In this document: positions 1 through 54,556 of the stretch, in pieces
Layout: each line of letters begins with the position of its first letter
Position numbering within the stretch: position 1 is the stretch's first letter
Assembly (NCBI GenBank): GCA_964533645.1
Contig: CAZHMQ010000001.1
Coordinates: 1 to 54,556 of the forward strand
Source: an uncultured Coxiellaceae bacterium
Lineage (GTDB): Bacteria; Pseudomonadota; Gammaproteobacteria; DSM-16500
Length of the DNA: 54,556 bases
Direction: 5' to 3'
The notes under the pieces: generated by a model
The model's database searches: none
Seen by the model: only the letters and a program-made list of their open reading frames with translations
What the model was told of the DNA's origin: nothing
Position numbers and translations under genes: made by a program

Positions 1-54
1 GTAGTCCCAAAGGTTTAGAGCTTGCGGACGCGGGTTCAATTCCCGCCGCCTCCA
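1..54 (+). ncRNA. ssrA: tmRNA (SsrA), 3'-terminal fragment: T-arm plus acceptor strand. The window starts inside the gene.
   Basis: GGACGCGGGTTCAATTCCCGCCGCCTCCA closely matches the remembered E. coli tmRNA 3' end GGACGCGGGTTCAACTCCCGCCAGCTCCACCA. The T-stem GCGGG/CCCGC flanks a TTCAATT loop. The CCA is not encoded. A P4-type integrase lies immediately downstream, as is usual for ssrA-targeted islands. Confidence 0.85.
26..41. repeat. attL core (inside the tmRNA T-arm)
   Basis: Identical 16-mer to 25505-25520. Confidence 0.75.
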
Positions 55-145
55 CTTAATTCTGATTCAATACCATCCAAAAACATACTAAAGGCCTTGA
101 AATAAAGGTCTTTTTTATTTATTCTTCGTCCTACCATGTCCAATA

Positions 146-218
146 GATACCCCCAACATCCGATGTGCTTTGGGGGCATTATCGGGGGTACTTCGATACC
201 CCAAAAAGGTGATACCCC
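146..218. promoter_or_regulatory. Cluster of GATACCCC motifs just upstream of int; candidate arm-type recombinase or Xis binding sites
   Basis: GATACCCC occurs at 146-153, 195-202 and 211-218. An inverted copy GGGGGTAC lies at 184-191. The same motif family recurs at 24466-24547. Confidence 0.4.
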
Positions 219-219
219 C

Positions 220-1434
220 ATGCCATTAAAAGACGTAACGATTAAGAATGCCAAGCCTCGCGAGAAGGCTTACAAACTTGCTGATGAAAAAGGTTTGTAC
301 CTTTATATCAAGCCCAATGGCTCAAAAGCTTGGCGCTTGAAATATCGATTCCTTGGCAAAGAGAAAACGCTCTCAATTGGCCTCTACCCTGATGTTGGCC
401 TATCAGATGCTAGAAACGCACGAGACAACGCTAGAAGAAAGCTCGCAGACAAGATTGACCCGGGTTTAGCCAAACAAGTATCTAAACATAGCGCAAAAGA
501 TGCCGCAGAAAACAGCTTCGAAACTATCGCGCGTGAGTGGTATACAAAATTCTCATCAAAATGGTCACCCAGCCATGGAGAGAGAATTTTACGACGATTG
601 GAAAAAGACATTTTTCCTTGGATTGGTAAACGCCCTATCGCAGAAATCACTGCACCAGAATTGCTATCAACTTTACGCCGCATGGAGAGTCGCGGCGCAA
701 TTGAAACAACGCATCGCGCCCACCAAAATTGCGGACAAGTGTTTCGTTACGCCATTGCAACCGGTCGCGCGGAACGCGACCCATCAAACGATTTAAAAGG
801 CGCAATCCCACCCGCGAAGAAAAAACATCATGCATCAATTATTAAACCAAGTGCAATCGGCGAACTCTTGCGCGCCCTCGATGGATATCAAGGGCATTTC
901 ATTACAAAGTGCGCATTACGCTTAGCGCCACTTGTTTTCGTAAGGCCAGGCGAACTACGCCACGCAGAATGGAACGAGTTTAATTTAGCAATTGGTGAAT
1001 GGCGCATACCTGCCGAAAAAATGAAAATGCGTGTTACGCATATTGTTCCCCTATCCACTCAGGCAATTGCAATTATACGAGAACTTAGAGCGTTAACAGG
1101 TGATGGCAAATATTTATTTCCTAGTGTTCGCAGCTCAAAACGTGCGATGTCAGAGAATACAGTTTTAGCAGCATTACGCCGCCTTGGTTACACCAGTAAT
1201 GAAATGACAGGTCATGGCTTTCGCTCCATGGCCAGCACTTTGCTAAATGAACAAGGCTGGACTCCTGATGCGATTGAACGCCAACTCGCTCATGGCGAAC
1301 GCAACACTGTTCGTGCTGCTTATAACTATGCTGAATATTTATCAGAGCGCAAAAAGATGATGCAGCAGTGGGCTGATTATTTGGATGAATTAAAAACTGG
1401 TGGAGAAATCATACAAATACGACAACGCGCTTAG
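220..1434 (+). CDS. Tyrosine recombinase/integrase, P4-like (DUF4102-type N-terminus)
   Basis: The N-terminus [44 protein letters not shown] is typical of P4/CP4-57-type integrases. The catalytic region contains HGFRSMAST (HxxR) and a C-terminal YNYAEY tyrosine. The start was moved to M29 of the listed ORF (ATG at 220). Confidence 0.9.
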
Positions 1435-4400
1435 TTATCTTTTGCAATAATACTCCAGTCACTTGATAGCATTTCAGCCTGCTGCAACACGGTTTGCACG
1501 GCAGCATCTTGCAAATCAGGAGGATAACCGTATTTACGAAGAATTCGTTTCACAAGCACACGCAGTCTCGCTCTAGCAGATTCACGATGCGCCCAATCGA
1601 CCGAAACGTTCTCACGTAAACTCACCAATAATTCATGGGCAATTAATCGAAGTTTATCATCACCCATAACCTCAACAGCGCTTTCATTTTCTGCCAACGC
1701 ATCGTAAAACGCGATTTCTTCGTCAGATAGGCCGGATTCTTCACCACGTTGCCGAGCAGCGCGAATATCTTTGGCTAATTTAATTAATTCCTGCATCACC
1801 TCAGCAGCTGTAATTGCATTCGCATGATAACGAGCCACTGCGTCTTCCAAGCGTTCCGAAAAAGCTTTGGTTTGCACAACATTCGCCTTGCTTCGTGAAC
1901 GAATACCATCATTAAGTAATTTTTTCAGAGCCTCTAAAGCGAGGTTCTTTTTTTCCATCTGCTGTACTTCAGCTAAAAATTCATCAGACAAAATAGAGAT
2001 ATCGGGAGTTTTAATACCGCTAGCCGCTAAAATATCGATGATCTCTGTAGAAACAACAGCTCGACTCACAATTTGCTGAATAGCTAATTCTCTGTCTTGC
2101 TTGGTTATACCCGAGCCATTAGAAATCTTAACTAATGCAGCACGTATCGCTTGGAAAAAGCCAACTTCTTCGCGAATTTTTTTAGCTTCATCAGATGCAG
2201 AAGCCAAAGAAAAAGATTTAGATAATGCTAATACTGCATCTTGATATCTGCGATGCGCATTTCTCTTGCCTTCATCTGTTTTCTCTTTAGTAGAGAGCTT
2301 ATGTTGCATATCAAGAATCCACTCGATTGCTTCAGCCATCATCTTTAAACGCTCTTGTGGGGTTCCTTGCAAAGCTGATTTGTAAGCAAATCCATGAAAC
2401 ATATCGCGAACGATTTCATATTTCTCCAACATCACCGCAATGGCTTTAGCCTCATCAACGCCAGTGTTATCTTGATCACTCTGTGAGTATTGCTGAAGCG
2501 CTGATTTAAGGTTCTGCGCAACACCAATATAATCGACAATTAATCCCGCAGGTTTATCACGGAATACACGGTTTACACGTGCAATCGCTTGCATCAGACC
2601 ATGTCCTTTCATTGGTTTGTCAATATACATAGTGTGCATACTCGGCGCATCAAATCCTGTCAGCCACATGTCACGGACAATTACTAATTTTAATGAGTCT
2701 TTTGCGTCGCGTGCGCGTTTTGCTAAATCATCACGTCGCTTTTTACTTCCAATATGCTGCTGCCATTCTTGAGTATCGCTTGCTGCACCTGTCATCACAA
2801 CTTTTATCATACCTTCATTATCATCTGCGCTATGCCACGCGGGACGCAACTTTATTATTTCATCGTATAACTTCACACAGATGCGACGACTCATGCATAC
2901 GATCATTGCTTTACCATCCAATGCTGAAATGCGATTTTCAAAATGCTCAACAATATCTTTTGCAACCATCGCAAGGCGCTTATCGCTTCCAACCAAAGCT
3001 TCAATCGTTGACCATTTCTTTTTGAATCTCTCTTGCTCTAATTCGGGATCGTCTTCTGTAAGCTCTGCAACCTCAGCATCTATATTGGGTTTTTCATCTT
3101 CATCAAGCTCAATGCGTGCAAGTCGAGATTCATAATAAATCGGCACAGTAGCACCATCTTCCACTGCACGGCTGATATCATAGATATCAATGTAATTGCC
3201 AAACACAGCGGGTGTATTAACATCGTCAGCTTCAATGGGTGTACCTGTAAAACCAATGAAAGAAGCATTCGGCAATGCGTCACGTAAATATTTTGCAAAT
3301 CCATAAGAAATCGCGGCAGTTTTTGCGTCAACTTTGGCACGAAAACCGTATTGACTACGATGTGCTTCGTCTGCAATGACTACGACATTGCGACGATCAG
3401 TTAACATCGGATATTCACTTTCACCTGTTTCAGGAGCAAATTTTTGAATTGTAGTAAAAACCACACCCCCAGATACACGATTCAAAATCTTCTGCAAATC
3501 TTCTCGACTTTCTGCTCGTACTGGAGTTTGTCGAATCAAATCTCGACACATTGAGAATGTCGTAAATAATTGGCCATCCAAATCATTACGATCTGTTAAT
3601 ACAACAAGTGTTGGATTTGCCATTGCAGGATGTTTCACTAATTGCCCCGCATAGAACGCCATCAGTAAACTTTTACCTGATCCTTGAGTGTGCCAAATAA
3701 CACCCGCTCGCTTATCACCTTGTGCTTGTAACTTTACGCTAGGCAAGCCGTAATTTGCTGGATTTTCGCGTACACCTTGCCAAGGGGTAGCGGCACGAAT
3801 CGTTGATTCAATCGCTTTTTGCACAGCGTGAAACTGATGATAGCCTGCAATAATTTTTACTAGACCACTATCTTTTTCACCAAAAACGGTAAAATCTCGG
3901 AATAAATTAAGAAGGCGTCGATGCTCAAAAATACCTTCAATCAAGACTGAAAGCTCAGGTTCACCTTTTGGCGCAACTTTTTTACCATCAGTGGTACGCC
4001 AAGGCATATAGCGCTCAAAGTCAGCAGAGAGCGAGCCAACACGCGCAGTAATACCATCTGAAATCACCAACAAGGCATTGGTGTTGAATAACGGTGAGAT
4101 TTGATTTTTATAAGTCTGAAGCTGATTGAATGCATCAAACACTGTTGCAGCATCACTGCCGGGCGCTTTTAACTCAATAACAGCAAGTGGTAATCCATTC
4201 ACAAATATAACCACATCAGGGCGCCGGTTATTCTGACCGGAAATAACAACAAACTGACTCACCGCTAACCAATCGTTTTGTTCTGGATGTTCAAAATTAA
4301 CAAGAACGACTTTGCCTGCAGCCAGCGTGCCATCTTCAGCATAATATTCAACGTCAACACCTTCAGTAATCAGTTTGTGAATGCGCCGATTTTCTTCGAT

Positions 4401-4646
4401 CACAGAAGGTAACTCAGATTGTGTGATCTTGCGGATAGCATCCTGCTGCGCTTCTACAGGTATGTCTGAATTTAGTCGTGCAACAGCATCTTTAAACCTT
4501 TTTTCAAGTATTACTACATCGTGACTTTCACGCTCAGGCCGGAGACCATCCGGGCCTATAACTTCGTCATTCTCAATGCTGTAGTTAAGAGTTTTGAGCT
4601 GATCCAGCATACTGTTTTCTATATCAGCCTCGGACAAAAAAGCCAT
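1431..4646 (-). CDS. hsdR: Type I restriction enzyme R subunit
   Basis: 1071 aa. It has a Walker A motif ([11 protein letters not shown]), a DEAH box (IADEAHRSQ), helicase C motifs ([17 protein letters not shown]) and a long helical C-terminus. It is the last gene of an hsdM-hsdS-X-hsdR operon. Confidence 0.93.
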
Positions 4647-4648
4647 TG

Positions 4649-5392
4649 TTATTCTGCCTCCACTTCATCAAAATTATTGGTTTGAATAGCCACATCACGC
4701 GCAGCATTTAGCGCTTCAACATATGCCACTCTATCGATTTGATATAAGAATCGACTAGCCTCAACACGCAGTGGAATTAAATCGCCCGTCGGCAACATCA
4801 CGTTAACAGCCAAATTGTTATCATCGTCTACACTAGCTTGCAAAGAAACATGCGCGTCAATGAGTTGATGAAACCGATTAAAGCGTTCATAAGGTTCACG
4901 TGTTCGCACTAAATCTAGCTCAGACTCTAAATAGGCTTGATGAAGAAAAGTCACGATAGCATCAGCAGATAGAACTGCGGCGCGATGATGATAAGTGGTT
5001 AACACTTGAATATATCCATCTTTACCATGACTAAGCGGACCAGCCTCGTTTCGTAACTCACGCAGTGAATTCGCTAACTTGTTATGGTATTTAATAATGT
5101 CAGCAAACTTTCTGTCGCGAATATCGCTTAATTTTAGTAAACGAGTTGCGACAGAAAGCCATTCGGTTATGGGCGCATCTTCACTCTTTGGCTTTACTGG
5201 TGATTCTGAATTATCAAGCTCTTCTATGATTATTCGACATACACATTCCACCAATCCTTTTGCTGCATCGATTGATGCATCGCTCTGACTATTGAGGCTT
5301 TCTTCAAGCGCCTTAAAAGTGTGCTGCAGCATCGTTGCATCACGCCAATAGCCACATGCTTCACGAATACCAGAGCACCAATCCAAACTCAT
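4649..5392 (-). CDS. Abi_C-like (putative HEPN-type) abortive-infection protein embedded in the type I R-M operon
   Basis: 247 aa. The motif [17 protein letters not shown] resembles the remembered RN..g..HG signature of the Abi_C family. Its start overlaps the hsdS stop (ATGA), and its stop lies 2 nt from the hsdR start. Confidence 0.5.
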
Positions 5393-6729
5393 GATGCATC
5401 CCCAATAATTTTTTCAGCATCTTTTACTCGTAATTCCCCAGAAATAAGCTTAGGCAAAAGCAAATCTCTAAGCGATTTAAGTGAATTATTCTCAAGCAAC
5501 TTTGATGAGACCTGGCTCCGAAGTGGGATAGTAACAAGATCAAACTCCCTGATTATCTCTATTGTTGGTAATATTACTTGAAGCTCCCCGAGCTTCACTC
5601 GACTCAACTCGATTTGACCAGTAGAACCTTCACCTAACGCTTCAATTTCAGTCTGTCGACTCAGCACATTCAATCCCAAAAAATTTGAGGTTATAGCAGG
5701 TGATGAGCGCACAATGGTAACGTGTGTATCAACAATGGCTTTTTCAGGTAAATATAATATTTGAGCAACCCGCCCAAGCGTACCCACTCCCGTGGAGTTT
5801 ACTAAAATGTCACCAATCTGCAGCTCACGACCATTGGTTCCCTTCAAACTATCGTCGTGTCTGCGTGACTTTGTAAAATCAACAATACCATTACGAATAC
5901 ATTTCTGATTCAAAACCATTGTGCCGCCTTCTTCTAGATACTTTGGCGGCAAACCACGATTTAAATAACTTGTTATCTCCTTTAGTTTCGAATAACTCCA
6001 GCCTTCAGGCACCTCTCCCACATCACATTTCACTAAATGTTTCGGAAATAAATCATAAAAATGGACTGGCAATCCAGGTAGCGACTGTCCACGTTTCCAG
6101 CGACCATCCATTTTTGCTCGCACAGGATCAAAATCTACAAACCATGATTTAAACAAAGCCCTAGCCATTGTTTCCACGGTCTCGTTGATTTGTTGGTTAA
6201 TTTCTATTTTTTCATCAAGTATGCCAAGAATGTGGGCTATAGCACTTTGTTCAGAAAGAGGCGGCAGTAAAAGGTCAACATTTTCGATGATGCTCCGTTT
6301 AGCGATATTTACTTGAACGCTTCCTGTCGATACTGAGACCAATGAATAAAATCCTGCTGGCGACGATAAGATTTGATACAAAAAGCGCGGATCGATTACA
6401 CGAGTGTCGGGGCGGAGGATCAACAAAGCTTGGCTGATAATACCGATTGGGTCTGTATCACGAATGATAGAAACTCGCCCCAACGTGCCTGAGCAACTAA
6501 TGATTAAATCGTTCGGTTGGACAGTAAATCGTGAAAGTTCTCGGTGTTTATTTTCATCGATAAAAAAGCGAAATTCTCGAGTGCCGTAGATTGCGTGTTG
6601 TTGTTCATAGACGGGGATGCCGCTAGATTGGAGTTCGCCGCGCTTTAATGCAGAGCCGAACGGGCCACGTATATATCCCTTCTGACCTAATACTTCGCCT
6701 AGTTTTACTAATTTCCAATCATTCGGCAT
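5389..6729 (-). CDS. hsdS: Type I restriction enzyme specificity subunit
   Basis: 446 aa with two target-recognition halves separated by conserved helices ([22 protein letters not shown]; [14 protein letters not shown]). It overlaps the hsdM stop. Confidence 0.87.
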
Positions 6730-8284
6730 AACCCAACCCCTTCAAGCTAGTGTCAATCGCAACATCTAGCTTGACCGCCGTTGCCCGCTGTTCGCGCCAC
6801 AATCGACTTAAACGCGACATCTTCTCATCGAAAGATTCGCCATCATCTTCTTGTTCTTCTGCCCCTACATATCTTCCGGGCGTCAACACATGACTATGTT
6901 TTTGAATTTCTTCTAAAGTTATCGATTTGCAAAACCCTGGTAGATCTATATATTCTCCAGCGCCTTTTTCTCCGCGCCAAGCATGATAGACGCTAGCAAT
7001 TCTGTTTACATCTTCATCGGTTAATTCACGGCGTGCACGATCAACCATAACGCCCAGTTTTCGGGCATCAATAAACAACACCAAGCCCCGCCGATCACGC
7101 AAATGTTCTTTGCCAGCTCTACCATTTGACTTGTCTCGCGCTAAAAACCATAAACAAGCAGGAATCTGCGTTGAATAGAAAAGTTGCCCTGGAAGCGCAA
7201 CCATGCAATCTACGACATCAGAATCAAGCATAGCTTTACGAATTTCACCTTCACCTGTTTGATTTGAAGACATAGAGCCGTTAGCCAACACAACACCTGC
7301 TGTGCCATAAGGCGCTAAATGGTGAATAATATGTTGAAGCCATGCATAGTTCGCATTTCCAGCAGGCGGAATACCATATTTCCAACGCACATCATCACGT
7401 AATCGCTCGCCACCCCAATCAGATATATTAAAGGGGGGATTAGCAAGCACATAATCTGCTTTCAAATCACGCAACTCATCCTTGTGAAAACTACCTTCAT
7501 TATTCCAGCGAATGTCAGAATCAATACCTCGAACGGCCAAATTCATTTTGGCTAATCGCCACGTTGTGTAATTCGATTCTTGCCCGTAGATGGCGATGTC
7601 GCCAATACGACCCCCATGTTCTTGTACAAATTTTTCAGATTGCACAAACATACCACCTGAACCGCAACAAGGATCATATACACGGCCAGAGTATGGCTCT
7701 AGCATTTCGACAAGCACTCGCACTACTGAACGCGGTGTATAGAATTCACCCCCGCGCTTACCTTCAGCGCCAGCAAACTGACCAAGGAAGTATTCATAAA
7801 CACGTCCCAGCACATCAGTGGACTTTTGACCCGTTTCATTCAGCGTGACACCAGAGATGAGGTCGATAAGCTCACCAAGCATTACCTTATTCAGTGCAGG
7901 TCGAGCATAGTCCTTGGAAAGCACGCCTTTGAGCGACTCGTTATCTTTCTCAATGGCACGCATTGCATCATCAATTAATGTGCCTATAGTAGGCAACTTG
8001 GCATTTGCTTGCAGATGTGACCAACGCGCCTCTTTGGGCACCCAAAACACATTTTCCGCGAGATACTCATCCTTGTCTTCTGCCGCATGCGAGTCTTCGG
8101 CTAGCAAAGCTTTGCGCTTCGTCTCGAACGCATCCGAGATGTACTTCAAAAAGATAAGCCCAAGCGCGACATGCTTGTAGTCAGAGGGCTCCATGTTGCC
8201 GCGGAGCTTATCTGCAGCCTTGAACATGTCAGCTTCAAAACCTAGGTTGGCACCATTAGGGGATTTGTCGTTCTTCGCCATCAT
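6719..8284 (-). CDS. hsdM: Type I R-M N6-adenine DNA methyltransferase subunit
   Basis: It carries an AdoMet motif ([12 protein letters not shown]), the catalytic NPPF ([11 protein letters not shown]) and an HsdM N-terminal helical domain ([12 protein letters not shown]). Confidence 0.93.
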
Positions 8285-8490
8285 TTAGTCCTTTCGTTAT
8301 CATCAGTTGTCGCGACCATCAATTCGTCTTGCTCAGAAATCACAATTCCATTTTGTCTGCAGTAATCACAAATCAATACTTCTACCATATTTGCTATAGA
8401 CCAGTGCTCAAGCTCTGCCGCGGACCGAAGTGTTTCTTTTAGCTTTGGCTCGATGCATATTGTTAAAGTAGCTGTCTTATTGTTGCTCAT
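8281..8490 (-). CDS. Small ribbon-helix-helix-like protein; putative controller or regulator heading the R-M operon
   Basis: 69 aa. The pattern [33 protein letters not shown] fits a beta-strand/helix/helix RHH fold. Its stop overlaps the hsdM start (ATGA). Confidence 0.5.
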
Positions 8491-8587
8491 TTATTGAACG
8501 CCAAAAGTACTGCAAATGTACAACATAATCCGATACAATCCAAGGTTTTTAGTTAATCACCATCCCCCAATATGATAAGGAGAATCA

Positions 8588-9352
8588 ATGAATAAACCCT
8601 GGGAAAATGATACCTGCGATGAAATCTTTACCTATTTTGCACACTACCCAGTGCAAGTAGCTGCCGCACTCTGGTGTGGGATCCCAGAAAACCAGATTAG
8701 CAAATACATCAATGAATCAGTCGAAATGCAAAGAGGAATCTATAAACACCCGAATGTAAAATGTTTAGAAGCAAAGTGTAGAGCGATGCATAACGCCATT
8801 GATTCAGGTCTTTTACCAGTAAGTCGCGAAAATGGAACTATAGTCACTGAACATGTTGCACCTGAGCGGCGGCATGTTTCTCGCAAACATCTTAAGGAAT
8901 GGATTGCAGAAACATTTCCAAACAACAAGCCACCTTTCCTATTTGATGAACTAGAACGTAAAACACACAAAGCAATTGATGCTGATTCATATCGCTCTCT
9001 ACAAGCAGACAGGGATGCACTGCGTACAGAAAATGAAAAAATGCGACTGCTTGTTTCAAAGCTTACTAGCGAAAGAGATTCATTGCGCGGAGAAAACAAT
9101 TCCTTAAAAGCAATGGTCGAAAAAAATAACCAGCCAGGTGTGAGATCAGAAACAACTTATTTGAATATCATCGGTGGGTTGCTCGGGCTGATGTTATCAA
9201 ATTCACCCAATGGGAAACCGCAATCTGTATTTATTAATCAAGCAGCTATTATTTCTGCATTGTTAGGGCACTACCCAAATAAACCTGGTATTTCAGATAG
9301 GACTCTTGAAGTTAAATTTGCTGAAGCCAAACGCAGTCTTACAGCAACATAG
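8588..9352 (+). CDS. Hypothetical island protein with a central coiled coil
   Basis: 254 aa with a good RBS (AGGAG 7 nt upstream). It has a heptad-like segment DRDALRTENEKMRLLVSKLTSERDSLRGENNSLKAMVE. No family was recognised. Confidence 0.55.
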   Translation: MNKPWENDTCDEIFTYFAHYPVQVAAALWCGIPENQISKYINESVEMQRGIYKHPNVKCLEAKCRAMHNAIDSGLLPVSRENGTIVTEHVAPERRHVSRKHLKEWIAETFPNNKPPFLFDELERKTHKAIDADSYRSLQADRDALRTENEKMRLLVSKLTSERDSLRGENNSLKAMVEKNNQPGVRSETTYLNIIGGLLGLMLSNSPNGKPQSVFINQAAIISALLGHYPNKPGISDRTLEVKFAEAKRSLTAT

Positions 9353-9357
9353 CATCG

Positions 9358-9373
9358 TACCGCAATTGCGGTA
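9358..9373. promoter_or_regulatory. Perfect 16-bp palindrome TACCGCAATTGCGGTA between the 254-aa gene and alpA; operator or weak terminator
   Basis: The sequence is self-complementary and lies in a 100-bp intergenic gap directly upstream of the AlpA-like gene. Confidence 0.35.
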
Positions 9374-9454
9374 GCACTTACCGTAGTTGCAGTGCAGTTA
9401 AAAATCAGACAACGGAAGATGTATTCATCCCAAACTAAAGAAGGATGGATACAA

Positions 9455-9670
9455 ATGAACGAACTACCTCAAGCTGGATATCTAAGATTATCTCAAATTC
9501 TTGGCAACAAGAAGGCGACGCCACCGACACCCCCAATTATTCCTATCAGCAAATCATCATGGTGGGAGGGGGTGAAAACTGGCCGCTATCCTAAACCTGT
9601 GAAATTAGGACCTCGCACTACTGCATGGCGAGTTGAAGACAATGGCGAGTTGAAGACATACGTCATCTAA
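9455..9670 (+). CDS. AlpA-family transcriptional regulator/excisionase-like protein
   Basis: YLRLSQILG...IPISKSSWWEGVKTGRYPKPVKLGPRTTAWRVED matches the AlpA/prophage CP4-57 regulatory pattern. The start was moved to M22 (RBS AAGGATGG). Confidence 0.75.
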   Translation: MNELPQAGYLRLSQILGNKKATPPTPPIIPISKSSWWEGVKTGRYPKPVKLGPRTTAWRVEDNGELKTYVI

Positions 9671-9697
9671 TCGAAAACGGTATAAGAGGAGACGGCC

Positions 9698-9997
9698 ATG
9701 AAATTCAAATCAAAGCGTAGGAAATATAAATCGGCATTTAACCGCAATTTATTACCAAGCCCAGGTGAATATTACCGAAAACAAGGGTTGAAACTCACTG
9801 GTGGTGCCGAATGGAAATCCGCTATCTGCCCATTCCATGAAGATAAAAACCCTAGTCTACGATTACGTTTAGATTCGGGAGGCTTTCGATGCATGGCTTG
9901 TGGTGTACATGGTGGTGATGTACTGGCATTCCACATGCAACTTCATAAATTAAATTTTATGAGTGCCGCACGCGCACTCGGTGCATTGGAGGAGTAG
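9698..9997 (+). CDS. CHC2-type primase zinc-finger protein (stand-alone)
   Basis: CPFHEDKNPSLRL...FRCMACGVHGGDVLAF is the DnaG/P4-alpha-type CHC2 zinc-finger signature. It is 99 aa with a strong RBS. Confidence 0.78.
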   Translation: MKFKSKRRKYKSAFNRNLLPSPGEYYRKQGLKLTGGAEWKSAICPFHEDKNPSLRLRLDSGGFRCMACGVHGGDVLAFHMQLHKLNFMSAARALGALEE

Positions 9998-9999
9998 TT

Positions 10000-12066
10000 A
10001 TGAAAAAATCAAATGAAACTGCAAAAGAAGCGGCGCATCGCCTCAGCCAAAAATCTATAAATGATGGTTTTCAGCCAGAGGCGTTGCATGAATATACTGA
10101 TGCTAACGGTAATACACTATATTGGCGAATTCGTTTAAAAAATCCAGAAACAGATGATAAATGGATTCGCCCAATGCGATACGACGATGCACAAGGCTTC
10201 CTATTGAAAGAACCAGATTATGTTAATGGTAAGCCTTTATATAATTTACATCGACTGTTATCGAAAGAAAAAAGCCCAGTAATAATCGTAGAAGGTGAAA
10301 TGTGCGTTGATCGTCTGACGGGACTTGGCGCACTTTCAACTACAAGCGGTGGCGCAGGTTCTGTCGAAAAAACAGATTTGCAAATATTAGCTGGGCGATC
10401 AATTATAATATGGCCTGACAATGATGATCCAGGAAAACGTTTTGCAGAAGCTTTTACCAAAAAGCTAATACCCCTAGGTTGCGAAATTCGACGAATTAAT
10501 ATTAGTGTCTTAAATCTTCCCGATAAGGGTGATGTCATAGATTGGTTGACAATGAATCCTGATGCGACCATCGAAGACATTTTAAAACTACCAACAGAAC
10601 CGGTTGGTAATAAAGACTCCAGTAAGCAAGACGATGAGACTCCCGAAAACGAGCTAACAGAGAAATCACAAACAACTGCTTTAGTCGATTTCACGAGAAC
10701 TCGAGTTAAATTATTTCATGACAAAAATTCTGCTGTCTATGCACAAGACCTCTCTACTGGCGAAACCAAGCGACTTGATGGACGACAATTTAAAGATTGG
10801 TTAATTGCAAATTTTTATGAAGCCACTGGTAAATCGCCTAGAGACCAATCGATACGAGAAGCATTAAGTACGTTAAGTGGGCTTGCGAGATATCGAGGCG
10901 AATGCCACGAGGTACATATACGTGCGGCGTATAACGATGGTAAATACTATCTTGACCTGGCTGAACCCGGAAAAAGCCTGGTTGTCTGCATATCATCAGA
11001 AGGATGGGAACTTATTGATAACCCACCAGTTTGTTTTCTTAGACCTGAAACATTACAGCCATTGCCGGAACCGATGCGAAACGGCGATATTTCATCATTA
11101 TGGAATATGGTAAATGTTTCAGAGCATGATAGATTGCTAATTATTGCATGGCTAATCGATTGCCTGCGCCCCGAAACTCCTTTTCCTTTATTAGAATTTA
11201 TTGGTGAGCAAGGAAGCGCTAAAAGCACAACACAAATGATGCTGCGAAGATTAATTGACCCCAATAGCTGCGACCTGCGTGCAGCACCAAAAACAATCGA
11301 AGATATTTTTGTAAGTGCGGGCGTTAATTGGTTGGTCAGTTATGAAAACATCAGTCACCTTTCTCCGCAGGTTCAAGATGCACTTTGTGTATTAGCGACT
11401 GGTGGTGGATTCGCAAAAAGAAAATTATATAGCGATGCTGATGAGTCTGTGATTTTAGTTAAGCGTCCAGTTGTATTAAATGGAATCGGTGCCGCTGTAA
11501 CCGCACAAGACCTCATTGATAGAACTATATCTATTGAAACACCGCTCATTACCTTAAGAACGGAAATAACTGAGCTGTGGAATCAATATACGCTGCATCA
11601 AGCTGGTATGTTAGGCTCCTTATTAAGTATTTTTTCAGAATCACTTTCACGGTTAAAGCATATAACACTTCCTCAAGCTGACCGCCCACGATTAGCTGAG
11701 TTTGCAAAGTTGGGAATGGCAGTTGCTGAAACGATGGGTAAAAACGGAGAAGATTTTTTGGCACAATTCAATGCGAGCCGCCAAGAATCTATAGCACGCA
11801 CTATTGATGCCAGTCCCGTAGCTTCTGCGTTAATCGAGTGGTTCGATGACTGCAATCGACGTACAACAGTGTTGCCCGTCAAACAGCTTTTTTTGCAGGT
11901 TGAACGAAAAAAACCACTCAATACTGATAGCTGGCCTCGTTCAGCAAAGGGGTTTGCAGACGCATTACGCCGCATGGCTCCCGCATTACGTTACATTGGA
12001 ATTGAGTGTCGAAGTTTAGGTAAAACTGGCAGTTATGTTTCATGGGAGATCAAGCAAAAAGCGTAA
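10000..12066 (+). CDS. Toprim-domain primase fused to a P-loop NTPase (replication protein of the island)
   Basis: Toprim motifs are present: VIIVEGEMCVDRL (Glu) and IIIWPDNDDPGKRFAE (DxD). A downstream Walker A-like motif is GEQGSAKSTT. The gene starts 2 nt after the zinc-finger ORF stop. Confidence 0.8.
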   Translation: MKKSNETAKEAAHRLSQKSINDGFQPEALHEYTDANGNTLYWRIRLKNPETDDKWIRPMRYDDAQGFLLKEPDYVNGKPLYNLHRLLSKEKSPVIIVEGEMCVDRLTGLGALSTTSGGAGSVEKTDLQILAGRSIIIWPDNDDPGKRFAEAFTKKLIPLGCEIRRINISVLNLPDKGDVIDWLTMNPDATIEDILKLPTEPVGNKDSSKQDDETPENELTEKSQTTALVDFTRTRVKLFHDKNSAVYAQDLSTGETKRLDGRQFKDWLIANFYEATGKSPRDQSIREALSTLSGLARYRGECHEVHIRAAYNDGKYYLDLAEPGKSLVVCISSEGWELIDNPPVCFLRPETLQPLPEPMRNGDISSLWNMVNVSEHDRLLIIAWLIDCLRPETPFPLLEFIGEQGSAKSTTQMMLRRLIDPNSCDLRAAPKTIEDIFVSAGVNWLVSYENISHLSPQVQDALCVLATGGGFAKRKLYSDADESVILVKRPVVLNGIGAAVTAQDLIDRTISIETPLITLRTEITELWNQYTLHQAGMLGSLLSIFSESLSRLKHITLPQADRPRLAEFAKLGMAVAETMGKNGEDFLAQFNASRQESIARTIDASPVASALIEWFDDCNRRTTVLPVKQLFLQVERKKPLNTDSWPRSAKGFADALRRMAPALRYIGIECRSLGKTGSYVSWEIKQKA

Positions 12067-12075
12067 CTTTTAGAA

Positions 12076-12128
12076 TTAATGTCTTGCAAGTCTTAATGTC
12101 GTCTTCACTTAAGACTTCAAGACATTAA
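12076..12128 (+). terminator. Long hairpin after the primase gene (probable intrinsic terminator)
   Basis: The left arm TTAATGTCTTGCAAGTCTTAA pairs with TTAAGACTTCAAGACATTAA (about 20-21 nt arms, 1 indel, 12-nt loop). A T-run (CATTTTG) follows nearby. Confidence 0.55.
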
Positions 12129-12230
12129 CGACTTCATTTTGATAATTGTTTATTGGAATTTTTCACCAAAAACAATTATAGCTTAAATGCAAAATTACCA
12201 AATGATTTCGGTAAAATTATGGAGGTAAAA

Positions 12231-12842
12231 ATGGGCGGACTAGGTAGCGGGAGACATTGGCATTACAGTACAAAATCGACGGTTAATAAGTACCATTCCA
12301 TCGATGTCAGAAAATGGCACAAAAAAAACTTACTTACCTCCGGCATTTCCTTCAGTACCAAGTGGTTTCGCAACAATGAAGTCACTGGATCGATTCGTGT
12401 GTTAGCTGCTGAAAAATGCCTCATATTAAGCTATCGGTACACACATTCCGAGGAATGGAAAGATATGAATTATCCGATTGATTTGGAATGGACAGCATGC
12501 AAGCTTGGCGGCAAACGGCCATGGTTTCTTTGTCCTGCAAAAAATTGCGGACGGCGTGTGGCTATCTTATATGGCGGGGCGATATTCGCATGCAGACACT
12601 GTTATCAATTGGCTTATCCGAGTCAGCGTGAAAATCTTGATGATCGCGCAACAAGAAAAGCAGAAAAAATACGCGAACGCATGGGCTGGAAGCCAGGTAT
12701 TTTGAACGGTGAAGGCTTCAAGCCAAAAGGAATGCATTGGAAAACCTTCGAACGATTATGCTTTATTCATAATGAAATGGTTAATCTTTCATTGCGAGAA
12801 GCAACATTACGATTCGGAATTAATATGTTTGATTTTTACTAG
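12231..12842 (+). CDS. Hypothetical zinc-ribbon protein
   Basis: CPAKNCGRRVAILYGGAIFACRHCYQLAY gives a CxxC...CxxC ribbon. The start was moved to MGGLGSG (RBS GGAGG). No family was recognised. Confidence 0.5.
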   Translation: MGGLGSGRHWHYSTKSTVNKYHSIDVRKWHKKNLLTSGISFSTKWFRNNEVTGSIRVLAAEKCLILSYRYTHSEEWKDMNYPIDLEWTACKLGGKRPWFLCPAKNCGRRVAILYGGAIFACRHCYQLAYPSQRENLDDRATRKAEKIRERMGWKPGILNGEGFKPKGMHWKTFERLCFIHNEMVNLSLREATLRFGINMFDFY

Positions 12843-12880
12843 AAAAAAGCAAGTCAACTCATTTATCAAGGAGAAGCAAC

Positions 12881-13228
12881 ATGACGACTCCACGCAACAT
12901 GCTTGATCAACACGCAAATGCGATTATTGAAAAATTAATTGAGCGTGCATTAGCAGGTGATCTTACTGCACTTCGCCTTTGTGTAGAACGCATTATTCCG
13001 CGCGCAAAACCAGATAGCGGAATTAATTTTGACCTACCCGAGGGCAGAATAGATTCCGGCGATAATATGCTGCAAATTGCAAACAATATCACTCAAGCTG
13101 TCGCAAAGGGTGAAATGACAATTGATGAAGCTGAAAAATTCACTGACTTTCTCAAACATCAACGCTGGCATATTGATCAAGCCGAGGGTAAAAAGCGAGA
13201 CGAAGAATGGAAACATAAAAGAGGATGA
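12881..13228 (+). CDS. Hypothetical small helical protein
   Basis: 115 aa with RBS AAGGAGA. The N-terminus ...AIIEKLIERALAGDLTALRLCVERIIPR resembles small phage or island proteins. No family was assigned. Confidence 0.5.
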   Translation: MTTPRNMLDQHANAIIEKLIERALAGDLTALRLCVERIIPRAKPDSGINFDLPEGRIDSGDNMLQIANNITQAVAKGEMTIDEAEKFTDFLKHQRWHIDQAEGKKRDEEWKHKRG

Positions 13229-13252
13229 TAATTTATTTGATACGGTACGCTA

Positions 13253-14686
13253 TTATGTTTCTGATTTATAATTTGTTAACCATTTATGCAGAAACTCAGT
13301 GGCATTTACGTCATCTTCATTATAATTGATAATATCTTGCAATATATTTCTATCGTTTGTTTCGAGCCACGTCTCATACCAAAATATACTTTGAGCACCC
13401 CCAGCTTTTTCGTGTTGCCATTTAAAATCAAGATATTTTGCTATATCTTTTATAGAGTAAAAATACACAGGAAATGCAAATGAAATTGCGGTTATTTTTC
13501 TCAAATCGATCAGATTATCGACAAACAATCCAAGCTCTCGACAACTACCATATTTATCAGATAATATTTTTAATCTGGTTTTTTCTGCATCACTGTAATG
13601 GTAAATTTTTACATCATCAAAATTTTGATTCTTGAGCCAATCAATAAATTTATTCCACATTTCGCTTTCTTCTTCGGGATTTTCAGCTAAAAAATATTTA
13701 AAAATTGGTTTAGAATCCGGCTTTGAAAGAAGCAGACCAAACAAATAATCAACCCCTAACAAGGGATCATACTCCACATCAAAATAAATTTTTGTATGGC
13801 AGTCCGGTATATCTGGTTTAGCTAAAGGAATAACCTCATCATTGACAAATGCTTTTGCTTGTAAATGTAATCGCTTTAATGTGGAATCACTAGCTCCTCT
13901 AATTTTTGGCAATGAATCAATATTGCATTTCGCCATATCGCTTAAAGTTTTTATGCCTTCTTGATTTAAACTTTGCAGCGTATCAGCCCTAATATTATAT
14001 AGCAGTGAAATGTCTGATTTTTGCTCCGCATAGTCAAGTAGAACTTCCGCCCAAGGCGTGCCCAATGCATCCTTAGTAATTTTTAAAGGTGGCTCCTCAC
14101 CTCGAAGAATGCTCAAAATATTGCTGATAGCTTCATTGGTACTTTGCAATATCTTCTCAGTTAATTCGCAGGGAATTTCTTGTTTATTTTTATTTATGAA
14201 GCCTCCAATGGACGGCCTATATCCCTGTATTTTTTCTAAGATAATTGCATATAACATTAATTGTTTTTTGTACTCTGGCTTATTATCAAAATTCATTGAA
14301 TTTTTTATTTCTACTGGTATGTAATAATAATTACCGAAATTTGAAATGCCACTGTACTTCTTAAGAAAATCCGGACGCCCTTTAAATTTTACATCACCAT
14401 CACTGCAGGATATGACGCCTTGATATATAAGTTCTTCTCCAGATTTCATGTATTCTAGCGTTAATTTTTCTGCTTCATCTTCCGATAAGATTTTATTAAC
14501 AGTAACTTTTTGCATGTCTTTAACACAGTCTTCTTCGTGTAAAACGCCACCCTCAATTAGACGTAATGTTAACTCCGGCAGTGCGATTTTTTTTGATTGA
14601 TCCCCATGAACGTCATACCATATCCAATGTGGCGATTTTGCATATTGAAAAAACATAGACGGGCTGATTTCCAATAGCTGATCCAT
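13253..14686 (-). CDS. TM0106-type RecB-like nuclease (N-terminal PD-(D/E)xK domain plus C-terminal RNase H-like exonuclease fold)
   Basis: GRPDFLKK ... YYIPVEIKNS gives D...ExK. The C-terminal half has IYFDVEYDP (DxE), IYHYSDAEKTRL and INYNEDDVNATEFL, as remembered for the TM0106 family. Confidence 0.68.
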   Translation of the reverse strand: MDQLLEISPSMFFQYAKSPHWIWYDVHGDQSKKIALPELTLRLIEGGVLHEEDCVKDMQKVTVNKILSEDEAEKLTLEYMKSGEELIYQGVISCSDGDVKFKGRPDFLKKYSGISNFGNYYYIPVEIKNSMNFDNKPEYKKQLMLYAIILEKIQGYRPSIGGFINKNKQEIPCELTEKILQSTNEAISNILSILRGEEPPLKITKDALGTPWAEVLLDYAEQKSDISLLYNIRADTLQSLNQEGIKTLSDMAKCNIDSLPKIRGASDSTLKRLHLQAKAFVNDEVIPLAKPDIPDCHTKIYFDVEYDPLLGVDYLFGLLLSKPDSKPIFKYFLAENPEEESEMWNKFIDWLKNQNFDDVKIYHYSDAEKTRLKILSDKYGSCRELGLFVDNLIDLRKITAISFAFPVYFYSIKDIAKYLDFKWQHEKAGGAQSIFWYETWLETNDRNILQDIINYNEDDVNATEFLHKWLTNYKSET

Positions 14687-15141
14687 AGTGCCCCCCCGTT
14701 TTTTTACCTATATTTTTCGAAAAAATTACCCCATTACGGGGGCAGGGTAAACTGCTGTGTTTGCTCTAAGGCAAAACTATTGCTATAACGTATTTTGGCA
14801 CTAAAATTAGCCCTTCACGTACATAGACAACTTGCAAGGTTGGGTGTATTTGCATACATTAACCCTCCATTTTGTTGGGCGAGGTGAAAGCCCCACCCCG
14901 CTCGGAGCATAGCTCCTGCTGCATTAAGCATTTGCCCAAGCAATGGAACAGGTAGTACCCTACGATTCAATTATAAGCCTTATTAAAAGCTCAATATTTA
15001 TTTCCTCAAATCTAGAATCAGCCAATGTTAAATGTTATAATTAAAATTAATAAACCAACCTATTGATTTTATTTTATATTTTAAACTTTTGTGTTAATTG
15101 TTCGCCATGGGCGTGTTAATTCTTTTGGAGTGTACCGTTAA

Positions 15142-16299
15142 ATGTCTGAAGCCAAATTCGAGCACCATGACTTAAGGTTAGTCGAGCCTTTTTTCGGCTC
15201 AAAATTGACCGATTTAATTATTGAGCTAGAGCATTTAAGAAAAAAACGTCTTGGGGGCACCACCCATGCATTGGTATTTTTTCAGCTAAAACATATATTC
15301 CATACTCTTGAAAGTATCGGATCAGCAAGAATTGAAGGCAATAACACTACTATTGCAGAATACATTGAAACCAAAATAGACCAGTCTCAACCACCCCCTC
15401 CCAATATAAAGGAAATTAAAAACATCGAAGAAACAATGTCTTTTATTGAAGAACACATTAATGGCACCCCTATTAATCGCATCTTTGTGAGTGAAATACA
15501 TAAAATGATTGTTAATGGGCTAGAAGCGCCTCCACAAGGCGAAGGTGATAAAACCCCAGGAGAATACAGAAGCAAAAATGTCAAAATTTCCAGATCGATG
15601 CACATCCCACCAGACATGAGCACCGTCAGCCAATATATGGATAATCTTTTCGAATTTATAAATCAAAATGACAGCGCCAAACATGACCTTCTCAAAATTG
15701 CGATTGCACATCATCGTTTTGTCTGGGCGCATCCCTTCACCAATGGTAACGGTCGAACTGTTCGCTTATTTACTTACGCGATGTTAGTTAAATTAGGGTT
15801 CAACGTTAGCGCAGGCAGAATTCTAAACCCAACTGCTATTTTTTGTAATAACAGAGACAATTACTATCACAATCTCGCAATCGCCGACAAAGGAACCGAT
15901 GAAGGACTACTAATTTGGTGCGAATACGTACTAAAAGGATTAAAAGACGAAATTGAAAAAATAGATAAATTAGCTGACTATGAGTATTTACATAAAGAAA
16001 TTCTTTTACCAACTATCAATCACTCACTTGAGCGACAATACATAACAGAAAGCGAAGCTAAGATACTTAAACGTGTTACTGATAAACAAGTCATCCAAGC
16101 ATCCGATCTAAACGATCTTTTTACAGGAAAAGCTAAATCTGAAATATCACGCCAGATTCGAAAATTAATTGAAAAGAAAATGCTAATACCAGAAGGTGAA
16201 GGAAAAAGAAAATACGTTATTCGATTTGATAACAATTATTTATTAAGAGGCGTTATTAAATCTTTAGGTGAAAAAGGGTTTCTCCCCATCAAAGATTAA
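15142..16299 (+). CDS. Fic family protein (AMPylase-type; class II with N-terminal inhibitory helix)
   Basis: The Fic motif is HPFTNGNGRTVR (HPFx[D/E]GNGR). The N-terminal inhibitory motif SARIEG fits [S/T]xxxE[G/N]. The C-terminal region is winged-helix-like. Confidence 0.9.
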   Translation: MSEAKFEHHDLRLVEPFFGSKLTDLIIELEHLRKKRLGGTTHALVFFQLKHIFHTLESIGSARIEGNNTTIAEYIETKIDQSQPPPPNIKEIKNIEETMSFIEEHINGTPINRIFVSEIHKMIVNGLEAPPQGEGDKTPGEYRSKNVKISRSMHIPPDMSTVSQYMDNLFEFINQNDSAKHDLLKIAIAHHRFVWAHPFTNGNGRTVRLFTYAMLVKLGFNVSAGRILNPTAIFCNNRDNYYHNLAIADKGTDEGLLIWCEYVLKGLKDEIEKIDKLADYEYLHKEILLPTINHSLERQYITESEAKILKRVTDKQVIQASDLNDLFTGKAKSEISRQIRKLIEKKMLIPEGEGKRKYVIRFDNNYLLRGVIKSLGEKGFLPIKD

Positions 16300-16350
16300 T
16301 TGCTATAATATTTTAGAAAATAAATACTTATTCAAAAATGGAATGCAAAA

Positions 16351-16767
16351 ATGAAAAAATTAATTCAGTATAGGGGAAAAACCAACAGCTTACGTCATAC
16401 TATAGGCTCAAACAATGAATCGTTTTTCCATATCGCACTATTTGAACTAGATAATCAAAAAATCATGTTAAAAATGGCCGAACCAATTTTTCTCGATAAT
16501 GATGATGAAATTATTGTAATAGGATGGATAAAAAATAATTTATTTCATGGAATAGCATATTATAATTTATCAAAAAAAATTGCTATAAAAGCATCTCCCG
16601 TATGGATGCTACTTGTAGGGATAATACCTTTTTTTGTAGTTGGCTTGTTGACAACAATTTTTGGGATAGGCTTAATTTTTTTAGGTGTTTCATTATATTT
16701 ATTTTACTTATTAAAACGCAATCTACAGGCTAATGAACTGATTGATAATTTAAACAAAATTACGTAG
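16351..16767 (+). CDS. Small protein with a C-terminal two-helix membrane anchor
   Basis: 138 aa. It has hydrophobic stretches VWMLLVGIIPFFVVGLLTTIF and IGLIFLGVSLYLFYLL. It lies 51 nt downstream of fic on the same strand. The RBS is weak. Confidence 0.5.
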   Translation: MKKLIQYRGKTNSLRHTIGSNNESFFHIALFELDNQKIMLKMAEPIFLDNDDEIIVIGWIKNNLFHGIAYYNLSKKIAIKASPVWMLLVGIIPFFVVGLLTTIFGIGLIFLGVSLYLFYLLKRNLQANELIDNLNKIT

Positions 16768-16773
16768 AAAAGT

Positions 16774-19557
16774 TTAACGCTGCTTGACTAATAAAGCCCG
16801 AATAATAGTATCCAAAACTTCATCCAAATATTTCCCAACATCTTCTGCCAAAAACCTCAACACCGTGTAACCATTCTCCTGCAGCAGCGCATCTTTTTTC
16901 CGATCCCGTCGATAAGCATTTGGGTCTGTTAAATGCTGTTTTCCATCGATCTCAATGGCAATGCGCAGAGTAGAACACAACAAATCAATTTCCATATTAC
17001 CTAAACCATTAAAAGAAATTGGGAGCTCGACATTGAGGCGAAACAAGCCTGCTGTTTTGGATAACGTTTCAAGGCGACGATAAAGAAACGCTTCTGTTAC
17101 GCTGCGCGCTCGTTCAACTCCTTCTACTTCGTTCACCAATGAAACTGTCGCTTGTCTAAATAAAGAGGCCAGAGGTTCATCTACTCCATCATAAATAAGC
17201 CTTTTTATAGTTGTTGCGTAATCTGCCTTCCATTTAGGATCAACAGGCAATGGAACACTCGTAGGCCAACCTGAAATGGCATTAGCAGGAAGTAAAATTT
17301 TATAACCGATAGCTTCATAAGCTTTGCAGCGACGATTAAACATGCGCTCTAACATAGGAACAGAAAAATCAGCGTAATCGTATACTTGGACTTCCTTCTT
17401 AAGATCATAAAGGCGATGCAATCGACCTACATATTGCGCAATCGTTCCTTGCCATGAAACAGGCAATGTCAAAAATAATGTATCTAATCGAGCATCATCA
17501 AATCCTTCGCCAATAAATTTGCCTGTCGCAAGTATGACCCGCTCTTCTTGTTCTGGAATATTTGTTAGTTGCATGATTGCTTGATTAAGTTCTCTGGAAC
17601 TCATTCCTCCACGTAACACGATGAGGTTCTTTACCATGCAAGATAATTTTTGAAATAAATTATCTAAATGTTCATTTCTCTCAGTTAAAATAATGGGTGA
17701 GCGACCAACCTGAACCGCTTGAATCACATCAGAGCAAATAAGTTCGTTACGCATTTCATCTTTGATTAATTCATTATACAAATCTTGAAATTGAATTCGT
17801 AAATTTTCATTTCTCGGCTTAATAAATTGAAATGCAGTAGGACGAACTAAAACGGCATGCTCAAAAGGCTGATTTGCCGCTTGCTCTTTTGCATTGACCT
17901 GATAACTCACCGGACCACAGCGCATGGTAATCATTGGATGACGACCATCTTTTCTTTTAAGCGTGGCGGTAAGTCCCGTAATATATTTTGCTTTGGCAAG
18001 TCGAATCAGTTTTTCAAAATTATCAGCAGGTAAATGATGGCATTCATCAACAATCAAATGACCATATTGAGCAATCTGGTCATCCACAACATCCCCTCGC
18101 ACTAAGCTTTGAATCAATGCAACATCACATAATCCCGTTGGCTTTTTACGACCACCGCCAATTCGCCCGATGGCAGTTTTGGGTAAATCTAAAAAAGTTA
18201 ATAATCGTTCTATCCACTGCTCTTGTAATTGTTTGCGATGCACCAAAACTAGAGTGTTAACTTTTCTTTGCGCAATAAGCCAGGCAGCAACCACCGTTTT
18301 TCCAAAAGCAGTTGTTGCAGATAAAACACCTATGTCTGATTTCATCATGGCCTGAACTGCAGTTTCCTGCTCAGGTCGTAAATGACCACAAAAATTCGTA
18401 ATGAGTGGCTCTCCTAAATAAAGCTCATCTTGAATCGTGAATTTGATTTTTAAATCCGAAAATAACTGGCAAATATCATTGAGACAACCCCGCGGTAAAC
18501 CGATGTGATGCGAATAATCATGCGCACATCCAATAACGCGAGGAATTTGATAAACAGGAAGTCGCATCGCCTGTGCTTTGTAAAATTCAGGATTCTGAAA
18601 TGCAGCCAATCGAATTAAACGGTTTCTAAGCGAAGGTGATAAGATATTTTTTTCTATAAAAATTTCGTTTCCTATTACGAGGTCAATTTTTTCAGGTAAA
18701 TCCACGATAGGAGTAACCTGTCGACGCGAAGGAAGCGCTTTCCAGGGAGTTGGATTATCTTCTTCTGTCACTTCGAGTCGTACACCAATCGTCCAACCTT
18801 TTGCTTCAGCGCGCTCAACTATCGCTTCAACTTCAGAACGTGCCAGTTTGCGTAAACTCGATACAAAAGCCCATTGATCTTCGTAAGGAATTAAATTTTC
18901 ATCTAAGAATATACTATTACCAGCTTGGCGTGCTTTTTTCTGTAGTGGAAGAGCAATCAAGTTTCCAAAACCGCCTTTAGGTAAAGTATCTTGATTCGGG
19001 AAAAATCGATCATAAGAATCCAAGCCAACATCAGGTTGCTGCTCCATTGTTTCTGTCAGCAAATAAGAACCTAATTTTCTTGCCAAACCTGCAGGAATAG
19101 CCTCCGTAAAAAACAACCAAACATGCGCTCCTTTGCCTGATCGTGACCGTTCAAGAGCCGCTTGCAAATTCATTTGTTGGCAAGTTTTCAAATAAGCGAC
19201 TGCATCTTTTTGCCATGTGCTTTTATCAAAATCAACCGCGAGAAAAAAGCATGTTTCATCTAAGAACATGGGATAAACACCCATGACAAAATCTTTGCCT
19301 TTATCATCTAATCCCAAAAGATGCCAACGTATTACCTCATCTGTCACCGGCAAGAAACGTCGATACTGGCAGTTGATGCATTTAATTTTTGGTTTTTCGC
19401 AAACACCTCTTACCCACTCATTTGCACAAGCAGGTGCATATCCCGCTTTTTGAGTTTTTTGGTTTTCAAATCGGCGAGGATAGATATCATCTCTTCCACG
19501 AAAAAGTGAACGAAATAATGCGATTTTATCGATAGTAGGTGATTCTTGATTTACCAT
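16774..19557 (-). CDS. Three-domain fusion: archaeo-eukaryotic primase-polymerase (PrimPol) + SF2 DExH helicase + DUF559/Vsr-like endonuclease
   Basis: AEP motifs are LAVDFDKS (DxD), SGKGAHVWLFF and GNLIALPL. The helicase has TAFGKTVVAAW (Walker A), LIVDECHHL, GLTATLKR and QYVGRLHR. The C-terminus IAIEIDGKQHLTDPNAYRRDRKKDALLQENGYTVLRF is DUF559-like. Confidence 0.8.
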   Translation of the reverse strand: MVNQESPTIDKIALFRSLFRGRDDIYPRRFENQKTQKAGYAPACANEWVRGVCEKPKIKCINCQYRRFLPVTDEVIRWHLLGLDDKGKDFVMGVYPMFLDETCFFLAVDFDKSTWQKDAVAYLKTCQQMNLQAALERSRSGKGAHVWLFFTEAIPAGLARKLGSYLLTETMEQQPDVGLDSYDRFFPNQDTLPKGGFGNLIALPLQKKARQAGNSIFLDENLIPYEDQWAFVSSLRKLARSEVEAIVERAEAKGWTIGVRLEVTEEDNPTPWKALPSRRQVTPIVDLPEKIDLVIGNEIFIEKNILSPSLRNRLIRLAAFQNPEFYKAQAMRLPVYQIPRVIGCAHDYSHHIGLPRGCLNDICQLFSDLKIKFTIQDELYLGEPLITNFCGHLRPEQETAVQAMMKSDIGVLSATTAFGKTVVAAWLIAQRKVNTLVLVHRKQLQEQWIERLLTFLDLPKTAIGRIGGGRKKPTGLCDVALIQSLVRGDVVDDQIAQYGHLIVDECHHLPADNFEKLIRLAKAKYITGLTATLKRKDGRHPMITMRCGPVSYQVNAKEQAANQPFEHAVLVRPTAFQFIKPRNENLRIQFQDLYNELIKDEMRNELICSDVIQAVQVGRSPIILTERNEHLDNLFQKLSCMVKNLIVLRGGMSSRELNQAIMQLTNIPEQEERVILATGKFIGEGFDDARLDTLFLTLPVSWQGTIAQYVGRLHRLYDLKKEVQVYDYADFSVPMLERMFNRRCKAYEAIGYKILLPANAISGWPTSVPLPVDPKWKADYATTIKRLIYDGVDEPLASLFRQATVSLVNEVEGVERARSVTEAFLYRRLETLSKTAGLFRLNVELPISFNGLGNMEIDLLCSTLRIAIEIDGKQHLTDPNAYRRDRKKDALLQENGYTVLRFLAEDVGKYLDEVLDTIIRALLVKQR

Positions 19558-19650
19558 GATTCAATTTCCCGTCAATACGGAGTTTCGGAGGGCTGATTTG
19601 AAGTGTTCAGAAAAACCATATTCAACTAATTATTTGTCATCAACCATTTA
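19558..19650. repeat. Copy A of an about 90-bp direct repeat (degenerate att-like junction)
   Basis: TTCAATTTCCCGTCAATACGGAGTTT...AACCATATTCAACTAATTATTTGTCATCAA aligns with 24295-24390 at roughly three quarters identity by eye. Its first bases resemble the tmRNA core TTCAATTCCCGCC. Confidence 0.6.
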
Positions 19651-20307
19651 GTTGATGCTACCATTTAATTTTCTGATCTCATTTATGTTAGAGAACTTTT
19701 CAATAAACAAACCGCGGAGCGTATAAAAAGCAAAAAAATTATCTCTATATGCAATAATATAGCCTGCTTCGGGTTTCGAGTTATTGATTTTAAAAAAAAA
19801 TAAATCAGGATTTTTAAATTTTTTATTGTTTTTTTCTTGAAGTAATATTTTTTCAAATTCATTTTTATGTTTTTTACCCAACTCTTCACCATAATCCGAA
19901 GAAAATACGATAATTTTAAAAAATAAAATCATCACGACTGTAATAAAAATTAGGCATAAAGAAAATAAAAATAAATAAATTTCAGTATTAGGAAAATTCT
20001 TCTTAGAATTATTAATAAAATATCCTGACAAATTATATTTATCTATGATGACTCGAGAAAAAATTAAAATAAATATTATACAGGATGAAATTACAATTGC
20101 ATTTTCAAAAAAATGATAAGAATATAAAATAATAACCTTACCTCCAAAAAATAGAATTGTGTTAAGTCCCTCTTCAAAAATGCCGTGAGGAACGCCAAAA
20201 ACACGGAGATAAGCACTATAATAATTAAGGCCAGCAGCATATAATATTGCAATTATTATCGGAAAAATAATAGTAAGTATATTTATAGCAAAATACTCTT
20301 TCTTCAT
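19648..20307 (-). CDS. Polytopic inner-membrane protein, unknown family
   Basis: 219 aa with at least four hydrophobic helices (INILTIIFPIIIAILYAAGL; ILFFGGKVIILYSYHFF; VISSCIIFILIFSRVI; IYLFLFSLCLIFITVVMILFF). It is extremely AT-rich and lies downstream of the 708-aa gene on the same strand. Confidence 0.6.
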   Translation of the reverse strand: MKKEYFAINILTIIFPIIIAILYAAGLNYYSAYLRVFGVPHGIFEEGLNTILFFGGKVIILYSYHFFENAIVISSCIIFILIFSRVIIDKYNLSGYFINNSKKNFPNTEIYLFLFSLCLIFITVVMILFFKIIVFSSDYGEELGKKHKNEFEKILLQEKNNKKFKNPDLFFFKINNSKPEAGYIIAYRDNFFAFYTLRGLFIEKFSNINEIRKLNGSIN

Positions 20308-20380
20308 AAAACTCTATGCCCCATAAAATTTTGTTAATTGTAGGTAATCTATAGTGTATTAATCATTAAAAATATTAAAT

Positions 20381-22507
20381 TTATTTTGCAACACTAGAAA
20401 TACCGAGCATTATCATTTTTTTCTCAGACCCAGACAGTCTCGTGTTTTTCAGCACTTCATTAAGTTTCGAGTGATAAAACTGTTTTTCCTCGTGTGAAAA
20501 TTCTGACTTTAACTTCCAACCCAAATGAGATAACAAATTTGCCAAAACCAATGTATCGTTTTCGTTACGAATAAAGGTCAAAATAAACTGATCTTTCTCT
20601 TTATCACTGTGCGTCATGGTGGCTGCATACGCACCAAGCCAGTTACATAATGGAATATTCTGTGATTTAGATAAGACCTGAGCATTATCAGAAAGCAGTT
20701 GTTGCTTATTATGCATTAAATGCTGTCTAAGAATATCTCTAACGCTATCATCAATTGATGCAGGAGATATTTCGTTCAATACAAAGCATGTTGTATGACT
20801 AAACAAACTTGTAGCGTCATTCGTTATTAAACTTGGCAATAAAATTCTTTGCTGTTCTTGACTTGAAAATGCCATTCTTAATTTTAGCAATGCACTGTCT
20901 TTACCAGAAAGCAACGATTCCGCATTCATCATATATTTTTTTCCGAATGTTTTTTCAATATCCTGCTGCGCCTGCTTAGGCGGAACAATAGAAGGATACA
21001 GCTGTATAACATATCGCAAAATTTCCTTGTTCTTTGATGTTATTAGCAAATCCTGCATGAAATTTTGTATTTTTATAATATTTGGAATTTCATTATTAGC
21101 TTCCACTAAATCTGCTTGACTGTGGAACTGGATAGAATTAATCATCATGATTAATAGGTGTTGTTGATTTTCTGTATTTTTCTGTGATTGAAAATTCTGA
21201 ATAAACTCTGATGTTAATTCAATGGGTTTCAGTGCATCCAAACAATCGATAAGATAAGTAAATTTATCTGGATTATCTTGATACTTGATAGCTAGCGACC
21301 ACAGTTGATTAAGTTTTACATATCGAGAAATTTGTTCGTCTTTGACAAATCGATACGTGGAATAATCAGCTTGTCTAATATTAAACTTTTGCGCTGCAAA
21401 TACTGAATCTAATTGAACTGACTGAATAAGTAGATTAATGTCCTTGACTGGATGAGAAGCGCCAACACACTTGGCTCCTTCAAAACTGCGACAAGCCACA
21501 AAAAAATCAAACATATCCACTGGCGAAAAAGGAAACATAAAGACCGGAAAAATATGCAAGTTTGCACCCATCAAATAAGCAAAATAAACAAATGAATCGC
21601 AGCGAAATTTTGCCGCTGTTACAGCATTAAGTAACTGCCACTGATGGATAGATTGATTATATATGTATTGTGCACCGTCACTTCCCGGATGCCAGTCCCA
21701 TCCCATTGTATATTCAAAAGGATAAAGATCCTGCAAACTTGCTTTTGTAATTATGTCGCCGCTCTCATCGAAGGTAAGAGTGTTTTTTTCTACCAACCCA
21801 TACTTTTCTCCCCAATAAGGATAACCTGCAATATGTTTAAACTTATCTAGATAATCTACCTGAATACCATCGTGTGGAAAGTCGTCTGATTTTTTAAGAA
21901 CCTCAATAACAAACGAATTAGCAAATGATAATCCCACATGACCAAACACACTAACAACAGGCCATGCCAAATCGCGCGCAACAAGATCTGCATAACAGGA
22001 TTGGTGAGTATCGCATCCGGTTTCTCCTGCTATTGAGCCTTGTGGACAAACATAAGATGGTTCAATTCTAATTGACGTAAAATCAAGATCTTCTCCTTCT
22101 TTATTTTTGCATTCTCTTCTTGCGACCATAGGTACAACAGCACTTGGGTCAGACTTTGTCTTATTCCAGTCTGAATAACTGTCTATCCAACTGGGATAGT
22201 CATATGGCGAATGCTCAGAATCCCTATCTAAACGAATATCGCTCCATTCGCAATACTCATGAATAGGGACACCAGAAAGCAAGTGTTTAGCAACTTCCTC
22301 TACAGACCCTTTTTCCTTATCGTGATAGGTTTTAAAAATTTGTCCACCACATGAATCCAATCCATCATATTCAACAGATGTATACCAGTATCCAGAAAAA
22401 ATTGGCAAAACATGCTCAGCTTTTGCAATTTGTATTTGGCAGAGAAACAGTAGGCATGACGCAATAAACACTCTAGATTTTCTTGAATAATTTTTCAGAT
22501 ATTTCAC
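20381..22507 (-). CDS. Secreted 708-aa protein: N-terminal region with a permuted papain/NlpC-P60-like His..Cys order, plus a long helical C-terminal region
   Basis: The signal peptide is SRVFIASCLLFLCQIQIAKA. FGHVGLSF...VIEVL is followed about 110 aa later by KFRCDSFVYFAYL, which resembles the YiiX/YaeF-type order (HxGI ... CSElVy.aY). No other family was recognised. Confidence 0.6.
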   Translation of the reverse strand: MKYLKNYSRKSRVFIASCLLFLCQIQIAKAEHVLPIFSGYWYTSVEYDGLDSCGGQIFKTYHDKEKGSVEEVAKHLLSGVPIHEYCEWSDIRLDRDSEHSPYDYPSWIDSYSDWNKTKSDPSAVVPMVARRECKNKEGEDLDFTSIRIEPSYVCPQGSIAGETGCDTHQSCYADLVARDLAWPVVSVFGHVGLSFANSFVIEVLKKSDDFPHDGIQVDYLDKFKHIAGYPYWGEKYGLVEKNTLTFDESGDIITKASLQDLYPFEYTMGWDWHPGSDGAQYIYNQSIHQWQLLNAVTAAKFRCDSFVYFAYLMGANLHIFPVFMFPFSPVDMFDFFVACRSFEGAKCVGASHPVKDINLLIQSVQLDSVFAAQKFNIRQADYSTYRFVKDEQISRYVKLNQLWSLAIKYQDNPDKFTYLIDCLDALKPIELTSEFIQNFQSQKNTENQQHLLIMMINSIQFHSQADLVEANNEIPNIIKIQNFMQDLLITSKNKEILRYVIQLYPSIVPPKQAQQDIEKTFGKKYMMNAESLLSGKDSALLKLRMAFSSQEQQRILLPSLITNDATSLFSHTTCFVLNEISPASIDDSVRDILRQHLMHNKQQLLSDNAQVLSKSQNIPLCNWLGAYAATMTHSDKEKDQFILTFIRNENDTLVLANLLSHLGWKLKSEFSHEEKQFYHSKLNEVLKNTRLSGSEKKMIMLGISSVAK

Positions 22508-22585
22508 TTAATAGAACTCCATCAAAATTGTATAATTTTCTGAATCTCTGGTTGATAATACTCAGCCACTTAATTCACTTCCAAA

Positions 22586-22831
22586 TTATTCAAAATGCTT
22601 CGCATCTTGATAATACTCATATACAAAACTATTAATTTCTAACCCCATCATTTTGCACTCTTGGAGAGTATGGCCAGGCTTGCAGAATTGTACTTTCAAA
22701 AAACGAGATATGATGCGTTGCGAAAGCAAGAAAGTGTAATTATACAAGCCTAGCTCATGTTTTACAAAGTAAGCAACGACACGATACAAAGAATAAAAGC
22801 TCAAATAAACCATACCAAGCGTAATTAGCAA
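22586..22831 (-). CDS. Doubtful small ORF upstream of the 708-aa gene
   Basis: 81 aa from the ORF track only. It has no recognisable motif or clear RBS. Confidence 0.2.
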   Translation of the reverse strand: MLITLGMVYLSFYSLYRVVAYFVKHELGLYNYTFLLSQRIISRFLKVQFCKPGHTLQECKMMGLEINSFVYEYYQDAKHFE

Positions 22832-22943
22832 TTATTCTAAATCTTATTTACCAGTCTTCCTTCTTTTTTTTCTGGCGTACTTGTTTTTTAAAATCAATTA
22901 ATATATAAATCACAGCATTTTACAACATAATGGAATACGCACA

Positions 22944-24023
22944 ATGTCGAGTGGAACAAGTGTGAATAGAAAGCCCCAACGTATTGAACTAATCAAACAA
23001 ATTCAAAATGAACGAAATTCATCTTTAATTACTTATCTAACCAGTACTCGGCCCGGCCTTGAAGTGCCCATGAATATTGACATTATTAGATATATATATG
23101 ACCATTTGGAAAAAATTAAAAATGGACACAAGGGTAAAACAAAACCAAAAATTGATCTGCTGATTCATAGCAATGGCGGAGATGGGATTGTTCCCTGGCG
23201 ATTAGTTACTCTTATTAGAGAATATACTGATGACTTTGGTGTTTTAGTGCCTCATCGAGCTTTTAGTGCAGCAACTTTAACTGCTCTTGGTGCAAATGAA
23301 ATCATCATGCACCCGATGGGTATGCTTGGTCCAACTGACCCTTCTGTTAGCAATCAATTTAATCCAGTAAATAATAAATCAGGCCTACATATACCAATTA
23401 GCGTAGAAGATGTAATTGCATATATACAGTTAATAAAAGAAGATGTAGGTATCAACCATGAAGATGAATTAGTCCAGGCATTTAACATATTAGCAAACCA
23501 AATTCATCCCCTTGCTCTAGGCAATGTGAGAAGGTCTATTTCTCAATCTCGAATGATGGCTTCCAAATTATTAAATTTGCACATCTCACCAAAAGAGCAA
23601 CATAAAATAACAGAAATCGCTGATAATTTAACTTCTAAGTTGTTTTATCATGGGCACCCAATTAATAGAAAAGAAGCTCGAGAACAAATTGGCTTAGACA
23701 CGGTAAGAGATGCCCCGCTTGAATTAGAAGCACTAATGTGGAAGCTATACCTTGAATACGAAGATGAGCTGAAATTACTTGCACCTTTCAAACCTGCTGA
23801 ACAATATCAAACAGAAATAACTAAAATACGCGCAGAAAAGAAAGGTAACAATATAAGTAAAACCAATCCAACTACCGCAAAAATTGCCTTTATAGAAAGT
23901 ACTTTCGATACCGATGTAGCAACATTAAGTTACGAATTAGTAGGCAACACTGAACAAAACGGCAAAACAAATGTTATTATGACCACCCTAGAGCAGGGCT
24001 GGCGCAAAGAGACAATGGAGTAA
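22944..24023 (+). CDS. SDH-family Clp-fold serine proteinase
   Basis: IDLLIHSNGGDGIVPWRLVTLIREY...VLVPHRAFSAATLTALGANEIIMHPMGMLGPTDP matches the remembered ClpP/SppA-fold 'serine dehydrogenase proteinase' pattern, with the nucleophile Ser in AFSAAT. Confidence 0.72.
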   Translation: MSSGTSVNRKPQRIELIKQIQNERNSSLITYLTSTRPGLEVPMNIDIIRYIYDHLEKIKNGHKGKTKPKIDLLIHSNGGDGIVPWRLVTLIREYTDDFGVLVPHRAFSAATLTALGANEIIMHPMGMLGPTDPSVSNQFNPVNNKSGLHIPISVEDVIAYIQLIKEDVGINHEDELVQAFNILANQIHPLALGNVRRSISQSRMMASKLLNLHISPKEQHKITEIADNLTSKLFYHGHPINRKEAREQIGLDTVRDAPLELEALMWKLYLEYEDELKLLAPFKPAEQYQTEITKIRAEKKGNNISKTNPTTAKIAFIESTFDTDVATLSYELVGNTEQNGKTNVIMTTLEQGWRKETME

Positions 24024-24047
24024 AATCTGCTATAATGAGTAATATCG

Positions 24048-24260
24048 ATGCAACTTACAGATGGTCATAACATGAAAAATTATGATATTTTTTCAGCGAA
24101 TTCAGTATATTTAAGTCAGCAAGCTGTAGCATCTAATGAATGGGAGCCTAGCAATAGCATACTACCTGAGCGCTTTAACTCAGTATCAGAGCCTCTTATT
24201 GATGAATATTTTGAAATACCCAGCACCCAATCCAGTAACGACTTAGTTACAGAAGATTAA
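24048..24260 (+). CDS. Small acidic protein downstream of the protease (uncertain)
   Basis: 70 aa ORF with an acidic C-terminal half (EPLIDEYFEIPSTQSSNDLVTED). It starts 25 nt after the protease stop. No family was recognised. Confidence 0.3.
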   Translation: MQLTDGHNMKNYDIFSANSVYLSQQAVASNEWEPSNSILPERFNSVSEPLIDEYFEIPSTQSSNDLVTED

Positions 24261-24286
24261 CATTAACTCAATGTGATTTTTAATCA

Positions 24287-24390
24287 GGACGCCGGTTCAA
24301 TTTCCCCGTCAGTACGGAGTTTTTGGGGGCTTAATTGGGGGCTTCTCAGAAAGACCACATTCACTTAATTATTTATTATCAATCAGTTAC
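24287..24390. repeat. Copy B of the about 90-bp repeat, preceded by a decayed tmRNA-core copy
   Basis: GGACGCCGGTTCAATTTCCCC compares with the tmRNA GGACGCGGGTTCAATTCCCGCC. The rest aligns with 19558-19650. Confidence 0.6.
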
Positions 24391-24411
24391 TTAACCAATA
24401 TGATTGACGCC

Positions 24412-24436
24412 GCCCCTTGATATCAAGGGCTTTTTC
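24412..24436 (+). terminator. Intrinsic-terminator-like hairpin with a T-run
   Basis: GCCCCTTGA-TA-TCAAGGGC is followed by TTTTTCGTTT. Confidence 0.5.
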
Positions 24437-24465
24437 GTTTCTAATATGTCCCAAGAAATCCAATA

Positions 24466-24547
24466 GGTACCCCAGACAGCCAGAACTCAAGTGGGGTATT
24501 TTGCTGGGTATGCGGGAAAATTAGAAATGAGATTTTGGAGATACCCC
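24466..24547. promoter_or_regulatory. Second cluster of the (G/A)TACCCC motif family with no integrase gene following
   Basis: GGTACCCC lies at 24466-24473, the inverted copy GGGGTAT at 24493-24499 and GATACCCC at 24540-24547. Its position relative to the tmRNA-like core mirrors that of 146-218. Confidence 0.4.
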
Positions 24548-24664
24548 AGTTCTAGCTTCAGTTGAAACTGATCTTATACAGTACTCATCATCTGTTGGCA
24601 TAGACATGTCAGAAGTTCGGGCAGCAATACAGAATCATTATGAAAAAACCTGAATTGAAGAATA

Positions 24665-24690
24665 CAACCGGTTACATTTGTAACCGGTTG
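24665..24690. other. Perfect 11-bp-stem hairpin CAACCGGTTAC-ATTT-GTAACCGGTTG
   Basis: It was seen directly in the sequence. It follows a short open frame ending at TGA (24649-24651) that looks like a gene remnant. Confidence 0.4.
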
Positions 24691-24846
24691 GCTTATAAGC
24701 CACCATTCTATATTCTAGAATCTGGAATGACTAAATTGTCCATATTTGGCGTTTTGAACTCGTGAAATTTTTGCACTTGTTGACTCTTTGCTTAATTTGC
24801 TTTCAAAAATCAGAGAATTTTGGTTTTCAAAAAATCGGGGTTAAAA

Positions 24847-24862
24847 ATGTCGAATTCGACAT
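24847..24862. promoter_or_regulatory. Perfect 16-bp palindrome ATGTCGAATTCGACAT upstream of the 178-aa ORF
   Basis: The sequence is self-complementary. A related CTCGAATTCGGGGG lies 12 nt downstream. It sits about 90 nt upstream of the GTG start at 24951. Confidence 0.3.
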
Positions 24863-24950
24863 CTTTAATTCCCTCGAATTCGGGGGAATAAACAGGTAGC
24901 ATTAACCGGCGACAATATGTCACCCATTGAAATTAATATGAGATAGAACA

Positions 24951-25487
24951 GTGCCACAATTTCGCCTAACACAAAAATTTGCAACAGACTGCAAAATTAA
25001 ACAATTGCATGAGCCTTTCACCATAACACATCCACTTGATGACTGGTTTATTGACCGAATGATTGTTGATCGCAAGAAAATAGCGATAATCACCCATGCA
25101 AAATCTACCTTCACTTTTTTTATCCCCTACGCTGATGCAGGCAGCGCCAAGGGAATGATCGCTTATTTTAAAAATCAGCTCAAAGAACTGTTTCAGCAAA
25201 ATTCATTACCAGCACTTGCTTTTGAAGTGGAAAAGCTGTTTGCAGAAGAACTCATCTTTGTTAAAACAGTTGATAGAAAAATCCTGGGGCACATGAACGA
25301 CTTTAAACGCTGTGCTGAACCCTACCCAGGTGATCCATTGCCTGTTGATTGGCATGATATCGCAGAGCGCATCAATAACATGCCAACCAAAGGTGGCGAA
25401 CAAGATTGGCTATACCCCGTGGAGCGTTTCAATAACTTACTGGGCGTCAATTTGTCAAAAAGAAAAAGTGAATTTTCTGCATTTTAA
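24951..25487 (+). CDS. Hypothetical protein (178 aa)
   Basis: The long ORF has balanced composition, a GTG start and no clear RBS. No family was recognised. Confidence 0.5.
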   Translation: MPQFRLTQKFATDCKIKQLHEPFTITHPLDDWFIDRMIVDRKKIAIITHAKSTFTFFIPYADAGSAKGMIAYFKNQLKELFQQNSLPALAFEVEKLFAEELIFVKTVDRKILGHMNDFKRCAEPYPGDPLPVDWHDIAERINNMPTKGGEQDWLYPVERFNNLLGVNLSKRKSEFSAF

Positions 25488-25504
25488 TGGTTAAAAAAAG
25501 ACTG

Positions 25505-25520
25505 GGACGCGGGTTCAATT
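25505..25520. repeat. attR core (exact 16-bp copy of the tmRNA T-arm segment)
   Basis: GGACGCGGGTTCAATT is identical to 26-41. Sequence similarity to tmRNA stops immediately after it. Confidence 0.75.
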
Positions 25521-25700
25521 GATTTTTCAGGAAGCGTTCAGATAAATCACACCACGCCATGCAAACACGATAACGATATAATAAGGAATCAGCGCCAAAT
25601 TACCCACTGTAACCACAGACACGAACCAGTATAAACCAAATCTTAGCCCATGGAACATCAAAAATTTTACAGTGCGTTATCTAATTTATGGAGAATAATA

Positions 25701-26474
25701 ATGACAACATTTAAAAAAACAATAGCAATAATAATATCTATTATTTTTTTCACTCCAAGAATTGCCTCACCCTCAAATGAATCCATTCATATCTATAACA
25801 ACATAGCGATAAAAAATATAAAAAATCAAATAATAATATATAAATCCCAATTTGTTTCTAACCCCATCCGATCTGATCTTCCAAAATTTCCGAAAATCAG
25901 TAATGTAATTACGTCAATTAAAATTGATGATTTGCATGTGCCGGAAGAAGCTTGTTTAGACATCGACGCAACACTTTGCACAGAATCACAATCAGGAAAC
26001 AGCAAATGTTTTGATAAATGCATAATTAGCGGTCCTGAATTTGTCGCTTATGACGAAAAAAGAGGAATTCTTTTTGTAGATGCTGAAACAGATGTATCTG
26101 GCACAGGAGGCACGCCTCAATTTTTGTTTTCAGTTGATTCAGTCAGCAAAAAGATCAACTATCTTAATACGATTATATCACCCTACACAGCTCATCTCTC
26201 GCCAAACGGTAATCACATTGCGATTGAAAGCGCTTGGAATGAGATTAGTGTAATTGATACAAGAACGGGAAATTTGACGGAAATACCAAATCAAATGAAA
26301 TCTCGGCAGGGGAAAAAATGTCCGCTGGAATTCGTTAGATGGATAAACAACAATGAATTACAATACAACGAAAGCAATTGCCACAATAGCTCGGGAAATC
26401 GAAAAGGTTACGCTATGAAATTAACTCTGCTTCCTCACGATGTTCATATACTTGGTTGCATCACTGATGAATAA
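25701..26474 (+). CDS. Secreted hypothetical protein, possibly beta-propeller-like
   Basis: The signal peptide is MTTFKKTIAIIISIIFFTPRIASP (start moved to M18, RBS GGAGA). A TolB/WD-like segment is LSPNGNHIAIESAWNEISVIDTRTGNLTEI. Confidence 0.6.
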   Translation: MTTFKKTIAIIISIIFFTPRIASPSNESIHIYNNIAIKNIKNQIIIYKSQFVSNPIRSDLPKFPKISNVITSIKIDDLHVPEEACLDIDATLCTESQSGNSKCFDKCIISGPEFVAYDEKRGILFVDAETDVSGTGGTPQFLFSVDSVSKKINYLNTIISPYTAHLSPNGNHIAIESAWNEISVIDTRTGNLTEIPNQMKSRQGKKCPLEFVRWINNNELQYNESNCHNSSGNRKGYAMKLTLLPHDVHILGCITDE

Positions 26475-27660
26475 GATTACTTCCAAAAGTATAATTTTAA
26501 TTACTGTTATTTTAATGGATTTGCTCGCTGGCATGGAGTTTGATCTCTTTGTGCCAAGCTTTCCTGAGATACAAACCCATTTTCATTTGTCGCCATTTTG
26601 GGTGGAATCTTTATTATCAGTTAATTTTTTAGGATATTGCATTAGCTTATTTATTGTTGGCGGTCTTGCTGATCGTTATGGGCGAAAACCAATCATATTC
26701 CTAGGTCTAATTACTTTTATTATTGGTAGTGCATGTTGTTTATGGGCATCATCCTATTTATTTCTTCTTGCAGGCAGATTTCTACAGGGCATAGGAATAG
26801 CATCGCCCGCTATTTTAAGTTTTCTAATTATTGCTGACTCTTACCCACTTAAACAACAACAGTTCTGGATGGCGATGTTAAATGGCACAAAAAATACTGC
26901 TGTTGCCGTTGCGCCAGTCATTGGCAGCTATATAACACTGTATTTCCATTGGCACGGAAATTTTACAGCCTTATTATTGCTAGGAATTTTAGTATTGGCG
27001 ATGACCGTTTTATTTATTCCTTACAAATTACCTGAGCATAAAGAAACTATTTCGTTTAGAGGATATATTCCATTATTCCAATCAGGCTCTTTAATGCTGT
27101 TGATGATCAATATTATTTTCATGTTTGTCCCTTATTGGATTTTTGTAGGAATGTCGCCTCTGCTATATATGAAAGATTTACACGTAAGTCTTGCGCATTT
27201 TGGTTATTATCAAGGCATGCTTGCACTGGTATTTGCAGTTGGCAGTGTATTATTCGGTTTAATCATGCATACATTTCCTCAAGAAAATATTTTACGCACA
27301 GCAAGTAAAATTTATATCGTCAGCTTGATCAGCATCGGCTTTATTACCATCACTAATAGCTTTAATCCTTTACTAATCACAATTGCATTTCTACCATTCA
27401 TTATTAGTCAGATCATACCCTCCAATATATTAGTCCCTATTTGCATGAATTTTATTCCACACGCAAAAGGTAAAATATCAGCCGTTCTTCAAGGATCGCA
27501 GCTTATATTCTCAGCACTGAGTGTTGCTCTCGCCGGATATTTTTATCAAGGATCCTTTCAAAATATTGGGATGATTATTTCTATTTTTATTTTGATGACA
27601 ATTATTACTCATTTTCTGGTTATCAAAAATCATAACCTTATAAAAAATTATCAAGCGTAA
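26467..27660 (+). CDS. MFS transporter, Bcr/CflA-like drug-efflux subfamily
   Basis: It is 12-TM-like, with motif A GGLADRYGRKPIIFLG. The start was moved to MNKITSK, which overlaps the upstream stop. Confidence 0.85.
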   Translation: MNKITSKSIILITVILMDLLAGMEFDLFVPSFPEIQTHFHLSPFWVESLLSVNFLGYCISLFIVGGLADRYGRKPIIFLGLITFIIGSACCLWASSYLFLLAGRFLQGIGIASPAILSFLIIADSYPLKQQQFWMAMLNGTKNTAVAVAPVIGSYITLYFHWHGNFTALLLLGILVLAMTVLFIPYKLPEHKETISFRGYIPLFQSGSLMLLMINIIFMFVPYWIFVGMSPLLYMKDLHVSLAHFGYYQGMLALVFAVGSVLFGLIMHTFPQENILRTASKIYIVSLISIGFITITNSFNPLLITIAFLPFIISQIIPSNILVPICMNFIPHAKGKISAVLQGSQLIFSALSVALAGYFYQGSFQNIGMIISIFILMTIITHFLVIKNHNLIKNYQA

Positions 27661-28108
27661 CTGGAACTATTTGTGATCTTTATAATCAGGGATTATTAAC
27701 TCCATTTGGCAAAGATGATAGTAATCTGTATGATGAGAAAGGACTATGGGATTCAGTAAAAGTTTATACTTTAGAAATGGATTTTGCGAAAATAAACACC
27801 TTATCAGAACCATTAAAAGAAGTAATTTTTGACGAATTAGCTGAAATTAACTTTGAAAAAGAATCTAATAAAACGTGTCATCCCTAGAAATAAAATTTCC
27901 TATTGTGTTGAATATTTTTCCCAAAAAAAATTACGGCCATTCCGTGAAATAGCGTCTCATTCCATCCTGACTTTCATCTGCCAATCTGCCTGCCATGACG
28001 ATTTCTCTTTTGATGCTTTACTTTATTCTAAATTGATTTATATTATGCTTAAATAAAAATTTAATATCAAAATAACTCGATAACTATTTGAATAAGCGAG
28101 GATCAAAA

Positions 28109-29821
28109 ATGCCATTTTCATTCCAACTTGAGGTGCAATTTAGGGAACTTGCAGATGCTGCAATCAAGAGAGTTAAGTTCAAGACTCCAGAAGATATTTT
28201 GCTTTTTTGCCGGGCTGCCGAAAAATTAATTTCTGGGGGTACCGCCAATCATTTACTTATACTTGACACGTTAGAATACGATGAAGACATTCATAACTTA
28301 CAAGAATTAATTGATAAAGGTTATGACACTTACGCAACAGACGACATAGTGAAGATGGTAAATCAAGTTAGTAGTTCGCGATTCCTCGGCAGTAATTATA
28401 TTGATGTTCCAACTTCCACTCCTACAAGAGAGTTATCACATAATAATTCGAACGAAGAAAAACAGAGAGAAATAAAAATTTCTAGAGAAGATAAAATATT
28501 TGAAGCAAAAGCTGAATTTAAAAAAATTATTATTAATCAGCTTAAAAGCAGACTTAATGAACTTTCTTCCATGAATAAAACGCAGCGAAATCAATATATT
28601 GAAAACCAACAAAGTAAACAAAGAGAACCAAAAGAAAATAAACAAATAATGGACGCAGCAGCATCGAGGCCTCGCTCTCTTGAATCACAGACAATCACTG
28701 AAATTGAAGAAGAATGGATGTTTCGAGAAACGCAGCGTTTTTCTAATGAAGCTCCGAATTCCAGCACTGCTAGTTTGTTTTCTAGCATTTTCAATGCGAA
28801 TCAACAATTTTCGCAAGGCAACCAATCAAGTATTTCAAGACGACTAGAACGCGGGATTAGGCAAGTAGAGGAAGCATTGAGAAGAGAAACATCATCGATG
28901 AGTGGTAACAATGAGAGAAGCGATGATGACGATTCTTTGATAGCCGGATTATTTTCTCCAGCAGATTATTTATACAGCTTTCATTTTGCCGATCCTAACC
29001 CTAGATATCCAATTTTTCCCGCTAGAATTCACATGCCAACCTCATCGGAGACCCAATCAGAATCATCGAATCATCCGCCATTAGAAAGAGCATTTGATGG
29101 TTTGTCAGATGATGAGCGGCTAGAGCGCGCAATTAATGCAGCAGAACAAATGTCCAGTATCGCGCCATCATTAACAATGGAGACTGGAACTGAAGGATGG
29201 GAAGGAAGAGCATCGAATCTGAATCCACCCTCTTCGCAGCTTCGAGAGCTACCTGACCTTGATTATGCTGCTACTGCGCTTCTGATAATTGTCATCGCAG
29301 GACTAATACTTCATTCACCAGAATCACAAGCCAGACTGGCAATTTTTGAAAATCTAGTTGTAAATAATCTGCCGCCTGAACTTAAAGATACCCCACTGTC
29401 AGCTGAAGACTATTTTTACTGGCATGATTTTCTGCCAAATTATTTAAATTTTGTAACCCACTCTGCATTTGCATTACGAGAACGATTACCACTTCAACAC
29501 CAACAACTTGAACATAATCGTTTTTTTCGTCTTTCTACGCCAACACCTTTGTTAATGTTTTCAAACAATCCATCACAACAAAGAAAATTAAATGCCTGGG
29601 AAGAACATGCCTTATTAAGTTATCAGGCAAGAGGTTTAACAGAGGCTATGCTACGTGATGCAAACAGTTATAAAGAAAAATTTACGCTTAATCATTATCT
29701 AGCTTTTGATCGTTTGGTTAGCGATGATGTACCGATTAATGATGCATTGCAAAGAGTTTCGCAGCTATCGCCTCATGAAGCTCGTAGTGCTCTTAATGAA
29801 TCCCCGAGACCAGGCCGCTGA
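28109..29821 (+). CDS. Large hypothetical protein, low-complexity and coiled-coil rich (effector-like)
   Basis: 570 aa with RBS GAGGAT. It has Ser/Asn/Gln/Glu-rich stretches (NNSNEEKQREIKISRE...; SSMSGNNERSDDDDS). No conserved catalytic motif was recognised. Confidence 0.6.
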   Translation: MPFSFQLEVQFRELADAAIKRVKFKTPEDILLFCRAAEKLISGGTANHLLILDTLEYDEDIHNLQELIDKGYDTYATDDIVKMVNQVSSSRFLGSNYIDVPTSTPTRELSHNNSNEEKQREIKISREDKIFEAKAEFKKIIINQLKSRLNELSSMNKTQRNQYIENQQSKQREPKENKQIMDAAASRPRSLESQTITEIEEEWMFRETQRFSNEAPNSSTASLFSSIFNANQQFSQGNQSSISRRLERGIRQVEEALRRETSSMSGNNERSDDDDSLIAGLFSPADYLYSFHFADPNPRYPIFPARIHMPTSSETQSESSNHPPLERAFDGLSDDERLERAINAAEQMSSIAPSLTMETGTEGWEGRASNLNPPSSQLRELPDLDYAATALLIIVIAGLILHSPESQARLAIFENLVVNNLPPELKDTPLSAEDYFYWHDFLPNYLNFVTHSAFALRERLPLQHQQLEHNRFFRLSTPTPLLMFSNNPSQQRKLNAWEEHALLSYQARGLTEAMLRDANSYKEKFTLNHYLAFDRLVSDDVPINDALQRVSQLSPHEARSALNESPRPGR

Positions 29822-29835
29822 GCCAGAATAAATAT

Positions 29836-29854
29836 ACCTCTCACTAATCATTTT
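29836..29854. repeat. 19-bp exact direct repeat, copy 1 (ACCTCTCACTAATCATTTT)
   Basis: Identical 19-mer to 33765-33783, in the same orientation. Confidence 0.8.
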
Positions 29855-29861
29855 AATGATG

Positions 29862-30470
29862 TCAGACACTATGATTTCGGAAAACAGTTAATTCTTGTGT
29901 TTGCCTCCAACGATTGTCATCATCAAAAGTCGCGGTTAGAAACTTAGCAGGCCATTTTGCAGGCCATCCTGAAGAAGACACCGGCTTTTTTCCCGGAGGC
30001 TGAACATCGGGTGTCTTTTTCATTTCGGCTTCTTCCCTCTTTTTTAAGCTAGCATACAAATCTTGGGCACTCTCTTTAAGTCGAGAAATTTCTGGAGGTA
30101 TAGGTTTCGGATCGGTTAGATCTATTGAGTAGAACATGCTGAGATCACAAAGGTACCATCCGAGTTCCGATATGTTCATTCCATGGATGTCATGTGTTTT
30201 GAAACGAATAAGCGATTGGACTTTTGCTATTCTTTTTTGATGCGCCTTGATTTCTTCTGGGTCATCTATGCCATTTGTATCAATCCGATTTAATTTATCG
30301 TATATCAAATGCAATTTGTCCGCAGAGATCGAATGATATGATGCATCTGCTTTGGCACAGATCACATACTCGTTCGTAAAAACGAACCCAAACTTTCCAC
30401 TATAAAACTGCTCATCATCAAGTTTGGCTTCTGGGCCAATGAGTCCTGCTTGTCGGTATCTTTCTCGCAT
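29862..30470 (-). CDS. Hypothetical protein (202 aa)
   Basis: The ORF has normal composition and a Pro/Lys-rich linker (KKTPDVQPPGKKPVSSSGWPAKWPAKF). No family was recognised. Confidence 0.5.
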   Translation of the reverse strand: MRERYRQAGLIGPEAKLDDEQFYSGKFGFVFTNEYVICAKADASYHSISADKLHLIYDKLNRIDTNGIDDPEEIKAHQKRIAKVQSLIRFKTHDIHGMNISELGWYLCDLSMFYSIDLTDPKPIPPEISRLKESAQDLYASLKKREEAEMKKTPDVQPPGKKPVSSSGWPAKWPAKFLTATFDDDNRWRQTQELTVFRNHSV

Positions 30471-30731
30471 ATAAAACCCCGATTTTTGAAAGAATTTAAA
30501 GAATAAAGGGAATCAGTATTAAAAAATCAGAGGATCAGTGTCAAGTACTAACATACTACTATTTAAAAGTTGAATTAAATTTTCATGATGAGTAAGAAAT
30601 TATAAATACAATTAAAGCTAATTTAAATAATTATTTTATGAGATATATTGGGTGTGAGTACTTGACACCTTTTCCCTTCTTGTTAGTGACAGAAATTCTT
30701 TTCTGTGATAGTGTGATAGCATTTAAATCAC

Positions 30732-30916
30732 TAGTACACTGTAAAGTAAGTTTTTCAGAGTGCGGCGCTCAGATTGCGAGATATTGAAACGTTTTCGATT
30801 GAGCAAAAACGCAGGCGTACTTGCTTTGTACGTCGAGTTTTTGCGATTGAGAAACGTTTCAAGATCGACGCAAGATGAGATGCCACACTCTGAAAAATTT
30901 ACTTTACAGTGTACTA
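30732..30916. repeat. 185-bp imperfect palindrome (foldback element; MITE-like or structured RNA locus)
   Basis: The terminal arms TAGTACACTGTAAAGTAAGTTTTTCAGAGTGCGGC and GCCACACTCTGAAAAATTTACTTTACAGTGTACTA are complementary at 33 of 35 positions. The inner arms are partly complementary (TTGAAACGTTT, GCAAAAAC, CGTAC). The centre is near 30824. Confidence 0.7.
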
Positions 30917-31008
30917 TAAAACATCGACCACTATTTCTAATCAGTAAACTAAAGTTATATTTGTTAAAACGCTGCCTGGCTTGACGACTTATTGGAAAAA
31001 TAATTATT

Positions 31009-32391
31009 ATGAAATTTTTTTATCATCCGTCGCCTATCGTGTACATTGCATTGATTACAGCGATCTCTAGTTTTTCCGGCTTATTGTTGGGATTTGATGC
31101 AGGCATTATTGGTGTGAGCAAAGATCAAGTAACTCGCTTATTTAATCTTTCTGATAGTCAATGGTCAATTATTGCAAGTGCAAGTATTTTAGGTGCATTC
31201 ATTAGTTTACCTATTTGCGGAAAGTTGAACCTTCATCTAGGCCCAAAAAATATATTAATATTTGTCGCACTTGGTTTTAGTTGCGGAATAATGCTAACCG
31301 CATTTTCACATGGAATGTATTCATTTTTAGTCGGTCGTTTTGTTATTGGAATATGCATTGGGATGGGATCTTTTATGGCACCTTTGTTTATTTCAGAAAT
31401 TTCACCACCTAAAATTCGCGGGTCATTATTACTAATGAATAGCATTGCACTGACAGCAGGACAATCTCTTTCATTTTTTGTGGGTTATCTTATTCATAAT
31501 ATCAGCATTGAAAGTTGGCGTTATCTTATTTTGGCAGGCCTAATTCCCTCTTCTATTTTATTATTAGGCATGCTCATTTCGCCAAATTCACCACGTTGGG
31601 TAGCTATAAAATATGGTATCAATGAATCGCGTGATATTTTAAAAAAAATCCGAGAAAATGAAACAATCATAATAAATGAATTAGCCGAAATAAATGAAAT
31701 ATTAAAGCAAACAAAACATTCTGCTTCTTTTTTTAAATTATTTTCTAAACATATTACGTGGATTGGAATCTTATTGGGAATTTTACAACAATTGAGCGGA
31801 ATCGCTATGATTTTATATTTTGGTCCTGTTGTTTTTCTTAAAATAGGATTCCACCCTATATCTCAATCTATTTTTGCTTCTTTTCTTATTAGCATTGTCA
31901 ATTTAATAACAACTATTATTGTCGCATTTTTAATAGATTATGTAGGAAGAAGACGTTTATTATTATTTGGTACATTAGTTTCAGTAATCAGTCTCACTGT
32001 TTCAGGAATTCTCTATAGCCAAGGAATAATATATTCATGGCTCATTTTTTGCTTTTTATCAGCTTATATTATAGGTTATTGCCTTAGTTTAGGTTCTTTA
32101 TTTTGGGTAATTATCGCAGAAATTTATCCTCTTAAAATTAGAGGATTAGCAATGAGTATTGCTGTAACTGCAGAAACTGGAGCAAGTCTTATTGTAACAT
32201 TGACTTTTTTAAAATTAGTTCAACAAGTTGATTTAGCCAATACATTTTGGATATATGCTGTCACGAATGCAATTTCATTCATCTTCATTTATTTTTATGT
32301 TCCAGAAACCAAAGGTGTTTCACTAGAACAAATTGAAAAAAATGTAAATAATAACATTCACCCACGCCACATAGGTCAAAATGAAGCATAA
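31009..32391 (+). CDS. MFS transporter, sugar-porter family
   Basis: It is 12-TM, with DYVGRRRLLLFG and the sugar-porter signature VPETKGVSLEQIE. It also has GRFVIGICIGMGS and PLFISEISPPKIRG. Confidence 0.88.
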   Translation: MKFFYHPSPIVYIALITAISSFSGLLLGFDAGIIGVSKDQVTRLFNLSDSQWSIIASASILGAFISLPICGKLNLHLGPKNILIFVALGFSCGIMLTAFSHGMYSFLVGRFVIGICIGMGSFMAPLFISEISPPKIRGSLLLMNSIALTAGQSLSFFVGYLIHNISIESWRYLILAGLIPSSILLLGMLISPNSPRWVAIKYGINESRDILKKIRENETIIINELAEINEILKQTKHSASFFKLFSKHITWIGILLGILQQLSGIAMILYFGPVVFLKIGFHPISQSIFASFLISIVNLITTIIVAFLIDYVGRRRLLLFGTLVSVISLTVSGILYSQGIIYSWLIFCFLSAYIIGYCLSLGSLFWVIIAEIYPLKIRGLAMSIAVTAETGASLIVTLTFLKLVQQVDLANTFWIYAVTNAISFIFIYFYVPETKGVSLEQIEKNVNNNIHPRHIGQNEA

Positions 32392-32558
32392 GTCTGCATT
32401 CGTAGATTTTCTTGCCTATGATTGTGGTGCATAAAATTAAATCCTAGATTATAATAAAATGACCACCCGCTAAGCAATCCCTCTTTACCTATGCCCAAGG
32501 CATATCTGTCTTAGTGATTATTATCCATTTTCATGCTTAAAGTTTGGAGAGAAAAATA

Positions 32559-33083
32559 ATGACCGACCTGTTTGAAATTAAACCTGCAACTGTTGATGAT
32601 ACCCCGCTTATTCTTTCCTTTATCAAAGAACTTGCTGAATATGAAAAATTACTGCATGAAGTAGTTGCAACAGAAGATATTTTAAAAGAAACACTATTTG
32701 GCAAACATCCACACGCCGAGGTCAGCATTGGTTACCTTAATCACGCCCCCGTTAGTTTCGCGCTATATTTCCATAACTTCTCAACTTTTCTGGGACGGCC
32801 TGGTATTTATCTGGAAGATTTATTTGTTAAACCTGAAGCACGCGGGAAAGGCATTGGCCAAAAAATGCTGGCTTATCTCGCCCACTTAGCAAAAAGCAGA
32901 AATTGTGGTCGCCTGGAATGGTGGGTCCTTGACTGGAATGAAACTGCGATCGGTTTTTATAAACGAATCGGCGCAAAAGCAATGGATGAATGGACAGTCT
33001 TTCGCGTAACCGAACAAGCACTTGATAATCTAGCCGCTTCGTGGGAAGACAAAAATGAAAAATTTATTGAGAAAAAAGCATGA
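32559..33083 (+). CDS. GNAT family N-acetyltransferase
   Basis: The acetyl-CoA motif is LFVKPEARGKGIGQKMLAYL. The start was moved to MTDLFEI (RBS GGAGAG). Confidence 0.85.
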   Translation: MTDLFEIKPATVDDTPLILSFIKELAEYEKLLHEVVATEDILKETLFGKHPHAEVSIGYLNHAPVSFALYFHNFSTFLGRPGIYLEDLFVKPEARGKGIGQKMLAYLAHLAKSRNCGRLEWWVLDWNETAIGFYKRIGAKAMDEWTVFRVTEQALDNLAASWEDKNEKFIEKKA

Positions 33084-33211
33084 CACAACACCACTTAACA
33101 AAAAAAATTAATTGTTATCCGATATCTCTACCATCCAATGCTAAATGTGATGTGATACTCATAAGCTCAGGTACATTCAATTTTTCTATAGGAAGCAAAA
33201 GCATTTTATTT

Positions 33212-33745
33212 TTAATGAGGTCTGAAAACTTTTTCTTCTGAGTCCAATTTATATAGTTTCAGCAAGCCTGCAGTGTTGCTATTTTTTTTTGGGTTCGTTT
33301 CCTTAAATTTACTCACTGCCTGACTTACTTTTTCGGTTGTAACGGAATGACTGTCCGTAATTTTTTTGAGTTCCTCAAGAAATGTTTTAGCTGCAGGTGA
33401 ATGGTAATTAAAGAAACCAGCAGAACTATTCAAAAGACATTTTGCAGAGATTTTTGTCATAAAATCTCGAGTAGATTTAATGGAAGGAGAAGGTAACGGA
33501 CAGTCGGATGGTAAACTCAAAAATGTAGCAACCAAATTCGCACAAGCAAGATCGATCTTATTAAAACACGAACCTTGCTGACGCCATGATTGAAGGATAA
33601 CAGAAAATGTTTGCTGGAGCTCAACTCCCTGATCATGGAATGCCTTAGCTTCAGCAGCAACTAACGCAGCAGAACGATCAGATGAGGCTGTGGATTCTTT
33701 TAAACCTTTAGGATTCGCGCCAAATGACAAAAGCAATGCCACCAT
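33212..33745 (-). pseudogene. Probable 5'-truncated remnant whose first residues look like the end of an ankyrin repeat
   Basis: The N-terminus (HNDTH)MVALLLSFGANPKG fits the ankyrin helix-2/loop consensus (V..LL..GAnpn). In-frame TAG and TGA lie immediately upstream. It lies directly downstream of the SET-domain ORF on the same strand. Confidence 0.4.
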
Positions 33746-33764
33746 ATGTGTATCATTATGTCGA

Positions 33765-33783
33765 ACCTCTCACTAATCATTTT
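33765..33783. repeat. 19-bp exact direct repeat, copy 2
   Basis: ACCTCTCACTAATCATTTT is identical to 29836-29854. It sits exactly at the truncation point of the ankyrin-tail ORF. Confidence 0.8.
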
Positions 33784-33900
33784 TAGGTATTATTAACATC
33801 CCATTGACCTGGCCATCTTGCTTGCCAAAAACACTTACATAAAAAACGAAAATTTAAGACGGGTTGAATTAGTAGTCGATAAATGCAAAAACTCATGTGT

Positions 33901-43592: not shown

Positions 43593-43776
43593 CCTAAATT
43601 AACCTGAGTTATGGATAAGAACCCTTTTAAAACATCGCCAACATCACTCGGTTTGCTGGGCCCACTTTCGTGCATCTGTTAAGCGTTCAAAGGTTGCGCT
43701 TTGGGCAGGGAACCCTTTTAATCTTACCTTGACCCTATATGTTGTTTTCATTAATGATGAAATGAAAGAGAGCAGT

Positions 43777-46206
43777 ATGAATAGAATTAATAAAAGATTA
43801 AAAATTTTAAATTATTTAATTATTGTAATTATAAGCCTTATCACAATTTCAAATGTTTTTGCTGCCGAGCGCGTAGTCAATTTAATTGTGGGGTATAAAA
43901 ACGTTAATTATGCTGGCAGAGCCATCAAAGCCATTGCAGTCAACGATCAAATTCCCGCACCAACCCTTCACTTTAAAGAAGGCGATCAAGTTACTATCAA
44001 CGTTTTTAACCGTTTAAATGAAGAAACAGCTATTCATTGGCATGGTATGCTTGTGCCATGGCAAATGGACGGTGTTTTAGGTATTACTCAACAAGGAGTC
44101 CAGCCAGGGAGTGTATTTCACTACAAGTTTACTCTGCATCAGTCTGGAACCTATTGGTATCACGCCCATGCCGGCCTTCAGGAACAGCAAGGATTATACG
44201 GGGCTTTCATTATTGATCCACAACAACATCCCAATTATAGCTATATGAAAGATCATGTTGTTGTTTTATCAGATTGGAGTAACACTCACCCTGATCAGAT
44301 TCTCGCTAATTTAAAAAAAGATGGTGATTATTATTCTCCAAATTTTCCGCTTCAACCTTCCCTTATGAAATTTATTCATGACTATCGTAAAGCATCTGCA
44401 AGTGAACGGAATAACTTAATTGCTGATTACAAAATGATGCAGCAAATGCGTATGAGTATTTATGACATCAGTGATGTAGCCTATGATGCGTTCTTACTTA
44501 ATGGCCGGCCAGAATATTCCCCATGGACTGTGCCTGTAAAAATGGGTGATGTGGTGCGTTTGCGATTTATTGGTGCAGGTGGCAGCACGATATTTCATGT
44601 AAAAATACCTGGTACCACTATGCAAATAGTGCATGTAGAAGGTAATGATGTTGTGCCTTACACTGTTAGTGATTTTAAAATTGCACCAGGCGAAACGTAT
44701 GATGTCCTGGTTAAAATTCAAAAAAATGAACCCTATATTATCTATGCAGAATCAGCTGATACAGTAGGAGCTGCCTATGGTGCATTAATAACTTCCCCGC
44801 ATCAATTTGTTAATTATAAAAGCGTTACACCATTTTCTGAGCCATTACCTGTGACAAGAGAAATAAATGACAGTAGCTCGCATGATATGGCTACGATGAC
44901 CGATATGTCAGGCAACATGAAAATGAGTCATGGCATGTCTATGAGTCACTCCATGGAGATGAACATGCCTACAGAGCCATCTATTGTAGGTGATACGATG
45001 TCACCTCCCACTTTTACTTATGAAACATCATCGAGTACAAAATATCAAAATGTAACTGCGGCTGTGAAAACTAACGATCCTGGAAAGCCTGTTTATAAAG
45101 TTATAAACATGGAATTATTTGGTTACATGGATCGATACATTTGGTTTGTGAATGGTGTGCCAGAACATAAAGCAAAGCCTATTGTTTTAGAACCAGGCAA
45201 ACGGTATCGCGTAGTTTTCACTAATACCTCAATGATGCATCATCCTATGCACATTCATGGCCATTGGTTTATTTTGCGCGAAGGTAAAGGCGCATATGAT
45301 CCATTACTACATACAATTGATGTGCCGCCAGGCTCTACCATGACGGCTGATCTTGATACAGATGCGAGTGGTCAATGGCTTTTTCACTGTCATCTTCTCT
45401 ACCATATGATGTCTGGCATGTCGCGTGTATTTCAATATTCGACACTCATTGAAATAACAAATGATCAAGCAAAGCCTCAGCATATTGTAAAACAAACCCC
45501 ATATTACAATCGTCCAATTGTTAGAATAGATGAGGTGCGTCCAATTGATCCGATGCTTATTATGCACCCAATGGCGCATCGTGCAGGCTTATGGTTATCA
45601 ACATTTTTAGAGATTGGCGCTGACCCATTCCGCAATGCGCAACGCCTCACTTACAAAGGATTATATGGTGGCGACTATAATAAGCTTGAATTATTTACTA
45701 ACGATGCAGAGCTAAATAAAGGGACAGTTGAAAATGCTGATATTGATATTTTTTATTGGCATTTAATCAGTCAATTTTGGGCAATTAAAGGAGGTGCAAA
45801 TTATTTCTACCGCCCAGCGACAACTCCTTATTGGCAACCTGGTGTCGGTATCGAAGGTTTAATGCCTTATTTCATTGATACCGACCTTAGAACATATTAT
45901 TACAATAGCAGCACAAAACTAGATTTAGAACTATCGCGCGATACACAAATCACAAATAACTTTTTTATTCGATTAGGCGCGCGCAGTATTTTAGCTTCAA
46001 AAACAGTAACCCAAGCAGCCATTGGCAGTGGTTTGAATCAAATGCGTTATATTGTAAGACCCTATTACCGCCTGATGCCAGGGTTAAATATTTTTGCAGA
46101 GTATGAGCACGAAAAAGATTATGGCACATTTAAAAATATTCAAAGTAACGCTGGAGAACAAACCATACAAAATACTGTGACTTTTGGTCTAACAGTATTG
46201 CTTTAG
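43777..46206 (+). CDS. copA: Copper-resistance multicopper oxidase (CopA/PcoA-like) fused in frame to a CopB/PcoB-like outer-membrane domain
   Basis: The MCO copper sites are [20 protein letters not shown] and [12 protein letters not shown], with a Met-rich loop [21 protein letters not shown]. The C-terminal 250 aa ([17 protein letters not shown]...[15 protein letters not shown]...[17 protein letters not shown]) is CopB-like. The start was moved to MNRINKR. Confidence 0.82.
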
Positions 46207-46492
46207 AAATATTCGCTTAGCTATTTTATCAACATTAAAAATGCTATGCAGCTAACGCCTCATAGAAAAGAAAAAATCTGAATCAAAGATAAGCTCCTTA
46301 TCCAAGGTTCATATAATGAAAAATTACAACATAACACCTCCATGCGATACCGATATTATATTGGGTTATTACTATCGCTTGAAGAAGTTATTGTGATTTG
46401 TTGTTAGTTGTTACTTTCAGAAGTGTACCCCAGTGGAAAAATATAGCAATATAACTAAAAATAACCTATAATAACCAAATATAAGGAATTAA

Positions 46493-46753
46493 ATGCGCTA
46501 CACATTGCTTATTAAGAAGCAAGCTAAAAAGGTATTACAAAGCCTGGCTAGAACAGACCGTAACCGGATTGCTGAAAAAATTAAGTTGTTAGGAGAAAAT
46601 CCTGACAATCCCGTTTTGGATATCAAGCCATTACAGGGAGAACCCTACTACCGATTACGTGTCGGACAATGGCGCGTTATTTTCGACAGGGATGATTCGT
46701 TAAAAATTATTGCTATTGAAAAGATAAAGCCGCGCGGAGGGGCTTACAAATGA
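46493..46753 (+). CDS. RelE/ParE-family type II toxin
   Basis: 86 aa. The pattern KKQAKKVLQSL....RIAEKIKLLGENP...DIKPLQG....YRLRVGQWRVIF is typical of RelE/ParE. RBS is AAGGA. Confidence 0.8.
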   Translation: MRYTLLIKKQAKKVLQSLARTDRNRIAEKIKLLGENPDNPVLDIKPLQGEPYYRLRVGQWRVIFDRDDSLKIIAIEKIKPRGGAYK

Positions 46754-47064
46754 GTTTACAAATTATTAAATCAATCGATGGGAAAGCAGAATATGTTTTG
46801 CTACCCGTTAACGTCTATCATGCTTTGCGTCATGAAATCGAAGAAGCATTAAAAGAAAAACATAGCAGCAACGACTACGTACCTTTTGAGCTAACAGATT
46901 ATGTTGATAACCCTGTTGCGGTTGCTCGCATTAATGCTGGCATTACCCAAGAAGAATTAGCAAAACGCATGAAAGTAACCCAAGCCTATATCAGCAAACT
47001 TGAGACACAGGGTAAGGTGACAGCGAAAGTGATAAAAAAAGTGAAAGAAGCGATTGAAAAATGA
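46750..47064 (+). CDS. HTH (XRE-type) antitoxin, toxin-first (HigBA-like) arrangement
   Basis: It overlaps the toxin stop (ATGA). The C-terminal HTH is ITQEELAKRMKVTQAYISKLE. Confidence 0.75.
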   Translation: MSLQIIKSIDGKAEYVLLPVNVYHALRHEIEEALKEKHSSNDYVPFELTDYVDNPVAVARINAGITQEELAKRMKVTQAYISKLETQGKVTAKVIKKVKEAIEK

Positions 47065-47083
47065 CACGATAGGATTGTTAACG

Positions 47084-47245
47084 ATGATTACTGTCAAAAA
47101 ACGTAATTTATTTGAAGAGATACAACAAGGTATTCTCGAAATGAAGGCGCATAAAGCGGGAAAAATGCGGCTTCAAACATATAAATTTGCTAAAAAATCC
47201 CAATCAACAAACCGCTCTCATTCTAAGGCTAAGAAAACACCCTAA
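47084..47245 (+). CDS. Possible orphan antitoxin-like fragment
   Basis: NLFEEIQQGILEMKAHKAGKMRLQTYK resembles N-terminal segments of some HTH antitoxins. It is short, has a weak start context and lacks an HTH. Confidence 0.25.
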   Translation: MITVKKRNLFEEIQQGILEMKAHKAGKMRLQTYKFAKKSQSTNRSHSKAKKTP

Positions 47246-47247
47246 TA

Positions 47248-47682
47248 TTGAATCAAAAAATTCAAAAAAAAGATATTTGTGAAATCGAATATAATCCATC
47301 AAAAACTGCAGCTATTGTAAATATTGACTGCGGATCAGCTTATTACATTAACTTCAAAACGCAAAAAATATATACCATTGTTGATCACGCGCCGAATGTA
47401 TTTCCCACGTGGATAAGTGACAATATTGCTCATATTGAAAGCCCTTGTGGAACTGGTTGTTCTAAATCCATTATTTTTGTTGCACCTGCCACTACTGTTA
47501 CATGTGCAACTCATGAATATAGAATAAAAAACATAAATCAAAATGAACCACCTGATTATTACAACAATACTCCGCTTTTAATTGATCCGAAAAAGGGAAT
47601 ATATGATTTCCCTTTTTCATTCGCAAAAAAATCTCTTGTAAACTGGTTATATTCAAACTGTTTATCAATAGTGCTTTTATAA
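47248..47682 (+). CDS. Hypothetical ORF (TTG start) whose 3' end overlaps the convergent SAP-domain gene
   Basis: From the ORF track only. It is Cys-containing (CGTGCSKS), has no recognised family and overlaps the minus-strand ORF by 124 nt, so one of the two C-termini is probably spurious. Confidence 0.3.
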   Translation: MNQKIQKKDICEIEYNPSKTAAIVNIDCGSAYYINFKTQKIYTIVDHAPNVFPTWISDNIAHIESPCGTGCSKSIIFVAPATTVTCATHEYRIKNINQNEPPDYYNNTPLLIDPKKGIYDFPFSFAKKSLVNWLYSNCLSIVLL

Positions 47683-48125
47683 TTAGGGCTTTTTCTTTTT
47701 GATTCTTCTTCTAGCCATCCATTAACAAGATCACCATAGGTTAAGCCTGTGGTTATGTTGTTTTTGTTAGTAAATTGTCTTAAATAAGCGTCAAAACGAA
47801 AATGCTTCCCAATCTGCTCAACAAAAAATCGTCTGGTGATAGCATCATTTCTATAATTTCTAACAGGGGTATCAACTTTTATGAATTGCTGGCTATCTCG
47901 GAAAGTAACAGGCTTGCTTATTATTGGTTTAATGTTACATCCAGTTGTAATGAAGGTCTTAATGCGCTGAATAAGCTCTAATTTGGAACCAACAGTAGAG
48001 AGCTGGTTGGTCTTGCAAAAACTTACCAACTCAACCTTTAACCAATAATGGCTTTTAAGATCGGCTAGGCTGATTTGCTTTGTGAGCTTTGGCTTTCTTT
48101 CCATTTTGAGCACCGCATTAATCAA
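47559..48125 (-). CDS. SAP-domain-containing protein
   Basis: The N-terminal LKVELVSFCKTNQLSTVGSKLELIQRIKTFI matches the SAP motif (LkV.EL...l..rgL...G.K.eLi.Ri). Confidence 0.6.
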   Translation of the reverse strand: MINAVLKMERKPKLTKQISLADLKSHYWLKVELVSFCKTNQLSTVGSKLELIQRIKTFITTGCNIKPIISKPVTFRDSQQFIKVDTPVRNYRNDAITRRFFVEQIGKHFRFDAYLRQFTNKNNITTGLTYGDLVNGWLEEESKRKSPNYKSTIDKQFEYNQFTRDFFANEKGKSYIPFFGSIKSGVLL

Positions 48126-48253
48126 CAGAAAATTATAACCAAAAGCTCTAAAATTTTATTGTGATTTATTACTATTTGTTAGCATCAAGTGGACCGCCAG
48201 TGGACCATTGTGACGATGCTGCTGAGCCGCATGCAATCTGTTGATTTTACTAC

Positions 48254-48326
<73 letters not shown>

Positions 48327-48651
48327 GGACTTGAAAACCCAAACAAGCGCTGAATCTTAGGATAAACCTACGCCTAACGCAATGATTTTTAAGCCCCCCA
48401 GGCTAAAATCTCTTCAACCTTATGAATAAATTAATTCCAAACAATTTTATACTCTTAAGAAAGACCCCCGCATTCCCCTCACTGTTACATGCACTCCTTA
48501 ATTAAAATATTTTTAAAAATCTATTGCAAAATATATTTAATACAGTTAATAATTCGGACTTCTCTTCTCGCTTTCCATTTTTTCCTCTTGCTCAATCAAA
48601 TTTTCTGTCCACTTAAAAATAATTTTTCACTTTTTTTTGGAGAATCGCAAA

Positions 48652-49044
48652 ATGAAAACACAAGGATTTTCATTAATTGAACTAATGATTGTAGTAGCTA
48701 TTATTGGTATTTTATCCGTCATAGCCATTCCTTCATACCAAGCATACACAATGCGTGCACGATTTGCAGAAGTCATAACTGCAACTGAACCATTTAAAAC
48801 CGCGGTCTCACTTGCTCTCCAGCAAGGCGCGCCATCCACAGACCTTAACAATGGCTCACATGGAATTCCTGCTGAACCTCCTGCCACAAAAAATTTAGCC
48901 AGCGTAAAAGTTGAAAACGGCATCGTTACAGCTACAGCTACACCATTAGCTGGAAACCATACCTATATCCTCAAGCCAAATGAGGACGGCAGTGTCTGGT
49001 CCATCGATGGAACATGCGTCAAAGCTGGCTTGTGTGAAACCTAA
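48652..49044 (+). CDS. Type IV pilin (major pilin, PilA/PilE type)
   Basis: The prepilin leader and N-methylation site are MKTQGFSLIELMIVVAIIGILSVIAIPSYQAY. A C-terminal Cys pair is CVKAGLC. RBS is GGAGAA. Confidence 0.9.
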   Translation: MKTQGFSLIELMIVVAIIGILSVIAIPSYQAYTMRARFAEVITATEPFKTAVSLALQQGAPSTDLNNGSHGIPAEPPATKNLASVKVENGIVTATATPLAGNHTYILKPNEDGSVWSIDGTCVKAGLCET

Positions 49045-49060
49045 CACGGAACATTTCATC

Positions 49061-50734
49061 ATGATTTTGCATGAAAGTAATTTGCCGCCTCTCGCACTGT
49101 ATTTAATAAATGCCGGCGTGCTCGATAAAACTATTGCAGATAGTTCTGCGGCGCGAGCCAAAACTCAAGCTATCCCGTTTATTAGTTATTTAGTACAAGA
49201 AAAAATTTTAAGCAGTGACATTATTCATGATACTTGCCAAAAAATATTTTCTTTGCCCGTATTCGACTTAAAAAAATATGACAGATCATCTGAAACACAT
49301 GATTTATTAAGTGTTAATTTAATTCGTCAATACCGTGTTGTGCCATTATACAAAAATAACAATGTTTTATACATTGGCATTTCAGATCCAACAGATCAGC
49401 ATGCAATTAAAGCAATTATGTTTCATACTCAGCTCAATGTTCAAATTATGTTAATCAGAGAAGATGATTTTTCCCTATTCCTTGATACTTATTATCATGA
49501 TCAGGAGATCAATAAAAACATACAAAAAAATTTATTACAACAAATCTCATTAGACGAAAACCCTCATACAATACCTGACAAAATTATTATGCAAGATGAG
49601 CCATTAATAAAATTTGTCGATAATATTATTTTTCATGCATTTCAACAGTCTGCTTCAGATATTCATATTGAATCATATGAAAATATTTGCCGCATTCGCT
49701 ATCGGAAAGATGGAATTTTATTTCTAGTCAATGAAATTCCGCCTTCTTTATTCGATCGGATTGTCACTCGACTGAAAGTCATGGCAAACCTTAACATTGC
49801 AGAAAAACGATTACCGCAAGATGGGCGGTTTCAACTAGATGCCATAGACATTCGTATTAACATCTGCCCTGCTTTATTCGGAGAAAAAGTGGTATTACGC
49901 TTATTAAATTCCAGCCATAACCATCTAAGCATCGACTCACTGGGATTAACTGAGCAACAACAAAAACTGTTTCTTCATGCAATTAATCAGTCTCAAGGCA
50001 TGATCCTGGTAACTGGACCCACTGGCAGCGGGAAAACTGTCACCCTTTATTCTGCTTTAAATTATTTAAATAAATCTGAAAAAAATATTTCTACTGTTGA
50101 AGATCCCATTGAAATCCGCTTGATGGGTATAAACCAAGTCAATATCAACACTAAAATTGGCCTGGATTTTTCAACTGTTCTACGTGCTTTTTTACGGCAA
50201 GATCCAGATATTATCATGGTAGGTGAAATTCGCGACACAGAAACTGCCATGATTGCAATTCAAGCATCTCAAACAGGCCATTTGGTTTTGTCAACTTTAC
50301 ATACTAATAGTGCTATTGAAACAATTACCCGTTTACGAGCCATGGAAATCCCCTCTTATAATATTGCTGAATCATTTTCTTTGATCATAGCTCAACGTTT
50401 AGTTAGAAAATTATGTGATTTTTGTAAAATACCAGAAACTCTAAATGACGATTATCCTGATTTTCTTTTAAAAAACACTTCTGATTGCAAAAATATTTAT
50501 CGCGCCGTAGGCTGCATTCGTTGTATACAAGGCTACAAAAATCGCATCGCAATTTATGAATGCTTGCCTGTCACAGCTAAAATCAATAAATTGATTTTAG
50601 CTGAAGCAGATAGTAATGAGCTTCTTATAGAAGCTAAACAAGAAGGATATTTTACTTTAAAAACTATGCTCATCAATCACGTTCTGCAAGGTGCAACCAG
50701 CTTAATGGAAGCACGCCGGGTCTTACAACTATGA
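49061..50734 (+). CDS. pilB: Type IV pilus assembly ATPase
   Basis: This GspE/PilB-family protein has a Walker A motif (GPTGSGKT), an Asp box, Walker B (IIMVGEIRD), a His box (GHLVLSTLHTN) and a tetracysteine motif (CDFC...CIRC). The start was moved to MILHESN. Confidence 0.93.
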   Translation: MILHESNLPPLALYLINAGVLDKTIADSSAARAKTQAIPFISYLVQEKILSSDIIHDTCQKIFSLPVFDLKKYDRSSETHDLLSVNLIRQYRVVPLYKNNNVLYIGISDPTDQHAIKAIMFHTQLNVQIMLIREDDFSLFLDTYYHDQEINKNIQKNLLQQISLDENPHTIPDKIIMQDEPLIKFVDNIIFHAFQQSASDIHIESYENICRIRYRKDGILFLVNEIPPSLFDRIVTRLKVMANLNIAEKRLPQDGRFQLDAIDIRINICPALFGEKVVLRLLNSSHNHLSIDSLGLTEQQQKLFLHAINQSQGMILVTGPTGSGKTVTLYSALNYLNKSEKNISTVEDPIEIRLMGINQVNINTKIGLDFSTVLRAFLRQDPDIIMVGEIRDTETAMIAIQASQTGHLVLSTLHTNSAIETITRLRAMEIPSYNIAESFSLIIAQRLVRKLCDFCKIPETLNDDYPDFLLKNTSDCKNIYRAVGCIRCIQGYKNRIAIYECLPVTAKINKLILAEADSNELLIEAKQEGYFTLKTMLINHVLQGATSLMEARRVLQL

Positions 50735-50774
50735 GCCTCAGCAACGCTTCGCAGCCTCGCAAGGCCACACCCCT

Positions 50775-51974
50775 ATGAACTTAAAAAATTCAGCGTATTA
50801 CTGGAAAGGAGTCTCTAAAGAAGGCCAGGAAATCTCAGGCGAAATAACAGCTTTAAGCATTAATTTGGCGATATCAGACTTGCAAAAAAAAGGCATACAA
50901 TTTATCTCAATCACGAAAAGGCGTAAATTTCATTTTTATAAAAAAATATCATCTATCGATATTATTATATTTTTCCGACAACTCGCAACATTAATTTATG
51001 CTGGTATTTCTATTTCACACGCCATGCATATGTTAGGAAAAAATTCTGCACATATTAAACTATTAGAAATATCACTAGCCATCAAAGAAGATATTGCTGC
51101 CGGTAATGGCTTAGCATATGGCTTGAAAAAATTTCCAGCTTATTTTGACGAAATGACATGCAATCTTGTTCTGGCAGGAGAAAAATCAGGAACCCTGGAT
51201 ATTATGCTTGAACAAATCGCACAACATAAAGAACGATTATTTATGCTAAAAAATAAAATCAAACAAGCTTTATTTTACCCCGTGATGATTTTACTGGTCG
51301 CAATAATAGTTACTGTCGTTATGCTAATTTTTGTTGTACCGCGTTTTACTGAACTCTTTCAAAATATGCATGCGAAATTGCCAACATTTACCTTGTATGT
51401 TATCTATCTCGCCAGTTTTTTGCAAAATCAATGGAAAATTATTTCAATTTTCATAGTAATCAGTAGCATTGGATTATATTTTTCTAAACGCTTTATGAAA
51501 TTCAAAATTTTTCTGCATTCTATTATTTTAAATTTGCCCATCATGGGGCTCGCATTACAAAAATTTATTTTAGCTCATCTGGCACGCAGCATGACAACTC
51601 TATTTGCTGCAGGAATTCCTGTTACTGAAGCATTAAAAATTCTGACAAATTCTACTGGAAATGTCCTTTATAGAAATGCCATGCAAATGCTCTATATTGA
51701 TATCTCTTCTGGGAAACAACTGCATTTTTCTATGCAAAACTGTAAACTATTCCCATCCATGATGATTCAGATGATTCAAATAGGCGAGGAATCAGGAACA
51801 CTTGAAAAAATGCTCAATAAAGTCTCTGATTTTTACGAAGCTGATTTAGACCATTTGATTAATCAGTTAGGACGATTATTAGAACCCTTGATTATGATGA
51901 TTCTTGGTGTTGTAATCGGGGGACTAGTGATTGCCATGTATCTACCTATTTTTAAATTAGGGGCTGTGATTTAA
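50775..51974 (+). CDS. pilC: Type IV pilus platform protein
   Basis: It has the duplicated GspF/PilC architecture (FFRQLATLIYAGISI...; LARSMTTLFAAGIPV...) with three TM segments. Confidence 0.92.
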   Translation: MNLKNSAYYWKGVSKEGQEISGEITALSINLAISDLQKKGIQFISITKRRKFHFYKKISSIDIIIFFRQLATLIYAGISISHAMHMLGKNSAHIKLLEISLAIKEDIAAGNGLAYGLKKFPAYFDEMTCNLVLAGEKSGTLDIMLEQIAQHKERLFMLKNKIKQALFYPVMILLVAIIVTVVMLIFVVPRFTELFQNMHAKLPTFTLYVIYLASFLQNQWKIISIFIVISSIGLYFSKRFMKFKIFLHSIILNLPIMGLALQKFILAHLARSMTTLFAAGIPVTEALKILTNSTGNVLYRNAMQMLYIDISSGKQLHFSMQNCKLFPSMMIQMIQIGEESGTLEKMLNKVSDFYEADLDHLINQLGRLLEPLIMMILGVVIGGLVIAMYLPIFKLGAVI

Positions 51975-52831
51975 TGCAAACAATCAATTTTATGACAGAA
52001 CATCCTGAATTCTTTCTGGTTCTTATTGCGGCACTATCGCTCATCATCGGCAGTTTTTTAAACGTCGTTATCTATCGCTTACCTTTGATGATGAAAAATG
52101 AATGGAGCCAGGAATGCCGCGAATATCTTGGCCTTAAAGTTTTACCAATCGATATGGAAAAATTAAATTTATATCTTCCTTTTTCGCATTGTATACACTG
52201 CAAAAAATCTCTAAAACCCTGGCACAATATCCCTGTGATCAGTTACCTGGTTTTGCGCGGAAAATGCGCTTTCTGCAACGTAAAAATTTCCATACGCTAT
52301 CCTTTTGTAGAACTTATTTGTTGCATTACTTCTGTCTATGTCGCGTGGCGTTTCGGCATAAGCTGGCAAACTGCAGGGGGGCTCATTTTTACCTGGATTG
52401 CCATAAGCCTTATTTTTATTGATCTTGATTACCATTTATTACCGGACCAATTAACCTTGCTTCTGGTATGGATCGGTTTATTCTTAAGTTTATTCTCAGT
52501 TTTTGCCAACAGTCACGATGCGATCATTGGTGCGATAGCGGGTTATCTCATTTTTGCAATTGTGCAATGGCTCTTTAAAACTGTCACAGGTAAAATCGGT
52601 ATGGGACAAGGCGACTATAAATTTCTTGCTGGATTAGGTGCATTTTTAGGCTGGCAGCAATTACCCCTAATCATTTTATTAGCCTCAGTTGTAGGTTTAT
52701 TGTTTGGAATTATGCAAATGATCATACGGAATCAATTTAAAAGCATTCCTATTCCATTTGGCCCTTATCTTGCTTTTGCTGGATGGATTAGTCTGATATG
52801 GGGACCGCAAATCTTGAATCTCTATACTTAA
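51974..52831 (+). CDS. pilD: Prepilin peptidase/N-methyltransferase
   Basis: It has N-terminal Cys pairs (CIHCKK...CAFC), a polytopic membrane topology and A24-family Asp motifs (IFIDLDYHLLPD; GMGQGDYKFLAGLG). Confidence 0.92.
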   Translation: MQTINFMTEHPEFFLVLIAALSLIIGSFLNVVIYRLPLMMKNEWSQECREYLGLKVLPIDMEKLNLYLPFSHCIHCKKSLKPWHNIPVISYLVLRGKCAFCNVKISIRYPFVELICCITSVYVAWRFGISWQTAGGLIFTWIAISLIFIDLDYHLLPDQLTLLLVWIGLFLSLFSVFANSHDAIIGAIAGYLIFAIVQWLFKTVTGKIGMGQGDYKFLAGLGAFLGWQQLPLIILLASVVGLLFGIMQMIIRNQFKSIPIPFGPYLAFAGWISLIWGPQILNLYT

Positions 52832-52843
52832 AAGAGAAAAGAT

Positions 52844-53440
52844 ATGTATGTGATAGGATTAACAGGTGGAATAGGCAGTGGAAAATCAACCGTAGCTGCT
52901 TTATTTAAAGCAAAAGGTATTCCTGTTATTGACGCAGATATACTGGCGCATGATATTACACAGCCTGGCGAATCCTCATTAAAACAAATCGTCGAAATTT
53001 TTGGCCCAGAAATTTTATTATCTGATGGGCATTTGAACCGTTTGAAGCTGAGGAAAATTGTTTTTTCGGATGAAGTAAAACGCAAAAAACTGGAAAAAGT
53101 TTTACATCCTTTAATTCGTCACAAAATGAAATTATTGGCAGAATCACATCATGCACCTTATTGTATTGCCATGATTCCTTTATTGTTGGAAACAACGCCT
53201 AATCCACTCATCAAGCGAATATTGGTTGTGGATACCAGTGAAAATCTGCAAATCACAAGGGTAGCTGCTCGGGATAACACTTCTCCTGATGAAATTAAAA
53301 ATATTTTAAAAGCTCAAATGAGTCGTGAGGAGCGTTTAAAGCTTACGGACGATACTATTATTAATAATGGGAGTTATGAAGATTTAATACCACAAGTTGA
53401 TAAACTGCATGAATTATATTTATACTTAGCGCTGTCATAA
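52844..53440 (+). CDS. coaE: Dephospho-CoA kinase
   Basis: IGLTGGIGSGKSTVA is the P-loop. The size and position after pilD are as in many gammaproteobacteria. Confidence 0.92.
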   Translation: MYVIGLTGGIGSGKSTVAALFKAKGIPVIDADILAHDITQPGESSLKQIVEIFGPEILLSDGHLNRLKLRKIVFSDEVKRKKLEKVLHPLIRHKMKLLAESHHAPYCIAMIPLLLETTPNPLIKRILVVDTSENLQITRVAARDNTSPDEIKNILKAQMSREERLKLTDDTIINNGSYEDLIPQVDKLHELYLYLALS

Positions 53441-53489
53441 TATGAAGAATTGTGTTATTATTCCAAGAACTTAACCTAGACTGAACGAC

Positions 53490-54260
53490 ATGATCGAGAA
53501 CGTCATTACTTACGAACAGCCACTTAATGAACTAATCCGAGTCTGCCTCAGGTTAGAACAGCTATTTTTTCAGGTTGATCATCAAATTAAAGACACTTCT
53601 GTTTTTGGCACTCGCAACATGATTGTTTTAATCATTAACATTTTGCAATTGCTTGAGCGCCCTGATCTAAAAGCCAAGCTTGCAAAAGAATTAACTCATC
53701 AAATGCAGCTTCTTTCCAAACTTGAAAAAACTCCAGAAGTCGATCATGTAAAATTAACAGAATTGCTTAAACAATTAGATGAATTGAGCCGGTGGTTTAT
53801 TGATAGCAATGGCCGAATTGGGCAAAATTTGCGCGAAATTGAACTGTTAAATAATTTACGCTTGCATCTTGCGACCCCGGGTGGAGGTTGCAGTTTTGAT
53901 ATTCCAGTTTATCATTATTGGCTGCAGCAAGCAGCTGAGAAACGTGTAGAGATTATCAAATCCTGGTTGACAGAATTTAATAAAATTCGTCTGGCAAATG
54001 ATCTTATTTTAAAATTGGTACGCGAAGAAAGCAAAACACATCAAAAAACAGCGGCGAATGGATTCCATCAGGAATTGCTGGATCCACAAATCAATTTACG
54101 TTTAATTCGTGTCATGGTACCAATCAATATCACGACATATCCCGAAATCAGTTTAGGCCGTCATTTTTTAAGTATTCGTTTTTACACACCAACGATTCTT
54201 GAGCGTCCTTCACAATATCCGAATAATTTATCTTTTTGGCTTTCATATTGCACATCATGA
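53490..54260 (+). CDS. zapD: Cell division protein ZapD
   Basis: [23 protein letters not shown] matches the ZapD N-terminus. The protein is 256 aa and lies in the conserved coaE-zapD-yacG order. Confidence 0.88.
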
Positions 54261-54466
54261 TCAAATCTCCCAAAACCAAAAAAGACAATATTTGTTGTCC
54301 TACTTGTCAAAAAAAAGGAACTTGGAAACAGGATAATCCTTCTCGTCCTTTTTGTTCTCCACGTTGTAAGTTAATTGATTTAGGCGCTTGGGCGGATGAG
54401 TCAAGACGCATTCCTGGAGAATCGTCGCCTTTGCCGGACCAGCCATCGGGTGAAACAGAAGAATAA
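54257..54466 (+). CDS. yacG: DNA gyrase inhibitor YacG (zinc finger)
   Basis: [10 protein letters not shown]....[27 protein letters not shown] matches the YacG signature. The start was moved to MIKSPK, which overlaps the zapD stop. Confidence 0.88.

Positions 54467-54556: not shown

Follow-up and report, generated by a model that had tools for sequence, protein, structure and literature searches.

A stand-alone AEP-TOTE primase-helicase-nuclease gene, carried by an island at ssrA, as a candidate DNA-targeting conflict enzyme

The TOTE conflict systems, whose original description is reportedly that of Aravind, Iyer and Burroughs in 2022, have given their name to the Pfam family AEP-TOTE (PF22548). 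A single polypeptide combines a helicase with a C-terminal Vsr-fold or other PD-(D/E)xK nuclease in Hhe, Hna and the YprA-Vsr proteins; Hhe is said to have been described by Gao et al. in 2020 as a helicase with a Vsr endonuclease. Plasmids and satellites encode replication proteins in which a primase is joined to a helicase (pRN1 ORF904 type, P4 alpha); these helicases are hexameric SF3/SF4 ones, and the proteins act at an origin. In PMC12458937, TOTE stands for TPR, OB, TBP and Effector, i.e. a multi-gene system, and the YprA-Vsr helicases are placed in ARMADA/Druantia. Full-text literature searches for TOTE, AEP-TOTE and the PrimPol-helicase-DUF559 architecture have retrieved no experimental work, in agreement with the sequence-only reading of the present DNA, which held that no mechanism had been shown for this architecture.

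Here, we compare with these systems a gene that starts with ATG and is located in the window, i.e. the whole stretch of 54,556 nucleotides that was analysed. The gene and its domains are the following:

16774 to 19557, minus strand: complete 927-residue gene, AEP-TOTE primase-polymerase, XPB-type SF2 helicase and DUF559/Vsr-fold nuclease (open reading frame list, translation, and Pfam, PADLOC and NCBIfam scans).
18823 to 19530, minus strand: AEP-TOTE primase-polymerase domain, residues 10-245 (PF22548, E=4.3e-98; PADLOC PrimPol PDLC01465, E=2.5e-91; invariant residues).
19369 to 19428, minus strand: putative zinc-binding element inside the AEP domain, cysteines C44, C53, C60 and C63 (invariant in 32 homologues).
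18418 to 18705, minus strand: inter-domain module, residues ~285-380, a beta/alpha domain ahead of the helicase (segment model, pLDDT 72.8).
17293 to 18384, minus strand: XPB/Rad25-type SF2 helicase, residues 392-755 (PDB sequence search and Foldseek).
16792 to 17004, minus strand: DUF559/Vsr-fold endonuclease domain, residues 852-922 (PF04480, E=6.4e-12; aligned residue by residue with PDB 3hrl).

The three-domain architecture that had been proposed from the letters alone is borne out by Pfam (AEP-TOTE, ResIII/DEAD/Helicase_C and DUF559), and all of the motifs quoted for it are present: DFD at 109, SGKGAHVW at 140, GNLIALPL at 198, GKT at 419, DECHH at 504, TAT at 530 and QYVGRLHR at 708. PF22548 matches the N-terminal domain over its full length (profile positions 1-229 of 230) and with a high score, 328 bits where the cut-off is 27; it is the family named for TOTE that the sequence-only reading had rightly suggested for this domain. 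Motif I (DxD, D109-F-D111), motif II (SxxGxH, S140-G-K-G-A-H145) and the acidic cluster of motif III (D180/D183/D190) are intact. The four cysteines of the putative zinc-binding element are also kept in the E. coli relative, and the confidence of the model is low over this stretch (pLDDT <50). The C-terminal domain belongs to PF04480 (45.8 bits against a cut-off of 20.6), and its pattern E856-x-D858 with E869-x-D871-G-x-x-H875 is predicted to form the active site. PDB 3hrl carries the annotation "endonuclease-like protein". The full-length model is of only moderate quality (pLDDT 68.5, pTM 0.35). A promoter/terminator scan has given fewer matches than in shuffled sequence.

The helicase region is matched in Pfam by ResIII (E=2e-20) and DEAD over residues 392-535 and, weakly, by Helicase_C over residues 615-716; it carries the SF2 motifs GKT (419-421), DECHH (504-508), TAT and QxxGRxxR (708-715), all of them invariant in 32 homologues. 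The best match of this region, both in sequence and in fold, is the XPB of XPB-Bax1 (PDB 6p4f, 6p4o, 6p66) and of TFIIH: the PDB sequence search has returned XPBII (6p4f, E=1.5e-21) and also A. fulgidus XPB, and the top Foldseek matches are TFIIH XPB, XPB-Bax1, UvsW and RadD, with E down to 2e-18. The signature that follows motif III, TATLKRKDGRH (530-540), aligns with TATPERDDGKH of XPBII in the region of the XPB "RED" motif, where R535-K536-D537 is located opposite R-D-D. The module ahead of the motor, as modelled, may be weakly XPB-like as well: in Foldseek it has no significant match (best E=0.09), the weak matches at the top being to N-terminal domains from XPB, T4 UvsW and archaeal XPB, and folds of the TBP, OB or TPR kind do not occur among its matches. 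Judged from its sequence, the helicase is XPB-like and not an XPB orthologue, the NCBIfam XPB equivalog giving 63 bits against a cut-off of 610. The coupling of the motor to a nuclease is common to XPB-Bax1 and to our protein, and the resemblance of the helicase-nuclease half to XPB-Bax1 in sequence and in fold counts for the conflict-enzyme reading that is set out below; unlike XPB-Bax1, the nuclease is here fused in cis and has the Vsr/DUF559 fold instead of being Bax1, and an AEP primase-polymerase is added.

The AEP core is also related to that of CAPP (NCBIfam NF040561, E=8.5e-21; PDB 7nqd, presumably CAPP, E=2e-7), and the strongest PADLOC match of the protein, the "CAS-associated PrimPol" profile PDLC01465 listed above, counts for a conflict enzyme. 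The protein nevertheless falls outside CAPP: NF040561 reaches 74 bits against a cut-off of 200, CAPP has no fused XPB helicase and nuclease, and the repeat scan has detected no CRISPR-like array (a regularly spaced repeat family) in the window; among the scanned window reading frames, the only match to a cas gene is the Cas4-like domain of a 477-residue gene (13253-14686). Hhe, Hna and YprA-Vsr resemble our protein in joining a helicase and a C-terminal nuclease in one polypeptide and in being (nearly) stand-alone island cargo; they differ in that their helicases are of the DNA2 or YprA type and not of the XPB type, and in having no primase-polymerase. The 13 PADLOC matches of the protein include no Hhe, Hna, Nhi or Druantia model, and its weak helicase-region matches are to PbeA, type IV REase, HamB, BrxH and others. 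The fusion of a primase to a helicase and the carriage on mobile elements are shared with the pRN1 ORF904 and P4 alpha type, from which the protein is set apart by its SF2 XPB-type helicase and its nuclease, and by the lack of a conserved linkage to an origin or a replication module.

The architecture is neither rare nor new: it belongs to a large, already catalogued family, of which the gene is a typical member. The protein has more than 8,000 close homologues, which share its architecture; relatives are distributed patchily over at least 586 of 185,579 species representatives and at least nine bacterial phyla, and the TOTE name has already been given by RefSeq to the E. coli relative and by NCBI to a homologue of 67% identity (P0074). 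All catalytic residues are unchanged across 32 aligned homologues (66-78% identity), i.e. D109/D111, S138-H145 and D180/D183/D190 in the AEP domain, K420/T421, D504-H508 and Q708/R712/R715 in the helicase, and E856/D858 and E869/D871/H875 in the nuclease. Among relatives, the core of AEP domain and SF2 helicase is constant, while the C-terminus is swapped (DUF559, PLDc_2 or absent); N-terminal GNAT or FMN-reductase domains are optional, one variant has a TraG-type ATPase, and the AEP-TOTE form of ~497 residues represents a split AEP/helicase gene pair.

We tentatively read the gene as encoding an AEP-TOTE conflict enzyme that targets DNA and is complete in one polypeptide, the gene being cargo of a 24-25 kb island at ssrA, and we give this reading somewhat less than an even chance. 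The invariance of the catalytic residues argues for it, as does the swapping of effectors on a constant core, which is typical of conflict systems. Also in its favour are the membership of the AEP domain in a Pfam family that takes its name from a conflict system, and the lack of an obligatory partner in the 78 loci described below. The AEP domain, with its putative zinc, would bind single-stranded DNA that a foreign element exposes on entry or during replication, such as the strand transferred in conjugation or a replication intermediate of a phage or a plasmid, and would start a short primer on it; the resulting primer-template or bubble junction would load the XPB-type motor, which, by analogy with XPB-Bax1, may open or translocate on duplex DNA from such junctions; the motor would in turn bring the Vsr-fold endonuclease of the C-terminus to a place where it nicks or cuts the template, and the foreign DNA would thus fail to become established or to replicate. 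The substrate, the order of these events and the protection of the host or of the island as their outcome are what we infer; the role given to the primase is pure inference on our part, and counts against the conflict-enzyme reading, as does the empty outcome of the literature searches for experiments on any member.

It had also been suggested that the AEP domain makes a nucleic acid that serves as a signal or a decoy, by which the nuclease would be switched on or guided, and the comparison has produced no specific support for this idea, which we consider highly improbable. Nucleic-acid-synthesising defence enzymes do exist, e.g. the reverse-transcriptase-based systems, and the polymerase active site, as predicted from the alignment, is intact and invariant in the 32 homologues; on the other side, no sensor or receptor domain for a product has been found in the 927-residue protein, no partner gene accompanies it in the 78 loci described next, and the DNA motor to which the domain is fused suggests that it acts on DNA in cis.

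The neighbourhood survey covers 78 homologous loci from at least nine phyla, with 130 immediate neighbours. Across these loci, the orientation, size and spacing of the neighbours are unconstrained; the most recurrent neighbour family, that of the integrases, occurs in 7 of 78 loci and no family exceeds this number, and no conserved neighbour is detected in the 78 loci even at E<=1e-3 without a coverage filter. The idea of a one-gene system is therefore upheld, in that no obligatory partner is found in these loci. The Pfam family name, which ties the AEP domain to the TPR, OB, TBP and Effector components listed in PMC12458937, would allow the gene to be the effector of a canonical multi-gene TOTE system whose TPR-OB and TBP partners are located elsewhere in the genome or are too divergent, and we hold this to be very unlikely. 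An effector-type component is present (the AEP-TOTE domain and the nuclease), and of the TOTE components the gene contains only the AEP effector domain. TPR, OB/cold-shock and TBP components are neither adjacent, in the window or in the 78 loci, nor fused in the linker of the protein: the window neighbours have no match to any of the three, TPR families are not recurrent among the 130 immediate neighbours, TBP is not matched there, OB/cold-shock is absent from the homologous loci, and the linker model has none of these folds. The two same-strand genes upstream (708 and 219 residues) have been considered as TPR-OB and TBP partners and rejected, having no Pfam or PADLOC match and recurring in no homologous locus; by eye, they resemble a signal-peptide protein and a hydrophobic multi-pass membrane protein (the 219-residue one), respectively. 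No canonical TOTE operon has been found near nuclease-less, PLD-type or short AEP-TOTE proteins, and the nine loci of nuclease-less or PLD relatives have neither TOTE partners nor a conserved neighbour. Two small genes upstream in one locus (L084) have no Pfam match, and a 485-residue gene downstream in another (L001), considered as a relative of the 477-residue Cas4-like gene of the window, is unrelated to it (E=0.59).

The survey that had been proposed to reveal enrichment next to defence genes has given a divided answer. Toxin-antitoxin matches (PIN, AbiEii, ParE, Phd) are found for 15 of 130 immediate neighbours, against 2 (at most 5) of 130 distal control genes located at least 6 kb away (Fisher p 0.002 to 0.03), and single immediate neighbours match BrxA, JetD, MzaA, MADS and Type I methyltransferase models; both observations count for the conflict-enzyme reading. 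A general enrichment based on PADLOC has failed the distal-gene control, with 123 models matching for the genes at least 6 kb away versus 110 for the immediate neighbours, so that specific defence-island enrichment is not demonstrated, and this counts against the same reading. Two further observations weigh against it: the protein evolves very slowly for a defence gene (60-73% identity between phyla, 63-72% within phyla), and the GC content of the gene follows that of the host (r=0.95), which indicates long residence.

Such housekeeping-like conservation across phyla, together with the adaptation of GC content to each host, would suit a stand-alone accessory enzyme of DNA repair or damage tolerance, in which the Vsr-fold nuclease nicks at a lesion or mismatch, the XPB-type motor unwinds the damaged strand and the AEP domain, as a polymerase, refills the gap, all within one protein. 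The closest solved relatives of the motor, XPB/TFIIH, XPB-Bax1, RadD and UvsW, are repair helicases, E. coli Vsr is a repair nickase, and gap filling is carried out by bacterial AEPs such as the LigD polymerase domain; in the 78 loci no partner gene is needed, Y-family polymerases account for 2 of 130 immediate neighbours, and an SbcCD-like pair is located upstream in two loci (L089 and L090). A precedent is PPRT, another PrimPol-containing defence protein, which also contributes to the oxidative-damage response according to the abstract of a preprint (PMC12439943). We regard the repair role as rather unlikely, since the distribution is patchy and accessory, the gene travels on mobile islands, on plasmids and on transposons, close relatives have another nuclease module or none, as a fixed repair pathway would not usually show, and toxin-antitoxin genes are enriched among the neighbours.

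Another way in which the conflict-enzyme reading could fail had been named beforehand, i.e. that the homologues are conserved replication proteins of plasmids or phages with no association to defence islands, and this has turned out to be half the case: nuclease-less relatives are common on plasmids and transposons. They ride on conjugative plasmids and on Tn7-like and Tn3-like transposons, and also occur in E. coli islands; no phage has the architecture. In 93 plasmid records, the match over the AEP and helicase part (~52% identity, without DUF559) extends over at least 80% of the query, and 121 plasmids have a match to the AEP domain alone; among the matches listed, the full-coverage PLSDB matches end at residue ~752-808. 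In five of nine sampled contexts, the relative adjoins genes for ArdC-like zincin, ParB-N, DUF736 and WGR near TraG or a relaxase, and in Sphingobium pTB1 a TnsA/TnsB/TniB/TniQ operon includes it as an overlapping fifth gene. An intact relative is present in about 13% of complete E. coli genomes, O157:H7 included. In E. coli the relative follows YfjI and an inovirus-type Gp2 (replication-initiator-like) gene. There it occupies the cargo slot of int-AlpA-YfjI islands, which counts for a conflict enzyme; other strains keep just a 5' remnant in this slot, followed by different cargo in the one island-type remnant examined.

The presence of nuclease-less relatives in a conjugative-plasmid backbone and a Tn7-like operon counts against the conflict-enzyme reading, and a role that serves the element fits this carriage at least as well as one that serves the host. 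The gene would then be no host immune gene; it would act for its carrier, either as an establishment or replication primase-helicase that primes the complementary strand on transferred or excised island or plasmid DNA, or by opposing competing elements, in the manner of a weapon or an anti-defence factor. The contexts just described, the Gp2 association in E. coli, and the integrase and Toprim/primase-like gene of the window island speak for this role, to which we assign a low probability. The motor of the protein is SF2 XPB-like and monomeric in type, and differs in this from the hexameric SF3/SF4 motors that known primase-helicase replicases have; all NCBIfam replication models remain below their cut-offs (CyRepA1, 13.8 against 200), and priming needs no added endonuclease; the DUF559-bearing form is not seen on PLSDB plasmids among the matches listed, and most of the 78 loci are chromosomal, with an integrase within 5 kb in seven and housekeeping genes beginning within 6 kb. 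None of 1,648 phage matches covers the AEP domain and none has the architecture, and a phage origin has been rejected; only one IMG/VR contig contains a relative, which follows a gene with a HipA-like motif.

The two roles may share one core, in a proposal that we also think improbable: the primase would be an immune sensor, its priming of foreign single-stranded DNA creating the junction that licenses the XPB-type motor and the Vsr-fold nuclease to destroy this DNA, and chromosomal forms that bear a nuclease would represent "weaponised" derivatives of a conjugative-plasmid, Tn7-like or Tn3-like primase-helicase, with the same core used for element establishment or for DNA exclusion. If the conflict-enzyme reading holds and the gene is a working one-gene restriction device, it would represent a mechanistically distinct class of bacterial immunity that links priming with a motor and a nuclease, and this would explain a gene that is intact in so many E. 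coli genomes, that occurs in so many phyla and that currently bears a computational name only. The slow evolution, the stand-alone layout and the nuclease-less plasmid and transposon forms make it a clean system for learning how replication parts become weapons. The result for the window itself is a modest one, since the gene is well worth testing but the kind of system is not new.

The island that carries the gene as cargo is integrated at ssrA and is 24-25 kb long; it has the following features:

1 to 57, plus strand: 3' end of the tmRNA gene (ssrA), left junction (attL side) of the island (Rfam RF00023, 49 bits against a gathering score of 47, E=1.1e-18; 5' side cut by the window start).
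136 to 1434, plus strand: P4-type tyrosine integrase of the island (Arm-DNA-bind_3, Phage_int_M and Phage_integrase domains).
24287 to 24308, plus strand: candidate inner right junction, imperfect copy of the tmRNA T-arm segment (GGACGCCGGTTCAATT...; blastn, 20 of 23 identical).
25505 to 25520, plus strand: candidate right junction (attR), exact 16-nt copy of tmRNA positions 26-41 (GGACGCGGGTTCAATT), directly ahead of the MFS-transporter backbone.

A 16-mer shared with the tmRNA end has occurred in 0 of 300 shuffles. The placement of the gene at the island edge and beside an att-like junction, as previously proposed, is not sustained: the left junction is located at the ssrA 3' end, and the candidate right junctions are the two right-hand tmRNA-derived repeats, which lie 4.7-6 kb beyond the gene. 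A repeat pair near the gene (D3, 19452-19487 and 24813-24848, 72% identical) has been treated as chance, and megablast of the 12-26 kb part of the window against plasmids has given no match. The same island contains a Type I R-M operon with an embedded Abi_C gene, a SoFic-like Fic gene (E=2e-47), the 477-residue gene mentioned above, which encodes a Cas4/RNase-H-fold nuclease, and a PDC-S63/DUF6933 gene; these defence-type genes have been counted for the conflict-enzyme reading. As the sequence-only reading had stated, the gene is convergent with the Fic module, which consists of Fic (15142-16299, plus strand) and a follower of 138 residues (16351-16767, plus strand), the stop codons of the latter and of the 927-residue gene being located 6 bp apart.

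The open reading frame proposed in the sequence-only reading is confirmed, every motif quoted for it has been located in the 927-aa translation, and the tentative mention of a Pfam family named after TOTE conflict systems has proved to be right. The gene (the AEP gene, after its archaeo-eukaryotic primase domain) and its product are laid out as follows; the invariant positions are those of an alignment of 32 homologues (66-78% identical), in which all catalytic positions are invariant.

16774-19557, reverse strand: AEP gene, 927 aa, ATG start (ORF list and translation)
Residues 10-245: PF22548 'AEP-TOTE' (Pfam, E=4.3e-98, 328 bits against a cut-off of 27)
Residues 392-535: ResIII/DEAD (Pfam)
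Residues 615-716: Helicase_C (Pfam, weak)
Residues 852-922: DUF559 (Pfam, 45.8 bits against a cut-off of 20.6)
Motif starts: DFD 109, SGKGAHVW 140, GNLIALPL 198, GKT 419, DECHH 504, TAT 530, QYVGRLHR 708
Putative zinc site in the AEP domain: four invariant cysteines, C44, C53, C60 and C63
Invariant in the AEP domain: D109/D111, the S138-H145 motif, D180/D183/D190
Invariant in the helicase: K420/T421, D504-E-C-H-H508, Q708/R712/R715
Invariant in the nuclease: E856/D858, E869/D871/H875

In PADLOC, the gene matches best a 'CAS-associated' PrimPol profile (E=2.5e-91), and the CAPP, XPB and RadD models of NCBIfam match the protein at sub-threshold scores only. Pfam already has the domain family, RefSeq already uses the name, and public databases contain near-identical architectures by the thousand; an experimental study of this kind of gene was not found in the literature searched.

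Judged by its sequence, the helicase is XPB/Rad25-like: its best PDB matches are Sulfurisphaera XPBII (E=1.5e-21) and then Archaeoglobus XPB, and the stretch TATLKRKDGRH, located after motif III, aligns with TATPERDDGKH of XPBII, the region of the XPB 'RED' motif. AlphaFold gave a full-length model of only moderate quality (pLDDT 68.5, pTM 0.35); with it, Foldseek returns TFIIH XPB, archaeal XPB-Bax1 complexes, T4 UvsW and RadD, with E-values down to 2e-18. In the nuclease domain, a D...E-x-D-G-x-x-H pattern lines up with that of 3hrl, a DUF559 protein of solved structure. The unassigned segment 255-395, modelled separately (pLDDT 72.8), has no significant fold match; its best matches, all weak, are to XPB and UvsW, in each case to the N-terminal domain, and likeness to TBP, OB or TPR domains is absent among them.

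TOTE is spelled out as 'TPR, OB, TBP, Effector' in PMC12458937, which cites Aravind, Iyer and Burroughs 2022 for it, and by this definition a TOTE is a multi-gene system; the AEP gene has the TOTE-type AEP domain, but lacks three of the four defining features. At least 586 species among the species-representative genomes have a relative, the hosts belonging to Legionellales, Coxiella, Planctomycetota, Acidobacteriota, Verrucomicrobiota, Chlamydiota, Riflebacteria, Desulfobacterota and Chloroflexota. We have sampled the neighbourhoods of 80 loci from these genomes and of three metagenomic loci, and have clustered the flanking ORFs of 78 loci all-against-all: even at E<=1e-3 and without a coverage filter, no neighbour family recurs in more than 7 of the 78, the most frequent one being integrases. 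Since no neighbour family is widely shared by the loci, and the orientation, size and spacing of the neighbours are unconstrained, the AEP gene is a stand-alone unit; that the nuclease-bearing form exists as such a unit, without TOTE partners, is new here. A canonical TOTE system whose partners are encoded elsewhere in the genome is very improbable.

In the window, the AEP gene is part of an island integrated at the tmRNA gene (ssrA), with the following features:

1-57: 3' end of ssrA, the window starting inside the gene (Rfam 49 bits, E=1e-18)
136-1434: P4-type integrase
1431-8284, reverse strand: Type I R-M operon (HsdM, HsdS, HsdR) with an embedded Abi_C gene
4649-5392: the Abi_C-domain gene, between hsdS and hsdR
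10000-12066: Toprim/primase-like gene
13253-14686, reverse strand: fusion of a Cas4-like PD-(D/E)xK nuclease and an RNase_H_2 (PF13482) exonuclease fold, 477 aa
15142-16299: SoFic-like Fic gene (PADLOC SoFic, E=2e-47)
15142-16767, forward strand: Fic module, i.e. the Fic gene and a following 138-aa ORF without family match
19648-22507, reverse strand: two low-GC genes directly upstream of the AEP gene
22944-24023, forward strand: gene of an SDH-type, ClpP-like serine protease
24287-24308: partial copy of the tmRNA T-arm (20/23 identical)
24951-25487, forward strand: DUF6933 gene, candidate defence family PDC-S63 (E=6.5e-28)
25505-25520: partial copy of the tmRNA T-arm (16/16 identical; in 0 of 300 shuffles was any 16-mer shared)

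The tmRNA end on the left and the T-arm copies on the right place the end of the island at about 24.3-25.5 kb, close to the protease and DUF6933 genes; MFS transporters follow from 26.4 kb onward. The two copies, 1.2 kb apart with the DUF6933 gene between them, suggest tandem or nested integration at ssrA. The order of genes (Fic module, AEP gene, membrane and secreted protein genes, protease, DUF6933/PDC-S63 gene) agrees with the earlier placement of the AEP gene as convergent with the Fic module, but not with its placement at the island edge beside an att-like junction: the gene is internal, 4.7-6 kb from the right junction. The 138-aa follower may be a partner or regulator. The two upstream genes, on the strand of the AEP gene, were considered as TOTE partners and rejected: neither has a Pfam or PADLOC match or was met again in other homologous loci, and by eye the 708-aa product, whose N-terminus resembles a signal peptide and whose C-terminal half is helical, looks secreted, and the 219-aa product looks like a multi-pass membrane protein. 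RNase H domains are often included in TOTE systems (PMC12458937); here, however, the Fic module lies between the gene for the 477-aa protein and the AEP gene, and no homologues of the former were found beside AEP genes in other loci.

In order to compare the company of the gene with its wider surroundings, 130 immediate neighbours from 67 loci were set against 130 genes of these loci at a distance of at least 6 kb. Among the neighbours, the most frequent Pfam families are PIN (5), AbiEii (4), ParE (4), HTH_3 (4) and Phd (2), and models matched once by PADLOC include BrxA, JetD, MzaA, MADS and Type I methyltransferase. The control consists predominantly of transporters, regulators and metabolic enzymes, with only two PIN matches among the 25 families listed. 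Toxin-antitoxin matches are significantly more frequent near the gene (15 versus 2-5 in the control; Fisher p=0.002-0.03), but PADLOC models are not (110 near versus 123 distal): because the distal control, MADS components and methyltransferases included, matched as many, specific defence-island enrichment is not demonstrated. What the comparison does show is that AEP genes lie in small, variable islets with many toxin-antitoxin modules.

The best-supported reading, to which we give a little less than an even chance, is that the product is a self-contained, DNA-targeting conflict enzyme. The catalytic centres are intact, the organisation is stand-alone, the nuclease is modular and the company is one of mobile elements and toxin-antitoxin modules; what we infer is the substrate, the sequence of steps and that the host benefits. 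The AEP domain, with its putative zinc site, would engage single-stranded DNA that foreign elements expose while they enter or replicate, and would make a primed junction there. The XPB-type motor and the Vsr-fold nuclease, a helicase-nuclease pair by analogy with XPB-Bax1, would then act on this junction. A primase serving as sensor would, if true, be of high interest. The synthesis of a signal or decoy nucleic acid by the AEP domain, as proposed earlier, seems highly unlikely.

The family evolves slowly for an accessory gene, which is atypical of fast-turnover defence proteins and, for the nuclease-bearing form, new here: although 54 of 59 genes have their nearest relative within their own phylum, mean identity between phyla (0.60-0.73) is almost as high as within phyla (0.63-0.72; family-wide set, L004-L083). 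From host to host, the GC content of the gene changes with that of the flanking DNA (r=0.95, range 0.38-0.66), a sign of long residence and evidence against recent sweeps. Slow evolution, together with the affinity of the helicase to repair helicases, favours a stand-alone repair or damage-tolerance enzyme, a serious rival that we nevertheless consider improbable. Across the same family-wide set (L004-L083), housekeeping-like conservation is seen in a patchily distributed accessory gene with fully host-adapted GC.

An exhaustive search with the AEP domain as sole query yielded 7,672 clusters at 50% identity, 1,502 of them with E<=1e-30. By Pfam, ten relatives keep the AEP and SF2 core with a variable C-terminus, which carries DUF559 or a PLD nuclease or has no further domain (about 800-830 aa); some have GNAT or FMN-reductase domains added at the N-terminus, and in one of the ten a TraG-type ATPase replaces the SF2 helicase. 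Effector swapping of this kind is typical of conflict systems. The AEP-helicase architecture is absent from phage records, where the matches are UvsW-type helicases only, and a relative occurs on just one IMG/VR contig.

The nuclease-less form is found in 93 plasmid records (about 52% identical from residue 2 to about residue 765), the AEP domain by itself matching 121 plasmids. Twelve contexts have been inspected. In five alphaproteobacterial plasmids, the gene lies beside ArdC-like zincin, ParB-N, DUF736 and WGR genes, near TraG or the relaxase; in three of nine sampled plasmids (L093, L095 and L101, from roseobacter and Agrobacterium), a three-gene tyrosine-recombinase element ('recombinase in trio') follows immediately downstream, where there may be a preferred insertion site. 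In Sphingobium yanoikuyae pTB1 (L096, 1014-9283), the relative comes fifth in an operon of tightly overlapping genes, after TnsA-like (weak match), TnsB-like (rve and Mu-transposase C), TniB and TniQ genes, the position that TnsE occupies in Tn7; it could assist a Tn7-like element in target selection or replication, or simply be its first cargo gene. A TniQ gene is directly upstream of the relative in S. meliloti pMl1 (L094, 7637-11274), a resolvase and a Tn3-transposase fragment enclose the one in Pantoea, and a HigBA pair precedes the one in Acinetobacter. These plasmid and transposon contexts speak for a gene that serves its carrying element, in priming, establishment or competition between elements, a second serious rival, which we again hold to be unlikely. 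It is also new here that conjugative plasmids, Tn7-like and Tn3-like transposons and common E. coli islands carry nuclease-less siblings as passengers, which gives experiments a direct point of entry.

The E. coli relative, WP_000233452.1 (786 aa, 45% identical over residues 8-755), retains all AEP and helicase motifs and is annotated in RefSeq as 'TOTE conflict system archaeo-eukaryotic primase domain-containing protein'. It matches 1,730 of 5,426 complete E. coli genomes, nearly always on the chromosome, being intact (coverage >=80%) in 684 and of low coverage only in about 1,050 more. The intact gene sits in int-AlpA-YfjI-YfjJ/Gp2 islands, preceded by AlpA, YfjI and an inovirus-type Gp2 gene (e.g. 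L109, 11001-13361, from E. coli O157:H7 PV15-279). The E. coli observations draw on L106, L110 and L111 as well. Two of the eight low-coverage matches listed were inspected, and both are 5' pseudogene remnants: one is located among IS elements and virulence genes, and the other in the same type of island, where the gene of an AAA-domain protein of 1,652 aa comes next as different cargo, along with a partner gene, and therefore the E. coli slot looks like a hotspot of cargo turnover.

Follow-up and report, generated by a model that had tools for sequence, protein, structure and literature searches.

Direct repeats around a divergent gene segment of an uncultured Coxiellaceae bacterium are predicted copies of an attachment-site element found downstream of tmRNA genes

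Cis-mobilisable elements (CIMEs), as known from the Streptococcus ICESt1/CIME work, keep functional att sites on both sides. In Dehalococcoides, tandem islands at ssrA are accompanied by ssrA direct repeats and include members that have no integrase, and both CIMEs and island accretion are mentioned in the same study (PMC3146451). Under the Islander logic, integration leaves the target restored and a fragment of it displaced (PMC4383910). Here we describe a window, the whole stretch of 54,556 nucleotides that was analysed (GCA_964533645.1, contig CAZHMQ010000001.1), in which a segment between two direct repeats, A and B, is very probably part of an ordinary tandem ssrA island array of a P4-type integrase family, with cargo genes that are unrelated to one another (Table 1). 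Tandem tmRNA islands with some integrase-less members are a structure of known kind. As in Dehalococcoides, the islands lie downstream of a single tmRNA gene, have as their boundary a direct repeat that derives from the ssrA 3' end, stand in tandem, partly lack an integration module, and carry strain-specific cargo. Unlike those islands, which use the serine recombinase DsiB and a 20-bp ssrA repeat, the present ones have a P4-type tyrosine integrase, a P arm of ~135 bp as the repeated unit, a predicted 7-bp crossover core within the 3' strand of the acceptor stem, and small segments (1.5-9 kb) with defence or effector-like genes.

Table 1. Features of the predicted island array in the window
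Feature	Position	Strand	Remarks
tmRNA (ssrA) copy, 3' end	1..57	+	Rfam RF00023, 49 bits, model positions 316-374
T-arm 16-mer GGACGCGGGTTCAATT	26-41	+	within tmRNA end
Putative crossover core CGCCGCC	44-50	+	tmRNA end; with 58-219 makes attL (B-O-P')
P' arm	58..219	+	terminator hairpin ~93-116, then GATACCCC/GGGGGTA arm-type repeat cluster upstream of integrase
P4-type tyrosine integrase	136..1434	+	Pfam Arm-DNA-bind_3, Phage_int_M, Phage_integrase
First-island cargo	1431..19557	.	Pfam and PADLOC
Repeat A	19557..19654	+	element E model positions 11-111; decayed, truncated; dead junction
219-aa membrane protein	19648..20307	-	24.4% GC; near-orphan
708-aa protein	20381..22507	-	25 homologs
81-aa ORF	22586..22831	-	TTG start, within 436-bp divergent intergenic region
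SDH-type ClpP-fold serine protease, 359 aa	22944..24023	+	PF01972; ~200-aa C-terminal extension
70-aa acidic ORF	24048..24260	+	motif NEW...PSILP(D/E)RF(N/S)S(V/T)SxP conserved
Repeat B	24285..24423	+	intact element E; P-O-P' junction
Remnant P' arm, third segment (integrase-less)	24414..24560	+	local alignment to window 45-190
DUF6933 protein	24951..25487	+	Pfam PF22016; PADLOC PDLC05056, E 6.5e-28; third-segment cargo
tmRNA T-arm 16-mer GGACGCGGGTTCAATT, exact copy	25505..25520	+	then non-tmRNA DNA

The first-pass annotation had described direct repeats of about 90 bp that share roughly three quarters of their positions, and alignment bears this out: A (19565-19653) and B (24302-24392) align in direct orientation as two blocks of 73-81% identity, with a single indel of 2 nt; for the repeats as listed in Table 1, the figure is ~78%. 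Diagnostic 18-mers find A and B as their sole sites in the window, where 0.03 and 0.29 matches would be expected by chance, and a cmsearch model built without A recovers both A (53 bits, E 5e-15) and B (133 bits). A multi-copy REP or MITE was rejected as the identity of the repeats, since BLAST of A across the whole genome gave no further copy; so was a tRNA or other RNA gene, as ARAGORN and Rfam find nothing there and no covariation is seen. Because B carries the indel, an exact-pattern scan of the family genomes recovered A only, and a profile search was required to recover the copies of the element that is described below.

A and B both represent a conserved element of ~135 bp, here called E, that appears to combine an attachment-site arm with a core. 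Its predicted parts are a T-arm-like 16-mer, two TTGGGGGC repeats, an AT-rich stretch, and the 7-bp core CGCCGCC, which corresponds to the acceptor-stem 3' strand of tmRNA. The two TTGGGGGC (GGGGGC) repeats are probably arm-type integrase sites. In B, all of these parts are intact (16-mer at 24289-24304, core at 24408-24414), whereas in A both GGGGGC motifs are degraded and the core is absent. B opens with a tmRNA T-arm-like 16-mer and closes with a tmRNA acceptor-like core, neither of which figures in the first-pass description, nor does a third tmRNA 16-mer at 25505-25520. A simple P-arm model does not account for the T-arm resemblance at the left end of E. A contig from X2 that carries the protease gene, the 70-aa ORF and B departs from the window exactly after the core, at 24416.

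Rather than being private to the segment, the repeats represent the P-arm/att junction that is general to a family of islands targeting ssrA: of the 86 genomes of this bacterial family, 46 contain E by the profile search, and these cover 13 of its 21 genera. Wherever E and ssrA share a contig, the two have the same orientation and E is the downstream one, at a distance of 1.3-25 kb in the seven genomes G042, G054, G039, G058, G053, G063 and G098. Arrays of two to four direct copies, spaced 1.5-9 kb apart, are common, and the exact core is retained in 22 of 31 copies, A not being among them. Some distal copies terminate in CGCCGCCCCACCAAATT, the displaced tmRNA terminus. Synteny with genomes of the same genus was also tried, and the tmRNA flank of G055 is unrelated.

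Could E, instead of being a recombination site, encode a small RNA with a defined structure, or regulate as a leader the gene to its left, such as TOTE or the 185-aa gene? A directly abuts the TOTE start codon, copies read directly lie ~90-130 nt upstream of the 185-aa gene, and the sequence of E is strongly conserved. However, RNAalifold gives 14 pairs with a covariation term of only -0.22 and a single compensatory change, Rfam has no family for E, the leftward genes vary (TOTE, SDH/p70, 185/238), and the conservation is already accounted for by the junctions around CGCCGCC, so that we consider this reading extremely unlikely. Promoter and att functions of E would be compatible.

These junctions argue for E as a recombination site. 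Eleven cored junctions from six genomes, including the window's own, were aligned on CGCCGCC, with TGCCGCC as the one core variant. To the left of the core stands either tmRNA or E (the P arm); to its right comes the P' arm that adjoins the integrase, or else DNA that is unrelated. The tmRNA-core-P' junction occurs in the window, G054 and G053; E-core-P' followed by the integrase occurs at B, in G030 (L055) and in G050 (L087); and E-core followed by other DNA occurs in G053 (with the TGCCGCC core), G098, G042 and G054. All four arm combinations (B-O-P', P-O-B', P-O-P' and B-O-other) are present around one core across genomes, and this four-way arrangement suggests that the integrase acts at CGCCGCC. 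The T-arm 16-mer was weighed as the crossover core and rejected in favour of the heptamer, because arm identity changes at the heptamer in every cored junction compared. Within the window, the core forms a direct repeat between the tmRNA end and B. The junctions of E, core, P' arm and integrase could in principle also be circular forms that were assembled into contigs, rather than tandem junctions.

The P' arm and the integrase follow the same pattern. A near-identical counterpart of the window's P' arm comes after E in L055, and related arms come after E in L087 and after tmRNA in G054 and G053. The integrase adjoins the tmRNA 3' end, and its homologs (63-85% identity) stand directly after tmRNA, E or tRNA-Ser elsewhere; its ORF was called from 136, while the true start is likely the ATG at 220. 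The genome also encodes a sister integrase, located at tRNA-Ser on contig C16, and the ends of its island carry a homologous arm (GGGGC repeats and an AT-rich stretch) with the tRNA-Ser 3' end, CACCCTCTCCGCCA, as the core. Therefore, the arm stays with the integrase family, and the core is set by the target. The genes at 12153-13228 of the window are common to the C16 island at 79-86% identity.

As such, we propose that this P4-type integrase family targets the tmRNA gene 3' end in the Coxiellaceae-like family, and that E would mark the right ends of its islands. Integration would place tmRNA-core-P'-int proximally (attL) and E-core-flank distally (attR), and repeated integrations would yield tandem arrays with E-core-P' junctions between islands. 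Since B is an intact P-core-P' junction and A a decayed, coreless copy, the window is best read as such an array, although the order of historical events can only be proposed. It would begin with attL (1-219) and an island with the integrase, R-M, primase, Fic and TOTE genes, followed by A as a coreless fossil junction, the 219-aa and 708-aa genes, the SDH-protease pair, B, a P' remnant with the DUF6933 gene, and a 16-mer scar. The cargo of the first island comprises type I R-M genes with an Abi gene, a primase-like protein of 688 aa with two small backbone genes, a RecB/Cas4-RNaseH-like protein of 477 aa, Fic, and a TOTE-type AEP-helicase-DUF559 protein of 927 aa. In the third segment, the P' remnant starts with a terminator (24414-24429, terminator scan) and continues with GGTACCCC/GGGGTAT/GATACCCC repeats; tblastn detects no integrase remnant to the right of B, and the DUF6933 protein matches the PADLOC candidate defence family PDC-S63. 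The 16-mer at 25505-25520 is the sole match of at least 12 nt to window 1-75 elsewhere in the window, and appears to be a further att-derived scar that the P-arm model explains incompletely. As the window starts inside a tmRNA copy and the full ssrA, with smpB, is located on another contig, C22, a physical link of the array to the functional ssrA is putative. Contamination of the genome bin is 7%, and the loose-end sequences found no placement in it.

Given this array with a coreless A, the supposed cassette would be an integrase-less islet. The first-pass annotation had likened it to a recombination cassette and suggested a test for recombination between A and B; without a crossover core in A, integrase-mediated recombination between the two is not expected, and neither a deletion nor a circle joint was seen in the assembled contigs of two soil runs, in which assembly drops rare variants. 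Neither did these contigs contain an excision product, be it a circle junction or an empty site; in the reads, the window start is swamped by the tmRNA ends of many organisms (depth >800). The islet would be mobile, if at all, only jointly with the upstream island: for lack of the core in A, only co-excision of ~24.4 kb by attL x B recombination is conceivable. In this respect the segment resembles a CIME, as an integrase-less stretch between att-type repeats beside an integrase-bearing island with which it is potentially co-moved, but a CIME has competent att sites on both sides, and here the left repeat is coreless.

A more dynamic alternative is that E-bounded segments are singly mobilisable, in the manner of CIMEs or integron cassettes, by P4-type integrases that act in trans on any two cored copies of E, and would so shuffle small defence or effector modules at ssrA and tRNA-Ser. 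Like integron cassettes, these are small, promoter-poor modules in an array, with a repeated recombination site and an adjoining integrase. Unlike them, the integrase is of the P4 type and not IntI, the recombination site stems from the 3' end of a tmRNA or tRNA, and E shows no attC-like imperfect inverted repeat, conserved hairpin or covariation. Many arrays consist of small (1.5-9 kb), mostly integrase-less segments, and most internal E copies have the exact core. Furthermore, a 185/238-aa module abuts E in at least 15 genomes, the 219-aa gene does so in two genera, and the SDH pair abuts arms of two att specificities within one genome. Accretion followed by integrase loss would yield the same pattern equally, however; neither a circular cassette nor a shuffled order was observed, and the present segment, with its coreless A, could not excise alone. 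We therefore hold single-segment exchange to be unlikely. The same goes for its extension, in which ssrA, and tRNA-Ser via the sister integrase, would be an integron-like exchange platform where small, mostly integrase-less cored-E modules could be captured, reordered or excised one by one by integrases in trans, so that defence or effector-like genes are shuffled, with the pair of SDH protease and PSILPDRF-motif peptide as an undescribed conflict module.

The segment had been called extremely AT-rich; its GC content is indeed below the genome value (34.0% vs 37.8%), but at the 8th percentile of equal-length windows 'extremely' is overstated. It is the 219-aa gene that pulls the value down, as the 708-aa and SDH genes have 36-36.5%, and the contrast with the R-M/primase part arises mainly because that part is GC-richer than the genome (42.7%). 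The gene content was described correctly (219, 708, 359 and 70 aa), with the possible 81-aa ORF doubtful: this ORF has no Pfam, NCBIfam or PADLOC family match and is probably not a gene. The segment is bounded by repeats derived from recombination sites, and its separate acquisition within the island array is plausible.

For the 219-aa protein, judged polytopic from its hydrophobic stretches, a search of 5.8 billion proteins gave a single homolog (in G070, at 46% identity), and Pfam, NCBIfam, PADLOC and further profile searches gave no family match. This homolog also adjoins an E copy on the opposite strand, and the junction between E and its gene is homologous to that at A. The 708-aa protein starts with a hydrophobic, signal peptide-like leader, which predicts export. 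It has a beta N-domain that is rich in Cys and in which His190 (GHVGL) and Cys303 (FRCDSF) are invariant, and, in its AF2 model (pLDDT 82 for the whole protein, 92 for the N-domain), a HEAT/ARM-like alpha-solenoid as the C-terminal part. It has no PDB sequence match and no Pfam family in searches up to E 10, CHAP reaching E 0.095 in one of 21 family members. In Foldseek, the whole model gives only weak matches to generic HEAT/ARM solenoids, and the N-domain no significant match, its best hint being HRASLS2 (4dpz, E 0.5 over 63 columns); the candidate class is a permuted NlpC/P60 (LRAT/YiiX-like) papain fold, in which the catalytic His precedes the Cys.

Do these genes form one conflict module, with a secreted toxin and membrane immunity next to a protease and its partner, that moves by recombination between A and B? 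Direct repeats do stand on either side, defence genes (R-M, TOTE, Fic, PDC-S63) surround the segment, the SDH protease and its small ORF are a genuine conserved pair, and pieces with ~90-95% identity cross the 219/708 gene boundary in a freshwater run. Yet the 708-aa homologs stand alone in five other contexts, never beside a 219-aa homolog; the idea that the 219-aa protein is a fragment of the genes that adjoin them was rejected for want of similarity. The sole 219-aa homolog has no detectable 708-aa neighbour in the ~360 bases left before its contig ends. Moreover, the SDH pair exists without the 219-aa and 708-aa genes, the SDH subfamily is rare in the family (this genome and one distant match only), the 219-, 708-, 81-, 359- and 70-aa proteins have no PADLOC match, and A is coreless with no A-B joint in the contigs. 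The four genes occur together at no other locus found, and the segment is part of a larger island array. As such, the toxin/immunity cassette largely fails, and a single module is very unlikely. The tandem array would instead hold independent cargo: a near-orphan membrane protein whose gene is tied to the junction, a stand-alone Cys/His protein with a solenoid tail, and a widespread protease/small-peptide pair. The Cys/His family is flagged here as predicted to be exported, with an N-terminal domain without structural match.

Mapped in this way, the repeats define exactly where the islands are bounded, and reveal the putative crossover core (CGCCGCC) and the P arm of their integrase family. 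This integrase family would shape the variable region next to tmRNA in roughly half of the genomes sampled from a family of intracellular bacteria. This map aids the annotation of defence or effector cargo in uncultured genomes, and offers a candidate integrase/att pair for genetic tools.

It also flags a gene pair that crosses phyla, and here the earlier suggestion of a protease with a small partner stands. The N-terminal part of the protease (residues 11-138) scores 69.4 bits against PF01972, above the gathering cut-off of 31.3, as in other SDH proteases. Unlike these, it reaches only 76 bits against NF047768, far below the equivalog cut-off of 250, carries the long extension, and has an obligate small downstream partner with the PSILPDRF motif. 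The protease also matches phrog_11747. In the papers searched, the function of the SDH family (PF01972) receives incidental mentions only, and the partner is undescribed. More than 2700 homologs, at ~55-66% identity, are spread across phyla, with a paralog on C16 (66% identity). On C16, as on contigs from Verrucomicrobia and Nitrospira, the ORF after the protease is likewise small and homologous to the 70-aa one.

The direct repeats flanking the cassette were recovered by a repeat search of the window as two pairs of alignment blocks, 19565-19615/24302-24352 (73%) and 19607-19653/24346-24392 (81%), which together make up a single ~95-nt repeat in direct orientation, interrupted by a 2-nt indel. 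On this point the first-pass annotation holds, and two 18-mers from the repeat have no further occurrence within the window. An 18-mer common to both copies, A on the left and B on the right, was scanned through public genome and metagenome collections, where besides chance matches it occurs in Gammaproteobacteria and Coxiellaceae MAGs, with flanks that align with B over ~135 nt. A sequence profile of this conserved element, hereafter E, was built from seven such copies and matches 46 of the 86 genomes and 13 of the 21 genera of the window's family; B scores 133 bits against it, and A 53 bits. Wherever E and a tmRNA gene (ssrA) share a contig (relative genomes G042, G054, G039, G058, G053, G063 and also G098), E lies 3' of ssrA, on the same strand, at a distance of 1.3 to 25 kb. 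On many contigs E is present in 2-4 direct copies at intervals of 1.5-9 kb, with four in G042, and the copy most distal to ssrA scores best in G042, G053 and the window. RNAalifold found no covariation in E that would support an RNA.

To interpret E, junctions were aligned on the heptamer CGCCGCC, its core. The left side of the heptamer is the tmRNA body (...GGGTTCAATTCC) in some junctions and E (...CAGTTACTTAACCAATATGATTGA) in others; the right side is the integrase-proximal arm P', with terminator, GATACCCC cluster and integrase, or else unrelated DNA. All arm combinations were found (see table). In locus L055, P' and the 5' end of the integrase are nearly identical to window 60-240, with the integrase itself interrupted, and the integrase of L087 is 85% identical to that of the window. 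Some distal E copies terminate in ...CGCCGCCCCACCAAATT, a displaced tmRNA terminus. Judging from these alignments, E is most probably the P arm plus core of the attP/attR of this integrase family, with TTGGGGGC repeats and the core as parts of the site; A and B then represent its P arm, with a probable crossover at CGCCGCC rather than in the 16-nt T-arm sequence of the tmRNA. B opens with GGACGCcGGTTCAATT, which agrees with the tmRNA T-arm at 15 of 16 positions, and its right flank can be aligned to window 45-190, comprising the tmRNA tail, the terminator and the GATACCCC repeats upstream of int. The exact core is kept in 22 of the 31 E copies of the fetched arrays, with A among the few that lack it; A reads as a dead junction. 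E also resembles the tmRNA 3' end, GGAC.C.GGTTCAATTCC ... CGCCGCC(T)CCACCA, and in B and all E copies a ~105-nt arm splits this tmRNA-like end exactly between ...TTCAATTCC (TTCC) and CGCCGCC. Arms at tRNA-Ser have no T-arm-like left end.

Location of features in the window (positions without prefix), in other contigs of its genome (C16, C22, C100) and in relative genomes (G) or fetched loci (L)
Feature	Location	Description
attL	1-219	
Integrase-bearing island	136-19557	
Repeat A	19557-19654	E model positions 11-111; both GGGGGC motifs degraded; without core
Four cassette genes	19648-24260	
Repeat B	24285-24423	complete E, core at 24408-24414, then decayed P' arm
Integrase-less third segment	24414-25487	
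T-arm 16-mer	25505-25520	exact copy
Junction tmRNA, core, P'	window, G054, G053	
Junction E, core, P'-integrase	G030/L055, G050/L087	
Junction E, core, decayed P'	B	without integrase
Junction E, core, other DNA	G053, G098, G042, G054	distal copies; core variant TGCCGCC in G053
tRNA-Ser array, first part	C16	tRNA-Ser; integrase with 63% identity to that of the window; cargo; paralog of the SDH protease (66%) and small-ORF homolog
tRNA-Ser array, second part	C16	arm with tRNA-Ser 3' end, truncated integrase (75%), backbone genes, second arm/core at 29635-29729
Functional ssrA with adjoining smpB	C22:3113-5551	full tmRNA at 4611-5012, minus strand
185/238-aa gene pair	L053:5781-7041, L052:2899-4168, L121:7283-8621 and others; C100:164-1382	examples

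The window, one contig (C1) of a 2.2-Mb MAG of 178 contigs, reads as a tandem array of three segments. It begins with the final 57 nt of a tmRNA, followed by a P4-type tyrosine integrase. The cargo of this first island comprises a type I R-M system with an Abi gene, and primase-like, RecB/Cas4-RNaseH-like, Fic and TOTE-type AEP-helicase-DUF559 proteins. The integrase ORF as called from 136 overlaps the GATACCCC arm-site cluster (window 136-240); the Arm-DNA-binding domain begins at residue 31, the ATG of L055 aligns with a window ATG at 220, and the true start is probably the latter. Right of B, in the third segment, a DUF6933 protein (24951-25487) matches the PADLOC candidate PDC-S63 (E 6.5e-28). 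Beyond it, the tmRNA T-arm 16-mer GGACGCGGGTTCAATT recurs exactly, followed by unrelated, non-tmRNA DNA; it is probably a truncated scar, and it is unlike a simple attR because the tmRNA 3' remainder is absent.

Because A lacks a core, attL and B would be the only two sites around the cassette between which an integrase could act; their recombination would mobilize the cassette and the upstream island in one 24.4-kb piece. The first-pass annotation had proposed looking for recombination between A and B in sequencing reads. No A-B joint was present in the assembled contigs of two soil runs, from which rare products could escape, and 18500-24333 is contiguous in these contigs. A 1615-nt contig from a run of a sister soil sample (X2), carrying the SDH protease, the 70-aa ORF and B, matches 22960-24416, and its remaining 158 nt are unrelated sequence. 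The break falls exactly behind the core, 24416 being the final base of CGCCGCCCC, and the alternative flank is absent from the bin.

The gene content does not point to a dedicated unit either. The ORF inventory of the first-pass annotation stands, except that the 81-aa ORF is doubtful as a gene, since it has a TTG start within the 436-bp divergent intergenic region and matches no Pfam, NCBIfam or PADLOC family. PADLOC gave no match for any of the four cassette proteins. That the cassette is extremely AT-rich is an overstatement: its GC content is 34.0% versus 37.8% for the genome, at the 8th percentile of 4.8-kb windows, and the neighboring R-M/primase segment is unusually GC-rich (42.7%). The 219-aa gene (19648-20307) has 24.4% GC, and the 708-aa and protease genes about 36%.

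Among 5.8 billion proteins, the 708-aa protein has 25 homologs. Those of G001 and G027 and of three metagenome contigs stand alone, and genes found beside them encode a TPR-methyltransferase, an RCC1-like protein, a TrwC relaxase plus a PLD nuclease, or RhuM and Bro-N. The 219-aa protein has a single homolog in the same collection (G070, 46% identity), directly right of an E copy and on the opposite strand, with no 708-aa gene detectable over the remaining ~360 bases of the contig. The notion of a four-gene toxin/immunity recombination cassette is therefore not borne out. The 708-aa protein has an N-terminal hydrophobic leader resembling a signal peptide, a Cys-rich N-domain in which GH190VGL and FRC303DSF are invariant, and a HEAT/ARM-like C-terminal solenoid (AF2 pLDDT 82). 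A Pfam search gave no match. The N-domain, modelled at pLDDT 92, lacks a significant neighbor in the PDB, the only hint being the LRAT-like HRASLS2 (E 0.5); the protein may be a papain-like hydrolase with His before Cys.

Co-occurrence is found for one part of the proposed set only, as the protease and small ORF recur together on other contigs and the four genes do not form a unit. The first 130 residues of the 359-aa protease match PF01972, and its more than 2700 homologs, at about 55-66% identity, are spread across phyla. ORFs of 62-78 aa lie 3' of the protease gene in a Verrucomicrobia contig, a Nitrospira contig and C16, and share with the 70-aa ORF of the window the motif NEW..PSILPDRF(N/S)S(V/T)SxP. 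From these comparisons the protease/small-ORF pair is the only unit among the four genes, a modestly interesting by-product of the analysis. In the window's family, this protease subfamily is restricted to the window's genome, where both copies adjoin an island P arm, and one distant match.

Tandem islands at tmRNA genes, bounded by repeated sequences derived from ssrA and in part without an integrase, have been described in Dehalococcoides (PMC3146451), and the same boundary logic underlies Islander (PMC4383910). The window has the architecture of these known islands; the present family differs from the Dehalococcoides ssrA islands in its tyrosine integrase, 7-bp acceptor-strand core, long conserved P arm and small segments. 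The cassette does not qualify as a CIME, because its left site (A) is dead, and falls outside the integron definition altogether.

The functional ssrA lies on C22. After it comes the gene of a large serine recombinase (520 aa), which is on the opposite strand and terminates within the 3' end of the tmRNA; the island at this tmRNA gene is of a different type. Over window bases 1-20, the tmRNA fragment differs from the C22 copy at a few positions, and the window probably lies distal to the serine-recombinase island in one long array. A second tandem array of the same genome is located at a tRNA-Ser gene (C16:7980-29729), and its backbone genes share 79-86% identity with window 12153-13228. The arm of this array contains GGGGC repeats and a stretch rich in AT; it can be aligned with E but terminates in CACCCTCTCCGCCA, the tRNA-Ser 3' end. 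Therefore, the arm travels with the integrase family, while the core follows the target.

In the complete chromosome of G053 (OZ257148.1), only an 89-residue integrase remnant directly follows the tmRNA (L080:12028-12294); the island holds Fic, AbiEii, DUF5677, IS21 and metallophosphatase genes, with E at its end, and is an integrase-less defence islet. A conserved pair of ~185-aa and ~238-aa genes, without Pfam match, lies beside E in fetched loci of at least 15 genomes and may represent a module conserved at the right end of these islands. In copies read directly, the pair is transcribed away from the left end of E, with a palindromic TTCGCGAATCGCGAA-like motif between E and the gene. In G053 and G070 the pair is followed by a 267-aa gene, which in G053 has a metallophosphatase family match.
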